From IMG/VR virus record IMGVR_UViG_3300035698_035307, positions 1-23,520 of that record: a stretch of DNA of 23,520 nt. One strand, written 5' to 3'. This document shows positions 1 through 23,520 of this stretch, piece by piece. Source of the stretch: a virus. Lineage: Duplodnaviria > Heunggongvirae > Uroviricota > Caudoviricetes. The notes below the pieces were generated by a model. It did no database searches. It was not told the origin of the DNA and saw only the letters and a list, made by a program, of their open reading frames with translations. A program made the position numbers and the translations under genes. How positions within the stretch are numbered: the first letter of the stretch is position 1; every line of letters starts with the position of its first letter.

Positions 1-32
1 ATAGTACTATAATATCATAATATGTTAGGTAT

Positions 33-40
33 TATATATC
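33..40 (-). promoter_or_regulatory. GATATATA putative late promoter pointing out of the window
   Basis: Same octamer recurs shortly upstream of several minus-strand starts (869, 4883, 6586, 14795, 15879). Confidence 0.5.
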
Positions 41-45
41 CCCCA

Positions 46-79
46 CCTAGGAAGCAAATGCTTCCTAAGGAGTTTTTTT
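46..79 (+). terminator. Intrinsic terminator hairpin with U-tract on the plus strand
   Basis: TAGGAAGCA-aa-TGCTTCCTA followed by T7 at 73-79, just past the hsp20 stop. Confidence 0.55.
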
Positions 80-86
80 CAGACAT

Positions 87-476
87 TTAGTCAATTGTAA
101 CTGAACGCTTCTGTAACTTAGCGTTTTTAGTAATTGTAACTACTAACAAACCTTGTTCAAGTTTTGCTTTAACGCCGTCATTGTCACCATCGTTTGGTAT
201 CTTAAACTGGTTTGTGAAAGATTTCTTCCAGAAGGTTTCTTCTTCTCTTTCTACTACAGCAGTAAGAGTTAAGATGTCATTTTCAAGTATTACATCAATC
301 TCACTTCTTTCAAATCCTGGTACTGCAAATTCTAAGCGATAGTTCTCAGGTGTTGAATATGCTTTATGTCTTTTTACATCTTGTTGACTAAACATTCCAG
401 GTTTACCACCAAAAATATGTTCGAAATTCTTGAAGATGTCTTCAAAGTTTGCATTGTTAATTTTATCGTGTTCCAT
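87..476 (-). CDS. Small heat shock protein (Hsp20/alpha-crystallin)
   Basis: AVPGFERSEIDV, FTNQFKIP, VKAKLEQGLLVVTITK alpha-crystallin motifs; C-terminal VTID (IxI-like). Confidence 0.92.
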   Translation of the reverse strand: MEHDKINNANFEDIFKNFEHIFGGKPGMFSQQDVKRHKAYSTPENYRLEFAVPGFERSEIDVILENDILTLTAVVEREEETFWKKSFTNQFKIPNDGDNDGVKAKLEQGLLVVTITKNAKLQKRSVTID

Positions 477-517
477 ATTAATATTATTTTTGTTTGTTAA
501 CGTACATGGTATATAGT

Positions 518-558
518 ATCAAAACCATGCCAATTACTAAATGGTGACACATTGTCAC
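518..558 (-). promoter_or_regulatory. Inverted repeat GTGACA-N3-TGTCAC plus TGGCA-containing (sigma54-like) element upstream of hsp20
   Basis: Perfect inverted repeat at 544-558; TGGCATGGTTTTGAT at 532-518 (GG-N9-GA, one base short of canonical GG-N10-GC). Confidence 0.4.
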
Positions 559-566
559 TCTAGCCT

Positions 567-589
567 AAAAAAGTGGTCGTTAGACCACT
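567..589 (-). terminator. Intrinsic terminator
   Basis: Minus strand GTGGTC-taac-GACCAC-TTTTTT downstream of ORF 608-823. Confidence 0.75.
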
Positions 590-607
590 CTTATAGTGTA
601 TTTAAGA

Positions 608-823
608 TTACTCTTTAACTACCTTATCTTTCTTCAGCTTCTTATCAGCTTTCTTCTCACCAGCTGGTGCTTCAGGTTTAGGTTCTGGTGGTGTAAATAC
701 TCTTATTGCCTTTGCAATAACTTCAGCATCTTCTAATGAGTATGCTCCTTTGCTTTGTCCAACTTTAGCTGCTTGTACTAAAACTCCAAGTGCTTGTTCT
801 TGGTTCATTGCTTCGTTTGCCAT
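608..823 (-). CDS. Hypothetical small protein, helical N-terminus with Pro/Lys-rich tail
   Basis: Own promoter motifs upstream and terminator downstream; A-rich leader. Confidence 0.8.
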   Translation of the reverse strand: MANEAMNQEQALGVLVQAAKVGQSKGAYSLEDAEVIAKAIRVFTPPEPKPEAPAGEKKADKKLKKDKVVKE

Positions 824-861
824 AATTCTATTGTTTTTGTTTTTAAATTTAATGTACGTTA

Positions 862-889
862 ATTATAGTATATATCAGCTGTTTGTTTC
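862..889 (-). promoter_or_regulatory. GAAAC-N17-TATAAT promoter with nested GATATATA (869-876)
   Basis: Minus strand tGAAACaaacagctGATATATAcTATAAT; same architecture at 19488, 20553, 21802. Confidence 0.6.
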
Positions 890-918
890 AATAACCGGCT
901 GATTTTATTATTTTTCAG

Positions 919-1857
919 TTATAATGATAATATCATATCAACTATTTCAGGTTGTGGGAATAAATCTACCTTACCTTTTCTTACATTGGCATGAGTCCAC
1001 ATACCAGGATGATTTCTTACGTATTGTAAATCACAAAAATCAAAAGCTATATGAGCACCTTTAGATATAATCATTTCCTGTAAACCTTTTTTCATATCGA
1101 TGTTATCTCTTTCAGCTACATCTTGAATTAATTCCTTTAAAGTTGAAACTTGCTTATCAGAGTATCTGTGCCACGCTTTATAACCTCTAAATTCTTTATC
1201 AAGAATCACAACTTGTTCTTTCTCAACTCTTCCACCTACATAAGTATAATACTCATCTGGGTCAAACGTTATGAATGTTTTCTTACCAGCTGCTCGTTTG
1301 TAATAACCGCCCTTTGTTAATTGACCGAAGTTACATAATTCTACACCTACTGATTCTCTATGCATTGGGTGATTACCTGTACCAAGATGCCAGCCCATTG
1401 CTTTATCTGGGAAACACTTAACTAATGTTCCATCATATTTACTTGCAGTACCTTTTATGGATTGACCACCTATTACAAATTCAGTTGCAACAGGTCCTCT
1501 ACTATCATTAGCCCAATTCGTTACTGTTTTAAATGGATTTTCCCATCCAGCTGTATGATGTAAGAACATCCAGTGCTTATCGTAAGGACCTTTAATAAAT
1601 TCACCTTTTGGTAAGTAAGCTATAATATCGTCAAAGTTGACATCATTACCTACAGTCTCTGCACCGTCAGTAGTTGCAAGTTGCATTGCAGCCCATGTAT
1701 TTGGTCCAACTATACCATCTGCAGATAAGTGATTTAGTTTCTGCCAAGCTATAACAGCTTTTTCTGTATTTGGTCCAAAATCACCATCAGCTTTAAGTTC
1801 TAACAATTCTTGAAGTGCTTTGACTTCATTTCCTTTACTCCCTAATTTTAATATCAT
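919..1857 (-). CDS. Endolysin: N-terminal peptidoglycan-binding domain plus Zn N-acetylmuramoyl-L-alanine amidase (Amidase_2)
   Basis: LKLGSKGNEVKALQ, ADGDFGPNT, ADGIVGPNTW (PG_binding_1); LHHTAG, WHLG, SVGVELCN, THANVRKGKVD amidase motifs; ATG at 1857 preferred, AATATATA 20 nt upstream. Confidence 0.92.
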   Translation of the reverse strand: MILKLGSKGNEVKALQELLELKADGDFGPNTEKAVIAWQKLNHLSADGIVGPNTWAAMQLATTDGAETVGNDVNFDDIIAYLPKGEFIKGPYDKHWMFLHHTAGWENPFKTVTNWANDSRGPVATEFVIGGQSIKGTASKYDGTLVKCFPDKAMGWHLGTGNHPMHRESVGVELCNFGQLTKGGYYKRAAGKKTFITFDPDEYYTYVGGRVEKEQVVILDKEFRGYKAWHRYSDKQVSTLKELIQDVAERDNIDMKKGLQEMIISKGAHIAFDFCDLQYVRNHPGMWTHANVRKGKVDLFPQPEIVDMILSL

Positions 1858-2341
1858 TCTCAAAGTATTTTTTGTTTATATATTCTTCCCAGTACTGCTT
1901 CTCCATAACAAATTCGTTAACGTTAGTACCTTTATAATCAATCGTTGTGTCATCATCCATTCCATGTCCAGTGAGCACTTGTATTTTAGCTTTAATGTTA
2001 TAAGACGGTCTAATCTGTAATAACTTCTTAAGATGTGGATTGTATCTGCTAAAAAGATTTAACTGTTCTCTTGCTTTCCCAGCATATGCAAATCTGAATC
2101 TAACGTTTGCATAAAGGCATATCTTATCAAAATGAGTTGGGTCGAACATAAACCAAGCATCTCCCATATACTGGCTGTTGTGAGGTTTAAATCCTGATGC
2201 AAGATGATAGATGTATTCTAACTTAGTTAAATTCTGACCAGACTCAACTGGGCCATCATATTCAGAATTAGTTAATTCCAAACTTGAAATAGGTTCAGTA
2301 AGGTATAAATATTTTGGGATTTCAATTTCGTTTACAAACAT
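1835..2341 (-). CDS. Hypothetical phage protein
   Basis: Tightly packed between flanking genes in a co-directional operon. Confidence 0.75.
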   Translation of the reverse strand: MFVNEIEIPKYLYLTEPISSLELTNSEYDGPVESGQNLTKLEYIYHLASGFKPHNSQYMGDAWFMFDPTHFDKICLYANVRFRFAYAGKAREQLNLFSRYNPHLKKLLQIRPSYNIKAKIQVLTGHGMDDDTTIDYKGTNVNEFVMEKQYWEEYINKKYFENDIKIRE

Positions 2342-2342
2342 T

Positions 2343-3158
2343 CTATGGGTTTTCTAAGTCATTTACTCTTTCTGATAATTCAGAAATTTCTTGTTGCATT
2401 GAATCATCTCGTGCATTCATCAAAACAATAATGTCATATAATGTACTACTCCTTTGGTCCATTAGATTACAACATTCTCTTACACAGTCCCAAACATATT
2501 GAATTAATTTAAACATAGTTTCAAGTACCTTTAAATTTTCACTACAACAGTCAGCTGTATCATTACTTCCACCGCAGCTGCATAATTTTTGATAGTATCT
2601 ATCTAATTCTGCTTGATACTGTACAGTTTGGTCTATACGTTCTATTAAGAATGCATTTCTTATTGCAACTTTACTTACAGCTTGACCTTTACTATTTATA
2701 ATAGGATTTTCAAACTCAATGAACTTTGTGATTTTAATATCACAGCATTCTTCAGCTGTTGCTGCAACTGAAGGTACCGCTACAGATACAAGAGATGTCG
2801 GTGCAGACTTTAGTTTTGGATTTAATGGTAAAACGCAAACTCCTAAAGTATAATTCCAAGTACCACCATTTCCTATACAATCCTTTAATTCTTGTGCAGA
2901 AGGTTTTGATATAGGTAAGATACATTCACATGCAGTATAATCCCAAAGACCACCTTGTGATTTACAAGCTTCTAATTCTTTTGCAGTTGGTAAACATGGT
3001 TCTTCTCCAGCTTCACAACATTTTTTTAATTCTTGAAGTAATTCATTTACTTCTTTTAATGACATATCAATTCTTGCTCTGCAATCACCAGCTGCGTCTT
3101 CAGTTTGTTTAACTAAGTCAGTATAATGTTGCAATAAAATTTCAGTTGGTGTTGCCAT
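2343..3158 (-). CDS. Cys-rich coiled-coil protein with two tandem CxxxGGxW repeats, possibly virion-associated
   Basis: 18 Cys including four CC pairs; heptad-like ends; adjacent to a BppU-like gene. Confidence 0.75.
   Translation of the reverse strand: MATPTEILLQHYTDLVKQTEDAAGDCRARIDMSLKEVNELLQELKKCCEAGEEPCLPTAKELEACKSQGGLWDYTACECILPISKPSAQELKDCIGNGGTWNYTLGVCVLPLNPKLKSAPTSLVSVAVPSVAATAEECCDIKITKFIEFENPIINSKGQAVSKVAIRNAFLIERIDQTVQYQAELDRYYQKLCSCGGSNDTADCCSENLKVLETMFKLIQYVWDCVRECCNLMDQRSSTLYDIIVLMNARDDSMQQEISELSERVNDLENP
2826..2990 (-). repeat. Two intragenic repeats with 29-aa period
   Basis: PTAKELEACKSQGGLWDYTACECILP versus PSAQELKDCIGNGGTWNYTLGVCVLP. Confidence 0.85.
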
Positions 3159-3160
3159 GT

Positions 3161-3613
3161 TTATTGAAAGTTAAGTTCTGTATATTTAATGTTGCCAATG
3201 ATTACACAACCAAATGTGATTATTTCTTCTCTACCTGTTACAGCTGTATCTCTTTTAATTCTAATTGTTGCAAATAAGTCTCCACTTACAAGGTTAGTTG
3301 TAAATTCAGGTGGCAAATATAAACTAATAACACCCTTATCTGTCATTGAAGTTCCTGTTCCTGTTTGAATAATATCAATTGTTTCATCACCAGTTGTATC
3401 TGGCCATGTATATTGTAAGCTATAGTCTTTATCTAAACCATAAATTAACACTTCAATTTCATTTAGAGTATTCAAATCTAATGGATTCCCAGCCTTATCA
3501 AGTAATGTCAATGGTATATTTGCATTGTCACCTTGATATACATTTGGTATGCAAATTCTACTTACTAAGTAATTACCGCAACTACTTACGGTTGTTGTAC
3601 ATGATGCGCTCAT
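3161..3613 (-). CDS. BppU N-terminal-like (baseplate/fibre adaptor) structural protein
   Basis: VYQGDNANIPLTLLDKAGNPLDLN matches the BppU_N-type pattern; beta-rich composition. Confidence 0.55.
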   Translation of the reverse strand: MSASCTTTVSSCGNYLVSRICIPNVYQGDNANIPLTLLDKAGNPLDLNTLNEIEVLIYGLDKDYSLQYTWPDTTGDETIDIIQTGTGTSMTDKGVISLYLPPEFTTNLVSGDLFATIRIKRDTAVTGREEIITFGCVIIGNIKYTELNFQ

Positions 3614-3615
3614 TA

Positions 3616-4305
3616 TTATTTAGGATTTTTTTTCGTTGTCGTTATATAAGATTTCTTCTTCTTTCCTGTCTTTACAGTATCATCTACTGGTTTTTCCTTT
3701 TCAGCTGCCTTTGGCTGCTGTAGGCTAGCCTCAGGAGCTTTCTTTAATATAGGTTCAACTTTAACAACATTATCTTCTTCTTTTTCAATATGTTCTTCTT
3801 CCTTTTTAGGTTTCGTATCAAACATATCGTCAAATAAATCTGGTTTCTTTTTCTTCTCTTCTTTTTTCTTATCATCAGGCTTAATATAATCTACGAGAGA
3901 TTTAATATAACCTAAAGCAACTAATGGTAAAATTGCACCACTTAAAAGTGCTAATATTCTCTTCTGTGCTATTTCACTAAAATCAGTTAAGCCAAAGAGT
4001 TCGACAAATCCCACATAATCATGGGCTGAGACATACGTCGAATACATATTACCCATTGCTTGAAACAGAGTCAGTACTATGAATAATGTCCAAACTAATG
4101 GCTTGTTTGTTTTTTCTAAGACAGTAATCGAAGCTAAAGATGCTGCAGCCCCCATTTCAAATCCAATCGCTAAAGATAATGCTAAAGCAAATGTATTTGT
4201 CATTAAGAAAAAATCAACCACGTGAATTGTCGAAATTATAGAAACACCGAAATAAAGCAGTGTCATTATAAGTATCACAAACCAGTGGACAAATTTATTT
4301 TTCAT
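3616..4305 (-). CDS. Four-TM membrane protein with charged cytoplasmic tail
   Basis: Four hydrophobic segments in the first ~140 aa, then Lys/Glu-rich low-complexity tail. Confidence 0.8.
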   Translation of the reverse strand: MKNKFVHWFVILIMTLLYFGVSIISTIHVVDFFLMTNTFALALSLAIGFEMGAAASLASITVLEKTNKPLVWTLFIVLTLFQAMGNMYSTYVSAHDYVGFVELFGLTDFSEIAQKRILALLSGAILPLVALGYIKSLVDYIKPDDKKKEEKKKKPDLFDDMFDTKPKKEEEHIEKEEDNVVKVEPILKKAPEASLQQPKAAEKEKPVDDTVKTGKKKKSYITTTKKNPK

Positions 4306-4615
4306 CGTCTTCTTCTATTTTACTTTTTACTGTAGATAAACTTGTTCTACCTTTATCTAAGTCATCTTCATAAACAAGAAAGTCAAACATAACTCTTTGC
4401 ATCTCATCCTTTACTTGTTTAGGTGTAGCAGGGATTATCTTTGCATCTTCTCTAGCTGCCTCTACTACAATAAAGCTATCTACTGTATGCTGTAGAGTAG
4501 TATTATTATCTTGTACAGTATTTATCTTACTGTTTACACTGCAGGTTTGAAAGAATAAAACAAGGATGAAAAACATACTTGCTATCATAAAACCTGTAAA
4601 TAAATTTTTATTCAT
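4295..4615 (-). CDS. Membrane-anchored or lipoprotein-like coiled-coil protein
   Basis: N-terminal hydrophobic helix ending FFQTC followed by coiled coil. Confidence 0.7.
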   Translation of the reverse strand: MNKNLFTGFMIASMFFILVLFFQTCSVNSKINTVQDNNTTLQHTVDSFIVVEAAREDAKIIPATPKQVKDEMQRVMFDFLVYEDDLDKGRTSLSTVKSKIEEDDEK

Positions 4616-4617
4616 TT

Positions 4618-4863
4618 TTATTTCTCCTTCTTTTTGCCTTTGAATCTACCTGATGTATTCGTATCCATTGAGTCTTTATCTTGGCAGTCACATGGGTATC
4701 TTTCACCACACCTAGGACATTTATTATCTTTCTTTTGTAAATAATCGTCCTGTTCGTCTTCAAGCTTGCCATCATCTTTAATGTCATCACCTTCGGTTTC
4801 AGTATCATCAACGCTTTTCTTTTCAGCTAACCATTGATTAAAATCCTTTACTATATTTCCCAT
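4618..4863 (-). CDS. Small acidic protein with capsid-targeting-like leader and CxxC-x5-CxC motif
   Basis: MGNIVKDFNQWLAE leader; CPRCGERYPCDC; GATATATA 20 nt upstream. Confidence 0.75.
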   Translation of the reverse strand: MGNIVKDFNQWLAEKKSVDDTETEGDDIKDDGKLEDEQDDYLQKKDNKCPRCGERYPCDCQDKDSMDTNTSGRFKGKKKEK

Positions 4864-4877
4864 AGTTATTCTATATT

Positions 4878-5618
4878 TTAGTTATATATCTCTAAAGGTG
4901 GGAACATCTGGTAAAACGTTTTCAACCTTGCAAGAAACATCTTATAATATTTCTTTAGGTCATTGAAAGTAAGTATAAATTTCTGGACTCCTCCTAATTC
5001 ATTTGCAATCCAAATCTCTGCACCGTCTGGTTTGATACCATGCTTATCCCAGATAGCTATCGCGTATGCTGCTGTTTGCATCTTATAGTCATCAATCCAC
5101 TTTTCAGCTTTCCATTTAAGAGATGTTTTAAAATCGATGACAACAAAAAGCCCATCAATTAAGTAACTTGCATTGTCCACTGTTCCTGCATATCCCCCGC
5201 CTATTTTAGTCCATAAGAACTCTTCTTGAAATAATACTTCTTCGATTGATTCTAGGTAATCAGGTGAGTTGTAAACTTGGTAGAATAACTTCATACCTTG
5301 TTTTTTCATGTGTTCTTCTAAAGGAACAATTTCCTCATCTTGTTTTGTAAGGTCGAATGTTATTTCTAAACGTTCGTCCTCATCTTTAATATGCAAGTGA
5401 TTCAAATAGACTTCTAATAACTTATGCATCATAGTACCTCTACCACCTGCATCTTTAGTTATCTTTTCAGCGGCTTCGTGGCCGATTTTATCTCGCCATC
5501 TATCAAGACCTGATTGGTCTTTTGTGTTCTTCAGAACCGTTGTAACACTAGGAAAGGCACCTTGTCCTTCGACTTTATAGTACCTTTTCCCATTATGTTG
5601 GATTCTTTCTATGTTCAT
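4878..5618 (-). CDS. PD-(D/E)XK exonuclease-family nuclease
   Basis: PSVTTVL, RGTMMH, QEEFL, YAGTVD, IDFKTS, QTAAY motifs; no Fe-S cysteines. Confidence 0.9.
   Translation of the reverse strand: MNIERIQHNGKRYYKVEGQGAFPSVTTVLKNTKDQSGLDRWRDKIGHEAAEKITKDAGGRGTMMHKLLEVYLNHLHIKDEDERLEITFDLTKQDEEIVPLEEHMKKQGMKLFYQVYNSPDYLESIEEVLFQEEFLWTKIGGGYAGTVDNASYLIDGLFVVIDFKTSLKWKAEKWIDDYKMQTAAYAIAIWDKHGIKPDGAEIWIANELGGVQKFILTFNDLKKYYKMFLARLKTFYQMFPPLEIYN
4883..4890 (-). promoter_or_regulatory. GATATATA putative late promoter
   Basis: 20 nt upstream of ATG 4863, inside the 3' end of the nuclease gene. Confidence 0.6.
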
Positions 5619-6076
5619 TATAAGTAAGAGCTAATTGACTCCCAGAAGGAAGTTAAATCTACATTAGCTGAAACTACATTATAAGTTATCTTAACAGCCC
5701 ATAATAAAGCACCTACTTTAACTATATTCCAAATGAATTTCCAAACACTCAGATTATCTAATTCTGGATATAATAAAATCAAGAATGCATTCACGCCAGG
5801 TTCTGTGATGTTTCTAAGTTCAGGTACAGCATAATCTGCTAAACCACATTTCAGTAAAATCTCATTATAAGGTTTTAACTGTTGAAGTACCCAAGCTTCT
5901 TTAACATATGAGTTGTTGTTAGCAACTTCTTCGGGTACATTAACGACCGTATAGATTCTACCAAGCTTATCAACGCGAAGATTGTTTTCATTTAAAAAAC
6001 CTTCAGCTCTTTTAGCCCCTTTATAAAATTTTCTCCAGATTTTTAATTCTCTGTATAGTGTAATAAAATACTTCAT
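5618..6076 (-). CDS. Hypothetical protein with C-terminal hydrophobic helix
   Basis: TAATG coupling to the nuclease gene. Confidence 0.75.
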   Translation of the reverse strand: MKYFITLYRELKIWRKFYKGAKRAEGFLNENNLRVDKLGRIYTVVNVPEEVANNNSYVKEAWVLQQLKPYNEILLKCGLADYAVPELRNITEPGVNAFLILLYPELDNLSVWKFIWNIVKVGALLWAVKITYNVVSANVDLTSFWESISSYL

Positions 6077-6565
6077 TTACCAAATAATTTCAATATCGTC
6101 AGCTTCTTCTTTACCCAATGTAGCTTGAAATTCTGCTTCAGCTGATTTGGCTTCTTTGTTGGCTGCGATTAGTTTAACTTTAATTTTTTCTCTCTTTGCA
6201 ACATCTTCTTTTGGAGTAGATAAAAACTCTTTTGTAATTTTCTGAACTCCTAATTGAGCTGCATGATGCTTATCAATTGCTTTTAATAATACTTTTGATA
6301 CTGTAGCTTTTGCTTCAAATACTTCAGGATATAATTCTTCAAGGTCTTCATAACCTGAATCTTCTAACCATCTCTTTAAATCTTTTTTACTTCCAGTAAC
6401 GAATGCTTGTGCTCCTTTTCCAAACTCTATAGATACTTTATGTTGTCTATTCCATTTGTCACATTCTTCAGGTGAATCCTGGCATGCGTAATCAACATCG
6501 ATTGTTATCTTCTTTGCTTCGTTCAAGTCGTGGAACTCATTAAAATTCTTTACAATATTTCCCAT
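6077..6565 (-). CDS. Putative internal head protein with capsid-targeting-like leader
   Basis: Start re-called at 6565 (MGNIVKNFNEFHDLNEAK), which removes the overlap with the sigma gene; GATATATA at 6586-6593; internal VFEAK site. Confidence 0.75.
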   Translation of the reverse strand: MGNIVKNFNEFHDLNEAKKITIDVDYACQDSPEECDKWNRQHKVSIEFGKGAQAFVTGSKKDLKRWLEDSGYEDLEELYPEVFEAKATVSKVLLKAIDKHHAAQLGVQKITKEFLSTPKEDVAKREKIKVKLIAANKEAKSAEAEFQATLGKEEADDIEIIW

Positions 6566-6585
6566 TTTTGATATATTATTTTTTT

Positions 6586-6593
6586 TATATATC
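6586..6593 (-). promoter_or_regulatory. GATATATA putative late promoter
   Basis: About 20 nt upstream of ATG 6565. Confidence 0.6.
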
Positions 6594-6596
6594 TTC

Positions 6597-7310
6597 CTAG
6601 ACACATTCCTCTTGGTACTTTTCAATTATCATTCTGCTGAGCATTTCTCTACCTCTCTTAATTCTATTCTTAACTCTCTGTAATGCTCGCTTATATTCTT
6701 TGTTGTAAAATGCTTCGCCTATTTCTTTTCTATCGAACTCCTCCTTATATGTTTCAATATTATCATCATGTTTGAACATAATATCTTTGTAACACATTCC
6801 ACCTATAATTCTATCATGTATGATATCTTTATAAAGAGGGCTTAAGTACTGAATACTATCGATAGCGATATTATATTTATCTTGTACCTCGTTATACTCA
6901 TCTAAAAAGTCTTGTTCTTCTTTGATGTCTTCCATTTCATAGTGATGAACACCATGTACAAATTCTCCACCCATTGAAGGTGTAATTCCTTTTTCGTTGA
7001 AATATTCGAGACTTGTTTTTCTCTTTTGTTTTTTAATGTATGACAAACAGTCATTCTTAGCTATTCTAAATGCCCAAGTTGTTATCTGTCCTTTTTCAGG
7101 ATGATATTTGTCAATTTGTGTGAATACTTTTGAAAAAGTATCAGCTGTCAAATCTTCAGCAGCATCTCTATCTTTTACAAAACCTTTAATATAGTTCATT
7201 AAACTAGGTTTCATTTTGATGTAAAGTTTGCTAAATGTTGTGTTGCTACGGCTCTCTTTGAACTCGTTTGCAAGCTGTGAATACGTTTCTTTCATTGCCT
7301 TTTTACTCAT
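6597..7310 (-). CDS. ECF-type (group 4) sigma-70 family factor
   Basis: Region 2 DAAEDLTADTFSKVF and TTWAFRIAKNDCLSYIKK; region 4 LSPLYKDII, YKDI, VKNRIKRGREML. Confidence 0.88.
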   Translation of the reverse strand: MSKKAMKETYSQLANEFKESRSNTTFSKLYIKMKPSLMNYIKGFVKDRDAAEDLTADTFSKVFTQIDKYHPEKGQITTWAFRIAKNDCLSYIKKQKRKTSLEYFNEKGITPSMGGEFVHGVHHYEMEDIKEEQDFLDEYNEVQDKYNIAIDSIQYLSPLYKDIIHDRIIGGMCYKDIMFKHDDNIETYKEEFDRKEIGEAFYNKEYKRALQRVKNRIKRGREMLSRMIIEKYQEECV

Positions 7311-7843
7311 TTTTTTTGATTTTTAAAGTCCTTAAATAATTCTATTAATCCACTTATCTCCTGCGGCTGATATGACCAATTGTCAGCACAAGCATTAATT
7401 CTGTTTGAGATAGTTAAATCTGTTGGATGGTCAAATAAACTATGACCGTGAAAGTGAAAAACACCCTTATCTTTTCCGGGCCAATCTAACATTGGCCAAT
7501 GAGATAATATAGTATTTGTCTTTGGTTCTTTATAAAAAGCTAACGGGATAATTTCAATTTTATCTTTTAGATATCTGCTAATTTCTAGAGCTGCATCATC
7601 ATAATCGCCCATCAATAGCTTTATACGGCCATTTAGTCGTATCAAGATATCTTCTGCTTCAAGTGGAGTCCACGCTAAATTTCCTAAATGATAAACAATA
7701 TCATCAGGACCTACTACTGCATTCCACTTTTCTATAATTGCCTCGTTCATTTCTCCGATTGCCTCGAATGGCCTGTTTGCGATATCCAATATCTCAATCC
7801 TTCCTAGAAAAGTATCAGATGTCACGAAAATTTTTCTCTTCAT
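7307..7843 (-). CDS. Calcineurin-like metallophosphoesterase homolog with degenerate metal ligands
   Basis: FVTSD, RPF..EMNE.II.KWN.VVGPDDIVYHLG, SHWPM, HGH scaffold; DxH, GD, GNH and GHxH motifs altered. Confidence 0.85.
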   Translation of the reverse strand: MKRKIFVTSDTFLGRIEILDIANRPFEAIGEMNEAIIEKWNAVVGPDDIVYHLGNLAWTPLEAEDILIRLNGRIKLLMGDYDDAALEISRYLKDKIEIIPLAFYKEPKTNTILSHWPMLDWPGKDKGVFHFHGHSLFDHPTDLTISNRINACADNWSYQPQEISGLIELFKDFKNQKK

Positions 7844-8800
7844 TTATGTGCCTATAATAAAACGATTATTAGTATTTTGAATTGTCTTCATGTCTAAATC
7901 ACTAGCAAAGTTACCAAGTCTGTGCATGGTATCTTCTGACATTTCTTTATCGTAAAAATCGTTATAAATACTGTGATACAACTTAACCGAAGCATCATAC
8001 GGTAATCCTGGTTGTGAATTGATTTCGATAATATACATTGCACCATCTTCATCTTTCATTAAATCTAATGCATAAATATCCACTTTACTGAAATTCTCAC
8101 GAACCTCTTTTAATATTTCTTTAAATTCATCAGGTATGTAATCTAATACAACTTTAGTATAGCCAAATTTCATAGCTTCGTCAGTTCCACCAGTACCTTC
8201 TTTTGCTTTCTTATTAAGTGCTTCTCTTTTCATGAACAACAATGGGTGTTCTTTAAAGAGTATTAATCTAAATTCTTCATCTATTTTAATCTTCTCAGAG
8301 AATACTTCAAACTCGTCTTTGTTTTCTCTTAATTCTTCTTTTAACTTAAAACTTTGAATACCTATTCCAGAATGGTTATTATCTGGTTTAGCAATGATTG
8401 GAAAACTAAGATTCTCTAATGCATCTTCTTTAGAAAATACTGTTTTAGGAACAAATTTACTTTTCTCCATTGTCATATGAAAATTCCGTTTACTAGAGAC
8501 AGATTTAACATCGTCTGGCTTATTGTAAACATTCTCTAATGGTATTAACTTATTTTCGATTAAGTACCTGCTAATGTCATTATTGTAATTAATAACAGGG
8601 TATTTTTGATTTATCTGATATGATAATTTCTTTTCAGTAAGTGGTAGCATAAAATTCTCTGTAGCATACTCCTTATAAGAGATATCAGTCCCTTTATTAG
8701 TATTGTCATATACTAAAAGTGCTTTAAATAATTCACCAAACTCTTCTTTTATAAATTGAGTGTAGCCTTTTACTTTTACGAAATTACTTTTTATACCCAT
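7844..8800 (-). CDS. ATP-grasp ligase (RimK/glutathione synthetase-like)
   Basis: VPKTVF, FPIIAKPDNNHSGIGI, EFRLILF, YALDLM, IIEINSQPG; N-terminal VKGYTQFIKEE leader. Confidence 0.88.
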   Translation of the reverse strand: MGIKSNFVKVKGYTQFIKEEFGELFKALLVYDNTNKGTDISYKEYATENFMLPLTEKKLSYQINQKYPVINYNNDISRYLIENKLIPLENVYNKPDDVKSVSSKRNFHMTMEKSKFVPKTVFSKEDALENLSFPIIAKPDNNHSGIGIQSFKLKEELRENKDEFEVFSEKIKIDEEFRLILFKEHPLLFMKREALNKKAKEGTGGTDEAMKFGYTKVVLDYIPDEFKEILKEVRENFSKVDIYALDLMKDEDGAMYIIEINSQPGLPYDASVKLYHSIYNDFYDKEMSEDTMHRLGNFASDLDMKTIQNTNNRFIIGT

Positions 8801-8810
8801 TGGTTTTCAA

Positions 8811-9110
8811 TTATTTTAGTAAGCTTGAGTCTGCTTTGATTTTTTCAACCCAATCTCTAGCTTCAGCAGCTTTCTCATAATCCTCTTCAACAATAAGAAT
8901 GTCCATATTATTTTCAAGTGCTATGAGAAAATCTTTCTTCTCAACTCTTAACGCAATACCAGTAGGTTGAAGTGTAACAAAAACTGCTAATTCTTGTTTT
9001 CCTTCAAGTACATCGATTACAGCTTCAAGAACTGCTCTTTTTACCTCAGAGCTTCTTTTCTTAAACTCTACAGTAATTTCTTCCTGTGTGTTTGCTTGTA
9101 TTTCAATCAT
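8811..9110 (-). CDS. Small protein with C-terminal UVR-like coiled-coil motif
   Basis: EEDYEKAAEARDWVEKI resembles the UvrB/UvrC motif EdyEkAAelRD. Confidence 0.65.
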   Translation of the reverse strand: MIEIQANTQEEITVEFKKRSSEVKRAVLEAVIDVLEGKQELAVFVTLQPTGIALRVEKKDFLIALENNMDILIVEEDYEKAAEARDWVEKIKADSSLLK

Positions 9111-9157
9111 ATGTAAATATACATTTAATATTCGTCACCCGAAAGCTTTAGCTACTA

Positions 9158-9165
9158 TATTTATC
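9158..9165 (-). promoter_or_regulatory. GATAAATA variant of the putative late promoter
   Basis: Intergenic, one mismatch to GATATATA and one to T4 late TATAAATA. Confidence 0.45.
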
Positions 9166-9197
9166 GAACTTTTTTGCTTCCATTTACTGCATTGGAG

Positions 9198-10085
9198 TTA
9201 TTTTTTAGTTTCAAGAAACACTCCTAATGCACCTTTATAATCTTCCTGAGTTCCACCTTCTTTAATCAGGTTTTCCATCGTCTTGAAAAATGTTTTCGTA
9301 GTTTTTGGAAATATAATTTCTTTGTACTCGCCATATTCGAATAATGGTTCTTTCAACTCAAAATGAGGTGAAGATACATTTTCTTCATTTTCAATCTTAT
9401 CTGCAGCATCGAAATGTCTTTCATAGAAATGAATATTGTCAGCTGAATGAAAATACGTACCGAGTTTTAATTCTGGATAGTATGGGAGCAACCATAATCT
9501 CATTTGTTGTAATACAATTGAAAAGAATGGGGCATCATAACTTAAACCAAAGAACATATCATTTGAACGTATTGTCATCTTCATGTTCAGAGTGTCTTCT
9601 CTTATAAAGAAATTCAGATACATCGTGCATACAAAATCTTTGTTACCAACATATTGAAATTTAGGTTGATTTAAGAACGCTATCGCTTGACGAGTATTCT
9701 TATCACTTCTTAGTGAGTTCAAGCACCAATAAAGTTGGTCACCGAATAATAAGTCACCATAATTCGAATTAATTTCACCACCTTCATCTGTTAGGTTTCC
9801 CCAGAACTTAGAAAAATTTGAAATGTAATCTACTGTACGTTCTTTTTTCAAATACCAGGCAAGTTCACCTGCTAAGTATTTCCAATTAAATGGACGTTCT
9901 TTAAAATCAAGTAATACCTTCGTAGGATTAAGTGGCATCGTATGCATATACAATTCCTTCACCTTTTGCCCCCTCGGCGCACTCTCATAACCATCATTCT
10001 TTATCTTACTTATAAGACTCTGGAACTCATGATTAATATCTTGCTTATGTTCTTTCTCGCTTAAATAGTTTGGTATTTTTGTCAT
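9198..10085 (-). CDS. Thymidylate synthase-fold enzyme, dCMP hydroxymethylase-like (T4 gp42 family)
   Basis: GEINSNYG, DKNTRQA, DFVCT (catalytic Cys), RSNDMFFGLSYD (Asp at the cytosine-specificity position), HFYERHF. Confidence 0.85.
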   Translation of the reverse strand: MTKIPNYLSEKEHKQDINHEFQSLISKIKNDGYESAPRGQKVKELYMHTMPLNPTKVLLDFKERPFNWKYLAGELAWYLKKERTVDYISNFSKFWGNLTDEGGEINSNYGDLLFGDQLYWCLNSLRSDKNTRQAIAFLNQPKFQYVGNKDFVCTMYLNFFIREDTLNMKMTIRSNDMFFGLSYDAPFFSIVLQQMRLWLLPYYPELKLGTYFHSADNIHFYERHFDAADKIENEENVSSPHFELKEPLFEYGEYKEIIFPKTTKTFFKTMENLIKEGGTQEDYKGALGVFLETKK

Positions 10086-10090
10086 TGCTC

Positions 10091-10951
10091 TTAATTATTT
10101 TTCAAAATTAGTTCCTTAAGTTCGGATTCAAACTTATAGAGTTTTAACAATGTCTCGTTCCTTTGTTTCATTAATTCTTTGAAGTTTTCAGTAGGAAGTG
10201 TACTCTTCAAATATAATGGAAATGTATTAACACATAGATAGTTCAGGTAATCAGTAACTAAGTCCTTCCAGATGATTCCTTTAATATTACTATGTTCTTT
10301 GTAAGTTTCGAAGAACTTCTCAATTAATGCAAAACTAAAATCTAATTCTTCAATGTCAAGCATATCTGATACGAATGACATGATTTCTATACTGATAAAA
10401 TCAAATGCTGCAAAATCAAAATCAATCAAAGTATACTTATCACCGTCCCATAAAATATTATGCTTACGAAAATCTCGATGTAATGCAATTTTAAGTTGTT
10501 TCTCATTGATACCTTTGATATCTTTTTGAATCTTCTTTCTGATACTTAAATCTCGTTTCAATGCGACTTTATTATTTACAGCTTCTTCCCAAGCCATTAA
10601 ATCATCGTACATTAATTCTTTATGAGGTAAGTCAATTGTATCACCTTCTTTCCAACAATGATTATGAATCTTAGCCATGTTCTCAGCTATAATTGAAACA
10701 GAAGTTACACCTAAGTTCCATTCACATTCTTTAACAACCTCATATCGACATTCAATTATCTCAGGGTCTGTATTAGCAGGATGGCCATAAATTCCTTTAT
10801 TAATTTCGAATCCATTTAGATTGTCAATGTTGTAAAATAATCTGGTTTGAAATATACCAACTCTGTAATCATATTTGCTCTTAGGCATATACTTAATAAA
10901 GACATCATCTCGTATTTCAGTACTGCTAGTGTTACCGCCGCTTTTATTCAT
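10091..10951 (-). CDS. APH/choline-kinase-like phosphotransferase
   Basis: MAKIH, LHRDFRKHNILW (HxDxxxxN) and LIDFD motifs. Confidence 0.85.
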   Translation of the reverse strand: MNKSGGNTSSTEIRDDVFIKYMPKSKYDYRVGIFQTRLFYNIDNLNGFEINKGIYGHPANTDPEIIECRYEVVKECEWNLGVTSVSIIAENMAKIHNHCWKEGDTIDLPHKELMYDDLMAWEEAVNNKVALKRDLSIRKKIQKDIKGINEKQLKIALHRDFRKHNILWDGDKYTLIDFDFAAFDFISIEIMSFVSDMLDIEELDFSFALIEKFFETYKEHSNIKGIIWKDLVTDYLNYLCVNTFPLYLKSTLPTENFKELMKQRNETLLKLYKFESELKELILKNN

Positions 10952-11915
10952 CTTTGTTGTAAATTTTTAGAAAGTCGTGTTCAATTGCATTGTCATTTGC
11001 TTTTGCCATTGTGGCCGTATAAAGAATTAAAGCCCACTTATAAAAGTATTCTGTTTTAAAATACGTTCTGTCAGGTTTATATAAATCTTTGTAAGTAGTT
11101 ATCGTACCACCATCGATATCCTCATGTTTACCAGCTTTCATAAATTCATCGACATAATGATATAAGATTCCATTTTCTTGAACCCATTCCTTATGTGTTA
11201 ATTCAAATGGCATTGGATGATACGTATGATTAGGGTCGAAGTCTTGTGACCAGGTAGGTTTACCACTTTTGTCACAATAATAATGCATACTAACTGTCTT
11301 GTATAGAAAGTGTCCCATTGTTAATTCAGGGTAAAATTCTGTAAGCCAACCTGTCATCATTTCTTGAAGTGTTGTAAATAAAATCACATCGTTTGCCCAT
11401 CCCATTGAAAGTGCAGTTCCTCTTGTTTCAAGAGTCATATGTAATTTATTATCTCGTATGATAAAGTGACAGTATATTAAACAAGGGTAGTGAACTTTGG
11501 GTCTTCTACTACCAAAAGATATTACTGCCTTTCTACTGTTCTTATCATCTCTGAGTACGTTTCTTATTTTGAGTAGTGACCATCTACTATTTCCTTGGCG
11601 ATTTTCATTGCCAAAGAACATGATATTGTCTTCAAACCCCATTGTTTTTTTGACCATTTCCCTTGAATGCATAACCCTCGGTTGGTTTTCATTAAAGATG
11701 TCAAAAAGTTCTTGATAAATGAAAGGCATATTTAAGCCTTTGATAGGTATGATTTTATCACGAGGATTTTTAATTAGTACAGAAGCATTCATAACTTCTT
11801 TAGTCCATTCTTTCCTGGCTTCTACTAATTCACCCTGGTCATCAATTAATTGTGCGAAGTACTCATATGCATCTCTTGCATTTTGTACTTCTGCATACTT
11901 CATATTATAATCCAT
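10944..11915 (-). CDS. Divergent thymidylate synthase-fold enzyme
   Basis: TKEVMNASVLIKNP, DKNSRKAVI, YPCL, FIIRDNKLHMT, TRGTALSMGWAND, GHFLYKTVSMHYY. Confidence 0.85.
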   Translation of the reverse strand: MDYNMKYAEVQNARDAYEYFAQLIDDQGELVEARKEWTKEVMNASVLIKNPRDKIIPIKGLNMPFIYQELFDIFNENQPRVMHSREMVKKTMGFEDNIMFFGNENRQGNSRWSLLKIRNVLRDDKNSRKAVISFGSRRPKVHYPCLIYCHFIIRDNKLHMTLETRGTALSMGWANDVILFTTLQEMMTGWLTEFYPELTMGHFLYKTVSMHYYCDKSGKPTWSQDFDPNHTYHPMPFELTHKEWVQENGILYHYVDEFMKAGKHEDIDGGTITTYKDLYKPDRTYFKTEYFYKWALILYTATMAKANDNAIEHDFLKIYNKDE

Positions 11916-11920
11916 AAATT

Positions 11921-12178
11921 CTATTTAAAAATTAAATTTGCTAAACCAACCAGAATCATTATTCCAATTACAATGCAAAAGAAAGCTCCTATTAAACCTA
12001 ATATGAAACCCCATCCAATCCAGAGAGGTGATGTAACCCACCACCATGACCAATTAGCTACCTGACCGACTTCACCTAATTTCATTACTAAGAATATAAT
12101 AAAAATGATAGTACTTAATTTCATACCATTGCCGGCTGTTTTTTGTACTGTTTTGTTTTTTAGTATGTTAGTTTTCAT
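11921..12178 (-). CDS. Small two-TM membrane protein (WSWWWV.SPLW phage family)
   Basis: IFLVMKLG..V.NWSWWWVTSPLWI pattern and hydrophobicity. Confidence 0.8.
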   Translation of the reverse strand: MKTNILKNKTVQKTAGNGMKLSTIIFIIFLVMKLGEVGQVANWSWWWVTSPLWIGWGFILGLIGAFFCIVIGIMILVGLANLIFK

Positions 12179-12215
12179 GTTATAAATTTAAGAAATTAGT
12201 TCGACATAATAAAGT

Positions 12216-12857
12216 TTATTTGAATATCTCATAAAGGTGATGGTCAGTTGCGTATCCTTTAGCTACTGCGAATTTCTTTTCAACTAATTTACCCATCATG
12301 TTAAACCTTTCTGAGCCAGCATCTTCATGTAATGCAATTAATATACCAGTCGAAGTCATGCTTCGTCCCATTGCTTCATCAAAATCTTTTTCTTTTTTGG
12401 TTTTCTTCTGTGTAACTTTACTGTACAGCGTAATTAACATGTCATTTGCAGCATCACCTTCAATAGTTTTATATTTGACCATGCCAACTTTAGAAGCTCT
12501 TTCTTTAACTTCTGAATGTGTAAGTGTTTCTGGTTTTTTTGAACGTTTCTTCTTTTGCATGGACACTTTGTCTAAGCCTTTGTCCATGTTACGTTCTTTT
12601 TTATTCTTTTTCTGCTTGGGCTTGGACACTTTGTCCACTTTGTCCACTTTGTCCACCTTTTTAGTAGGTTTATCTTTCTTTCTGGACACTTTGTCCACTT
12701 TAGTGTCCACTTTGTCTTCAGTAACTTTATTTTTATGCTTCTTCTTGGGCTTCTTCTCAACACTCGGTGTTTCAAACAAAGGTGTAAATCTTTTTTTCTT
12801 TCCGAAGAATTTCTCTTTTTCTTCAGGAGTCATATCACCCACTGATTTTCTTGCCAT
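12216..12857 (-). CDS. Lys-rich hypothetical protein with VDKV repeats in a central linker
   Basis: Globular-looking C-terminus, A-rich leader, co-directional with neighbours. Confidence 0.75.
   Translation of the reverse strand: MARKSVGDMTPEEKEKFFGKKKRFTPLFETPSVEKKPKKKHKNKVTEDKVDTKVDKVSRKKDKPTKKVDKVDKVDKVSKPKQKKNKKERNMDKGLDKVSMQKKKRSKKPETLTHSEVKERASKVGMVKYKTIEGDAANDMLITLYSKVTQKKTKKEKDFDEAMGRSMTSTGILIALHEDAGSERFNMMGKLVEKKFAVAKGYATDHHLYEIFK
12558..12717. repeat. Array of TGGACA-CTT-TGTC(C/T)A palindromes and 9-bp CTTTGTCCA direct repeats
   Basis: TGGACA at 12560, 12623, 12683; three tandem CTTTGTCCA at 12629-12655; T-tracts between units. Confidence 0.85.
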
Positions 12858-12908
12858 AATTATATTGTTTGTATCAAAAGTAATACATTAAAACGCAACA
12901 TAAAAGTT

Positions 12909-13244
12909 TTATCTGTCATCTCCCGAACCTCTTTCAGTTCCTCTGCTAACTCTACCTGCTAATTTTTCATTGTTTAAGTTTGCAATATCTTCAAGCGTAT
13001 AACCTAATTTACCGGCAAGTACTGAAAGATACCAAAGAGTATCGCCAAGTTCATTGCCAATTGCTTTCTTTGTAGTAGGTGTCAATTCGCCTTTGTCATC
13101 TCTGAAAAGTTTCTTGACCTTTCCTGCTACCTCTCCTGCCTCCTCAGACAGTCCAATTGATAAATATGTAAATGGATGGATATGTTCCCCTCCTGTAAAG
13201 AATGCATTCTCTAATGCACTCTCCTGATAATCATTCATCGTCAT
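12909..13244 (-). CDS. mazG: MazG-like nucleoside triphosphate pyrophosphohydrolase
   Basis: GLSEEAGEVAGKVKK, NELGDTLWYL, N.EKL..R and GSGDDR tail. Confidence 0.92.
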   Translation of the reverse strand: MTMNDYQESALENAFFTGGEHIHPFTYLSIGLSEEAGEVAGKVKKLFRDDKGELTPTTKKAIGNELGDTLWYLSVLAGKLGYTLEDIANLNNEKLAGRVSRGTERGSGDDR

Positions 13245-13617
13245 CTTCTATTCCTTTTTTAATTGTCATTAATACTGTATGTTTATCGATAGACATCTTT
13301 GTAATAATCTTATAAAGTGCTCTCAGTTCCTGTTCATTTGTTAATGTACAGACTGTTGTTTCGATAGGATTTACTCCTTGTTGGATAGTTATAAAGAATC
13401 CATTATAAGCAATGTACTCACCATTTTCACCGCGGACATAATTGTATCTAAATCTATAAACCTTTTGGCTCATAACAAAATGCAATCCCCCTAAACCATA
13501 TTTCTTGAATATGGCTAGGGTTAATTCTGTTTGGGGGTGATTCTGAGCTTCATGTTTTTGCTCAGTTATTATGCTACGACTTTTTCTTTTAATGTATTCG
13601 TCTCTTGCTTTACTCAT
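13231..13617 (-). CDS. Hypothetical protein
   Basis: Overlaps both neighbours in a translationally coupled arrangement. Confidence 0.7.
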   Translation of the reverse strand: MSKARDEYIKRKSRSIITEQKHEAQNHPQTELTLAIFKKYGLGGLHFVMSQKVYRFRYNYVRGENGEYIAYNGFFITIQQGVNPIETTVCTLTNEQELRALYKIITKMSIDKHTVLMTIKKGIEDDDE

Positions 13618-14194
13618 TTTTAGCTTTTTTAAATGGCCACTTTAATTTGCTGCCATCAGTCTTACTGTAAACTATCTTATCAGGTTTGCTTACTACAGCT
13701 TCCTTAAGCTTCTTTGCGTATTTCTTACCAGTTCCTGGTTTTAAGTATGCAACTGTACAGTGAGCATGATAGTCCGGGTAATCCGTTGTATGAGGGAACT
13801 CAGCTAATGTTTCATTCATTTTGTTTAAATCTTTTGAATTAACATCAAATTTCAGAACATCGAAGTCATCATTTTCAAACAACGAAAGTCTTTGCATTGA
13901 TACGATTGGGTCACTAAATTCATGTGCCATCATTGCCTTTTTGATATCATCATCATCATTGTCTTCGTGTAAACCATATAAAACAGTTACATGAGGTTCA
14001 TCTTCTCTACCATAATCTCCGTCCTTTTCATAAACATCTTCGTCATCAATTGATTCTTGTAAGTCAGCCCAATTCTTTTCGTCAACGTTTAAATATAACA
14101 TAACACAACCGTAATCATGTGCAGTACCTGATTTCTCTTCTACTTTATCATCTTCGATAAATTGTTCAAATGTTTTTACATGTAATCTTTCCAT
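13610..14194 (-). CDS. 2H phosphoesterase, Acb1/T4 gp57B-like
   Basis: PHVTVLY and DYPDYHAHCTVAY HxT motifs; N-terminal KTFEQFIE leader. Confidence 0.85.
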   Translation of the reverse strand: MERLHVKTFEQFIEDDKVEEKSGTAHDYGCVMLYLNVDEKNWADLQESIDDEDVYEKDGDYGREDEPHVTVLYGLHEDNDDDDIKKAMMAHEFSDPIVSMQRLSLFENDDFDVLKFDVNSKDLNKMNETLAEFPHTTDYPDYHAHCTVAYLKPGTGKKYAKKLKEAVVSKPDKIVYSKTDGSKLKWPFKKAKNE

Positions 14195-14206
14195 AATTTA
14201 ATTTTT

Positions 14207-14752
14207 TTATTCGTAATATCTATAAAATGAGTTAACAACTTTTCTTTTTGTTTTAGAACCATCATATATTACTGCAACAGATTTTACTTTAGAACCGTTA
14301 GCTATAAAAAAGCTTTCAATTTTCCTTGCAGTACCACCTGAGAAGTAAGAATCATCTACAAATACAAATGATTTCTTTTTGACATCAAAATCTTCAGGCT
14401 TATAAGATTCAACACCTTTACCGAGTGTTAGCATCTTTCCATTAAATGTAACGAATCCTTTGCATTTAAAAGCCTTCTTCTTATAAAGCTTCATTAATGT
14501 ATCACCAAATCCTCCAGATGACGCAATATATTCATTTTCAAATGGTTTTAAAAGTGCTATAATCATTTTCTTATTTAATACATTTTTGATTTGGTCATCA
14601 AGTGCATCAAAAAATGGTTTACCACCTTTATGTTTTACTAACAGTTTATCTATAAGTTCTTCTAAGTTCTTGTAAATAGAATCGGGCGGATTAAGGCCGC
14701 CCGGTTTTTCTGTTATAAATTCTTCGAATGTTTTTAATTGTATCTTTTCCAC
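14207..14752 (-). CDS. Type I phosphoribosyltransferase-fold protein
   Basis: FVFVDDSYFSGGT PRPP-binding loop; GTG start overlapping the upstream TAG; KTFEEFITE leader. Confidence 0.8.
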   Translation of the reverse strand: MEKIQLKTFEEFITEKPGGLNPPDSIYKNLEELIDKLLVKHKGGKPFFDALDDQIKNVLNKKMIIALLKPFENEYIASSGGFGDTLMKLYKKKAFKCKGFVTFNGKMLTLGKGVESYKPEDFDVKKKSFVFVDDSYFSGGTARKIESFFIANGSKVKSVAVIYDGSKTKRKVVNSFYRYYE

Positions 14753-15861
14753 TAAATTAAGCTTTTTTCAAATTTAAAATATATCTTTGTGTAATATATA
14801 TCAGCTTTTTCTTTTTGGCCAACAAATACGCTTGCATATCTTAATCTGATTGCTATTTTAGGTGCCATAGTCCCTTCAGCTATTGTCGATAATGATTGAG
14901 CTCCCATATATGGAAGGTACATTCCAGGTTCATTATTCTTTGGCATTCTTGAGACTGTAATCGAATTATCATCCCATCTTTTCATTGGGTCAACGAAGAT
15001 TGTGATTCCATTAAAAGTACCTGCTATATAAGGTTCTCCACCTGTAACCATTGATACTTTAGCTTCAGAAGGTAATACAAACCCTTCTATGTCTTGTAGA
15101 ATTGTACCAATCTGACCATTAACTACAGCTACATTACCTGCGCCTCTTCTTGTTGTTATCGCGAGCATATTACATGCACTTAATATAGCAGTGATGATTC
15201 TACGATGAGCTTCTTGAATTGTCATATCTGATGTAATGACATAAGCTTTTTGGTAAACACCCTTGAAATATTTAGGTAACCATTTTTCTAAGAAAGATAA
15301 ATTTTTGTGAATCCACTTAGTTCTTTTCTCTTTCTTTAAATCTTTATCAGTCCATGACTTACGATAAGATATTTCACCATAGTTGTCTATTTTAGCTAAG
15401 ACATTTTTCCAAATGGCCATTTTAGACTCATTAATAAGAACACCTTCAGTTTGCGTAACTGCATCTATACCTATTGATTTTAGATGTTCAATCATTTCTC
15501 TTGTGATAGTTGCAGAAACTTGGTAAGTTTGTTGTTCTATTGCTTGATTAAATAACTGTAAGCCGATTGTCTTCATTGGCACTGATTCACCCCTTGTAAG
15601 AGGTTGTTCAAAACCAGTAACAAAATCTGTTTCTTTTTCATCAGATGTTGGTTCCATTTCAACAAAATCTAAATAAGACATTAAACCTATAGGTAATTCA
15701 ACCTTTTGAACATTTGTAAAATATTTCAGAGCATCATCTTCAAATATCTTCTGATTCATTACAGCGATGAAAGCATCTGTCTTCGCTTGCTGAACAGGGT
15801 CCACTTCCTGCATCTGTAGATGTGGGGGTAAATTGTTTAAATTAAAATTTTCCATATACAT
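14752..15861 (-). CDS. T4 gp23-like major capsid protein paralog (short, divergent)
   Basis: TREMIEHL, TRRGAGNVAVV, IFVDP, PYM, TMAPKIAIRLRYA resemble gp23-family motifs. Confidence 0.8.
   Translation of the reverse strand: MYMENFNLNNLPPHLQMQEVDPVQQAKTDAFIAVMNQKIFEDDALKYFTNVQKVELPIGLMSYLDFVEMEPTSDEKETDFVTGFEQPLTRGESVPMKTIGLQLFNQAIEQQTYQVSATITREMIEHLKSIGIDAVTQTEGVLINESKMAIWKNVLAKIDNYGEISYRKSWTDKDLKKEKRTKWIHKNLSFLEKWLPKYFKGVYQKAYVITSDMTIQEAHRRIITAILSACNMLAITTRRGAGNVAVVNGQIGTILQDIEGFVLPSEAKVSMVTGGEPYIAGTFNGITIFVDPMKRWDDNSITVSRMPKNNEPGMYLPYMGAQSLSTIAEGTMAPKIAIRLRYASVFVGQKEKADIYYTKIYFKFEKSLI
14795..14802 (-). promoter_or_regulatory. GATATATA putative late promoter for PRTase and 2H genes
   Basis: About 43 nt upstream of GTG 14752. 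Confidence 0.5.
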
Positions 15862-15878
15862 TTATTATGTTGTTGATG

Positions 15879-15886
15879 TATATATC
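15879..15886 (-). promoter_or_regulatory. GATATATA putative late promoter for the capsid paralog
   Basis: Intergenic, about 18 nt upstream of ATG 15861, downstream of a terminator. Confidence 0.6.
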
Positions 15887-15942
15887 AGTACTTTTGGAAG
15901 TAATGTCTGCCAGTTGCGTTATTTCAGTACAATCTGAAAAAG

Positions 15943-15973
15943 AAAAAGGGTAAACATCTTATAGTGCTTACCC
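15943..15973 (-). terminator. Intrinsic terminator closing the 19471-15984 operon
   Basis: Minus strand GGGTAAGCA-loop-TGTTTACCC-TTTTT. Confidence 0.75.
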
Positions 15974-15983
15974 CTAATCATTT

Positions 15984-16172
15984 TTACTCCGTATGAGCTT
16001 TTTTGACAATCATTACATCTTCTGGTAATGGATTGTCTTTAAATTTTGCTAGAAAAGCTTTCAAAGTTTTTTTAGCTTTACTAGGCGATAGCTTACCTAC
16101 AGGAACAATGAAAGTTCTTCTAACTTCTCCTTGTCCTGTTTTACACCAATAGTCTTTCTCTAATCTTGTCAT
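15984..16172 (-). CDS. 62-aa protein resembling the T4 gp20-type portal clip region
   Basis: RRTFIVPVGKLSPSKAKKTL....KFK resembles the gp20-family RRxFYIDVGxxPxxKAxxxL pattern; ATGA coupling to the upstream gene. Confidence 0.65.
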   Translation of the reverse strand: MTRLEKDYWCKTGQGEVRRTFIVPVGKLSPSKAKKTLKAFLAKFKDNPLPEDVMIVKKAHTE

Positions 16173-17020
16173 ACTAATTCTCTTTTTAACGGTAATGTCA
16201 TGCAGGCAAACCCTCCTGCCATTTTTCTAATTTCACTCATTTTACAAGTATGAATTTTCATACCTTGATGACATTCTAACATTGCTTTAACTTGTGGGCA
16301 ATCATCAGCCATTATAATTTCCCTTGGACCAATCACTAAAATATTAGTGGCATAGTTCTTACTGACCTCGTCAAACTCAGACAGTGTAATCACATTCTTA
16401 TATCCTAATGTTTCTTGACTCAGTTCTGACCTTATGAGTAACGTATCAGCATCCAGAATCATATGAGCACCTAATATATGTTGAGGTATTCCTTCAGGTA
16501 AAGCTTCGACTGTTTTAAAATTAATATGAGGATATAATTGTTGTAATGTTTCTGCTACCTTTGGAGAAGTTCTATTACCTACAGATAAAATTACTTCATC
16601 TGGTTTAGTTCTTAACATATCAGCTCCTTCAAATGTAATATCTTCACTGAACTCAATTAATTTCCCAGCGTATTGTTCTTTTCTTAAATACTTAATAAGA
16701 TTAAGTTCTTCACCTTTTCTTACATCATATCTTAAATTCCCAAGTATAATTGAATCATCTAAAACTGCAGCTACATCTCTCATATAGATTGCATTAGCGT
16801 GATATAAATAATCAGGAGTATGCATATCAGTATGTACTTCAATACCTAATTTGTTTAAAAGGTCCCATAATGCTGAAACTTCTTCTAATACTACGTCATA
16901 GTTTGGTTGAAATTCATACATCGCCTCATCAGCTGTCATCATTTCTAGTTCACCTCTTCGAGGTATATGTAAGAAAACTGATTGTAGTTTTCCATATTCT
17001 GAGTTATATCCTACTTCCAT
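16169..17020 (-). CDS. Amidinotransferase/arginine deiminase/DDAH (pentein) family enzyme
   Basis: NSEYGKLQSV, NAIYMRD, RKGE, FEGAD, RTS, QHIL, GGFACMTLPL (catalytic Cys). Confidence 0.9.
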   Translation of the reverse strand: MEVGYNSEYGKLQSVFLHIPRRGELEMMTADEAMYEFQPNYDVVLEEVSALWDLLNKLGIEVHTDMHTPDYLYHANAIYMRDVAAVLDDSIILGNLRYDVRKGEELNLIKYLRKEQYAGKLIEFSEDITFEGADMLRTKPDEVILSVGNRTSPKVAETLQQLYPHINFKTVEALPEGIPQHILGAHMILDADTLLIRSELSQETLGYKNVITLSEFDEVSKNYATNILVIGPREIIMADDCPQVKAMLECHQGMKIHTCKMSEIRKMAGGFACMTLPLKRELV

Positions 17021-17481
17021 TATGAGTATTTTATTAATGTTATTAATTCCTCAAATTCTTCAACTTGTGGTATATTATATTTACTGCAAACTATGTCAAT
17101 GTTTCCTTTTCTCCAGAAACCTTCTGGGCAATAAATAACTAGCTTACCTGATTTAGCGTATAAGCCAAACTCTAACAGTGAGATAGGTGCTATACTATCT
17201 TTTGTCAAAACCATTATAATTTTATCAGCTAATTCTAAATGTTCTAATTCCCAATTAACTTGTTCATTAAATTTTGGATTATCAATTGATTGTTCCCATG
17301 TATCATCCCATTCATCTCTACGTGGATTGTAAAGTATAACAGGAAAGTCTTTTACAGCTTCTGTAATCTTTAATTGCCAATCTTCGGCTTTACCCATATC
17401 AATTGACCCTGCAAGAAAGATACTTTTATATCCTTCTACTTTTGCAGCATATCCGGGTGGTTTTATTACAATTGTTTTCAT
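17020..17481 (-). CDS. Nucleoside 2-deoxyribosyltransferase-like protein
   Basis: IFLAGSI, DWQ, NPRR, QVNWE..L..AD, APISLLEFGL. Confidence 0.9.
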   Translation of the reverse strand: MKTIVIKPPGYAAKVEGYKSIFLAGSIDMGKAEDWQLKITEAVKDFPVILYNPRRDEWDDTWEQSIDNPKFNEQVNWELEHLELADKIIMVLTKDSIAPISLLEFGLYAKSGKLVIYCPEGFWRKGNIDIVCSKYNIPQVEEFEELITLIKYS

Positions 17482-17482
17482 T

Positions 17483-17728
17483 TTAAAATCTTGCTGCGCC
17501 TTGTACAGGCAGTTCTTCAGGTGTTCCTTTACTATTTCTAACTATTTTGAAGCATTTCTTGAATGTAACTTTGTCCATATTTACAAGATTGCTAGGGTGT
17601 ATAGTATGAATGAGAATGTCATTAGTTTCTTTAGCTATACGAAACATTACATAATTATTTAGCTTTAATCCAGGCAGTCGATATCTGCTGGGGAGTATCT
17701 TTTCATATGTAGCATTATAGTATCTCAT
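17483..17728 (-). CDS. Hypothetical protein
   Basis: 1-bp gaps to both neighbours within the operon. Confidence 0.7.
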   Translation of the reverse strand: MRYYNATYEKILPSRYRLPGLKLNNYVMFRIAKETNDILIHTIHPSNLVNMDKVTFKKCFKIVRNSKGTPEELPVQGAARF

Positions 17729-17729
17729 A

Positions 17730-18956
17730 CTAAATCCATTTATCTGTGTTCATTGAATATCCTAATCTATACATCATATCTTGAACATGTGGTTCTTTTG
17801 CTAACCAATTCATCTCATGTTCTCTTTTCTTCCACCTGTATAAACCTGGCTCATCTGTTGCCATCGTTACTGGCATAACTCCAATTTCTACGTGAGGTAT
17901 TCCAATATAGTCACATATATCATCTGCTATTTCTTGAGGACTTATTAAGAAGTCTTCGAACTTAACTCTCATTGTATGAACCTTACTTTCAAGAATTGAA
18001 TTATGTGCAGTGTACCATTGATTTAAACAAACTTGTTCAAGTGTAGAATTTGTATATTGTTTCCAATTAGCAGGTAAGTCAAATTTCCACCATTTCTTTC
18101 CAAAAGCTTTAACATCACTATAACCTTTAATATTGAGTTCTAAATCTTGTGATTCCATATTATGTGCAAAGAAACCATTATCAGATAACCAACCGTCCAT
18201 TAAACCGTTTGTTGTTTGTGCAAATCCTCTACTTAAGTGGATATACTTTATCTCTGCATTTGGGAATAGGTTCTCGAATAATCCAATTCTATAACAGTCT
18301 TGAGGTGTCTTAAATAAAAGCGGATGTGTAGCTGCGTCTTCTTCAGTAAAACTTCTTTTCTTAGAAGGTATTACGAAAGGTGGTTCCTCAATCTTAATCT
18401 GTTCAGTAAATAATTGTTTGTCTTTTGCAAATAAATCATAATAACCTCTCTTATCTGGCATGAAACTATTAATGAATCGCTTAGTAGATTCTTCATAGTT
18501 ATCACTGTTACCGTAAGCTTCGTGAACTCTCTGTTCTATTAATTCATGAAGTTCTGGCTTCATTTCAGGATATTGATACAGCATTCTTTTCTGCCAGTCA
18601 ATTGTAGTTCTTCTTACATCAATGAATGGAATATTAATACCCATATCTGAAAACATAATATCAAGAAGCTTTTGTTTATCATTAACTTCAGTAAATCCGT
18701 CAGACTCTGTCCAAGGAAATGCATTCTTTGTTAAGATGTAATAAGGTTCTTCTTCACCAGAAAGATAAGCAATATCATCACTCTTAGACAATATTGATTT
18801 CATTAATGTTGAACCAGAACGAGAAGCTGTAAGGATTACTACAATCTTTTTTACTTTCTCATTTAGATTCCCAGTTGGCTTTATAAAACCTTCTCCAAAT
18901 AATTTATCATTGACATTGTCAATAGCGTTCTCTACTCTTTCTGTGTATTTGTTCAT
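17730..18956 (-). CDS. PAPS-dependent sulfotransferase-family protein
   Basis: ILTASRSGSTLM (5'-PSB loop), FKTP, FPNAEIKYIHLSR (3'-PB), VKFEDFL.SP, YRLGY. Confidence 0.85.
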   Translation of the reverse strand: MNKYTERVENAIDNVNDKLFGEGFIKPTGNLNEKVKKIVVILTASRSGSTLMKSILSKSDDIAYLSGEEEPYYILTKNAFPWTESDGFTEVNDKQKLLDIMFSDMGINIPFIDVRRTTIDWQKRMLYQYPEMKPELHELIEQRVHEAYGNSDNYEESTKRFINSFMPDKRGYYDLFAKDKQLFTEQIKIEEPPFVIPSKKRSFTEEDAATHPLLFKTPQDCYRIGLFENLFPNAEIKYIHLSRGFAQTTNGLMDGWLSDNGFFAHNMESQDLELNIKGYSDVKAFGKKWWKFDLPANWKQYTNSTLEQVCLNQWYTAHNSILESKVHTMRVKFEDFLISPQEIADDICDYIGIPHVEIGVMPVTMATDEPGLYRWKKREHEMNWLAKEPHVQDMMYRLGYSMNTDKWI

Positions 18957-19471
18957 GCTTTCATTCTTTCGTTTACAAAATCGATTACCTGTTGGATATG
19001 TTCGTCTTCGATATGAAAATTGTCTGGATTAATTACAACAGGACATGTTGCAAAACTAGATAATACCTTCATATACTTATCCACATGTGTTTTAAAGTCT
19101 TTACCTTCTTTACTACTCCGCTTGGCTGCTAGTGCTGGCCAATTTTCTTCAGTAGTTGCTATAAATACTGCGCATTTATGAATGTGACTTTTAGATACTC
19201 GTAAAATTTCTTTACGATAACCTTCGTCTTCAGAATATGCAGCATCTGTTAACCCTCTATCCCAGAGAATTACTCTTTTATAATCATTTATCTGGTCTAA
19301 TCTTTCGATATTATTATGCATCCAGAAATTATAATCTTGCCATCTCGATTGCATTCCTATATTAATAGCACCTGCCCCCTTGAATCTTATCCATTCAGGT
19401 TTTTGTTCTAATAATTTATCAATGAGATATGTTTTGCCAACTGTTGACAAACCTTCTAAAAAAACTATCAT
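18953..19471 (-). CDS. P-loop nucleoside monophosphate kinase (TMPK/dNK-like)
   Basis: IVFLEGLSTVGKT Walker A and ILWDRG DR motif. Confidence 0.82.
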   Translation of the reverse strand: MIVFLEGLSTVGKTYLIDKLLEQKPEWIRFKGAGAINIGMQSRWQDYNFWMHNNIERLDQINDYKRVILWDRGLTDAAYSEDEGYRKEILRVSKSHIHKCAVFIATTEENWPALAAKRSSKEGKDFKTHVDKYMKVLSSFATCPVVINPDNFHIEDEHIQQVIDFVNERMKA

Positions 19472-19487
19472 ATGTTATTTGTTTTGT

Positions 19488-19516
19488 ATTATATGGGCTA
19501 TAGCCCTGATGGTTTC
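19488..19516 (-). promoter_or_regulatory. GAAAC-N18-TATAAT promoter with palindrome GGGCTATAGCCC (19495-19506) in the spacer
   Basis: Between a terminator and the kinase ATG. Confidence 0.6.
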
Positions 19517-19525
19517 ATTAATCAT

Positions 19526-19560
19526 AAAAAAAGCCACCTATTCAGTTAAGTGGCTTTTTT
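19526..19560 (-). terminator. Intrinsic terminator, potentially bidirectional
   Basis: A7-GCCAC-loop-GTGGC-T6 downstream of ORF 19572-20315. Confidence 0.85.
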
Positions 19561-19571
19561 ATGATGACTAC

Positions 19572-20315
19572 TTAGTCTTTTTTAACGTCTTTAGCTTCTT
19601 TCAAGATTTCTCCTGCTTTCGCTTCAGCTTCGTCAATTTTCTTTGCAGCTTCCTTTGTCTTCTCTACATCTTCTACTTTAACACCAGATGCTTCAATGTC
19701 AAGTTCTTGATTACGAGCGTCAAGTTCTGTAAGTCTCGTGTGAATATCTCTAAGAATTTGATTGTCATCAGCAACCATTTTCATTGATTCAGATACTGTC
19801 TCACCTATAATTGTCACTAAACGAACGTGAGTTCTAGCTTCGAAGAAGCCTGTACCAGCTCTTTGTGCAAGTGAGTTATAAAGATGTGCGATATCTTTAC
19901 CAAGAATCCAGATTTTACCATCTGTATCAATACCTTCTTTCTTTGCATTCTTTAATTCACTGTAAAGTGATACAAGTAATGCGGCATTTCTGTGCTGCCA
20001 AGGTAAATCTTTTTCTACGAACTTAAGAAGTTCTTTAAGATAACCATCGTTTTCAATTGTGATAGGATATTCAGTTTCAGCTAACTGACTTGTTTGTTGA
20101 GTAGCAATTGCTTCTAACTCTTTAAGTTCAGCTAAAATAGCTTCTTTATCCATTTCTTTAACATCTGAACGAGCTTCAATGTTAAGAATATCTTCTTTGT
20201 CATCACCTAAAAGAACTTTCTTTCTTTCGATTTTGTATTCAGGTGCTGTTTCTGTTACTTCGCCTGCAGTTTTAACTTCAGATGCGTCAACAACTTTTGC
20301 TTCTTCTTTTGCCAT
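19572..20315 (-). CDS. Hypothetical acidic coiled-coil protein
   Basis: 247-aa ORF with A-rich leader and downstream terminator. Confidence 0.8.
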   Translation of the reverse strand: MAKEEAKVVDASEVKTAGEVTETAPEYKIERKKVLLGDDKEDILNIEARSDVKEMDKEAILAELKELEAIATQQTSQLAETEYPITIENDGYLKELLKFVEKDLPWQHRNAALLVSLYSELKNAKKEGIDTDGKIWILGKDIAHLYNSLAQRAGTGFFEARTHVRLVTIIGETVSESMKMVADDNQILRDIHTRLTELDARNQELDIEASGVKVEDVEKTKEAAKKIDEAEAKAGEILKEAKDVKKD

Positions 20316-20343
20316 AATTTATTGTATTTTTCTTTAAATTTGT

Positions 20344-20535
20344 TTATTCAGTTGGTCTTTTTGGTAATTCAATATAATGAGTTACATCTTCTAAAACCGT
20401 AGCATAATTTGTTCTATAATGTTTACCATCATAAAAACCTAAAAACGTGCCGTAGATTTTTGTTAATAATATTAACTGACTCATATGAGGTTCTTCATGA
20501 ACTTCAGGTTCTGTTTCTATTGAAATATATTCAAT
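20344..20535 (-). CDS. DUF551-like small protein missed by the ORF track, apparent ATT start
   Basis: Reads (I/M)EYISIETEPE...FLGFYDGKHY...EDVTHYIELPKRPTE-stop, like DUF551 MEWISV..LP...VTHWxxLPxP; promoter 20553-20581 immediately upstream. Confidence 0.6.
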   Translation of the reverse strand: MEYISIETEPEVHEEPHMSQLILLTKIYGTFLGFYDGKHYRTNYATVLEDVTHYIELPKRPTE

Positions 20536-20552
20536 GTGTTTGTATTTGTAGT

Positions 20553-20581
20553 ATTATAGTATTCTATGTATTGTTTGTTTC
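20553..20581 (-). promoter_or_regulatory. GAAAC-N18-TATAAT promoter
   Basis: tGAAACaaac...acTATAAT, nearly the same as the 862-889 element. Confidence 0.6.
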
Positions 20582-20589
20582 ATACCGAT

Positions 20590-21108
20590 TTACAGAAATT
20601 CAGCCAATTCACTGGATTTTATCCTTAAATCAAAATCAGTAAAGTTGTCAAAGTCTTTTCTGTCAGCTCCCATACGTCTTTCCAGACTGTCACCTGGCAT
20701 AGTTCTTTGTGCAAGTCTTTCTCTTCTTATTGCTTCTGGAATGTCCATAAAGATAATAAAAGAATTTTTTCTATCTTCTGGTAATAATTTGCTAATTCCA
20801 GATGGCGTCATAATAAAGGTATCACACATCGACATTTGTTCTTTAGCTGTTCCATAATACCAGCCGTTAAATTCTACGTATTCATACCAAAAATCTTCTT
20901 TGATTCTCTTTTGAAACTCTTTAACACTAAGAAAATAATAATCAATTCCTTCAACTTCACCTTCCCTTGCAGGGCGAGTAGTATAAGATACAGCATGGCT
21001 AAATCCTTTCTTTACAAATGCGTCTTTTAAATAGTCTTTTCCACCGGCTGCATGGCCGCAAAATATCATACGTGCTCTTGGAAATAAATAAGTTTGCTTT
21101 CCTGTCAT
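20590..21108 (-). CDS. gmk: Guanylate kinase
   Basis: GHAAGGKD P-loop; VSYTTRPAREGEVEGIDYYF; EYVEFNGWYYGT. Confidence 0.92.
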   Translation of the reverse strand: MTGKQTYLFPRARMIFCGHAAGGKDYLKDAFVKKGFSHAVSYTTRPAREGEVEGIDYYFLSVKEFQKRIKEDFWYEYVEFNGWYYGTAKEQMSMCDTFIMTPSGISKLLPEDRKNSFIIFMDIPEAIRRERLAQRTMPGDSLERRMGADRKDFDNFTDFDLRIKSSELAEFL

Positions 21109-21329
21109 TAATCTAAAATTTCAAATTCGAATTTATCTTTAATTATTTTGTGAAATTCTCCACCTATTGACTCAGCAGTAGAGAACAGTTTGTAAGTAGC
21201 TTCATCAACTTCCATATATTTGTACTGTCGGCCACCTTTAAATGTCAAGGTTAAGTCCCTAGTATTAAAATCGTATATCGAGAGCTTGATGTTCTTTGAG
21301 TCGTATACTCGTGTTTCTATTAATATCAT
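21108..21329 (-). CDS. KTSC domain protein
   Basis: SKNIK...YD....LTLTFKGGRQYKY.EV....Y..F..AESIG..F...IK pattern. Confidence 0.9.
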   Translation of the reverse strand: MILIETRVYDSKNIKLSIYDFNTRDLTLTFKGGRQYKYMEVDEATYKLFSTAESIGGEFHKIIKDKFEFEILD

Positions 21330-21754
21330 TTTACCATTATTTTTCCGTTATAAAATATTTGTTGAACTTCAATATCTGCTTGAGTTCTATTGTTATCTAA
21401 ATCCAATTCGAAACCAGCAATATTTGCATTTCCATAATTGAAATTGTTCTCAAAGAAGTCAATTCTTGTTATCTTAACATTCTTATACAAGATTTCGCCT
21501 AAGACTGAACCATCTTTATTGTGAGGTTTGATTTTGATATCAAACACCTTATTGTTTGAAAATAAGTCTGCTAAGATGTCAAGTGGCATTATAGTCTTAT
21601 TTACAATGTTCAATTGAAACTCTAATTTATGAGGTGAAACTTCAATTATCTGGTCTTGTAAAAAATCACTTGCAGATTTCGTTAATCCTTCACAAATAAA
21701 ATCTACTTCAAACAAATTATAATTGTAAGATTCTGTTTTTGGTTTTAAATCCAT
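21326..21754 (-). CDS. Short tail tube (T4 gp19-like) paralog
   Basis: YNLFEVDF, FQLNI, IKPHNKDGSVLGEILYKNVKIT resemble gp19-family N.FEV and I..y.rdG..l..y.f patterns. Confidence 0.45.
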   Translation of the reverse strand: MDLKPKTESYNYNLFEVDFICEGLTKSASDFLQDQIIEVSPHKLEFQLNIVNKTIMPLDILADLFSNNKVFDIKIKPHNKDGSVLGEILYKNVKITRIDFFENNFNYGNANIAGFELDLDNNRTQADIEVQQIFYNGKIMVK

Positions 21755-21781
21755 TATTTATTGTTTATTGTTTGTGTCATT

Positions 21782-21812
21782 AAAAAGCCGACATAATGTA
21801 TTTTATATCGGC
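21782..21812 (-). terminator. Intrinsic terminator after the tape-measure-like gene
   Basis: Minus strand GCCGATATAA-loop-TTATGTCGGC-TTTTT. Confidence 0.75.
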
Positions 21813-21829
21813 CTCTAATGAAAAGTTTA
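21802..21829 (-). promoter_or_regulatory. TAAAC-N17-TATAAA promoter-like element overlapping the terminator
   Basis: Variant of the GAAAC-N17/18-TATAAT motif. Confidence 0.35.
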
Positions 21830-21838
21830 TATTAAATT

Positions 21839-23518
21839 TTAAAACATTGCTTGTTTTGTTTTTATTGTACCTCTAAGTTGAGAATCAATTGATTCTAATG
21901 AACCAAGCATTTCTTTTATACCTTTAGAAAGTTCAGCTGTTGCAGCTGAGTTATCACCATCTGTTGTTGCTGCAGCTTCAGAAACTGTTCCTGCAGGAGC
22001 TCCCATATTTGCAATTGAATTAGCCGTACTTGCACTTGATGTAGAAACAGTATCTGCAAACTTACTTAATAATTCAGCAAGCTTTTCAAATGTTTCTTCA
22101 ATTGAACCACCGAACTTAGAAAGTAAATCACTTATGCTCCCTGCTTCTGCAACTACTGCCATTGCTTGGAATAAAGCTTTAGTTTCTGAAAGTACTTCTA
22201 AATCTAAATCATTGATTTCGTCTTTGAATACTCCCATTGATGTTGCAACTGAATCAAAGCTTTCTGCTACTGACTTCCATTCATCTGCACTGTCAGTCAT
22301 TATTTCAAAGTCTTCAGTAAATAAACCGAAAAATTCTACTGCAGCACCTGTATTAGGTTTTCTAAATGCTTCTAATACACCACCCATAAATAAACCAATA
22401 TTATTACCTAACATCGGTAAGTCTTCTGGTTTAATATCTTTAAAGTTTACATTAATATCACCAATTGATTTTGCTAATGTACCTATACCACTTGAAACAC
22501 CTGCTAATACTTCAACAGCTTCTTCCATTTCTTCCTTCATATCATCAGTAATGTACTGACCGATTTGACTCATAGCTTTTGCCATTCCAATACCTAAAGC
22601 TGCAATATTTGCGATTGCATTATCAATATCTTTCTGGGTTAATGTAATGACCTTATCAGGGGTTAATTCTGGAATACCTGTCTTAGAATTAATAGTTACC
22701 TTTTGTGAAACAAATTGCATCTTTGCAAATGATTGAATACCAAGAGCTAAACCTTGAATCACATCACTAATACCACCTAAAGATTCAATACCTTCTTTAG
22801 TATCATCTGGGTCAATTCCATCATTATCTTTACCATGCATACCAAACCATGACCAATCATCTTGGCCTAATTTAGAGAATACTAATGCCATTGACATCGC
22901 CATACTAGCAATATTACTTACAGCTGTATCTATATCACCTTGATTTAATTTAGTTACTTTATCTGGAACCAATTCTGGCATTCCAGTTTCACTATTAATC
23001 ATTATCTTATTTGTAACGAACTCCATACCAGCAAATTGTTGTATACCTGTAGCTAAACCAGAAATAATATCTCCAATTCCTGCTAATGATTGTACACCTG
23101 ATTTAACTAAATCTCCACCGAACACACTGTATAATAATGCTCCCATTGGGTCTTTCGGTGCTTCACCTTCATTTATTTTACCAATTTCAGCAAATACTCT
23201 TGCTACTGACATTGCAACTCTAGCAACATTATCAGTTGCTGCATCAATTTCAGTTTGTTTAAGTTGTCTCTTCTTTACTGGTCTTAATTCTGGACCGTCC
23301 TTTGTTTCGACTACGTCATATTCTGTTATTGTCATATTAGCCCAATCTTGAACACCCTGAGCTAATCCACTCATTGTACTTCCTGCTAAACTTAATGCTC
23401 TAACACCACGACTTACATATCTTTTACCACCGAAAATACTTGCATAGAATGGGTCATTAGGAGATTCTCCCATTTCCAATTTACCAACATCAGCAAATGG
23501 TCCAGAAATTGCACTGAT
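21839..23518 (-). CDS. 3' part of a tape-measure-like helical repeat protein (5' end outside the window)
   Basis: Frame stays open to the window edge (ISAISGPFADVGKLEMGES); Ala/Gly-rich with ~100-aa repeats G..SL.G....I.GLA.GIQ.FA.M...PEL.P.K...L.Q.DID.A..NIA. Confidence 0.7.
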   Translation of the reverse strand: MSAISGPFADVGKLEMGESPNDPFYASIFGGKRYVSRGVRALSLAGSTMSGLAQGVQDWANMTITEYDVVETKDGPELRPVKKRQLKQTEIDAATDNVARVAMSVARVFAEIGKINEGEAPKDPMGALLYSVFGGDLVKSGVQSLAGIGDIISGLATGIQQFAGMEFVTNKIMINSETGMPELVPDKVTKLNQGDIDTAVSNIASMAMSMALVFSKLGQDDWSWFGMHGKDNDGIDPDDTKEGIESLGGISDVIQGLALGIQSFAKMQFVSQKVTINSKTGIPELTPDKVITLTQKDIDNAIANIAALGIGMAKAMSQIGQYITDDMKEEMEEAVEVLAGVSSGIGTLAKSIGDINVNFKDIKPEDLPMLGNNIGLFMGGVLEAFRKPNTGAAVEFFGLFTEDFEIMTDSADEWKSVAESFDSVATSMGVFKDEINDLDLEVLSETKALFQAMAVVAEAGSISDLLSKFGGSIEETFEKLAELLSKFADTVSTSSASTANSIANMGAPAGTVSEAAATTDGDNSAATAELSKGIKEMLGSLESIDSQLRGTIKTKQAMF

Positions 23519-23520
23519 TA

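Follow-up and report, generated by a model that had tools for sequence, protein, structure and literature searches.

Described systems closest to the locus

In phage T4, 5-hydroxymethylcytosine (5hmC) is produced and decorated by gp42, the dNMP kinase gp1, the dCTPase gp56 and glucosyltransferases. Thymidine hypermodification via 5-hmdU proceeds through the kinase 5-HMUDK, aGPT-Pplase, amino-acid addition and tailoring (PMC8989533), 5-carbamoyloxymethylcytosine is made by a TS homologue together with a NodU-type carbamoyltransferase (PMC8670742), and flavin-dependent 5-hydroxy-dCMP synthases are represented by RB69 gp48, DLP3 gp80 and HY126 AfhB (PMC13326640). In nucleocidin and ascamycin biosynthesis, the pair NucN/NucO (AcmN/AcmO) is needed for sulfamoyl formation (PMC10946740, PMC4257720).

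Here we analysed a window of 23,520 nucleotides from the IMG/VR virus record IMGVR_UViG_3300035698_035307 and found that this uncultured marine-type phage carries a conserved and mobile set of six enzymes, TS1, APHK, TS2, ADI, SulfoT and K2, encoded, like all window genes named here, on the minus strand at the listed ORF coordinates (Table 1). We hold with moderate confidence that this cassette yields a C5-substituted deoxycytidine nucleotide that would replace or supplement dC in virion DNA, by a chemistry that we infer; the modified cytosine is most likely one so far undescribed. An earlier note had placed ten genes of such a pathway here, and Pfam and PHROG searches recovered all of them at the coordinates given, with the PRTase below the Pfam threshold. 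Its statement that no known phage base is made with this enzyme set agrees with the literature searched, in which, as in the records searched, neither a paper nor a cultured phage with the six-gene cassette was found; with the kinase or the sulfotransferase as query, tblastn found nothing in 50,697 phage records.

The cassette resembles the T4 pathway in the gp42 signature of TS1, in a dedicated small dNMP-kinase-like gene and, in the related locus L018, in its position within a replication/nucleotide module adjoining a dUTPase/DCD-like gene, but it lacks a glycosyltransferase and adds a folate-independent TS2, APHK, SulfoT and an ADI-fold protein. The absence of a glycosyltransferase, also remarked on earlier, was borne out among the 37 window ORFs scanned, which are part of a 151.5-kb record estimated by CheckV as ~54% complete, so that genes such as glycosyltransferases may be among the missing part. 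With the 5-hmdU pathway the cassette would share a logic in which a hydroxymethyl pyrimidine is phosphorylated, the phosphate is displaced by an N-nucleophile and tailoring varies by lineage; whereas that pathway modifies uracil-derived bases in DNA after replication with a P-loop kinase, the cassette appears to involve a cytosine base (Asp177 in both TS folds), an APH-fold kinase and, as candidate substitution enzyme, TS2, which should act before replication. The 5-carbamoyloxymethylcytosine system likewise uses a phage TS homologue with Asp177 to provide 5hmC for O-decoration, and in one relative (L001) a carbamoyltransferase gene lies 5 kb away from the cassette, but the window has none and the described system has no TS2, APHK, SulfoT or ADI.

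Table 1. Features of the locus and the matches on which their assignments are based
Feature	Coordinates	Strand	Evidence and remarks
ATP-grasp ligase, downstream of TS1	7844..8800	-	Pfam Dala_Dala_lig_C 4e-8 and other ATP-grasp families; accessory
TS1	9198..10085	-	Pfam Thymidylat_synt 8e-21; core cassette
APHK (APH/choline-kinase-family small-molecule kinase)	10091..10951	-	Pfam APH 3e-7; core cassette
TS2	10944..11915	-	No Pfam match; PHROG thymidylate synthase 3e-15; core cassette
MazG	12909-13244	-	Pfam 1e-7
PRTase-like, weak	14207-14752	-	Pribosyltran E 1e-3
gp23-like capsid paralogue	14752-15861	-	Pfam; inside the stretch
62-aa ORF, closes the K2...ADI operon	15984..16172	-	Weak Portal_T4 match 0.003
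ADI/DDAH/amidinotransferase-fold protein, guanidino-modifying type	16169..17020	-	Pfam ADI 2e-16, DDAH 1e-10; core cassette
NDT-like (Nuc_deoxyri_tr2)	17020-17481	-	Pfam 2e-34; PDB 4MCJ 1e-30; accessory
NDT-like and 81-aa ORF, between SulfoT and ADI	17020..17728	-	Accessory
SulfoT, 408 aa	17730..18956	-	Pfam Sulfotransfer_3 1.5e-11; core cassette
K2, P-loop (d)NMP-kinase-like	18953..19471	-	GxxGKT and WDR motifs; core cassette
U247 (no family) and guanylate kinase	19572..21108	-	Upstream neighbours kept within the window's clade
Guanylate kinase	20590-21108	-	2e-17

TS1 and the two kinases

In E. coli ThyA numbering, TS1 has C146, E58, W80, Y94 and D169 together with L143->D and N177->D, and thus fits the published residue signature of 5hmdCMP synthases (PMC13326640). 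Its top PDB sequence match is T4 gp42 (dCMP hydroxymethylase, 5e-18), and TS1 is predicted to be a 5hmdCMP synthase of the dCMP hydroxymethylase type, as had been proposed. The APH-type kinase was also correctly recognised: the closest Atlas clusters of APHK are all APH, and alignment to choline kinase shows intact HxDxxxxN and DFD motifs. The APHK ORF shares 8 nt with TS2, ends 5 nt short of TS1, and comes after TS2 in every related locus of sufficient length.

The K2 ORF overlaps SulfoT by 4 nt, and its GxxGK[T/S] and WDR motifs are invariant. Matches of K2 to named kinases are weak (PHROG thymidylate kinase, 2e-5; profiles of SPbeta YorR and guanylate kinase), and its match to APS kinase is no better than those to SPbeta YorR or guanylate kinase; no APS_kinase Pfam match was found in the phage genome record (~54% complete). 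K2 may act as a dNMP kinase or may instead provide the sulfate donor.

The SulfoT/ADI dyad

SulfoT has a conserved 5'-PSB-type SRxGS loop and R243, its family comprises 313 representative clusters at E<=1e-30, and its AF2 model (pLDDT 80; top folds 4GBM, 4GOX and TPST) is sulfotransferase-like with a CurM/OLS/TPST-like fold. In the NucN/NucO system, an amidinotransferase-fold protein adjoins a ~444-aa protein with a weak Sulfotransfer_3 match, whose nearest folds, CurM ST (4GBM) and OLS ST (4GOX), are the top two of the SulfoT model; SulfoT thus resembles NucO/AcmO, and the SulfoT/ADI pair NucO/NucN, by size, Pfam pattern and fold neighbours rather than by direct sequence alignment. The ADI-fold protein has DDAH as its top PDB match and invariant C273 (in a C-terminal GxxxC[M/A/Q/C]T motif), H181, D82 and E131, and it stands beside SulfoT in all relatives. 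A natural SulfoT-ADI fusion (P0160), the presence of the dyad in bacterial loci, and an arginase-family enzyme in place of the ADI-fold partner in 78 of the best 80 bacterial loci suggest guanidino chemistry for the pair. In bacteria, the SulfoT family occurs with a methyltransferase and arginase and without nucleotide or TS genes, which suggests that SulfoT was recruited as a module and is neither specific for DNA nor inherently linked to it. In favour of the proposed cassette function, the bacterial locus L027 matches in gene content the set required for ascamycin/nucleocidin sulfamoylation, sharing a NucK-like sulfotransferase, B12 radical SAM enzymes, methyltransferases and sulfatases.

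The likeness to NucO/NucN also bears on the possibility that the cassette product is an antimetabolite, a free nucleoside or nucleotide that never enters DNA. It might be a 5-hydroxymethyl-cytosine nucleoside with a sulfamoyl group or other tailoring (compare nucleocidin/ascamycin, mildiomycin and bacimethrin), with which the phage would disable a host enzyme or its competitors. Antibiotic pathways often include APH-family kinases and ATP-grasp ligases, 5'-O-sulfamoyl nucleoside antibiotics are the sole described setting of a NucO/NucN-like pair, and MilA, the closest structure to TS2, belongs to a nucleoside-antibiotic pathway; the window's SulfoT-ADI operon also contains the NDT-like gene, of nucleotide N-glycosidase type, and a SLOG/YAcAr-like gene lies near the cassette in some relatives. 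We nevertheless regard an antimetabolite as unlikely, because conservation of the cassette does not extend to NDT, and the NucK-type sulfotransferase, radical SAM enzymes and sulfatase essential for sulfamoylation are absent from the phage loci, whereas the cassette always includes a dNMP-kinase-like gene, TS1 bears a signature used for DNA precursors, and the L018 cassette is flanked by RNR and a dUTPase-like gene, then PolB.

Conservation and transfer of the cassette

Across 20 related contigs, metagenomic and viral, only K2, SulfoT, ADI, TS2, APHK and TS1 always co-occurred. Where TS2 loci had enough flank, ADI adjoined TS2 or lay a few short ORFs away, SulfoT and K2 were upstream and APHK and TS1 downstream of TS2, and the cassette ORFs mostly overlapped or nearly abutted. 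The sulfotransferase and amidinotransferase genes were linked to the TS pair, as the earlier note had required for its pathway, on every TS2 contig with enough flank, and this, like the TS1 signature, belongs to the part of that interpretation that stands; conservation of MazG, PRTase, NDT and guanylate kinase, which it had counted among the pathway members, does not. Guanylate kinase is a neighbour in the window's clade only, and neither it nor U247 is beside the cassette in L018/L019.

In L018/L019 the genes run RNR, TS1, K2, SulfoT, ADI, TS2, APHK, dUTPase/DCD-like and PolB, with the six genes contiguous between ribonucleotide reductase and the dUTPase-like gene, while PolB and dUTPase lie ~50 kb from the cassette in the window's genome. 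The cassette proteins of L018/L019 are 32-44% identical to those of the window, as against 24-26% for UvsX, DnaB and PolB, and the sequences indicate that the cassette has been transferred as a unit into a distinct phage backbone.

With two exceptions, the related loci come from a single syntenic phage clade, and inheritance of gene order could account for much of the linkage. Taken further, only TS1, K2 and guanylate kinase would serve DNA, giving plain 5hmC or 5mC, and TS2, APHK, SulfoT and ADI would be unrelated neighbours in inherited order that might serve arginine/sulfur metabolism or protein modification (Tyr sulfation, Arg deimination). Consistent with this, tyrosylprotein sulfotransferases are among the SulfoT fold neighbours, the bacterial SulfoT loci described above lack nucleotide genes, and the cultured phage RsoM2USA has TS1-like, DDAH-fold and T4-type beta-glucosyltransferase genes and no SulfoT. 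Such a division of labour appears improbable, however, since contiguity and overlapping ORFs survive the transfer to a backbone with such divergent replication proteins, no contig long enough to tell showed TS2 in the absence of the other five genes, and, although the inserts that split the cassette differ by lineage, its six genes are retained in their order.

TS2 and the proposed route

TS2, the second divergent TS-fold enzyme of the earlier list, has homologues in 29 clusters. R34, E69, R128-K129, C145, R165, D176 and H211 are invariant in 20 homologues and correspond to ThyA R21, E58, R126/127, C146, R166, N177->D and H207, so that the catalytic Cys, the phosphate-binding Arg and the cytosine-specific Asp are kept, while the folate contacts are lost (W80 and Y94 missing; A, E, S or D at position 169). 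AF2 modelling (pLDDT 87) gave a TS fold, with MilA as nearest structure (TM 0.62-0.68) and the flavin dCMP hydroxylase of phage HY126 next. By its sequence, TS2 is a new TS-fold branch, whose ligand is most likely a cytosine 5'-mononucleotide. It shares with the 5-hydroxy-dCMP synthases the TS fold, action on dCMP without folate (predicted for TS2), the loss of W80 and D169, and Asp177, but it has neither D169N nor L143E, its C-terminal extension resembles that of MilA, and it branches separately. That TS2 is itself such a flavin-dependent hydroxylase (compare RB69 gp48 and HY126 AfhB), yielding 5-hydroxy-dCMP for O-sulfation by SulfoT while TS1 and APHK serve a separate modification, is the least likely reading: aryl-type sulfate esters are chemically stable, the HY126 enzyme is the second-best structural neighbour, and TS2 and RB69 gp48 share the xYPC active-site motif as well as the two losses, but the diagnostic D169N is absent, L143 is His rather than Glu, Y94 is lost, TS2 is not closer to RB69 gp48 (hhalign E 1e-4) than to T4 gp42 (5e-4) or ThyA (2e-7), and the ADI-fold partner is left without explanation.

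In the preferred route to a C5-substituted deoxycytidine nucleotide, TS1 would convert dCMP to 5-hydroxymethyl-dCMP, as its gp42 residue signature suggests, and APHK may phosphorylate the 5-CH2OH group to create a leaving group. TS2, which on its residues would bind a cytosine 5'-mononucleotide and attack C6 through the conserved Cys without methylene-tetrahydrofolate, may then form an exocyclic methylene intermediate to which a nucleophile adds; since the mononucleotide phosphate-binding arginines are kept, this step would take place on the mononucleotide, before replication. SulfoT and the ADI-fold enzyme, probably acting jointly on a guanidino-type substrate, may draw on PAPS and on arginine or a similar guanidine to provide the nucleophile or to carry out a later tailoring step, giving a sulfamate-, N-sulfo- or guanidino/ureido-type substituent; K2 may then phosphorylate the completed dNMP and so make it available to the polymerase. 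The sulfate, phosphate, guanidino or amine group proposed earlier is likewise a candidate only. Because sulfate and sulfamate esters of the benzylic type would be chemically labile on C5-CH2, the final group is not readable from the enzyme list.

Insert and accessory genes

In the window, a lineage-specific insert divides the cassette into two blocks. The high-coordinate (upstream) part of the insert separating ADI from TS2 (11921..15861, minus strand) holds the gp23-like capsid paralogue, the weak PRTase-like gene, a 2H/Acb1-like phosphoesterase, a 128-aa ORF, MazG, a 213-aa ORF and an 85-aa membrane ORF, and a terminator scan placed a terminator-like hairpin (15975-15946) after the 62-aa ORF. 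Among the compared loci, these insert genes were found in L005/L006 only, as were the NDT-like gene and the 81-aa ORF, in place of which some relatives have the SLOG/YAcAr-like gene; MazG, PRTase, NDT and the 2H/Acb1-like gene are thus limited to the window and its closest kin. ADI directly abuts TS2 in L001, L012, L015, L016, L017 and L018/L019, and a short gap with other small ORFs (N6_N4 methyltransferase, SLOG/YAcAr-like) separates them in L003, L004, L007, L008, L013 and L014. The PRTase call is itself weak, since its Pribosyltran score of 18.7 bits lies below the cut-off of 26.3 and has no PDB support. An ATP-grasp ligase is present in L001, L002 and L005 and absent from L003, L007, L008, L012-L015 and L018; like the NDT-like, MazG, carbamoyltransferase, methyltransferase and glycosyltransferase genes, it is an addition of particular lineages. 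The window's own ATP-grasp ligase and the gp23-like capsid paralogue had been absent from the earlier list.

A six-gene cassette shared by distant phage lineages

The window lies at the start of an IMG/VR virus record of 151.5 kb (33% GC), spans 23.5 kb and has all of its genes on the minus strand. Pfam and PHROG scans of 37 ORFs in it confirmed the genes that the earlier note had read from the sequence, apart from a PRTase, an identity that was rejected on a sub-threshold Pfam match and no PDB match. The same scans found no glycosyltransferase domain among these ORFs, as the note had reported.

Features of the window, in order of position
Feature	Coordinates	Strand	Basis or match
HSP20	87-476	-	
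Peptidoglycan-binding amidase endolysin	919-1863	-	
PD-(D/E)XK nuclease	4878-5618	-	
Sigma-70-family gene and conserved 178-aa ORF	6597-7843	-	
ATP-grasp ligase, adjoining TS1 just beyond the range of the earlier note		-	
TS1, TS-fold	9198-10085	-	Pfam/PHROG
APHK, APH-family kinase	10091-10951	-	Pfam/PHROG
TS2, TS-like	10944-11915	-	No Pfam match; PHROG thymidylate synthase, 3e-15
MazG	12909-13244	-	Pfam/PHROG
2H phosphoesterase	13610-14194	-	2_5_RNA_ligase2 and anti-CBASS Acb1 (E ~1e-6 to 3e-7)
ORF listed earlier as PRTase	14207-14752	-	Pfam E 1e-3
gp23-like major-capsid paralogue, 369 aa	14752-15861	-	Pfam Gp23, 3e-21
62-aa ORF	15984-16172	-	Weak portal-like match
ADI, ADI/DDAH-fold	16169-17020	-	Pfam/PHROG
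NDT-like gene (Nuc_deoxyri_tr2)	17020-17481	-	Pfam/PHROG
SulfoT, Sulfotransfer_3 protein	17730-18956	-	Pfam/PHROG
K2, P-loop kinase	18953-19471	-	Pfam/PHROG
Guanylate kinase	20590-21108	-	Pfam/PHROG

Homologues of TS2, the second and divergent TS-fold protein, fell into 29 clusters in a 5.8-billion-protein collection, and their contigs were fetched; IMG/VR was added by an alignment-based scan, the only kind to give matches there, as scans with single sequences (TS2 alone, kinase alone) gave none. This provided 20 further TS2-family loci (L001-L008, L012-L022 and a 43-kb contig supplied with no DNA sequence), among which L020-L022 carry other TS homologues and lack the cassette. Mapping the window proteins onto the DNA-bearing loci revealed a constant block of K2 (a dNMP-kinase-like protein), SulfoT (a sulfotransferase-like protein of 408 aa), ADI, TS2, APHK and TS1 (a gp42-like TS homologue), with six of six genes present wherever the contig extends far enough and with ORFs mostly overlapping or a few bases apart. 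Two insertions interrupt the block in the window and in L005 and L006, its nearest relatives: the NDT gene and an 81-aa ORF lie between SulfoT and ADI, and the gp23-like, PRT-like and 2H genes, a 128-aa ORF, MazG, a 213-aa ORF and an 85-aa ORF lie between ADI and TS2, the same place being occupied in other lineages by an N6_N4 methyltransferase, a SLOG/YAcAr-like gene, a GIY-YIG nuclease or nothing. MazG, the PRT-like ORF and NDT, all taken as pathway members in the earlier note, are inserts of the window, L005 and L006 only, while the guanylate kinase, placed in the pathway by the same note, is a constant upstream neighbour, as is U247 (an ORF with no family and no informative fold neighbour), inside the window's clade only. 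The ATP-grasp gene occurs in three subclades only, and the sigma-70-family gene with its 178-aa ORF always follows the cassette in the window's clade. A promoter scan gave counts not above shuffled expectation.

In L018 (132 kb) and L019 (82 kb), two contigs from IMG/VR, the cassette sits in the middle of a replication and nucleotide module, in the order gp32, UvsX, 5'-3' exonuclease, DnaB, class II RNR, TS1, K2, SulfoT, ADI, TS2, APHK, dUTPase/DCD-like gene and PolB. In the genome of the window, the cassette is separated from PolB and the dUTPase by about 50 kb. The cassette proteins of these contigs are 32-44% identical to those of the window's genome, compared with 24-26% for UvsX, DnaB and PolB, and these identities together with the different PolB and dUTPase distance indicate that the six genes have either moved between distant lineages or persisted in them as a block. 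The earlier note, which proposed a cytosine hypermodification pathway involving sulfation and amidino chemistry, would have been refuted by a lack of linkage between the sulfotransferase and amidinotransferase genes and the TS pair in relatives. This linkage holds in the relatives, L018/L019 included, so the proposal withstands that check.

Candidate decorating enzymes near the cassette differ between relatives, which suggests that tailoring varies by lineage. A NodU-type carbamoyltransferase was observed in L001 (18231-19685), a glutamine-synthetase-like ligase and a GT4 "conflict-system" glycosyltransferase in L018 (15638-16720 and 19166-20650), and a GT29 sialyltransferase-like gene in L003 (20052-20630) and L007.

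TS1, TS2 and the two kinases

TS1 was aligned to E. coli ThyA, T4 gp42 and RB69 gp48, with residues given in ThyA numbering. It keeps the catalytic Cys146 and Glu58, its DFVCT and GELAWY segments align with DFMCT and RELEWY of T4, and it also has Trp80, Tyr94 and Arg166-Ser-Asn-Asp169, the folate Asp being retained; N177 is replaced by Asp (cytosine specificity) and L143 by Asp (water access), as seen in RSNDMFFGLSYD, with D three residues ahead of the Cys. By published criteria for dCMP hydroxymethylases (N177 to Asp, L143 to Asp or Glu, and D169 retained; PMC13326640, PMC8670742), TS1 bears, at the level of its residues, the signature of a 5hmdCMP synthase of the T4 gp42 type. Thymidylate synthase, dCMP methylase and 5-hydroxy-dCMP synthase were ruled out as identities by the residue signature. 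No ThyA or ThyX other than TS1 was found in the 151-kb record, whose completeness is estimated by CheckV at about 54%; the record also encodes a dCMP deaminase (136492-136803).

In TS2, residues invariant across 20 homologues map to ThyA R21, E58, R126/K127, C146, R166, Asp177 and H207, placing it in the TS superfamily by fold, catalytic Cys, the phosphate-binding R21/R126/R127/R166 set (R127 being Lys) and H207-x-Y209 (His207 invariant, Tyr at 209 in most homologues). With this invariant set, TS2 should bind a cytosine 5'-mononucleotide and attack C6. Of Y94 and the folate contacts W80, W83 and D169, W80 and Y94 are missing in 20/20 homologues and D169 is not conserved, being replaced in some by A, E or S; this loss and variability make a methylene-tetrahydrofolate co-substrate unlikely. 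The residue at position 143 is His. The AF2 model of TS2 (pLDDT 87) has MilA as its closest neighbour over the full length (TM 0.62-0.68), followed by the flavin-dependent dCMP hydroxylase of phage HY126 and then ordinary TS, and hhalign places TS2 roughly equidistant from RB69 gp48, T4 gp42 and ThyA. Judged from sequence, TS2 is a separate branch of the TS superfamily. Close kinship with the flavin-dependent 5hodCMP synthases was rejected, as the diagnostic D169N and L143E are lacking and hhalign scores are no nearer. The TS2 orthologue of L018 (10010-10768; 252 aa) has no counterpart of the helical, MilA-like extension at the C terminus and retains both Ser167 and Asp169, and may therefore stand nearer to the family's ancestral state.

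APHK contains the Brenner motif HxDxxxxN and the Mg-binding DFD of the APH/choline-kinase family, its neighbours being generic APH. The kinase beside the TS genes thus has an APH fold and is not of the 5-HMUDK type, a P-loop kinase paired with an aGPT-Pplase, and no window ORF was flagged as an aGPT-Pplase by the Pfam or PHROG scans. K2 contains a P-loop together with a WDR motif, and its matches to named kinases (SPbeta YorR, guanylate kinase, APS kinase) are all weak. A role as an APS kinase that supplies PAPS is conceivable but gains no support, since the APS kinase profile scores no better than guanylate kinase or YorR, and the genome has no APS_kinase Pfam match.

The SulfoT/ADI pair in phages and bacteria

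The closest folds to the SulfoT model (pLDDT 80) are those of CurM ST and OLS ST, both "activating" sulfotransferases, and of tyrosylprotein sulfotransferases; the 5'-phosphosulfate loop of SulfoT, SRSGST, aligns with SPRSGST of CurM, with R46, G48 and S49 conserved across 32 diverse members, and of the 3'-phosphate motif (Arg...Ser) R243 is invariant and the Ser spacing non-canonical. ADI has the pentein fold signature with an invariant C-terminal catalytic C273 and H181, and its GGFACMTLP aligns with GGVSCMSL of DDAH, so that it is a predicted member of the guanidino-modifying superfamily (ADI/DDAH/amidinotransferase), in which sequence does not separate hydrolase from transferase.

A profile search of 1.84 billion representatives returned 313 SulfoT clusters at E<=1e-30, including a natural SulfoT-ADI fusion, P0160 (766 aa; L026 2045-4345), which is encoded on a contig of an uncultured bacterium, after a conventional sulfotransferase of 344 aa. 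In another bacterial contig (L027, 2646-16035), two methyltransferases, two B12 radical-SAM enzymes and a conventional NucK-like sulfotransferase lie ahead of SulfoT-ADI, three sulfatases follow the pair, and the locus also encodes a metallo-beta-lactamase-fold protein; in a 4.7-Mb chromosome, the pair lies upstream of an NRPS module. Species-representative genomes contained 252 SulfoT loci, of which the best 80 (L028-L107), mostly from Oxalobacteraceae, have an arginase-family gene after SulfoT in 78/80, an MTS/PrmA-type methyltransferase before it in 76/80 and both in 73/80; no TS, APHK, K2 or ADI gene lies near SulfoT in these best 80 of 252. ADI-fold and arginase-fold enzymes are unrelated guanidino-cleaving folds, and their partnership with one sulfotransferase-like family suggests that a guanidino group takes part in the chemistry of the family. 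The three-gene set is carried by Massilia, Duganella, Undibacterium, Rugamonas and others and by some CPR/DPANN MAG contigs, its SulfoT homologues are the closest cellular kin of phage SulfoT (38-46% identity; examples in L045 9300-12045 and L028 9301-12021), and we know of no described function for it.

Assembly of the 5'-O-sulfamoyl group of nucleocidin and ascamycin requires NucK/AcmK (a conventional sulfotransferase), NucN/AcmN (an amidinotransferase) and NucO/AcmO (444 aa, with a weak Sulfotransfer_3 match only and an AlphaFold model closest to 4GBM and 4GOX), and likewise requires radical-SAM, methyltransferase and sulfatase genes; the roles of NucN/AcmN and NucO/AcmO are unsolved (PMC10946740, PMC4257720). 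Compared by published description, the phage pair resembles NucO/NucN in the size of the sulfotransferase-like protein (about 444 aa in the description), its weak Sulfotransfer_3 match, its CurM/OLS folds and the adjoining amidinotransferase-fold gene, and the two top fold matches of NucO are those of the SulfoT model. The likeness is a well-motivated analogy rather than a demonstrated orthology. A NucK-type sulfotransferase, radical SAM, sulfatase and methyltransferase are missing from all phage loci but present in L027, which has the same gene content as the ascamycin/nucleocidin sulfamoylation genes and may be a sulfamate natural-product cluster outside actinomycetes.

Proposed pathway and alternatives

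Block transfer or retention is the strongest argument that the six genes serve one nucleotide or DNA pathway. Sequence features favor steps in which TS1 would make 5hmdCMP, TS2 would process a cytosine mononucleotide via a Cys-C6 adduct and need no folate, and SulfoT and ADI would act jointly. We further infer that APHK would phosphorylate the 5-CH2OH, that TS2 would eliminate the phosphate to give an exocyclic methylene and then add a nucleophile, that the nucleophile or a later tailoring step would come from SulfoT/ADI using PAPS and arginine or a related compound, and that K2 would phosphorylate the product for incorporation. The identity of the final group is not derivable from sequence. 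We tentatively regard it as possible that the cassette equips cytosine C5 with a sulfur-oxyanion/sulfamoyl-type and/or guanidine-derived group. TS2 would then replace the leaving group of a 5-(phosphooxymethyl)pyrimidine nucleotide by a new nucleophile, and SulfoT/ADI would be a portable module that draws on PAPS and arginine to make or transfer an N-sulfo or sulfamate unit. The proposed mechanism shares its phosphorylate-and-displace logic with thymidine hypermodification (PMC8989533) but would operate on cytosine, at the nucleotide level and with unrelated enzymes.

The likeness of the pair to NucO/NucN raises the alternative of a free nucleoside antimetabolite resembling nucleocidin or mildiomycin, and the cassette could also comprise two unrelated functions kept together by synteny; the gene context in L018, the constant presence of a dNMP-kinase-like protein and the residue tests count against both, and we consider each of them unlikely. 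The same observations count against TS2, despite the HY126 enzyme among its model neighbours, being a dCMP hydroxylase feeding O-sulfation, a reading that we consider very unlikely.

The proposed C5 modification would represent a known kind of system, TS-based phage pyrimidine hypermodification, here with a new TS-fold branch and a recruited module. If it is correct, TS2 would be the first TS-fold enzyme shown to make such a leaving-group/nucleophile swap, and the SulfoT/ADI module would also account for the unsolved NucN/NucO step in sulfamate antibiotic biosynthesis. By hypermodifying their bases, phages overcome restriction and CRISPR defences, and such bases have yielded tools for epigenetic sequencing. 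To our knowledge, the characterised cytosine pathways all end in methyl, hydroxymethyl, hydroxy, glycosyl or carbamoyl groups, to which the cassette would add chemistry with sulfur, guanidine or both and a new reaction type for the TS fold. Its occurrence in ocean and other metagenomes, with Tara scaffold ERZ2783085 and IMG/VR 3300025133 among the sources, and its movement among distant phage lineages indicate that it is not a one-off, and it offers a compact, expressible six-gene system for studying a sulfotransferase-like/amidinotransferase-like pair that is unexplained in sulfamate natural products.

Our literature search among 8 million papers and preprints returned no work tying a sulfotransferase or an ADI/amidinotransferase-fold enzyme to phage TS homologues, and a 2021 jumbo-phage overview does not mention the gene set. 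No cultured carrier came to light in 50,697 phage records, which matched neither the complete window by megablast nor the kinase or the sulfotransferase by tblastn. A T9SS sorting domain in L007 hints weakly at Bacteroidota as hosts. Within INPHARED, TS1 has its closest relative (37% identity) in the cultured jumbo phage RsoM2USA of Ralstonia (MG752970; L009 6947-13554), which has a DDAH/ADI-fold gene 1.6 kb downstream of it and also a gene resembling T4 beta-glucosyltransferase, all of them with hypothetical annotations, making this phage a candidate for glucosyl-hmC plus an extra guanidino-enzyme step.

Additional genes of the window

The IMG/VR record is labelled a provirus, and the window genes are all phage-type. 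The 2H phosphoesterase is a candidate anti-defence gene degrading cyclic nucleotides. The gp23-like paralogue, which adjoins the 62-aa ORF, lies among nucleotide-metabolism genes, distant from any structural module, is kept in L005 and L006, and loosely links this phage to huge uncultured phages, Lak phages and Tenacibaculum phage PTm1.

Follow-up and report, generated by a model that had tools for sequence, protein, structure and literature searches.

What is made by a phage gene trio in which two proteins of the thymidylate-synthase (TS) fold, named here TS1 and TS2, enclose a kinase of the APH type? Hypermodifications of phage DNA defeat restriction enzymes and CRISPR, and they are a source of enzymes to make or map modified DNA. 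To our knowledge all the C5 pathways described so far begin with an enzyme of the TS family, and the chemistry that comes later at C5 is far better known for thymine than for cytosine. The trio is found in a stretch of 23,520 nucleotides, the whole of which is referred to as the window; the 151-kb record searched in this work represents ~54% of the genome. Our analysis indicates that the three enzymes most likely build an undescribed modified cytosine for phage DNA.

The genes are located on the minus strand in the order TS2 (10944-11915, 323 amino acids, a divergent TS-fold protein), kinase (10091-10951, 286 amino acids, APH/choline-kinase fold) and TS1 (9198-10085, 295 amino acids, a T4 gp42-type protein and predicted 5hm-dCMP synthase). 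The sequence ATGAATAA is common to the stop of TS2 and the start of the kinase, which defines an 8-bp overlap, and the TAA stop codon of the kinase is followed by GAGCA and then by the ATG of TS1, leaving a gap of 5 nt. Both junctions were read again in the sequence, and the ORF coordinates and spacings of a preliminary description of this DNA proved to be exact. The kinase is translationally coupled to TS2. The order TS2-kinase-TS1 is retained in five further contig lineages (L002/L003, L004, L005, L009 and L010) with orthologues that show 35-76% identity (kinase), and the three ORFs can therefore be considered real genes. That they form one module, as the preliminary description had proposed, agrees with this conserved order and with the occurrence of a TS2-type gene together with the kinase in L006/L015 and L040; conservation of the kinase beside TS2, which had been put forward as a point on which the proposal could fail, was looked at and confirmed. 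A promoter and terminator scan of the region 6500-13500 gave counts no higher than those of shuffled sequence, and for this reason no operon boundaries are claimed. Comparison of the 2.7-kb module with GenBank phages at the DNA level gave no match and a pattern-method search of IMG/VR with the kinase and with TS2 gave no relatives; the relatives of both proteins described below came from protein collections.

TS1 matches the Pfam family Thymidylat_synt (PF00303; 8e-21, 74.8 bits), and its top PDB match is the T4 dCMP hydroxymethylase (5e-18). Its signature, in E. coli numbering, is W80 Y94 D143 C146 R166 S167 N168 D169 G173 D177 H207 Y209, of which D143, C146, S167, N168, D169, D177, Y94 and W80 are the same as in T4 gp42. 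The Asp in its motif GLSYD is aligned to E. coli Asn177 and T4 Asp179 by both HMMER and MAFFT. The gp42-type combination (N177D plus L143D/E, with Asp169, Ser167 and Tyr94) is present in TS1 and its orthologues and not in TS2. The changes L143D/E plus N177D have been linked to the formation of hydroxymethyl-dCMP and D169N to that of 5-hydroxy-dCMP, and the TS1 signature equals that of a verified hm-dCMP synthase (PMC13326640). With its complete T4 gp42-type signature, TS1 is predicted from sequence to be a 5hm-dCMP synthase.

No match to TS2 was found in Pfam, and the protein was recognized by the PHROG TS families (3e-15) and through its AF2 model (pLDDT 87.5), which matches the structures of MilA, T4 dCH and TS. 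The closest of these is MilA (5jnh, TM 0.71), C-terminal helical domain included. The TS2 signature in E. coli numbering is R21 E58 R126 K127 H143 C146 L147 T165 R166 G167 T168 A169 D177 H207 Y209, where the catalytic Cys is also given as Cys145. This signature retains the nucleotide-binding and catalytic residues R21, E58, R126, C146, R166, D177, H207 and Y209, and HMMER and MAFFT align the Asp of the motif GWAND to the same Asn177/Asp179 position as in TS1. On the other hand, H143, L/M147, T165, G167, T168 and A/E169 are confined to TS2 among the 139 nearest TS-like representatives, the W80/W83 site includes a deletion of ~11 residues, and an aromatic-G-x-E-x-R motif replaces NSNYG. Position 94 is F and the Tyr94 hydroxyl is missing in most members, with the reservation that the deletion makes the alignment near Tyr94 uncertain. 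Position 167 is Gly or Ala in TS2-type proteins, and position 169 varies among them (Ala, Glu or Asp). With the substitutions at 167, 168, 169, 80/83 and 94, TS2 has lost the residues that contact folate, and its folate site is remodelled. The TS2 clade is small and monophyletic (support 0.946), and the catalytic Cys, the nucleotide contacts and the new invariant residues are conserved down to ~30% identity. In the sister forms P0026 and P0029, S167 and D169 are still present alongside D143 or E143, and folate use may thus have been lost recently or incompletely.

TS1 and TS2 had been described beforehand as paralogs that share an Asp at the base-specificity position (SYD in TS1, AND in TS2), as in T4 gp42, and of which neither looks like an ordinary ThyA. 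They are paralogs only in a distant sense, with 32% identity over a 101-residue core and separate clades in the tree, and the latter result rules out a recent tandem duplication. The Asp is indeed aligned to Asn177 in both, and the likeness to gp42 holds for TS1 but not for TS2, whose folate site differs at the five places named above. The distinction from ThyA stands for the two proteins: the Asn177 of ThyA is Asp in each, and its Leu143, a hydrophobic residue that keeps water out (PMC13326640), is replaced by Asp in TS1 and by His in TS2. Cys146 and the TS fold are found in both, as judged by Pfam for TS1 and by the model for TS2. An ordinary ThyA accompanied by a dNMP kinase is ruled out by residues 143 and 177 and by the fold of the kinase.

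The classification of the central protein as an APH-type kinase was borne out by Pfam (APH, PF01636; 3e-7, 30.8 bits, cut-off 23.2) and by its AF2 model (pLDDT 91.6), which has a bilobal kinase fold that Foldseek matched with a probability of 1.00 and TM values of 0.5-0.6 to AmiN, APH(2''), MTR kinase and choline kinase. The closest structures are the amicoumacin, APH(2''), methylthioribose, aminopropanol and choline kinases. The protein carries all the APH catalytic motifs (the H-x-D-x4-N loop and the Mg-binding D-x-D/DFG-like motif), and 16 homologs have, without exception, K20, H158-R159-D160...N165 and D177-F178-D179. The APH fold phosphorylates hydroxyl groups of small molecules, and this kinase may act on the hydroxymethyl group or on a co-substrate of TS2. 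A tblastn search of 50,697 GenBank phage records, including gp311 and RB69, found no homolog. In every context read the kinase was seen solely beside TS2-type genes, and it is located beside or near one in three of the four deeply diverged phage lineages. In L006/L015 a distant homolog (hhalign 98.8%, E 1e-16) is located one gene away from TS2, and in L040 a homolog directly follows the TS2-like gene. A 193-aa ORF of L040 showed no more than a weak collinear match to the N-terminal half of the kinase.

Within the module TS1 is the partner that varies most. It is adjacent in the window and in five other contig lineages, six in all, and L037 has an adjacent TS1-like gene, but in the L015 lineage the 25 kb surrounding TS2 showed no TS1, nor did a further 8 kb upstream in L006. 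In L037 the TS1-like and TS2-like enzymes flank a P-loop-type kinase, and there is no APH kinase near this pair; three neighbours of 262, 333 and 457 aa showed no similarity to the kinase and sulfotransferase profiles, and the 262-aa protein matches the C-terminus of the arginine-deiminase (ADI)-fold enzyme described below. Because L015 lacks TS1 within 25 kb and L037 lacks the APH kinase near its two TS genes, a strict relay of three enzymes is not universal.

The trio is one part of a wider conserved group, to which the genes at 16169-19471 for a P-loop kinase, a sulfotransferase-like protein and an ADI-fold enzyme also belong; all are on the minus strand, as are the other neighbours described here. 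The P-loop protein (18953-19471, 172 aa, NMP-kinase-like, with a weak PHROG thymidylate-kinase match of 2e-5) accompanies TS2-type genes in each of the four deep lineages and adjoins them in L015, L037 and L040. The sulfotransferase-like protein (17730-18956, 408 aa; Pfam Sulfotransfer_3, 1.5e-11) has an RSGST motif that resembles a PAPS loop and recurs in two of the four; its orthologue in L006/L015 is two genes upstream of TS2 and directly before the ADI-fold gene. The arginine-deiminase/DDAH-fold enzyme (16169-17020, 283 aa; Pfam ADI, 2e-16), which is of a guanidino-group-modifying type, retains the C-terminal catalytic Cys motif GGxxCM in the DDAH alignment and recurs in three of the four deep lineages; its homologs adjoin TS2-type genes in L015 and L037 and one is near such a gene in L009. 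Neither it nor the P-loop protein (the latter by tblastn) had a match in GenBank phages. The deepest partners of TS2-type genes are the P-loop kinase and the ADI-fold enzyme and not TS1. A nucleoside 2-deoxyribosyltransferase-like (NDT-like) protein (17020-17481, 153 aa; PF15891, 2e-34), whose PDB match is an uncharacterized protein (4mcj, 1e-30), is a lineage-specific accessory: its gene is present in L002 and L005, and a YAcAr/SLOG protein is in its place in the P0016 contig. A MazG-type NTP pyrophosphatase (12909-13244, 111 aa; Pfam MazG, 1e-7; PHROG 229, 2e-29) is conserved in L002 and L005, and an ATP-grasp ligase-like protein (7844-8800, 318 aa; Pfam Dala_Dala_lig_C, 4e-8; PDB D-Ala-D-Ala ligase, 2e-4) was found only in the window and the L002 lineage. 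A metallophosphoesterase-like gene (7307-7843, 178 aa; PHROG 547, 8e-30; PDB 1xm7, 9e-4) follows downstream of TS1, at once or with one or two genes in between, in all window-type lineages and is conserved in L002, L004, L009 and L010.

These features can be combined in a pathway that would supply a giant phage, related to the Lak-type megaphages, with a non-canonical C5-modified cytosine nucleotide before replication. As its signature predicts, TS1 would convert dCMP, methylene-tetrahydrofolate and water to 5-hydroxymethyl-dCMP. The APH-fold kinase would then phosphorylate the 5-CH2OH to create a leaving group, and TS2 would exchange this phosphate for a nucleophile. In the latter step the contacts to phosphate, sugar and cytosine that TS2 retains would hold the nucleotide, and the enzyme would add Cys146 to C6 and eject the phosphate to produce an exocyclic-methylene intermediate, to which the new nucleophile would add. 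An intermediate of this kind is common to all TS-family enzymes. Such a half-reaction needs neither folate nor abstraction of the C5 proton assisted by Tyr94, which matches exactly what TS2 has lost. An amine, such as ammonia, an amino acid, arginine or agmatine, probably serves as the nucleophile, and handling of the leaving group and the nucleophile would fall to His143 and to the Glu and Arg in the new motif. The side chain could later be tailored by the ADI-fold and sulfotransferase-like enzymes and, in the window lineage, by the ATP-grasp ligase, while the P-loop kinase would take the modified dNMP towards the dNTP and MazG would clear the canonical dNTP. We favor this relay tentatively, at somewhat less than even chances. 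The nearest structures of the kinase, which are kinases of small-molecule hydroxyls, count for it, and against it counts that, in clusters for phage DNA modification, those APH-fold kinases whose neighbours are known are predicted to be sugar kinases. That TS2 is a folate-independent "C5-methylene transferase" for a kinase-activated 5-(phosphooxymethyl)cytosine nucleotide, a new reaction class for the TS fold, whose amine-coupled cytosine is tailored by the ADI-fold and sulfotransferase-like enzymes and incorporated into megaphage DNA at replication, is a more speculative suggestion that we would advance only with some doubt; its product would possibly be a guanidino- or sulfo-bearing hypermodified cytosine not seen before.

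An unlikely alternative is that TS2 modifies C5 of dCMP or CMP independently with a non-folate electrophile or cofactor, that the kinase phosphorylates the TS2 product, and that TS1 acts in parallel or for another purpose. TS2 has been linked more tightly and for longer to the kinase than to TS1, a new conserved motif occupies the would-be folate site, and there is a precedent for a switch of cofactor to flavin in RB69 gp48 and HY126 AfhB, 9iqu and 9iqc being among the fold matches of TS2. However, TS2 does not have D169N, the marker of the known hydroxylases, most members lack the Tyr94 hydroxyl that is required to remove the proton from an unsubstituted C5 once an electrophile has added, and TS1 or a TS1-like gene does adjoin in the lineages listed above. 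The sugar kinases lead to another explanation, which we also regard as having a low probability: the kinase could make an activated donor (a sugar-1-phosphate or a phospho-alcohol) for 5hmC, the base itself remaining untouched. The C-terminal domain of RB69 p052-53 is a predicted arabinose kinase; phage G gp311 has an APH fold and is accompanied by a HAD phosphatase, a glucose-1-P thymidylyltransferase and alpha-glucosyltransferases near the TS-like gp319; and choline and ethanolamine kinases are among the top structural matches. A module of sugar-1-kinase and nucleotidyltransferase was nevertheless not found, since neither NTP_transferase, NTP_transf_3, GT1 nor GT2 (PF00483, PF12804, PF00534, PF00535) was detected in the 151 kb (~54% of the genome), where a lone AGT match was sub-threshold (15 bits) and interrupted by a stop codon, and no such nucleotidyltransferase or glycosyltransferase adjoins the kinase in L002, L004, L005, L009, L010, L015 or L040. 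The kinase, moreover, resembles no GenBank phage protein in sequence, gp311 and RB69 included.

Still less probable is a ribonucleotide route like that of MilA/BcmA, in which CMP would be the substrate of TS2, the 5-substituted cytosine would be set free by a deoxyribosyltransferase-type or SLOG-type N-glycosidase and the kinase would phosphorylate its CH2OH, the free base being exchanged into DNA or serving as an antimetabolite. Phosphorylation of a hydroxymethyl group is the role of BcmD/ThiD in bacimethrin synthesis. MilA is the closest structure to TS2, the ribo-preferring MilA and BcmA have Ala at position 167 where TS2 has Gly or Ala, the NDT-like gene or the YAcAr/SLOG gene that replaces it in a related contig could provide the glycosidase, and in both L015 and L040 the TS2 and kinase genes are interspersed with genes of the UDG and Fpg/Nei folds. 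Yet TS2 has Arg126 where MilA and BcmA have Lys, and the NDT-like gene is outside the conserved core, is missing near the TS2-type genes of L015, L037 and L009, and has as its closest structure the uncharacterized protein and not MilB; we know of no pyrimidine base-exchange enzyme. We give very little credence to the idea that TS2 is an inactive or regulatory paralog (a nucleotide-binding partner or the mate of TS1 in a heterodimer) and the kinase a passenger that acts on an antibiotic or metabolite. Although the canonical active-site residues S167, D169, Y94 and W80 are lost and Pfam does not recognize the protein, the conservation of the Cys, the nucleotide contacts and the new invariant set to ~30% identity, the existence of TS2-type genes without an adjoining TS1 and the confinement of the kinase to TS2-type genes all speak against it.

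The literature searched includes no description of an APH kinase in partnership with a TS-fold enzyme, nor of a sulfotransferase or amidinotransferase in phage DNA modification, and none of 50,697 deposited phage genomes has a counterpart of the linked set of ADI-fold, sulfotransferase-like and P-loop kinase genes. The locus offers for testing a TS-fold enzyme with a remodelled cofactor site that is apparently folate-free and an APH-fold kinase dedicated to it. If the relay is correct, the strategy of activating the hydroxymethyl group and then substituting it moves from thymidine chemistry on DNA to cytosine chemistry on nucleotides, the uncultured Lak-related giant phages would have a new base, and it would be partly explained why such genomes may resist sequencing or cutting.

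Among the known systems, T4 gp42 (PDB 1B5E/1B49) has in common with TS1 the fold and all diagnostic residues, including G173. Identity is only ~30%, however, TS1 has a C-terminal extension of ~50 residues, and while gp42 adjoins glucosyltransferases, TS1 adjoins a kinase and a second TS-fold enzyme in a lineage of giant phages; TS2 differs from gp42 at 143, 147, 165, 167, 168, 169, 94 and 80/83. MilA/BcmA (PDB 5JNH, 5B6D) and TS2 share the full-length fold, the cytosine-type Asp and a small residue at 167, but MilA has Asp169, Asp143, Tyr94 and Lys126' where TS2 has Ala/Glu169, His143 and Arg126, and their sequence similarity is marginal (E 0.09). The 5-hydroxy-dCMP synthases (RB69 gp48, DLP3 gp80, HY126 AfhB; PMC13326640, PDB 9IQU) kept Cys146 and Asp177, abandoned folate and are flavin-dependent; their D169N marker, seen as Asn in RB69 gp48 in the same alignment, is found neither in TS1 (Asp) nor in TS2 (Ala/Glu), and they have no link to an adjoining APH kinase. 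The C-terminal domain of RB69 p052-53 and phage G gp311 resemble the module in having an APH fold near a TS-like pyrimidine-modifying gene, but nucleotidyltransferases and glycosyltransferases are fused to them or located next to them, and the window kinase is coupled to TS2 instead. The hypermodification of thymidine, in which dUMP hydroxymethylase and the P-loop kinase 5-HMUDK act before an amine replaces the (pyro)phosphate (Lee et al. 2018, 2021; PMC5889632, PMC8989533), has the logic proposed here: a hydroxymethylase, activation by a kinase and replacement of the phosphate by a nucleophile. That pathway acts on uracil/thymine, with phosphorylation and substitution on DNA after replication by a P-loop kinase and by substitution enzymes that are not of the TS fold. 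The present locus, in contrast, points to cytosine (Asp177), its kinase has the APH fold and not the P-loop fold of 5-HMUDK, and its candidate substitution enzyme has the TS fold, which implies that the substrates would be mononucleotides.

Three minus-strand genes, encoding two thymidylate synthase (TS)-fold proteins and an APH-fold kinase located between them, probably belong to a pathway, so far undescribed, that makes cytosine nucleotides modified at C5. The trio consists of TS2 (nucleotides 10944-11915, 323 amino acids), the kinase (10091-10951, 286 amino acids), and TS1 (9198-10085, 295 amino acids). TS2 and the kinase overlap by 8 bp, at the stop of the former and the start of the latter, the common sequence being ATGAATAA; between the kinase stop and the TS1 ATG stands GAGCA. 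Reading of these junctions reproduced the three ORFs, the overlap, and the 5-nt gap of the preliminary description.

TS1 is recognized by the Pfam family Thymidylat_synt (8e-21) and its best solved relative is the T4 dCMP hydroxymethylase (5e-18). When aligned with the annotated records of E. coli ThyA, T4 gp42, RB69 gp48, and the SP10 dUMP hydroxymethylase, TS1 and its orthologues have W80, Y94, D143, C146, R166, S167, N168, D169, G173, D177, H207, and Y209 (E. coli ThyA numbering). According to a 2026 study with experimentally verified products, in TS-fold enzymes N177D leads to cytosine specificity, L143D/E accompanies a hydroxymethyl product instead of a methyl one, and D169N is the mark of flavin-dependent 5-hydroxy-dCMP synthases (PMC13326640). 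From the complete 5hm-dCMP synthase signature, and the absence of D169N, TS1 is predicted to be a gp42-type dCMP hydroxymethylase. The Asp at the base-specificity position, which had been proposed for both TS-fold proteins, is D177 in the alignment of each.

TS2 is not recognized by Pfam, and PHROG TS families match it at 3e-15. AF2 gives a confident model (pLDDT 87.5), which matches the CMP hydroxymethylase MilA over the full length, including the extra C-terminal helical domain (TM 0.71), followed by the HY126 dCMP hydroxylase, T4 dCH, and numerous thymidylate synthases. The residues for nucleotide binding and covalent catalysis are kept (R21, E58, R126/K127, C146, R166, D177, H207, and Y209), and the cofactor side is remodelled, with H143, L/M147, T165, G167, T168, and Ala, Glu or Asp at position 169. 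In addition, there is a deletion of about 11 residues at the site of W80 and W83, and the NSNYG segment that bears Tyr94 is replaced by an invariant aromatic-G-x-E-x-R, the alignment near Tyr94 being uncertain. When 1.84 billion cluster representatives were searched exhaustively with HMMER, no more than four clusters matched at E≤1e-30. Of the 139 full-length nearest TS-like representatives that were tabulated, almost every one has the ordinary set of residues, D143-C146-T147-M165-R166-S167-N168-D169-D177-Y94, and the remodelled pattern is confined to the TS2 clade. FastTree recovers this clade as monophyletic (support 0.946), with two intermediate proteins, P0026 and P0029, as its sister group (support 0.998); the TS1 sequences are found in a separate clade of enzymes with the ordinary hydroxymethylase signature. 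TS1 and TS2, previously described as paralogs, share only 32% identity over a core of 101 residues; they are old paralogs and not the product of a local duplication.

The kinase matches Pfam APH (3e-7), and K20, H158-R159-D160...N165, and D177-F-D179 are invariant in 16 homologs with 35-76% identity. The structures nearest to its AF2 model (pLDDT 91.6) are amicoumacin kinase, APH(2''), and the methylthioribose, aminopropanol, and choline/ethanolamine kinases, all of which act on hydroxyls of small molecules. A tblastn search of 50,697 GenBank phage records with the kinase gave no match.

Inspection of the regions around kinase and TS2 homologs showed the order TS2-kinase-TS1 also in the related loci L002/L003, L004 (together with a 17-kb contig), L005, L009, and L010, and wherever such window-type loci reach past TS1 the next genes are those of a metallophosphoesterase-like protein and a sigma factor. 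The closest kinase relative (76% identity) is that of L005, where a 169-aa ORF with five copies of a MORN-like repeat, 'WY-NG-LHREDGPA-E', lies between kinase and TS1 (L005:8939-10050) and a 53-aa remnant duplicating the TS1 N-terminus is found ahead of the full TS1 gene. The much more distant lineage L006/L015, with TS2 about 30% identical, has the order P-loop kinase, sulfotransferase-like, ADI-fold, TS2, UDG-fold, a 322-aa protein, and Fpg/Nei. Remote homology links the 322-aa protein to the kinase (hhalign 98.8%, E 1e-16; Pfam APH 5e-5; BLASTP 31%, 2e-17). The UDG-fold and Fpg/Nei-fold genes are interspersed with TS2 and the kinase at L015:17367-20995, an IS605 OrfB/TnpB (Cas12f-like) gene is directly after, and no TS1-type gene was found within 25 kb of TS2 in L015. 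In L040 the gene of the same P-loop protein is followed by that of the TS2-like P0029, directly by a kinase homolog that looks frameshifted and is 38% identical in its C-terminal half (6e-12), and then by a UDG-fold gene. This kinase homolog (L040:1067-2055) consists of 193-aa and 135-aa ORFs meeting at base 1648, with a significant match only in the C-terminal piece; the split may reflect a frameshift or faulty assembly. In L037 (L037:5656-8451) a 161-aa P-loop kinase is located between a 285-aa TS1-like enzyme with the hm-dCMP signature and the 221-aa TS2-like P0026, and a 262-aa ADI-fold gene is next. This is an independent arrangement of two TS genes around a kinase, of the P-loop and not the APH type, and the active site of P0026 is intermediate. 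The kinase is therefore conserved beside TS2, in agreement with the linkage proposed in the preliminary description.

The trio is part of a larger gene set. Most related contigs are short. A P-loop kinase is present in all four deep lineages, the APH kinase in three, an ADI-fold enzyme in three (in the fourth, the contig does not extend far enough to decide), and a sulfotransferase-like gene and an adjacent TS1-type gene in two each. The window has a tight minus-strand run (16169-19471) including a P-loop kinase (18953-19471), a sulfotransferase-like gene (17730-18956), an 81-aa ORF, an NDT-like gene (17020-17481), and an ADI/DDAH-fold gene (16169-17020). The P-loop, sulfotransferase-like, and ADI-fold genes probably act in the same pathway as the trio, since they are direct neighbors of TS2 in the distant L015. 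The P-loop and ADI-fold proteins had no match among GenBank phages.

The window covers the opening 23.5 kb of an IMG/VR virus record of 151.5 kb, for which CheckV estimates a completeness of about 54%; nearly all genes are on the minus strand. For the major capsid protein, identity is 58% with the counterpart in an uncultured huge phage of 462 kb (LR756500.1) and about 41% with those of the Lak megaphages of Prevotella; judging from these identities, the record is a fragment of a giant-phage genome. A 369-aa paralog of the T4 gp23-type capsid protein (14752-15861), with 38% identity to the product of the true capsid gene (564 aa, record 44441-46135), lies amid nucleotide-metabolism genes, and a 2H-phosphoesterase with Pfam matches to Acb1 (anti-CBASS) and 2'-5' RNA ligase (13610-14194) is encoded between a MazG gene and a weak PRTase-like gene; both are kept in L002. 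A 15-bit, sub-threshold match to the T4 alpha-glucosyltransferase family at 58163-58387 of the record has an in-frame TAA inside and is probably due to chance. MazG and a dCMP/CMP deaminase (record 136399-136857) fit a T4-like nucleotide economy, and neither ThyX nor a dUMP-type (Asn177) ThyA was found in this ~54% complete record.

To our knowledge, Cys146 attacks C6 in every TS-fold enzyme, and catalysis then proceeds by way of a C5 exocyclic-methylene intermediate. The route to it comprises attack on methylene-THF, removal of the C5 proton assisted by Tyr94, and elimination of THF, after which hydride or water joins the methylene. TS2 lost the folate contacts D169 and W80/W83 and, in most members and within the uncertainty of the alignment there, the Tyr94 hydroxyl, which, with the Cys and nucleotide sites kept, would be expected if its substrate already bears C5-CH2-X with a good leaving group. 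As TS2 is coupled to the gene of a hydroxyl kinase, and the product of the one after it would supply C5-CH2OH, the simplest relay that we infer from TS-family chemistry, starting from the observed folds, motifs and linkage, would be TS1, kinase, TS2. TS1 would convert dCMP to 5hm-dCMP, the kinase would generate 5-(phosphooxymethyl)-dCMP, and TS2 would form the exocyclic methylene and add a new nucleophile, with His143 and the Glu/Arg motif handling leaving group and nucleophile. This specific relay on a cytosine nucleotide is a tentative proposal, with chances somewhat below even, and there is an appreciable chance, well below even, that TS2 represents a new reaction class. The ADI-fold enzyme, whose catalytic Cys motif is kept, suggests that the side chain could bear a guanidino group, and an ATP-grasp ligase gene, restricted to this lineage and L002, suggests that an amine is converted to an amide.

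Other readings can be considered. TS2 could be the first enzyme to act, using a non-folate cofactor on dCMP or CMP that carries no modification yet, and its product would then pass to the kinase; the TS2-kinase linkage is the older one and there is a flavin precedent, but TS2 has neither D169N nor Tyr94. A route like that of MilA and BcmA, on ribonucleotides and with a free base as product, would agree with the MilA-like fold of TS2, the NDT-like neighbor, the glycosylase-fold neighbors in L015 and L040, and Gly/Ala at position 167, whose use as a criterion comes from PMC5175136, but TS2 has Arg126 and the NDT-like gene is outside the conserved core. The kinase could instead make a sugar-1-phosphate or phospho-alcohol donor, as APH-fold proteins are found in the glycosyl-DNA clusters of RB69 (p052-53) and phage G (gp311); however, neither the 151 kb (~54% of the genome) nor the surroundings of the kinase at any locus yielded a nucleotidyltransferase or glycosyltransferase. 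That TS2 is an inactive paralog is unlikely given its conservation pattern.

In Bacillus phage G (NC_023719.1, 224448-243140) the APH-fold gp311 is found with the HAD phosphatase gp310, the glucose-1-P thymidylyltransferase gp309, and two alpha-glucosyltransferases, gp306 and gp313; a few kb from this block are the thymidylate-kinase-like gp315, the dCMP deaminase gp317, and the TS-like gp319. This region looks like a glycosylated hydroxymethyl-pyrimidine cluster. In full-text literature searches, no account turned up of a TS-fold enzyme that has an APH-fold kinase as its partner, or of phage DNA modification involving a sulfotransferase or an ADI-fold enzyme. The known general kind to which the trio would belong is TS-based C5 pyrimidine hypermodification. 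The order of steps proposed for the trio resembles thymidine hypermodification, in which a hydroxymethylase is followed by a 5-hmdU DNA kinase and amine substitution (PMC5889632, PMC8989533), but the proposed pathway would differ in modifying cytosine, in acting at the nucleotide level, and in using unrelated folds for the kinase and the substitution enzyme.

Follow-up and report, generated by a model that had tools for sequence, protein, structure and literature searches.

Thymidine hypermodification clusters (M6, ViI, PaMx11, SP10, and PhiW-14) encode a dUMP hydroxymethylase, a 5-hmdU DNA kinase, AADT/aGPT-Pplase, and tailoring enzymes (PMC5889632, PMC8989533). The nucleophiles of the amino-acid:DNA transferase (AADT) family are free amino acids or amines (PMC8989533, PMC13458397), and a ParB-dependent T-dioxygenase context is likewise described as thymidine-hypermodification machinery (PMC13229309). 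A text search of three of these papers (PMC5889632, PMC8989533, and PMC13229309) returned no mention of a sulfotransferase (ST) or a DDAH-like enzyme, and literature searches pairing sulfotransferase with hypermodification terms returned nothing that connects sulfotransferases with the modification of phage DNA. T4, in turn, combines the dCMP hydroxymethylase gp42 and the dNMP kinase gp1 with 5hmC DNA.

The window, which is the whole 23,520-nt stretch of DNA analyzed here, belongs to an uncultured, huge phage and encodes a locus comparable to both systems (Table 1). Like the thymidine clusters, it contains a generator of hydroxymethyl-pyrimidine, a kinase, and enzymes that could attach or tailor an amino-acid or amine group, and like T4 it contains a gp42-like hydroxymethylase as well as NMP-kinase-type enzymes. 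It differs from the former in that AADT and the 5-hmdU DNA kinase (PF18723), along with APS kinase (PF01583) and ATP sulfurylase, are absent from the 151-kb, 54%-complete genome record (G000), and from T4 in that its kinase is TMPK/dNK-like and coupled to an ST, with extra APH, TS-fold, and guanidino enzymes. Based on comparison with T4 gp42, the hydroxymethylase contains an Asp at the cytosine-specifying position, and cytosine, not thymine, is probably what is modified.

Table 1. Features of the sulfotransferase locus and its surroundings (window positions)
Feature	Position	Strand	Basis
dCMP hydroxymethylase-like enzyme	9198-10085	-	Pfam; T4 gp42 5e-18
APH-family kinase	10091-10951	-	Pfam
Divergent TS-fold enzyme	10944-11915	-	Pfam
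Intrinsic-terminator-like hairpin + T-run, downstream boundary	15946-15975	-	Terminator scan
Basic ORF, 62 aa, lineage-specific	15984-16172	-	ORF call; weak likeness to one T4-type portal stretch
DDAH/ADI-like guanidino-group-modifying enzyme, pentein fold, 283 aa	16169-17020	-	Pfam ADI, family profile vs PDB
Nucleoside 2-deoxyribosyltransferase (NDT)-like protein, 153 aa	17020-17481	-	PF15891
Basic ORF, 81 aa, pI 9.9, lineage-specific	17483-17728	-	ORF call
PAPS-type sulfotransferase, 408 aa, large helical insertion	17730-18956	-	Sulfotransfer_3, motifs, fold
P-loop kinase, thymidylate kinase / deoxynucleoside kinase type, 172 aa	18953-19471	-	phrog_761, motifs, fold
Putative promoter	19488-19517	-	Read from sequence: TATAAT at 19493-19488
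Terminator-like hairpin + T-run, upstream boundary	19518-19566	-	RNA fold
Acidic 247-aa protein, upstream neighbor	19572-20315	-	Synteny
Guanylate-kinase-like protein, upstream neighbor	20590-21108	-	phrog_1815, TIGR03263

Six minus-strand ORFs span 19471-15984 in one run. The initial annotation had described six tightly packed genes, and every junction agrees: ATGA overlaps connect the kinase to the ST and the guanidino enzyme to the 62-aa ORF, the NDT-like gene and the guanidino enzyme overlap by 1 nt, and gaps of 1 nt separate the 81-aa ORF from the ST and from the NDT-like gene. The terminator it placed at 15943-15973 was recovered at 15975-15946 by a terminator scan (fold -16.3 kcal/mol, z = -4.0). 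A second hairpin at 19566-19518 (-20.8 kcal/mol, z = -7.95) terminates the preceding gene, which brackets the six-gene unit at both ends. The promoter it proposed at 19488-19516 holds in part: the TATAAT hexamer is perfect, but the -35 candidates fit only 2 of 6 bases and a consensus promoter scan did not recover the site, the consensus being that of sigma-70, which the phage may not use. Farther upstream, homologs of the 247-aa protein and the guanylate-kinase-like gene occur in the same order in four relatives (L003-L006). The original domain calls for the ST, NDT-like, and ADI/DDAH-type proteins agree with Pfam and PHROG, while the matches of the kinase are weak.

The ST matches Pfam Sulfotransfer_3 with 45.4 bits (cut-off 27; 1.5e-11), and 511 homologs were found. 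R46, G48, and S49 of its PSB loop (R46-S-G48-S49), E68, and R243 do not vary across 23 family members; the same signature residues are kept in members from bacteria, archaea, and CPR and in those linked to AADT. We assigned the PSB loop, the 3'-phosphate-binding Arg, and the acidic catalytic base by analogy with TPST and CurM, whose roles they presumably share; the predicted active site is an intact one of the PAPS type. In Foldseek searches with an AF2 model (pLDDT 94), the top 10 matches are all sulfotransferases with probability 1.0, the best folds being the activating sulfotransferases CurM and OLS (PDB: 4gbm, 4gox), followed by Stf1/Stf9 and TPST. CurM and OLS are also the best profile matches, with a PRSGS-type PAPS-binding loop in both, and the phage loop aligns with the PRSGS loop of CurM. 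Identity is 12-13% and TM is ~0.37 over the query, a low value attributable to the large helical insertion. However, CurM and OLS are domains inside polyketide synthases that act on beta-hydroxyacyl-ACP, whereas the phage ST is a stand-alone 408-aa protein. A role as a CurM/OLS-type domain of a PKS module was rejected, as the ORF stands alone and no PKS, ACP, or TE gene occurs at any locus examined.

The kinase does not match any Pfam or NCBIfam family above its cut-off; its match to phrog_761 (thymidylate kinase) is 2e-5, and that to AAA_33 is weak. Its Walker A (GLSxxGKT) and WDRG (DRY-like) motifs are invariant in 23 homologs, and the top Foldseek matches to its AF2 model (pLDDT 91) are dNK, TMPK, and YorR at TM 0.60-0.67. 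It is at best a divergent member of the TMPK/dNK family, probably acting on a modified dNMP. Two other assignments were rejected: APS kinase (CysC), for which the fold TM is only 0.44-0.47, and 5-hmdU DNA kinase (HMUDK), for which the hhalign probability against the L019 kinase is 0.2%. The gene lies directly upstream of the ST at 9 viral loci, so the coupling of kinase and ST noted in the initial annotation is conserved beyond the window.

The guanidino enzyme matches Pfam ADI (60 bits, 2e-16) but falls below the NCBIfam equivalog cut-offs for ADI (58.8 bits vs 414) and DDAH (40.5 vs 340). Searched against PDB, its family profile matches Pseudomonas aeruginosa DDAH (PaDDAH; PDB: 1h70, 3rhy) at 1e-27, ADI at 2e-21, AGAT at 6e-10, and StrB1 at 1.5e-3. 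DDAH and ADI are thus closer than the amidinotransferases whose fold had been assigned to it, although the enzyme could still act as a transferase. It has in common with DDAH and arginine deiminase the pentein fold and an intact, invariant Cys273-His181-Glu131 triad, aligned with PaDDAH C249, H162, and E114. Conserved residues R101 and R150 align with PaDDAH R85 and R132, which we take to hold the alpha-carboxylate of arginine, and the guanidino-binding Asp is also kept. In contrast, an invariant Asn76 replaces PaDDAH Asp60, which presumably binds the alpha-amino group, and the phage enzyme further differs in its constant pairing with an ST in phages.

The remaining three genes appear to be passengers. 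The NDT-like protein matches Nuc_deoxyri_tr2 (PF15891; 118.5 bits, cut-off 30, 2e-34), phrog_30579 (4e-49), and PDB 4mcj (1e-30), and homologs are present in many unrelated large phages, but the gene is absent from 17 of 17 related viral ST loci (relatives at <=51% ST identity). By its distribution it is an accessory gene that interrupts the ST-guanidino enzyme pair and is probably kept only in the two closest relatives, and the parallel that had been drawn with MilA/MilB accordingly loses its MilB leg. The 81-aa ORF lacks a Pfam match and has atlas matches only to small hypothetical viral proteins. The 62-aa ORF had been called a mini-portal; its Portal_T4 match (16.8 bits over 33 residues) lies under the 22.9 cut-off, its identity to residues 267-303 of the phage's own portal is 29% over 38 aa, and the actual portal gene is located at 48135-49385 of G000. 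Neither small ORF has a homolog at the 17 related viral loci. The six genes therefore do not form one conserved functional set; judged by gene content, the conserved unit is three genes only: the TMPK/dNK-like kinase, the ~410-aa ST, and the DDAH/ADI-like enzyme.

The guanidino enzyme lies directly downstream of the ST at 16 loci (13 viral and 3 metagenomic); the stop and start of the two genes mostly overlap, and they are adjacent in every phage architecture found. We identified three settings of this cassette. In the first, the neighbors are a dCMP hydroxymethylase of the T4 gp42 type, an APH kinase, and a further enzyme with the TS fold, in the order kinase, ST, guanidino enzyme, TS-fold, APH, and hydroxymethylase in L003-L006, with variants in L007-L011, L102, and L103. 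In the window, this trio (9198-11915) sits 4 kb from the cassette, with capsid-like, MazG, and other genes between; it directly abuts the cassette in L003-L006, L009-L011, L102, and L103. The second adjoins AADT and the 5-hmdU DNA kinase, as in the thymidine clusters: in L012-L020, distant members of the same ST family neighbor ADDT (PF18724), and some of these loci also have HMUDK_hel (PF18723) close by. The third is found in one complete phage (L013), whose operon begins with ParB and Tet/JBP, continues with a P-loop kinase, the ST, and the guanidino enzyme, and ends with AADT; this is the ParB-dependent T-dioxygenase context described in PMC13229309.

These settings bear on what the sulfate does. 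As the closest solved relatives, CurM and OLS, sulfate a hydroxyl purely to create a leaving group, the phage ST might sulfate the 5-CH2OH of 5-hm-dC (or 5-hm-dU), in a nucleotide or in DNA, so that sulfate leaves upon attack by a nucleophile and does the job of phosphate in the 5-hmdU DNA kinase/AADT pathway. The complete L013 phage and the 73%-complete G001 contain AADT and an ST without an HMUDK_hel match, in line with this reading, and the window lineage lacks both AADT and the 5-hmdU DNA kinase. However, the 5-hmdU DNA kinase and the ST co-occur in several records (L014-L019), a P-loop kinase immediately precedes the ST in L013, cellular homologs with identical signature residues lack a nearby source of hydroxymethyl-pyrimidine, and the near-universal pairing with the guanidino enzyme is left unexplained. 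We therefore consider an activating role unlikely.

Across 17 viral records, the ST neighbors a hydroxymethylase, an APH kinase, AADT, a 5-hmdU DNA kinase, or Tet/JBP, and a TS-fold or Tet/JBP gene is present in 15 of them. This context supports placing the ST in nucleotide or DNA-base chemistry rather than glycan chemistry; the suggestion of a nucleotide rather than glycan acceptor in the initial annotation is partly upheld, a nucleotide being a candidate acceptor. Two relatives, G008 and G010, carry a genuine APS kinase gene (about 1e-73) away from the cassette and have the module ST as their sole Sulfotransfer_3 gene, which indirectly supports PAPS as the sulfate donor of the ST and favors the DNA-base reading set out below. 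Most characterized bacterial Sulfotransfer_3-type enzymes target glycolipids, glycans, or peptides, and the ST could instead sulfate a virion or host-surface glycan, lipid, or protein, its proximity to nucleotide genes being meaningless. In favor of such a target, the APS kinase of G008 adjoins a CMP-sugar-type cytidylyltransferase. Nevertheless, the tight linkage of the ST to the guanidino enzyme (16 loci) as well as to the kinase or AADT in three unrelated phage architectures, and the absence of a glycosyltransferase among the recurrent neighbor families identified at ST loci, make this explanation very improbable.

The reading we favor, which we hold to be somewhat better than an even bet, is that the six genes are one transcription unit, composed of the conserved three-enzyme cassette and three lineage-specific passengers, and that the cassette, with the hydroxymethylase, the APH kinase, and the second TS-fold enzyme, builds an undescribed hypermodified 5-substituted cytosine for phage DNA, using sulfation and arginine-type chemistry. 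The hydroxymethylase would form 5-hm-dCMP, and its hydroxymethyl group would be activated by the APH kinase and TS-fold enzyme in the window lineage and by the 5-hmdU DNA kinase and AADT in others. An arginine-type nucleophile could then replace the activated group, in keeping with the free amino acids or amines that AADT-family enzymes use, and the DDAH-like enzyme may turn its guanidino group into a ureido group or an amine. The ST would place a sulfate from PAPS on the same side group, acting on the precursor while it is still free or on the group once attached, and the TMPK-like kinase would phosphorylate the modified dNMP to its diphosphate. The proposal leaves flexible the order of steps, the sulfated atom, and the substrate level (free metabolite, nucleotide, or DNA). 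Arginine itself lacks a hydroxyl for O-sulfation, which makes the sulfated atom a guess and counts against the cytosine reading, as do the 4-kb gap to the hydroxymethylase trio, the lack of AADT, 5-hmdU DNA kinase, APS kinase, and ATP sulfurylase in the 54%-complete G000, and the acidity of the ST (pI 5.4) and the DDAH-like protein (pI 5.0), which is atypical for DNA-binding enzymes.

Cells carry a related methyltransferase-ST-arginase triad in which the ST signature residues are identical but no hydroxymethyl-pyrimidine or DNA-modification genes occur nearby; hence the ST may act on an ordinary small metabolite, and its product may lie outside DNA. With the TS-fold and APH genes or without them, the cassette might make a free metabolite, a sulfated guanidino compound or nucleoside, that is never attached to DNA, either by mildiomycin/blasticidin-like logic or as a modified polyamine or arginine derivative, which would target the host or condense DNA. 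A precedent comes from polyene biosynthesis: in clethramycin/mediomycin, one guanidino-bearing molecule is tailored in independent late steps, in either order, by a PAPS-dependent ST and an amidinohydrolase of the arginase family (PMC5704753), a pairing that favors the cytosine reading as well. The cellular triads and the phage ST-DDAH-like pairs follow the same pairing logic, but clethramycin/mediomycin is a Streptomyces polyketide pathway whose two genes are non-adjacent, and the likeness is one of pairing, not of demonstrated homology. The acidic enzymes, the tendency of APH-family kinases to phosphorylate small molecules, and the NDT-like gene inside the unit in the window lineage are also consistent with a free metabolite. 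On the other hand, the NDT-like gene is missing from all of the more distant relatives, and the phage ST is repeatedly wedged among DNA-acting enzymes (AADT, 5-hmdU DNA kinase, and Tet/JBP with ParB), so we regard a small-molecule product as rather unlikely. The recurrence of the conserved core beside hydroxymethylated-base enzymes in many unrelated phages points instead to a DNA base, sulfated or derived from arginine, that is as yet undescribed.

The viral record that holds the window is 151.5 kb long, with an estimated completeness of 54% (CheckV), and every gene in the window lies on the minus strand, in DNA of about 33% G+C. The ORF calls place six tightly packed genes where the initial annotation had described a bounded operon; in gene order, the first and last of their five junctions are ATGA overlaps, the second and third are 1-nt gaps, and the fourth is a 1-nt overlap. 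The terminator proposed downstream was recovered by a terminator scan (15975-15946; fold -16.3 kcal/mol, z = -4.0). A stronger hairpin with a T-run lies upstream (19566-19518; -20.8 kcal/mol, z = -7.95) at the end of the preceding gene, and the block is therefore flanked by a hairpin at either end.

Open reading frames of the six-gene unit, listed in the order of transcription
Product	Coordinates	Strand	Length (aa)
P-loop kinase	18953-19471	minus	172
Sulfotransferase (ST)	17730-18956	minus	408
ORF without assigned function	17483-17728	minus	81
NDT-like	17020-17481	minus	153
ADI/DDAH fold	16169-17020	minus	283
ORF without assigned function	15984-16172	minus	62

The promoter assigned to this unit stands only in part: a perfect TATAAT is present at 19493-19488, but the -35 element is very poor and a consensus promoter scan did not recover the site. 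No obvious Shine-Dalgarno sequences precede the start codons of the window. A GATATATA motif recurs ahead of several start codons, at a distance of 20-45 nt (genes starting at 823, 4863, 14752, and 15861) and may be a phage-specific, possibly late, promoter; the six-gene unit carries CATATAATA in its place. The nearest GenBank relatives of the portal protein encoded in the same record (G000, 48135-49385) are metagenomic huge phages (LR756500, 62% identity; the LR7565xx records span 460-735 kb) and the Lak phages of Prevotella, so that the promoters of this phage may not follow sigma-70 rules. Together with the G+C content of 33% and the lack of obvious Shine-Dalgarno sequences, these relatives suggest a huge phage, perhaps one that infects Bacteroidota, rather than a classical T4-like cyanophage.

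To place the unit among its relatives, loci were fetched via an alignment of ST homologues (18 viral, 80 genome, and 6 metagenome loci, denoted by L numbers), ORFs were called in each and compared with the window proteins, and the neighbours were clustered. ORF calling followed a simple longest-ORF heuristic that sometimes chose the wrong strand in high-GC genomes, so the bacterial counts are lower bounds. Three of the six genes recur as a cassette: the kinase directly precedes ST in nine viral loci, and a DDAH-like gene follows ST in 13 viral and three metagenomic loci, with the exceptions mostly at contig ends. Four large-phage contigs (L003-L006), in which ST is about 50% identical, share the order guanylate kinase, a homologue of a 247-aa acidic protein, P-loop kinase, ST, DDAH-like enzyme, divergent TS-fold enzyme, APH kinase, and dCMP hydroxymethylase. 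The cassette thus directly adjoins the last three genes, which in the window (9198-11915) lie 4 kb away. In L008, L010, and L011 the hydroxymethylase overlaps the kinase start, and in L009, L102, and L103 the order is ST, DDAH-like enzyme, TS-fold enzyme. Searches of 50,697 GenBank phage records by DNA and tblastn returned no match to the block, to ST, or to the DDAH-like protein; the cassette is in no cultured phage known. Near the trio in the window are also an ATP-grasp ligase and a MazG-like pyrophosphatase (7844-8800 and 12909-13244); no counterpart of the ATP-grasp gene occurs in the related loci.

The expectation that the six-gene order is kept in relatives fails for the remaining three genes: no related viral or metagenome ST locus compared contains a homologue of the 81-aa ORF, the NDT-like gene, or the 62-aa ORF. 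The NDT-like protein is a clear member of PF15891, a family with more than 2,000 matches that is found in unrelated jumbo phages, among them CcrColossus, Xanthomonas X1, and RsoM2USA. As a common accessory of such phages, it weakens the comparison with MilA/MilB-type nucleoside synthesis that had been drawn for this unit. For the two homologues nearest to it (82% and 80% identity), the longest contigs measure 11,267 and 4,516, as they do for the nearest ST and kinase homologues; judged from these matching lengths, the insertion is probably common to the closest relatives only (58-80% ST identity). The 62-aa ORF had been called a mini-portal, and its portal profile match falls below the cut-off. 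It is 29% identical over 38 aa to residues 267-303 of the phage's own portal, where the sub-threshold Pfam match also lies, and could be a portal-derived fragment or a chance similarity. The 81-aa ORF gave no lead in Pfam or atlas searches. Two homing-endonuclease-like genes break the L003 array; they lie within the module on the same contig (L002:6583-7443 and L002:10127-10861), one with NUMOD3 and a TnsA-like N-terminal domain and the other with GIY-YIG and NUMOD3. The module region seems prone to insertions, in keeping with the additional genes of the six-gene block in the window.

ST matches the Sulfotransfer_3 profile above the Pfam cut-off and belongs to a strongly conserved family of 511 homologues of about 410 aa. 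Invariant in this family are an R-S-G-S loop, a Glu about 22 residues downstream, and Arg243, which by analogy would serve in PAPS binding and catalysis as in TPST/CurM-type enzymes. On this analogy, the active site is intact. The structural model is confident (AF2 pLDDT 94), and its nearest solved folds are the "activating" sulfotransferases CurM and OLS, followed by Stf1/Stf9 and TPST; the low TM scores in these comparisons are due to a helical insertion of about 100 residues.

The kinase has a Walker A loop and an invariant WDRG motif and matches the thymidylate-kinase PHROG, with no significant Pfam family. Its confident model resembles dNK, TMPK, and YorR (TM 0.60-0.67). Identity as an APS kinase supplying PAPS was rejected, as PF01583 is not matched, the model fits the APS kinase fold poorly (TM 0.46), and genuine CysC occurs elsewhere in relatives. 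Similarly, kinship with the 5-hmdU DNA kinase or with the P-loop kinase of L013 was rejected, since the hhalign alignments cover the Walker A loop alone.

The family profile of the third enzyme is closest to Pseudomonas aeruginosa DDAH (1e-27), followed by arginine deiminase, human DDAH-1, and arginine dihydrolase; the amidinotransferase match is much weaker (6e-10). The Cys-His-Glu triad is invariant. Of the substrate-binding residues of DDAH, both carboxylate-holding arginines and the guanidino-binding Asp are kept, and the position of the alpha-amino-binding Asp is an invariant Asn. These residues suggest an arginine-like substrate whose carboxylate is free and whose alpha-nitrogen is altered or substituted.

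Several lines of evidence place the cassette beside DNA base hypermodification genes. The window hydroxymethylase is most similar to T4 gp42 and has an Asp at the position that specifies cytosine in gp42. More distant phage ST members (32-40% identity), which keep the same signature residues, adjoin thymidine-hypermodification genes: the amino-acid:DNA transferase ADDT (PF18724) adjoins ST or lies within a few genes of it in L012-L017, L019, and L020, and in several of these the 5-hmdU DNA kinase family HMUDK_hel (PF18723) is near ST or elsewhere in the record. Overall, 13 of the 17 ST-bearing viral records contain a TS-fold gene and two contain a Tet/JBP dioxygenase, the other two being fragments. 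The L013 operon (7732-12844), from a complete 79-kb viral record, encodes ParB_N, a Tet/JBP dioxygenase, a P-loop nucleotide kinase (PF18751), ST, a DDAH-like enzyme, and ADDT/AADT, with a Dam methylase a few hundred bases downstream; it would be a good minimal system for reconstitution. ParB-dependent T-dioxygenases are consistently linked to P-loop kinases and AADTs (PMC13229309). In the 188-kb phage record of L012, an adenylosuccinate-synthetase-like (PurA/PurZ-type) gene (L012:5237-6310) precedes the ADDT-ST-DDAH-like trio by about 2.6 kb, and this phage may combine purine and pyrimidine modification.

Two related viral records, G008 and G010, encode a bona fide APS kinase (~1e-73), and in each the module ST is the sole Sulfotransfer_3 gene. 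This is independent support that such phages need PAPS, and it speaks against the adjacent TMPK-like kinase as the source of PAPS. In the records of L004 and L006, the APS kinase is followed by a small CTP_transf_like nucleotidyltransferase (L117:1429-2950 and L118:1420-2787). The G008 APS kinase ORF (317 aa) has weak HAD-like matches in its C-terminal part and adjoins a CMP-sugar-type cytidylyltransferase.

A cellular counterpart bears on the acceptor of ST. In L021-L100, L104, and L105, a HemK/MTQ2-like methyltransferase is followed by ST and an arginase-family enzyme (e.g., L098:9183-11997); the genomes are those of many Oxalobacteraceae and other Burkholderiales, CPR bacteria, and one Woesearchaeota MAG. 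The cellular ST is about 42-46% identical, with the same invariant residues. A guanidino-acting enzyme thus directly follows ST in phages and cells, although the fold differs, being a pentein in phages and a ureohydrolase in cells. The phage ST and DDAH-like enzymes are acidic by pI; AADTs themselves span pI 4.6-9.5, so net charge gives no clear clue to DNA binding. The cellular pairing and the acidic pI favour a small arginine-type moiety as the acceptor rather than a hydroxymethyl base. Direct, CurM-like activation of the hydroxymethyl group by ST would agree with the nearest folds of its model, but this preference for an arginine-type acceptor speaks against it, and we regard it as distinctly unlikely.

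The pairing logic has a precedent in the clethramycin/mediomycin pathway, where a PAPS-dependent ST and an arginase-family amidinohydrolase both modify one guanidino-bearing polyene and can act in either order (PMC5704753). A small-molecule product that stays free of DNA would resemble this precedent, and no DNA-modification genes were seen near the cellular triads; given the ADDT genes beside phage ST members, we consider such a product unlikely. Unrelated glycan or protein sulfation is very improbable beside the same neighbours. The nucleophiles of the AADT family are free amino acids or diamines (PMC8989533; PMC13458397), and the cassette could therefore make a custom nucleophile or tailor one after attachment.

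On balance, there is a slightly better than even chance that the cassette is part of a hypermodification pathway for 5-hydroxymethyl-pyrimidine DNA; any specific step order or acceptor atom is much less certain. In such a pathway, dCMP would be hydroxymethylated, and the hydroxymethyl group would be activated and substituted, here by the APH kinase and TS-fold enzyme and elsewhere by the 5-hmdU DNA kinase and AADT. An arginine-type group would then be brought in, its guanidino group converted by the DDAH-like enzyme, and sulfate added from PAPS by ST, before the modified dNMP is phosphorylated by the TMPK-like kinase. More tentatively, and with real doubt, the cassette phages might carry a sulfate ester or sulfamate on an arginine-derived side chain at C5 of cytosine or thymine, the TS-fold enzyme of this lineage perhaps being re-purposed as a nucleotide-level substitution catalyst. 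If this were correct, sulfation of a natural DNA base would be seen here for the first time.

The groups present in known phage DNA hypermodifications are sugars, amino acids, polyamines, and carbamoyl and carboxymethyl groups. Sulfate or guanidino chemistry was not found among them in the literature searched, and full-text searches returned no paper tying a sulfotransferase or DDAH/ADI-type enzyme to phage DNA hypermodification. Hypermodification itself is of a known kind, and what would be new is the tailoring chemistry of ST and the DDAH-like enzyme. From the conservation of this pair in three hydroxymethyl-pyrimidine architectures, a new class of DNA base and new enzyme activities can be predicted. 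As with other hypermodifications, the presence of such a base would probably change how sensitive the DNA is to restriction enzymes and CRISPR, and the cassette enzymes could serve in DNA labelling. The cassette also draws attention to the widespread cellular methyltransferase-sulfotransferase-arginase triad; because the conserved ST residues are identical, solving either the phage or the cellular system should help to explain the other.

What the first reader, a model, noticed from the sequence alone, without database searches (positions are those of the whole stretch)
15984..16172. 62-aa stand-alone portal clip fragment
RRTFIVPVGKLSPSKAKKTL resembles the clip region of T4 gp20-type portals, and KDYW/PEDV echo the portal EDYW motif. 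Full portals are about 500 aa. This ORF has a coupled start and a downstream terminator in a non-structural operon, so it looks expressed rather than debris. Established: the clip docks terminase, and Avs4 defence proteins sense portal. Inference: a decoy for portal-sensing immunity or a packaging modulator.
Basis: inference. Interest (0 to 1): 0.75.

Follow-up and report, generated by a model that had tools for sequence, protein, structure and literature searches.

The report
Stand-alone portal clip mini-gene
A large T4-like phage carries an intact 62-codon gene that copies only the exposed tip of its portal protein, where the DNA-packaging motor docks, so it probably makes a soluble mimic of that docking site, though its target is untested.

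Summary
ORF 15984-16172 (-) is real. Its start overlaps the stop of the upstream gene (ATGA), and a terminator follows it.

Its similarity to the portal clip is true homology, not chance:
- Portal_T4 is the only Pfam hit for it and for both known relatives.
- A profile of the three small proteins aligns to portals of this phage clade at 97% probability (E 7e-11).
- The same profile hits nothing but portals in about 1.2 Mb of six-frame translation.

The 151.5-kb record has its own 523-aa portal 32 kb away. The window holds no frameshifted portal remnants, so this is not a broken portal.

The gene belongs to a very rare family of three members, 34-51% identical. All three are intact and sit at different genome positions in related phages. 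Syntenic relatives lack the gene.

Residues 24-47 match, position for position, T4 gp20 residues 288-311. The T4 portal structure paper reports that this peptide binds terminase gp17 and inhibits packaging.

My best reading is a soluble clip mimic that occupies a clip-binding partner, most likely TerL. An immune decoy remains a live rival. No binding was shown here: the co-fold gave no verdict and the monomer model was poor.

Earlier notes of this scan report unrelated stand-alone clip genes in other giant phages. I did not check them.

The parts
15984..16172 (-). 62-aa ORF (P0001), the stand-alone portal-clip mini-gene
   Evidence: ORF list. An identical protein and identical DNA occur on 7 contigs from several samples.
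16017..16151 (-). Codons 8-52: the stretch homologous to the portal (end of stem helix alpha5, first clip strand, tip, helix alpha6, start of second strand)
   Evidence: hhalign aligns family columns 8-53 to portal 268-312, probability 97.1%, E 7.4e-11. The clade portal HMM hits all three family members on columns 276-316.
16032..16103 (-). Codons 24-47: counterpart of T4 gp20 residues 288-311, the gp17-binding, packaging-inhibiting peptide. Codons 27, 28, 31 and 32 correspond to T4 N291, M292, R295 and K296.
   Evidence: Residue mapping (own portal residue n = T4 residue n+5). The T4 data are in PMC4493910, section 8.
16169..16186 (-). Translational coupling: ATGA start/stop overlap with the upstream pentein-fold gene, and the purine-rich AAGAGAA 5 nt before the ATG
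   Evidence: Sequence read directly
15946..15975 (-). Intrinsic-terminator-like hairpin and T-run closing the operon, 8 nt after the stop codon
   Evidence: Terminator scan: 11 pairs followed by TTTTCTTTTT. The element is partly conserved in the syntenic locus L101.
19488..19556 (-). Upstream boundary of the six-gene operon: a terminator hairpin of the preceding unit (about 19556-19526) followed by a perfect TATAAT (19493-19488), 17 nt before the first gene's ATG at 19471
   Evidence: Sequence read directly. The timing class (early, middle or late) is not determined.

Best explanation
The ORF is a selectively maintained accessory mini-gene that descends from an internal piece of a T4-type portal gene. 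It keeps the end of stem helix alpha5, the first clip beta-strand (FIVPVG), the exposed tip and clip helix alpha6. In the assembled head this piece is the part of the portal that protrudes from the capsid and docks the large terminase, and later the neck protein.

The protein lacks the wing, crown and second stem helix, so it cannot build a portal ring. I infer that it acts as a soluble mimic of the docking tip and occupies a protein that normally binds the clip. The most likely target is the large terminase TerL. Binding TerL would delay or block motor-portal docking, either of the phage's own motor (a timing function) or of a co-infecting relative's motor (competition).

Shown here: the homology, the intactness, the family, the patchy distribution and the exact correspondence to the T4 peptide. 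Inferred: that it binds anything, and what it binds.
For: 1. Homology to the clip is solid.
- Portal_T4 is the sole Pfam hit for all three family members, E 0.003-0.0075, on the same profile positions.
- The clade portal HMM scores P0003 at 30.5 bits, P0007 at 25.0 bits and the window copy at 9.3 bits, all on the same columns.
- The family HMM hits only portals (E 1e-10 to 3e-6) among all six-frame pieces of the held loci.
- hhalign gives probability 97.1%, E 7.4e-11.

2. Residues 24-47 equal T4 gp20 288-311. The T4 portal paper states that this 24-residue peptide binds gp17 and inhibits DNA packaging, and that the N291A-M292A and R295A-K296A mutants abolish packaging (PMC4493910).

3. At those four tip positions the family has K-L-S-K (window), N-K-K-K (P0003) and N-L-K-K (P0007). 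The last of these is similar to T4's N-M-R-K at all four positions.

4. The gene is maintained.
- Three members at 34-51% identity are all open, 60-67 codons long, and start-coupled to an upstream gene.
- In 33% GC DNA, a 62-codon frame stays open by chance about 0.8% of the time (my estimate from base composition).
- Synonymous sites are saturated (pS 0.60-0.76) while pN is 0.39-0.44.
- The invariant residues cluster in the strand, tip and helix: F21-G26, S29, P30, K32-K34, L37.

5. It is not a broken portal. The only portal-HMM hit in the whole window is this ORF, and the intact portal lies at record 48084-49655.

6. It behaves as an accessory gene. It occupies different positions in related phages. 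It is absent from syntenic loci L101, L102 and L103 and from five related records of 109-179 kb.
Against: No partner was identified.

The monomer model is poor (pLDDT 54.7, only helix 30-43 predicted), so an independent fold is not shown.

The window copy is the member most diverged from portals (9.3 bits). It keeps only two of the four T4 tip-residue types.

This phage's TerL lacks the 8-residue insertion that carries T4 D325/E326, part of the proposed clip-contact patch. The T4 interface therefore cannot be transferred residue for residue.

The portal tip GGKSKTRAKQSL is invariant in 18 clade portals, while the small family's tip differs (G-x-x-S-P-x-K-A-K). It may not compete well for the phage's own TerL.

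A phage that inhibits its own packaging needs a rationale that is only conjectured here.

The family is extremely rare: three members among about 15 billion proteins, and no hit to its signature pattern in IMG/VR.
Confidence: 0.4

Rival explanations
1. Immune decoy or inhibitor. The protein is made before the portal and occupies the portal-binding site of a host sensor (Avs4-type STAND, SpbK-type, or a ring sensor such as RAZR) without supporting the oligomerisation that activates it. This would blind portal-triggered abortive infection.
For: Portals are established triggers of several defences: Avs4 senses portal monomers (PMC12642450), SpbK binds the SPbeta portal YonE (PMC13728456), and RAZR assembles around portal rings (PMC13017515).

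The gene is patchy, mobile between genome sites and dispensable in relatives, as anti-defence genes typically are.

An Acb1-like 2H phosphoesterase lies three genes downstream (Pfam Acb1 E 9e-7).

The tip differs from the phage's own invariant portal tip. That fits a decoy better than a competitor for the phage's own TerL.
Against: The host and its defences are unknown, so nothing could be tested.

I found no paper describing a portal-fragment decoy.

Which portal surface these sensors read was not established here.

A faithful fragment could trigger rather than block a sensor.
Confidence: 0.22
2. Portal-directed cap. The conserved hydrophobic strand FIVPV pairs in trans with the two clip strands of a portal subunit, as neighbouring subunits do in the ring. 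The protein would then cap or poison portal oligomerisation, or decorate the finished clip. The target would be the phage's own portal (timing) or a rival's portal.
For: In T4 the clip beta-sheet is built from one strand of one subunit and two strands of the adjacent subunit. [quoted passage not shown]

The strand is the most conserved element of the small family: six invariant residues.

The monomer does not fold confidently alone, as expected for a piece that needs a partner strand.
Against: The basic tip (S-P-x-K-A-K) is equally invariant, and simple strand pairing does not explain that.

Poisoning the phage's own portal ring would be costly.
Confidence: 0.12
3. Functionless relic. The ORF is a leftover of an old duplication or recombination of head genes (a portal piece followed by a capsid-protein paralogue, in the same order and orientation as in the head module). 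It merely remains open and is read through as the tail of an operon.
For: The next gene downstream is a paralogue of the major capsid protein, 38% identical to the phage's own MCP. This mirrors the portal-to-MCP order of the head module at record 44-50 kb.

Close syntenic relatives have lost the ORF. L101 keeps only sequence resembling its last about 20 nt plus the terminator, and L103 has nothing.

The window copy is the most diverged from portals.
Against: Three members at 34-51% identity are all intact in AT-rich DNA, where stop codons are frequent. The conservation is concentrated in the strand, tip and helix.

The other two members sit in unrelated contexts without a capsid paralogue.

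The precise ATGA coupling and the gene's own terminator argue for expression.

There are no other portal remnants nearby.
Confidence: 0.15

Closest known systems
Clip domain of the T4-type portal protein gp20 (residues 279-358; Pfam PF07230 Portal_T4; PDB 3JA7, 6UZC)
   Same: The ORF is homologous over about 45 residues to the end of stem helix alpha5, the first clip strand, the exposed tip and helix alpha6. It keeps the portal-invariant residues F, I, P, V, G, S, A, K and L of that segment.
   Different: It is 62 aa against about 520 aa. It has no wing, crown or second stem helix, and it lacks the third clip strand or has it only doubtfully. It scores below Pfam's gathering cut-off (16.8 against 22.9 bits). 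It is encoded in a non-structural operon 32 kb from the real portal. Its tip motif is family-specific (S-P-x-K-A-K-K), where the clade portals have the invariant K-S-K-T-R-A-K-Q.
Synthetic T4 gp20 peptide 288-311, which binds terminase gp17 and inhibits DNA packaging in vitro (as reported in PMC4493910; the original paper was not read here)
   Same: Residues 24-47 of the ORF are the position-for-position counterpart of that peptide. The family keeps a basic tip and a hydrophobic residue at the M292 position in two of three members.
   Different: This is a natural gene in a distant T4-like phage, not a laboratory peptide. Sequence identity to the T4 peptide is low. No binding or inhibition has been shown. 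The phage's TerL lacks the insertion that carries T4 D325/E326.
T4 gp24 and other paralogues of virion proteins encoded outside the morphogenesis block
   Same: It is a copy of a head gene that has taken on a separate existence. The neighbouring 369-aa gene is such a paralogue of the capsid protein.
   Different: gp24 keeps the whole fold and is a structural component. This ORF keeps one sub-domain and cannot assemble like its parent.

Membership tests
Portal_T4 (PF07230), functional portal protein | Whole-protein score at or above Pfam's gathering cut-off (22.9 bits) | tested here: not met
   16.8 bits for the window ORF, 16.7 for P0003 and 15.5 for P0007
Portal_T4 (PF07230), functional portal protein | Full clip-stem-wing-crown architecture of about 500 aa, able to form the dodecameric ring | tested here: not met
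   The protein is 62 aa. It aligns only to portal 268-312 and profile positions 205-237 of 433. The real portal is a separate 523-aa gene.
Portal_T4 (PF07230), functional portal protein | Common descent with the portal clip segment | tested here: met
   hhalign probability 97.1%, E 7.4e-11. Reciprocal HMM searches agree.
Terminase-binding portal clip peptide (T4 gp20 288-311) | Covers the equivalent residues | tested here: met
   Residues 24-47 = own portal 283-306 = T4 288-311
Terminase-binding portal clip peptide (T4 gp20 288-311) | Keeps the tip residues needed for packaging in T4 (N291, M292, R295, K296) | tested here: inconclusive
   Window K-L-S-K (two of four similar), P0003 N-K-K-K, P0007 N-L-K-K (four of four similar). 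The clade's own portals have G-K-T-R.
Terminase-binding portal clip peptide (T4 gp20 288-311) | Binds TerL and inhibits packaging | not testable with these tools
   This needs a binding or packaging assay. The one co-fold job gave no verdict (see Tried and rejected).
Portal pseudogene or gene debris | Frameshifted or stop-interrupted portal remnants flanking the fragment | tested here: not met
   Portal HMM against all six-frame pieces of the window: only this ORF (E 0.037), all other pieces at E 2 or worse. The upstream neighbour is an intact pentein-fold gene.
Phage anti-defence accessory gene (decoy) | Patchy distribution, variable genome position, and neighbourhood of other counter-defence genes | tested here: met
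   The gene is absent from syntenic relatives and from five related large records. The three members occupy three different contexts. An Acb1-like gene lies nearby. These features are suggestive only and do not define a family.
Phage anti-defence accessory gene (decoy) | Binds or inhibits a portal-sensing defence protein | not testable with these tools
   The host and its sensors are unknown.

The most novel reading that the evidence does not exclude
Large T4-like phages encode natural soluble mimics of the portal's motor-docking tip. The mimics either sabotage the packaging motors of co-infecting rival phages or blind portal-sensing immunity. This gene would be one instance of a wider, undescribed class of mini-genes cut out of virion proteins. 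Earlier notes of this scan report unrelated stand-alone clip genes in other giant phages.
Probability: 0.35. Interest if true: 0.8.

Novelty: new variant of a known kind. Interest (0 to 1): 0.6.

Why it matters
The portal clip is the hub where the packaging motor and then the neck dock, and portals are triggers of several bacterial immune sensors. A phage-encoded free copy of only that docking tip would be a ready-made natural probe of the terminase-portal interface. Until now that interface has been probed with a synthetic T4 peptide.

If the protein targets rivals or host sensors, it would be a new kind of weapon in phage-phage or phage-host conflict.

The gene is small enough for direct tests such as a pull-down, an in vitro packaging assay, or co-expression with portal sensors.

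It also shows that tiny ORFs at operon ends in giant phages can be domesticated pieces of structural genes, which routine annotation misses. No Pfam match passes the cut-off, and the family is almost absent from protein databases.

Tried and rejected
- GenBank phage collection: tblastn of the ORF and megablast of the window found nothing.
- PDB sequence search with the ORF found only noise, E above 1.
- The search for related loci with the ORF or with the family alignments in IMG/VR found no relatives. A degenerate DNA pattern for F-I-V-P-V-G-x-x-S-P-x-K-A-K found 0 matches.
- The metagenome scan returned one locus, L007. It is a false positive: high-GC DNA with no ORF in that frame and a GcrA-like gene on the other strand.
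- The other hits of the 1.8-billion-protein search (P0002, P0004-P0006) have multi-stretch matches to long proteins. Only P0005 was inspected, and it is repetitive. I did not treat them as relatives.
- Complex prediction of TerL (25-row alignment) with the small protein (3-row alignment) gave no verdict: score 0.00, controls not run. This is not evidence either way.
- The AlphaFold2 monomer model from the 3-sequence alignment had pLDDT 54.7 and showed only helix 30-43. It was too poor for a fold search.
- Population variation: all 5 contigs fetched, of the 7 that carry the protein, are 100% identical in DNA, so there is no polymorphism to analyse.
- Polarity of gain or loss: pairwise identities of the flanking genes give an unresolved three-way split between the window, L101 and L103. 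Insertion and deletion cannot be told apart.
- Circular permutation (third clip strand moved to the N-terminus): suggested by the KDYW 11-mer, but the colinear alignment found by hhalign is simpler and P0007 lacks the motif. Left open.
- 'Truncated capsid decoy' for the neighbouring gene: rejected as stated, because the model is a complete HK97 fold.

Full report
**What is there.**
The window is the first 23.5 kb of a 151.5-kb IMG/VR virus record with 33% GC. ORF 15984-16172 (-) encodes 62 aa. Its ATG overlaps the TGA of the upstream pentein/ADI-fold gene (16169-17020) as ATGA. A purine-rich AAGAGAA precedes the ATG. A hairpin with a T-run at 15975-15946 follows the stop by 8 nt.

The ORF is the last of six same-strand genes. 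They start after a terminator and a perfect TATAAT near 19490. The genes are NMP-kinase-like, sulfotransferase, an 81-aa unknown, NDT-like, pentein-fold, then this ORF. The identical gene, with identical DNA, was assembled in several independent samples.

**Is the portal resemblance real?**
Yes.
- Portal_T4 is the only Pfam hit: E 0.0029, 16.8 bits, below the 22.9-bit cut-off, with residues 17-49 on profile positions 205-237.
- A portal PHROG is the only PHROG hit.
- A six-frame search of the whole record puts the phage's own portal as the best non-self match.
- blastp aligns residues 9-46 with portal 269-305.

An exhaustive HMMER search of 1.8 billion representative proteins found one true small relative, P0003 (67 aa, 51% identical). 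A profile search then found P0007 (60 aa). Each of these also has Portal_T4 as its only Pfam hit, on the same profile positions.

I built a profile from 47 portals of this clade, fetched. It scores P0003 at 30.5 bits, P0007 at 25.0 bits and the window copy at 9.3 bits, all on columns 276-316. In the reverse direction, the three-member profile hits every portal (E 1e-10 to 3e-6) and nothing else real among the six-frame pieces of about 1.2 Mb of loci. hhalign of the family against 18 portals gives probability 97.1%, E 7.4e-11, over 45 columns.

**Not a broken portal.**
The record has an intact 523-aa portal at 48084-49655 (-), next to the major capsid gene at 44441-46135. I ran the portal profile against every six-frame piece of the window. 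Only this ORF is hit (E 0.037); everything else is noise. Both neighbours are intact, unrelated genes.

**A small, old, mobile family.**
The three members are 34-51% identical. The invariant residues are F21-I-V-P-V-G26, S29, P30, K32-A-K34 and L37. All three are open and start-coupled to an upstream gene. Synonymous sites are saturated (pS 0.60-0.76), while pN is 0.39-0.44. In DNA this AT-rich, a 62-codon frame stays open by chance less than 1% of the time (my estimate from composition).

The three genomic contexts differ:
- P0003 lies among other tiny ORFs on short contigs.
- P0007 lies at the junction of two convergent blocks of large proteins. Their homologues are co-directional at 91-104 kb of this record, which has no small gene at that site.

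Three loci are syntenic with the window: L101 and L102 (an NCBI assembly contig and a Logan contig) and L103. They share the sulfotransferase, NDT-like, pentein-fold, capsid-paralogue and Acb1-like order, but they lack the ORF.
- L101 keeps only DNA resembling the ORF's last about 20 nt, plus the terminator and a promoter-proximal motif.
- In L103 the pentein gene's stop is 12 nt from the next start.

Five related records of 109-179 kb contain only their portals. A signature DNA pattern finds nothing in IMG/VR. The gene is therefore accessory, rare, and gained or lost readily.

**What part of the portal it is.**
Aligning the phage's portal to T4 gp20 gives own residue n = T4 residue n+5 in this region. 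The T4 clip is residues 279-358: three strands and helix alpha6. It is exposed outside the capsid and is the attachment site for gp17 and then gp13 (PMC4493910; PMC9958956).

The ORF covers T4 274-311. That is the end of stem helix alpha5, the first clip strand, the tip and helix alpha6. The paper places N291, M292, R295 and K296 at the tip, facing gp17. Double alanine mutants of these residues abolish packaging. [quoted passage not shown]

Residues 24-47 of the ORF are exactly that segment. At the four tip positions the family has K-L-S-K, N-K-K-K and N-L-K-K. The clade's own portals have an invariant G-K-T-R within an invariant 12-residue tip.

**Mechanism.**
The protein cannot make a ring. 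It keeps the docking tip and the strand that, in the ring, pairs with a neighbouring subunit. The best-supported reading is therefore a soluble clip mimic that occupies a clip-binding partner. TerL is the partner with direct experimental precedent.

Three rival readings remain:
- It could be a decoy or inhibitor of a portal-sensing immune protein. Avs4, SpbK and RAZR are documented portal sensors.
- It could cap portal subunits through strand pairing.
- It could be a functionless relic.

The patchy distribution, the Acb1-like neighbour and the tip's divergence from the phage's own portal keep the decoy reading alive. The intactness across deep divergence argues against a relic.

Nothing here shows binding. 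The TerL co-fold returned no verdict. The monomer model was poor. The phage's TerL lacks the short insertion that carries two of the T4 contact residues.

**Comparison and novelty.**
The ORF is not a member of the portal family in any functional sense. It scores below the cut-off and has one sub-domain out of four. It is a derivative of that family. I found no paper describing a natural stand-alone clip protein or a portal-fragment decoy.

Earlier notes of this scan describe stand-alone clip mini-genes in other giant phages. They share no short words with this one. I could not check them. If they hold up, the phenomenon is recurrent.

**Neighbour.**
The 369-aa gene downstream is a paralogue of the capsid protein: 38% identical to the phage's own MCP over its C-terminal 290 residues. 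It is conserved at this locus in L101, L102 and L103. Its model (pLDDT 74.7, pTM 0.73) is a compact but complete HK97 fold. The top structural hits are T4 gp23 and gp24, and it also matches HK97 and encapsulin chains along their full length. It looks like a gp24-type vertex protein rather than a truncated decoy. A terminator separates it from the mini-gene, and it persists where the mini-gene is absent. I therefore treat the adjacency as unexplained rather than functional.

Noticed in passing
window 14752-15861 (-): A second Gp23-family protein of 369 aa, 38% identical to the phage's own MCP. It is the only other PF07068 match in the 151.5-kb record. It is conserved at the same locus in L101, L102 and L103 (342-360 aa). 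The AlphaFold2 model is a complete, compact HK97 fold without the T4 insertion domain, and the top Foldseek hits are T4 gp23 and gp24. It is a candidate gp24-like vertex protein encoded 30 kb from the head module.
   Followed up: partly
window 15870-15915 (-) and L101 9941-9988: A conserved non-coding motif (AAC-x-GGCAGACATT-x-C-x-TC-x-AAAA ... ATATATA) lies upstream of the capsid-paralogue gene. It is shared with a relative whose flanking proteins are only 49-67% identical. The local alignment score is 30 against a shuffle mean of 19 (sd 2.4). It may be a promoter or regulatory element.
   Followed up: partly
L101 9803-10000 (syntenic locus, NCBI assembly contig): The intergenic region lacks the clip ORF. 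It keeps a stretch matching the ORF's last about 20 nt including the stop (16 of 19 identical), followed by a terminator. This suggests either a deletion of the ORF body in that lineage or an insertion upstream of a pre-existing tail in this one.
   Followed up: partly
L006 9460-10600 compared with record G000 91-104 kb: The third family member, P0007, sits at the junction of two convergent blocks of very large proteins (1214, 705 and 1829 aa). Their homologues are co-directional in this record, so the mini-gene marks a rearrangement junction.
   Followed up: partly
record G000 31611-33449 (-), TerL: The large terminase lacks the 8-residue insertion that in T4 gp17 carries D325 and E326, two residues proposed to contact the portal clip tip. 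The DD motif equivalent to T4 D330-D331 is kept.
   Followed up: no
I did not test that.
   Followed up: no
Pfam gives no hit, and the only PHROG hit is a family of unknown function (E 1.6e-4).
   Followed up: partly
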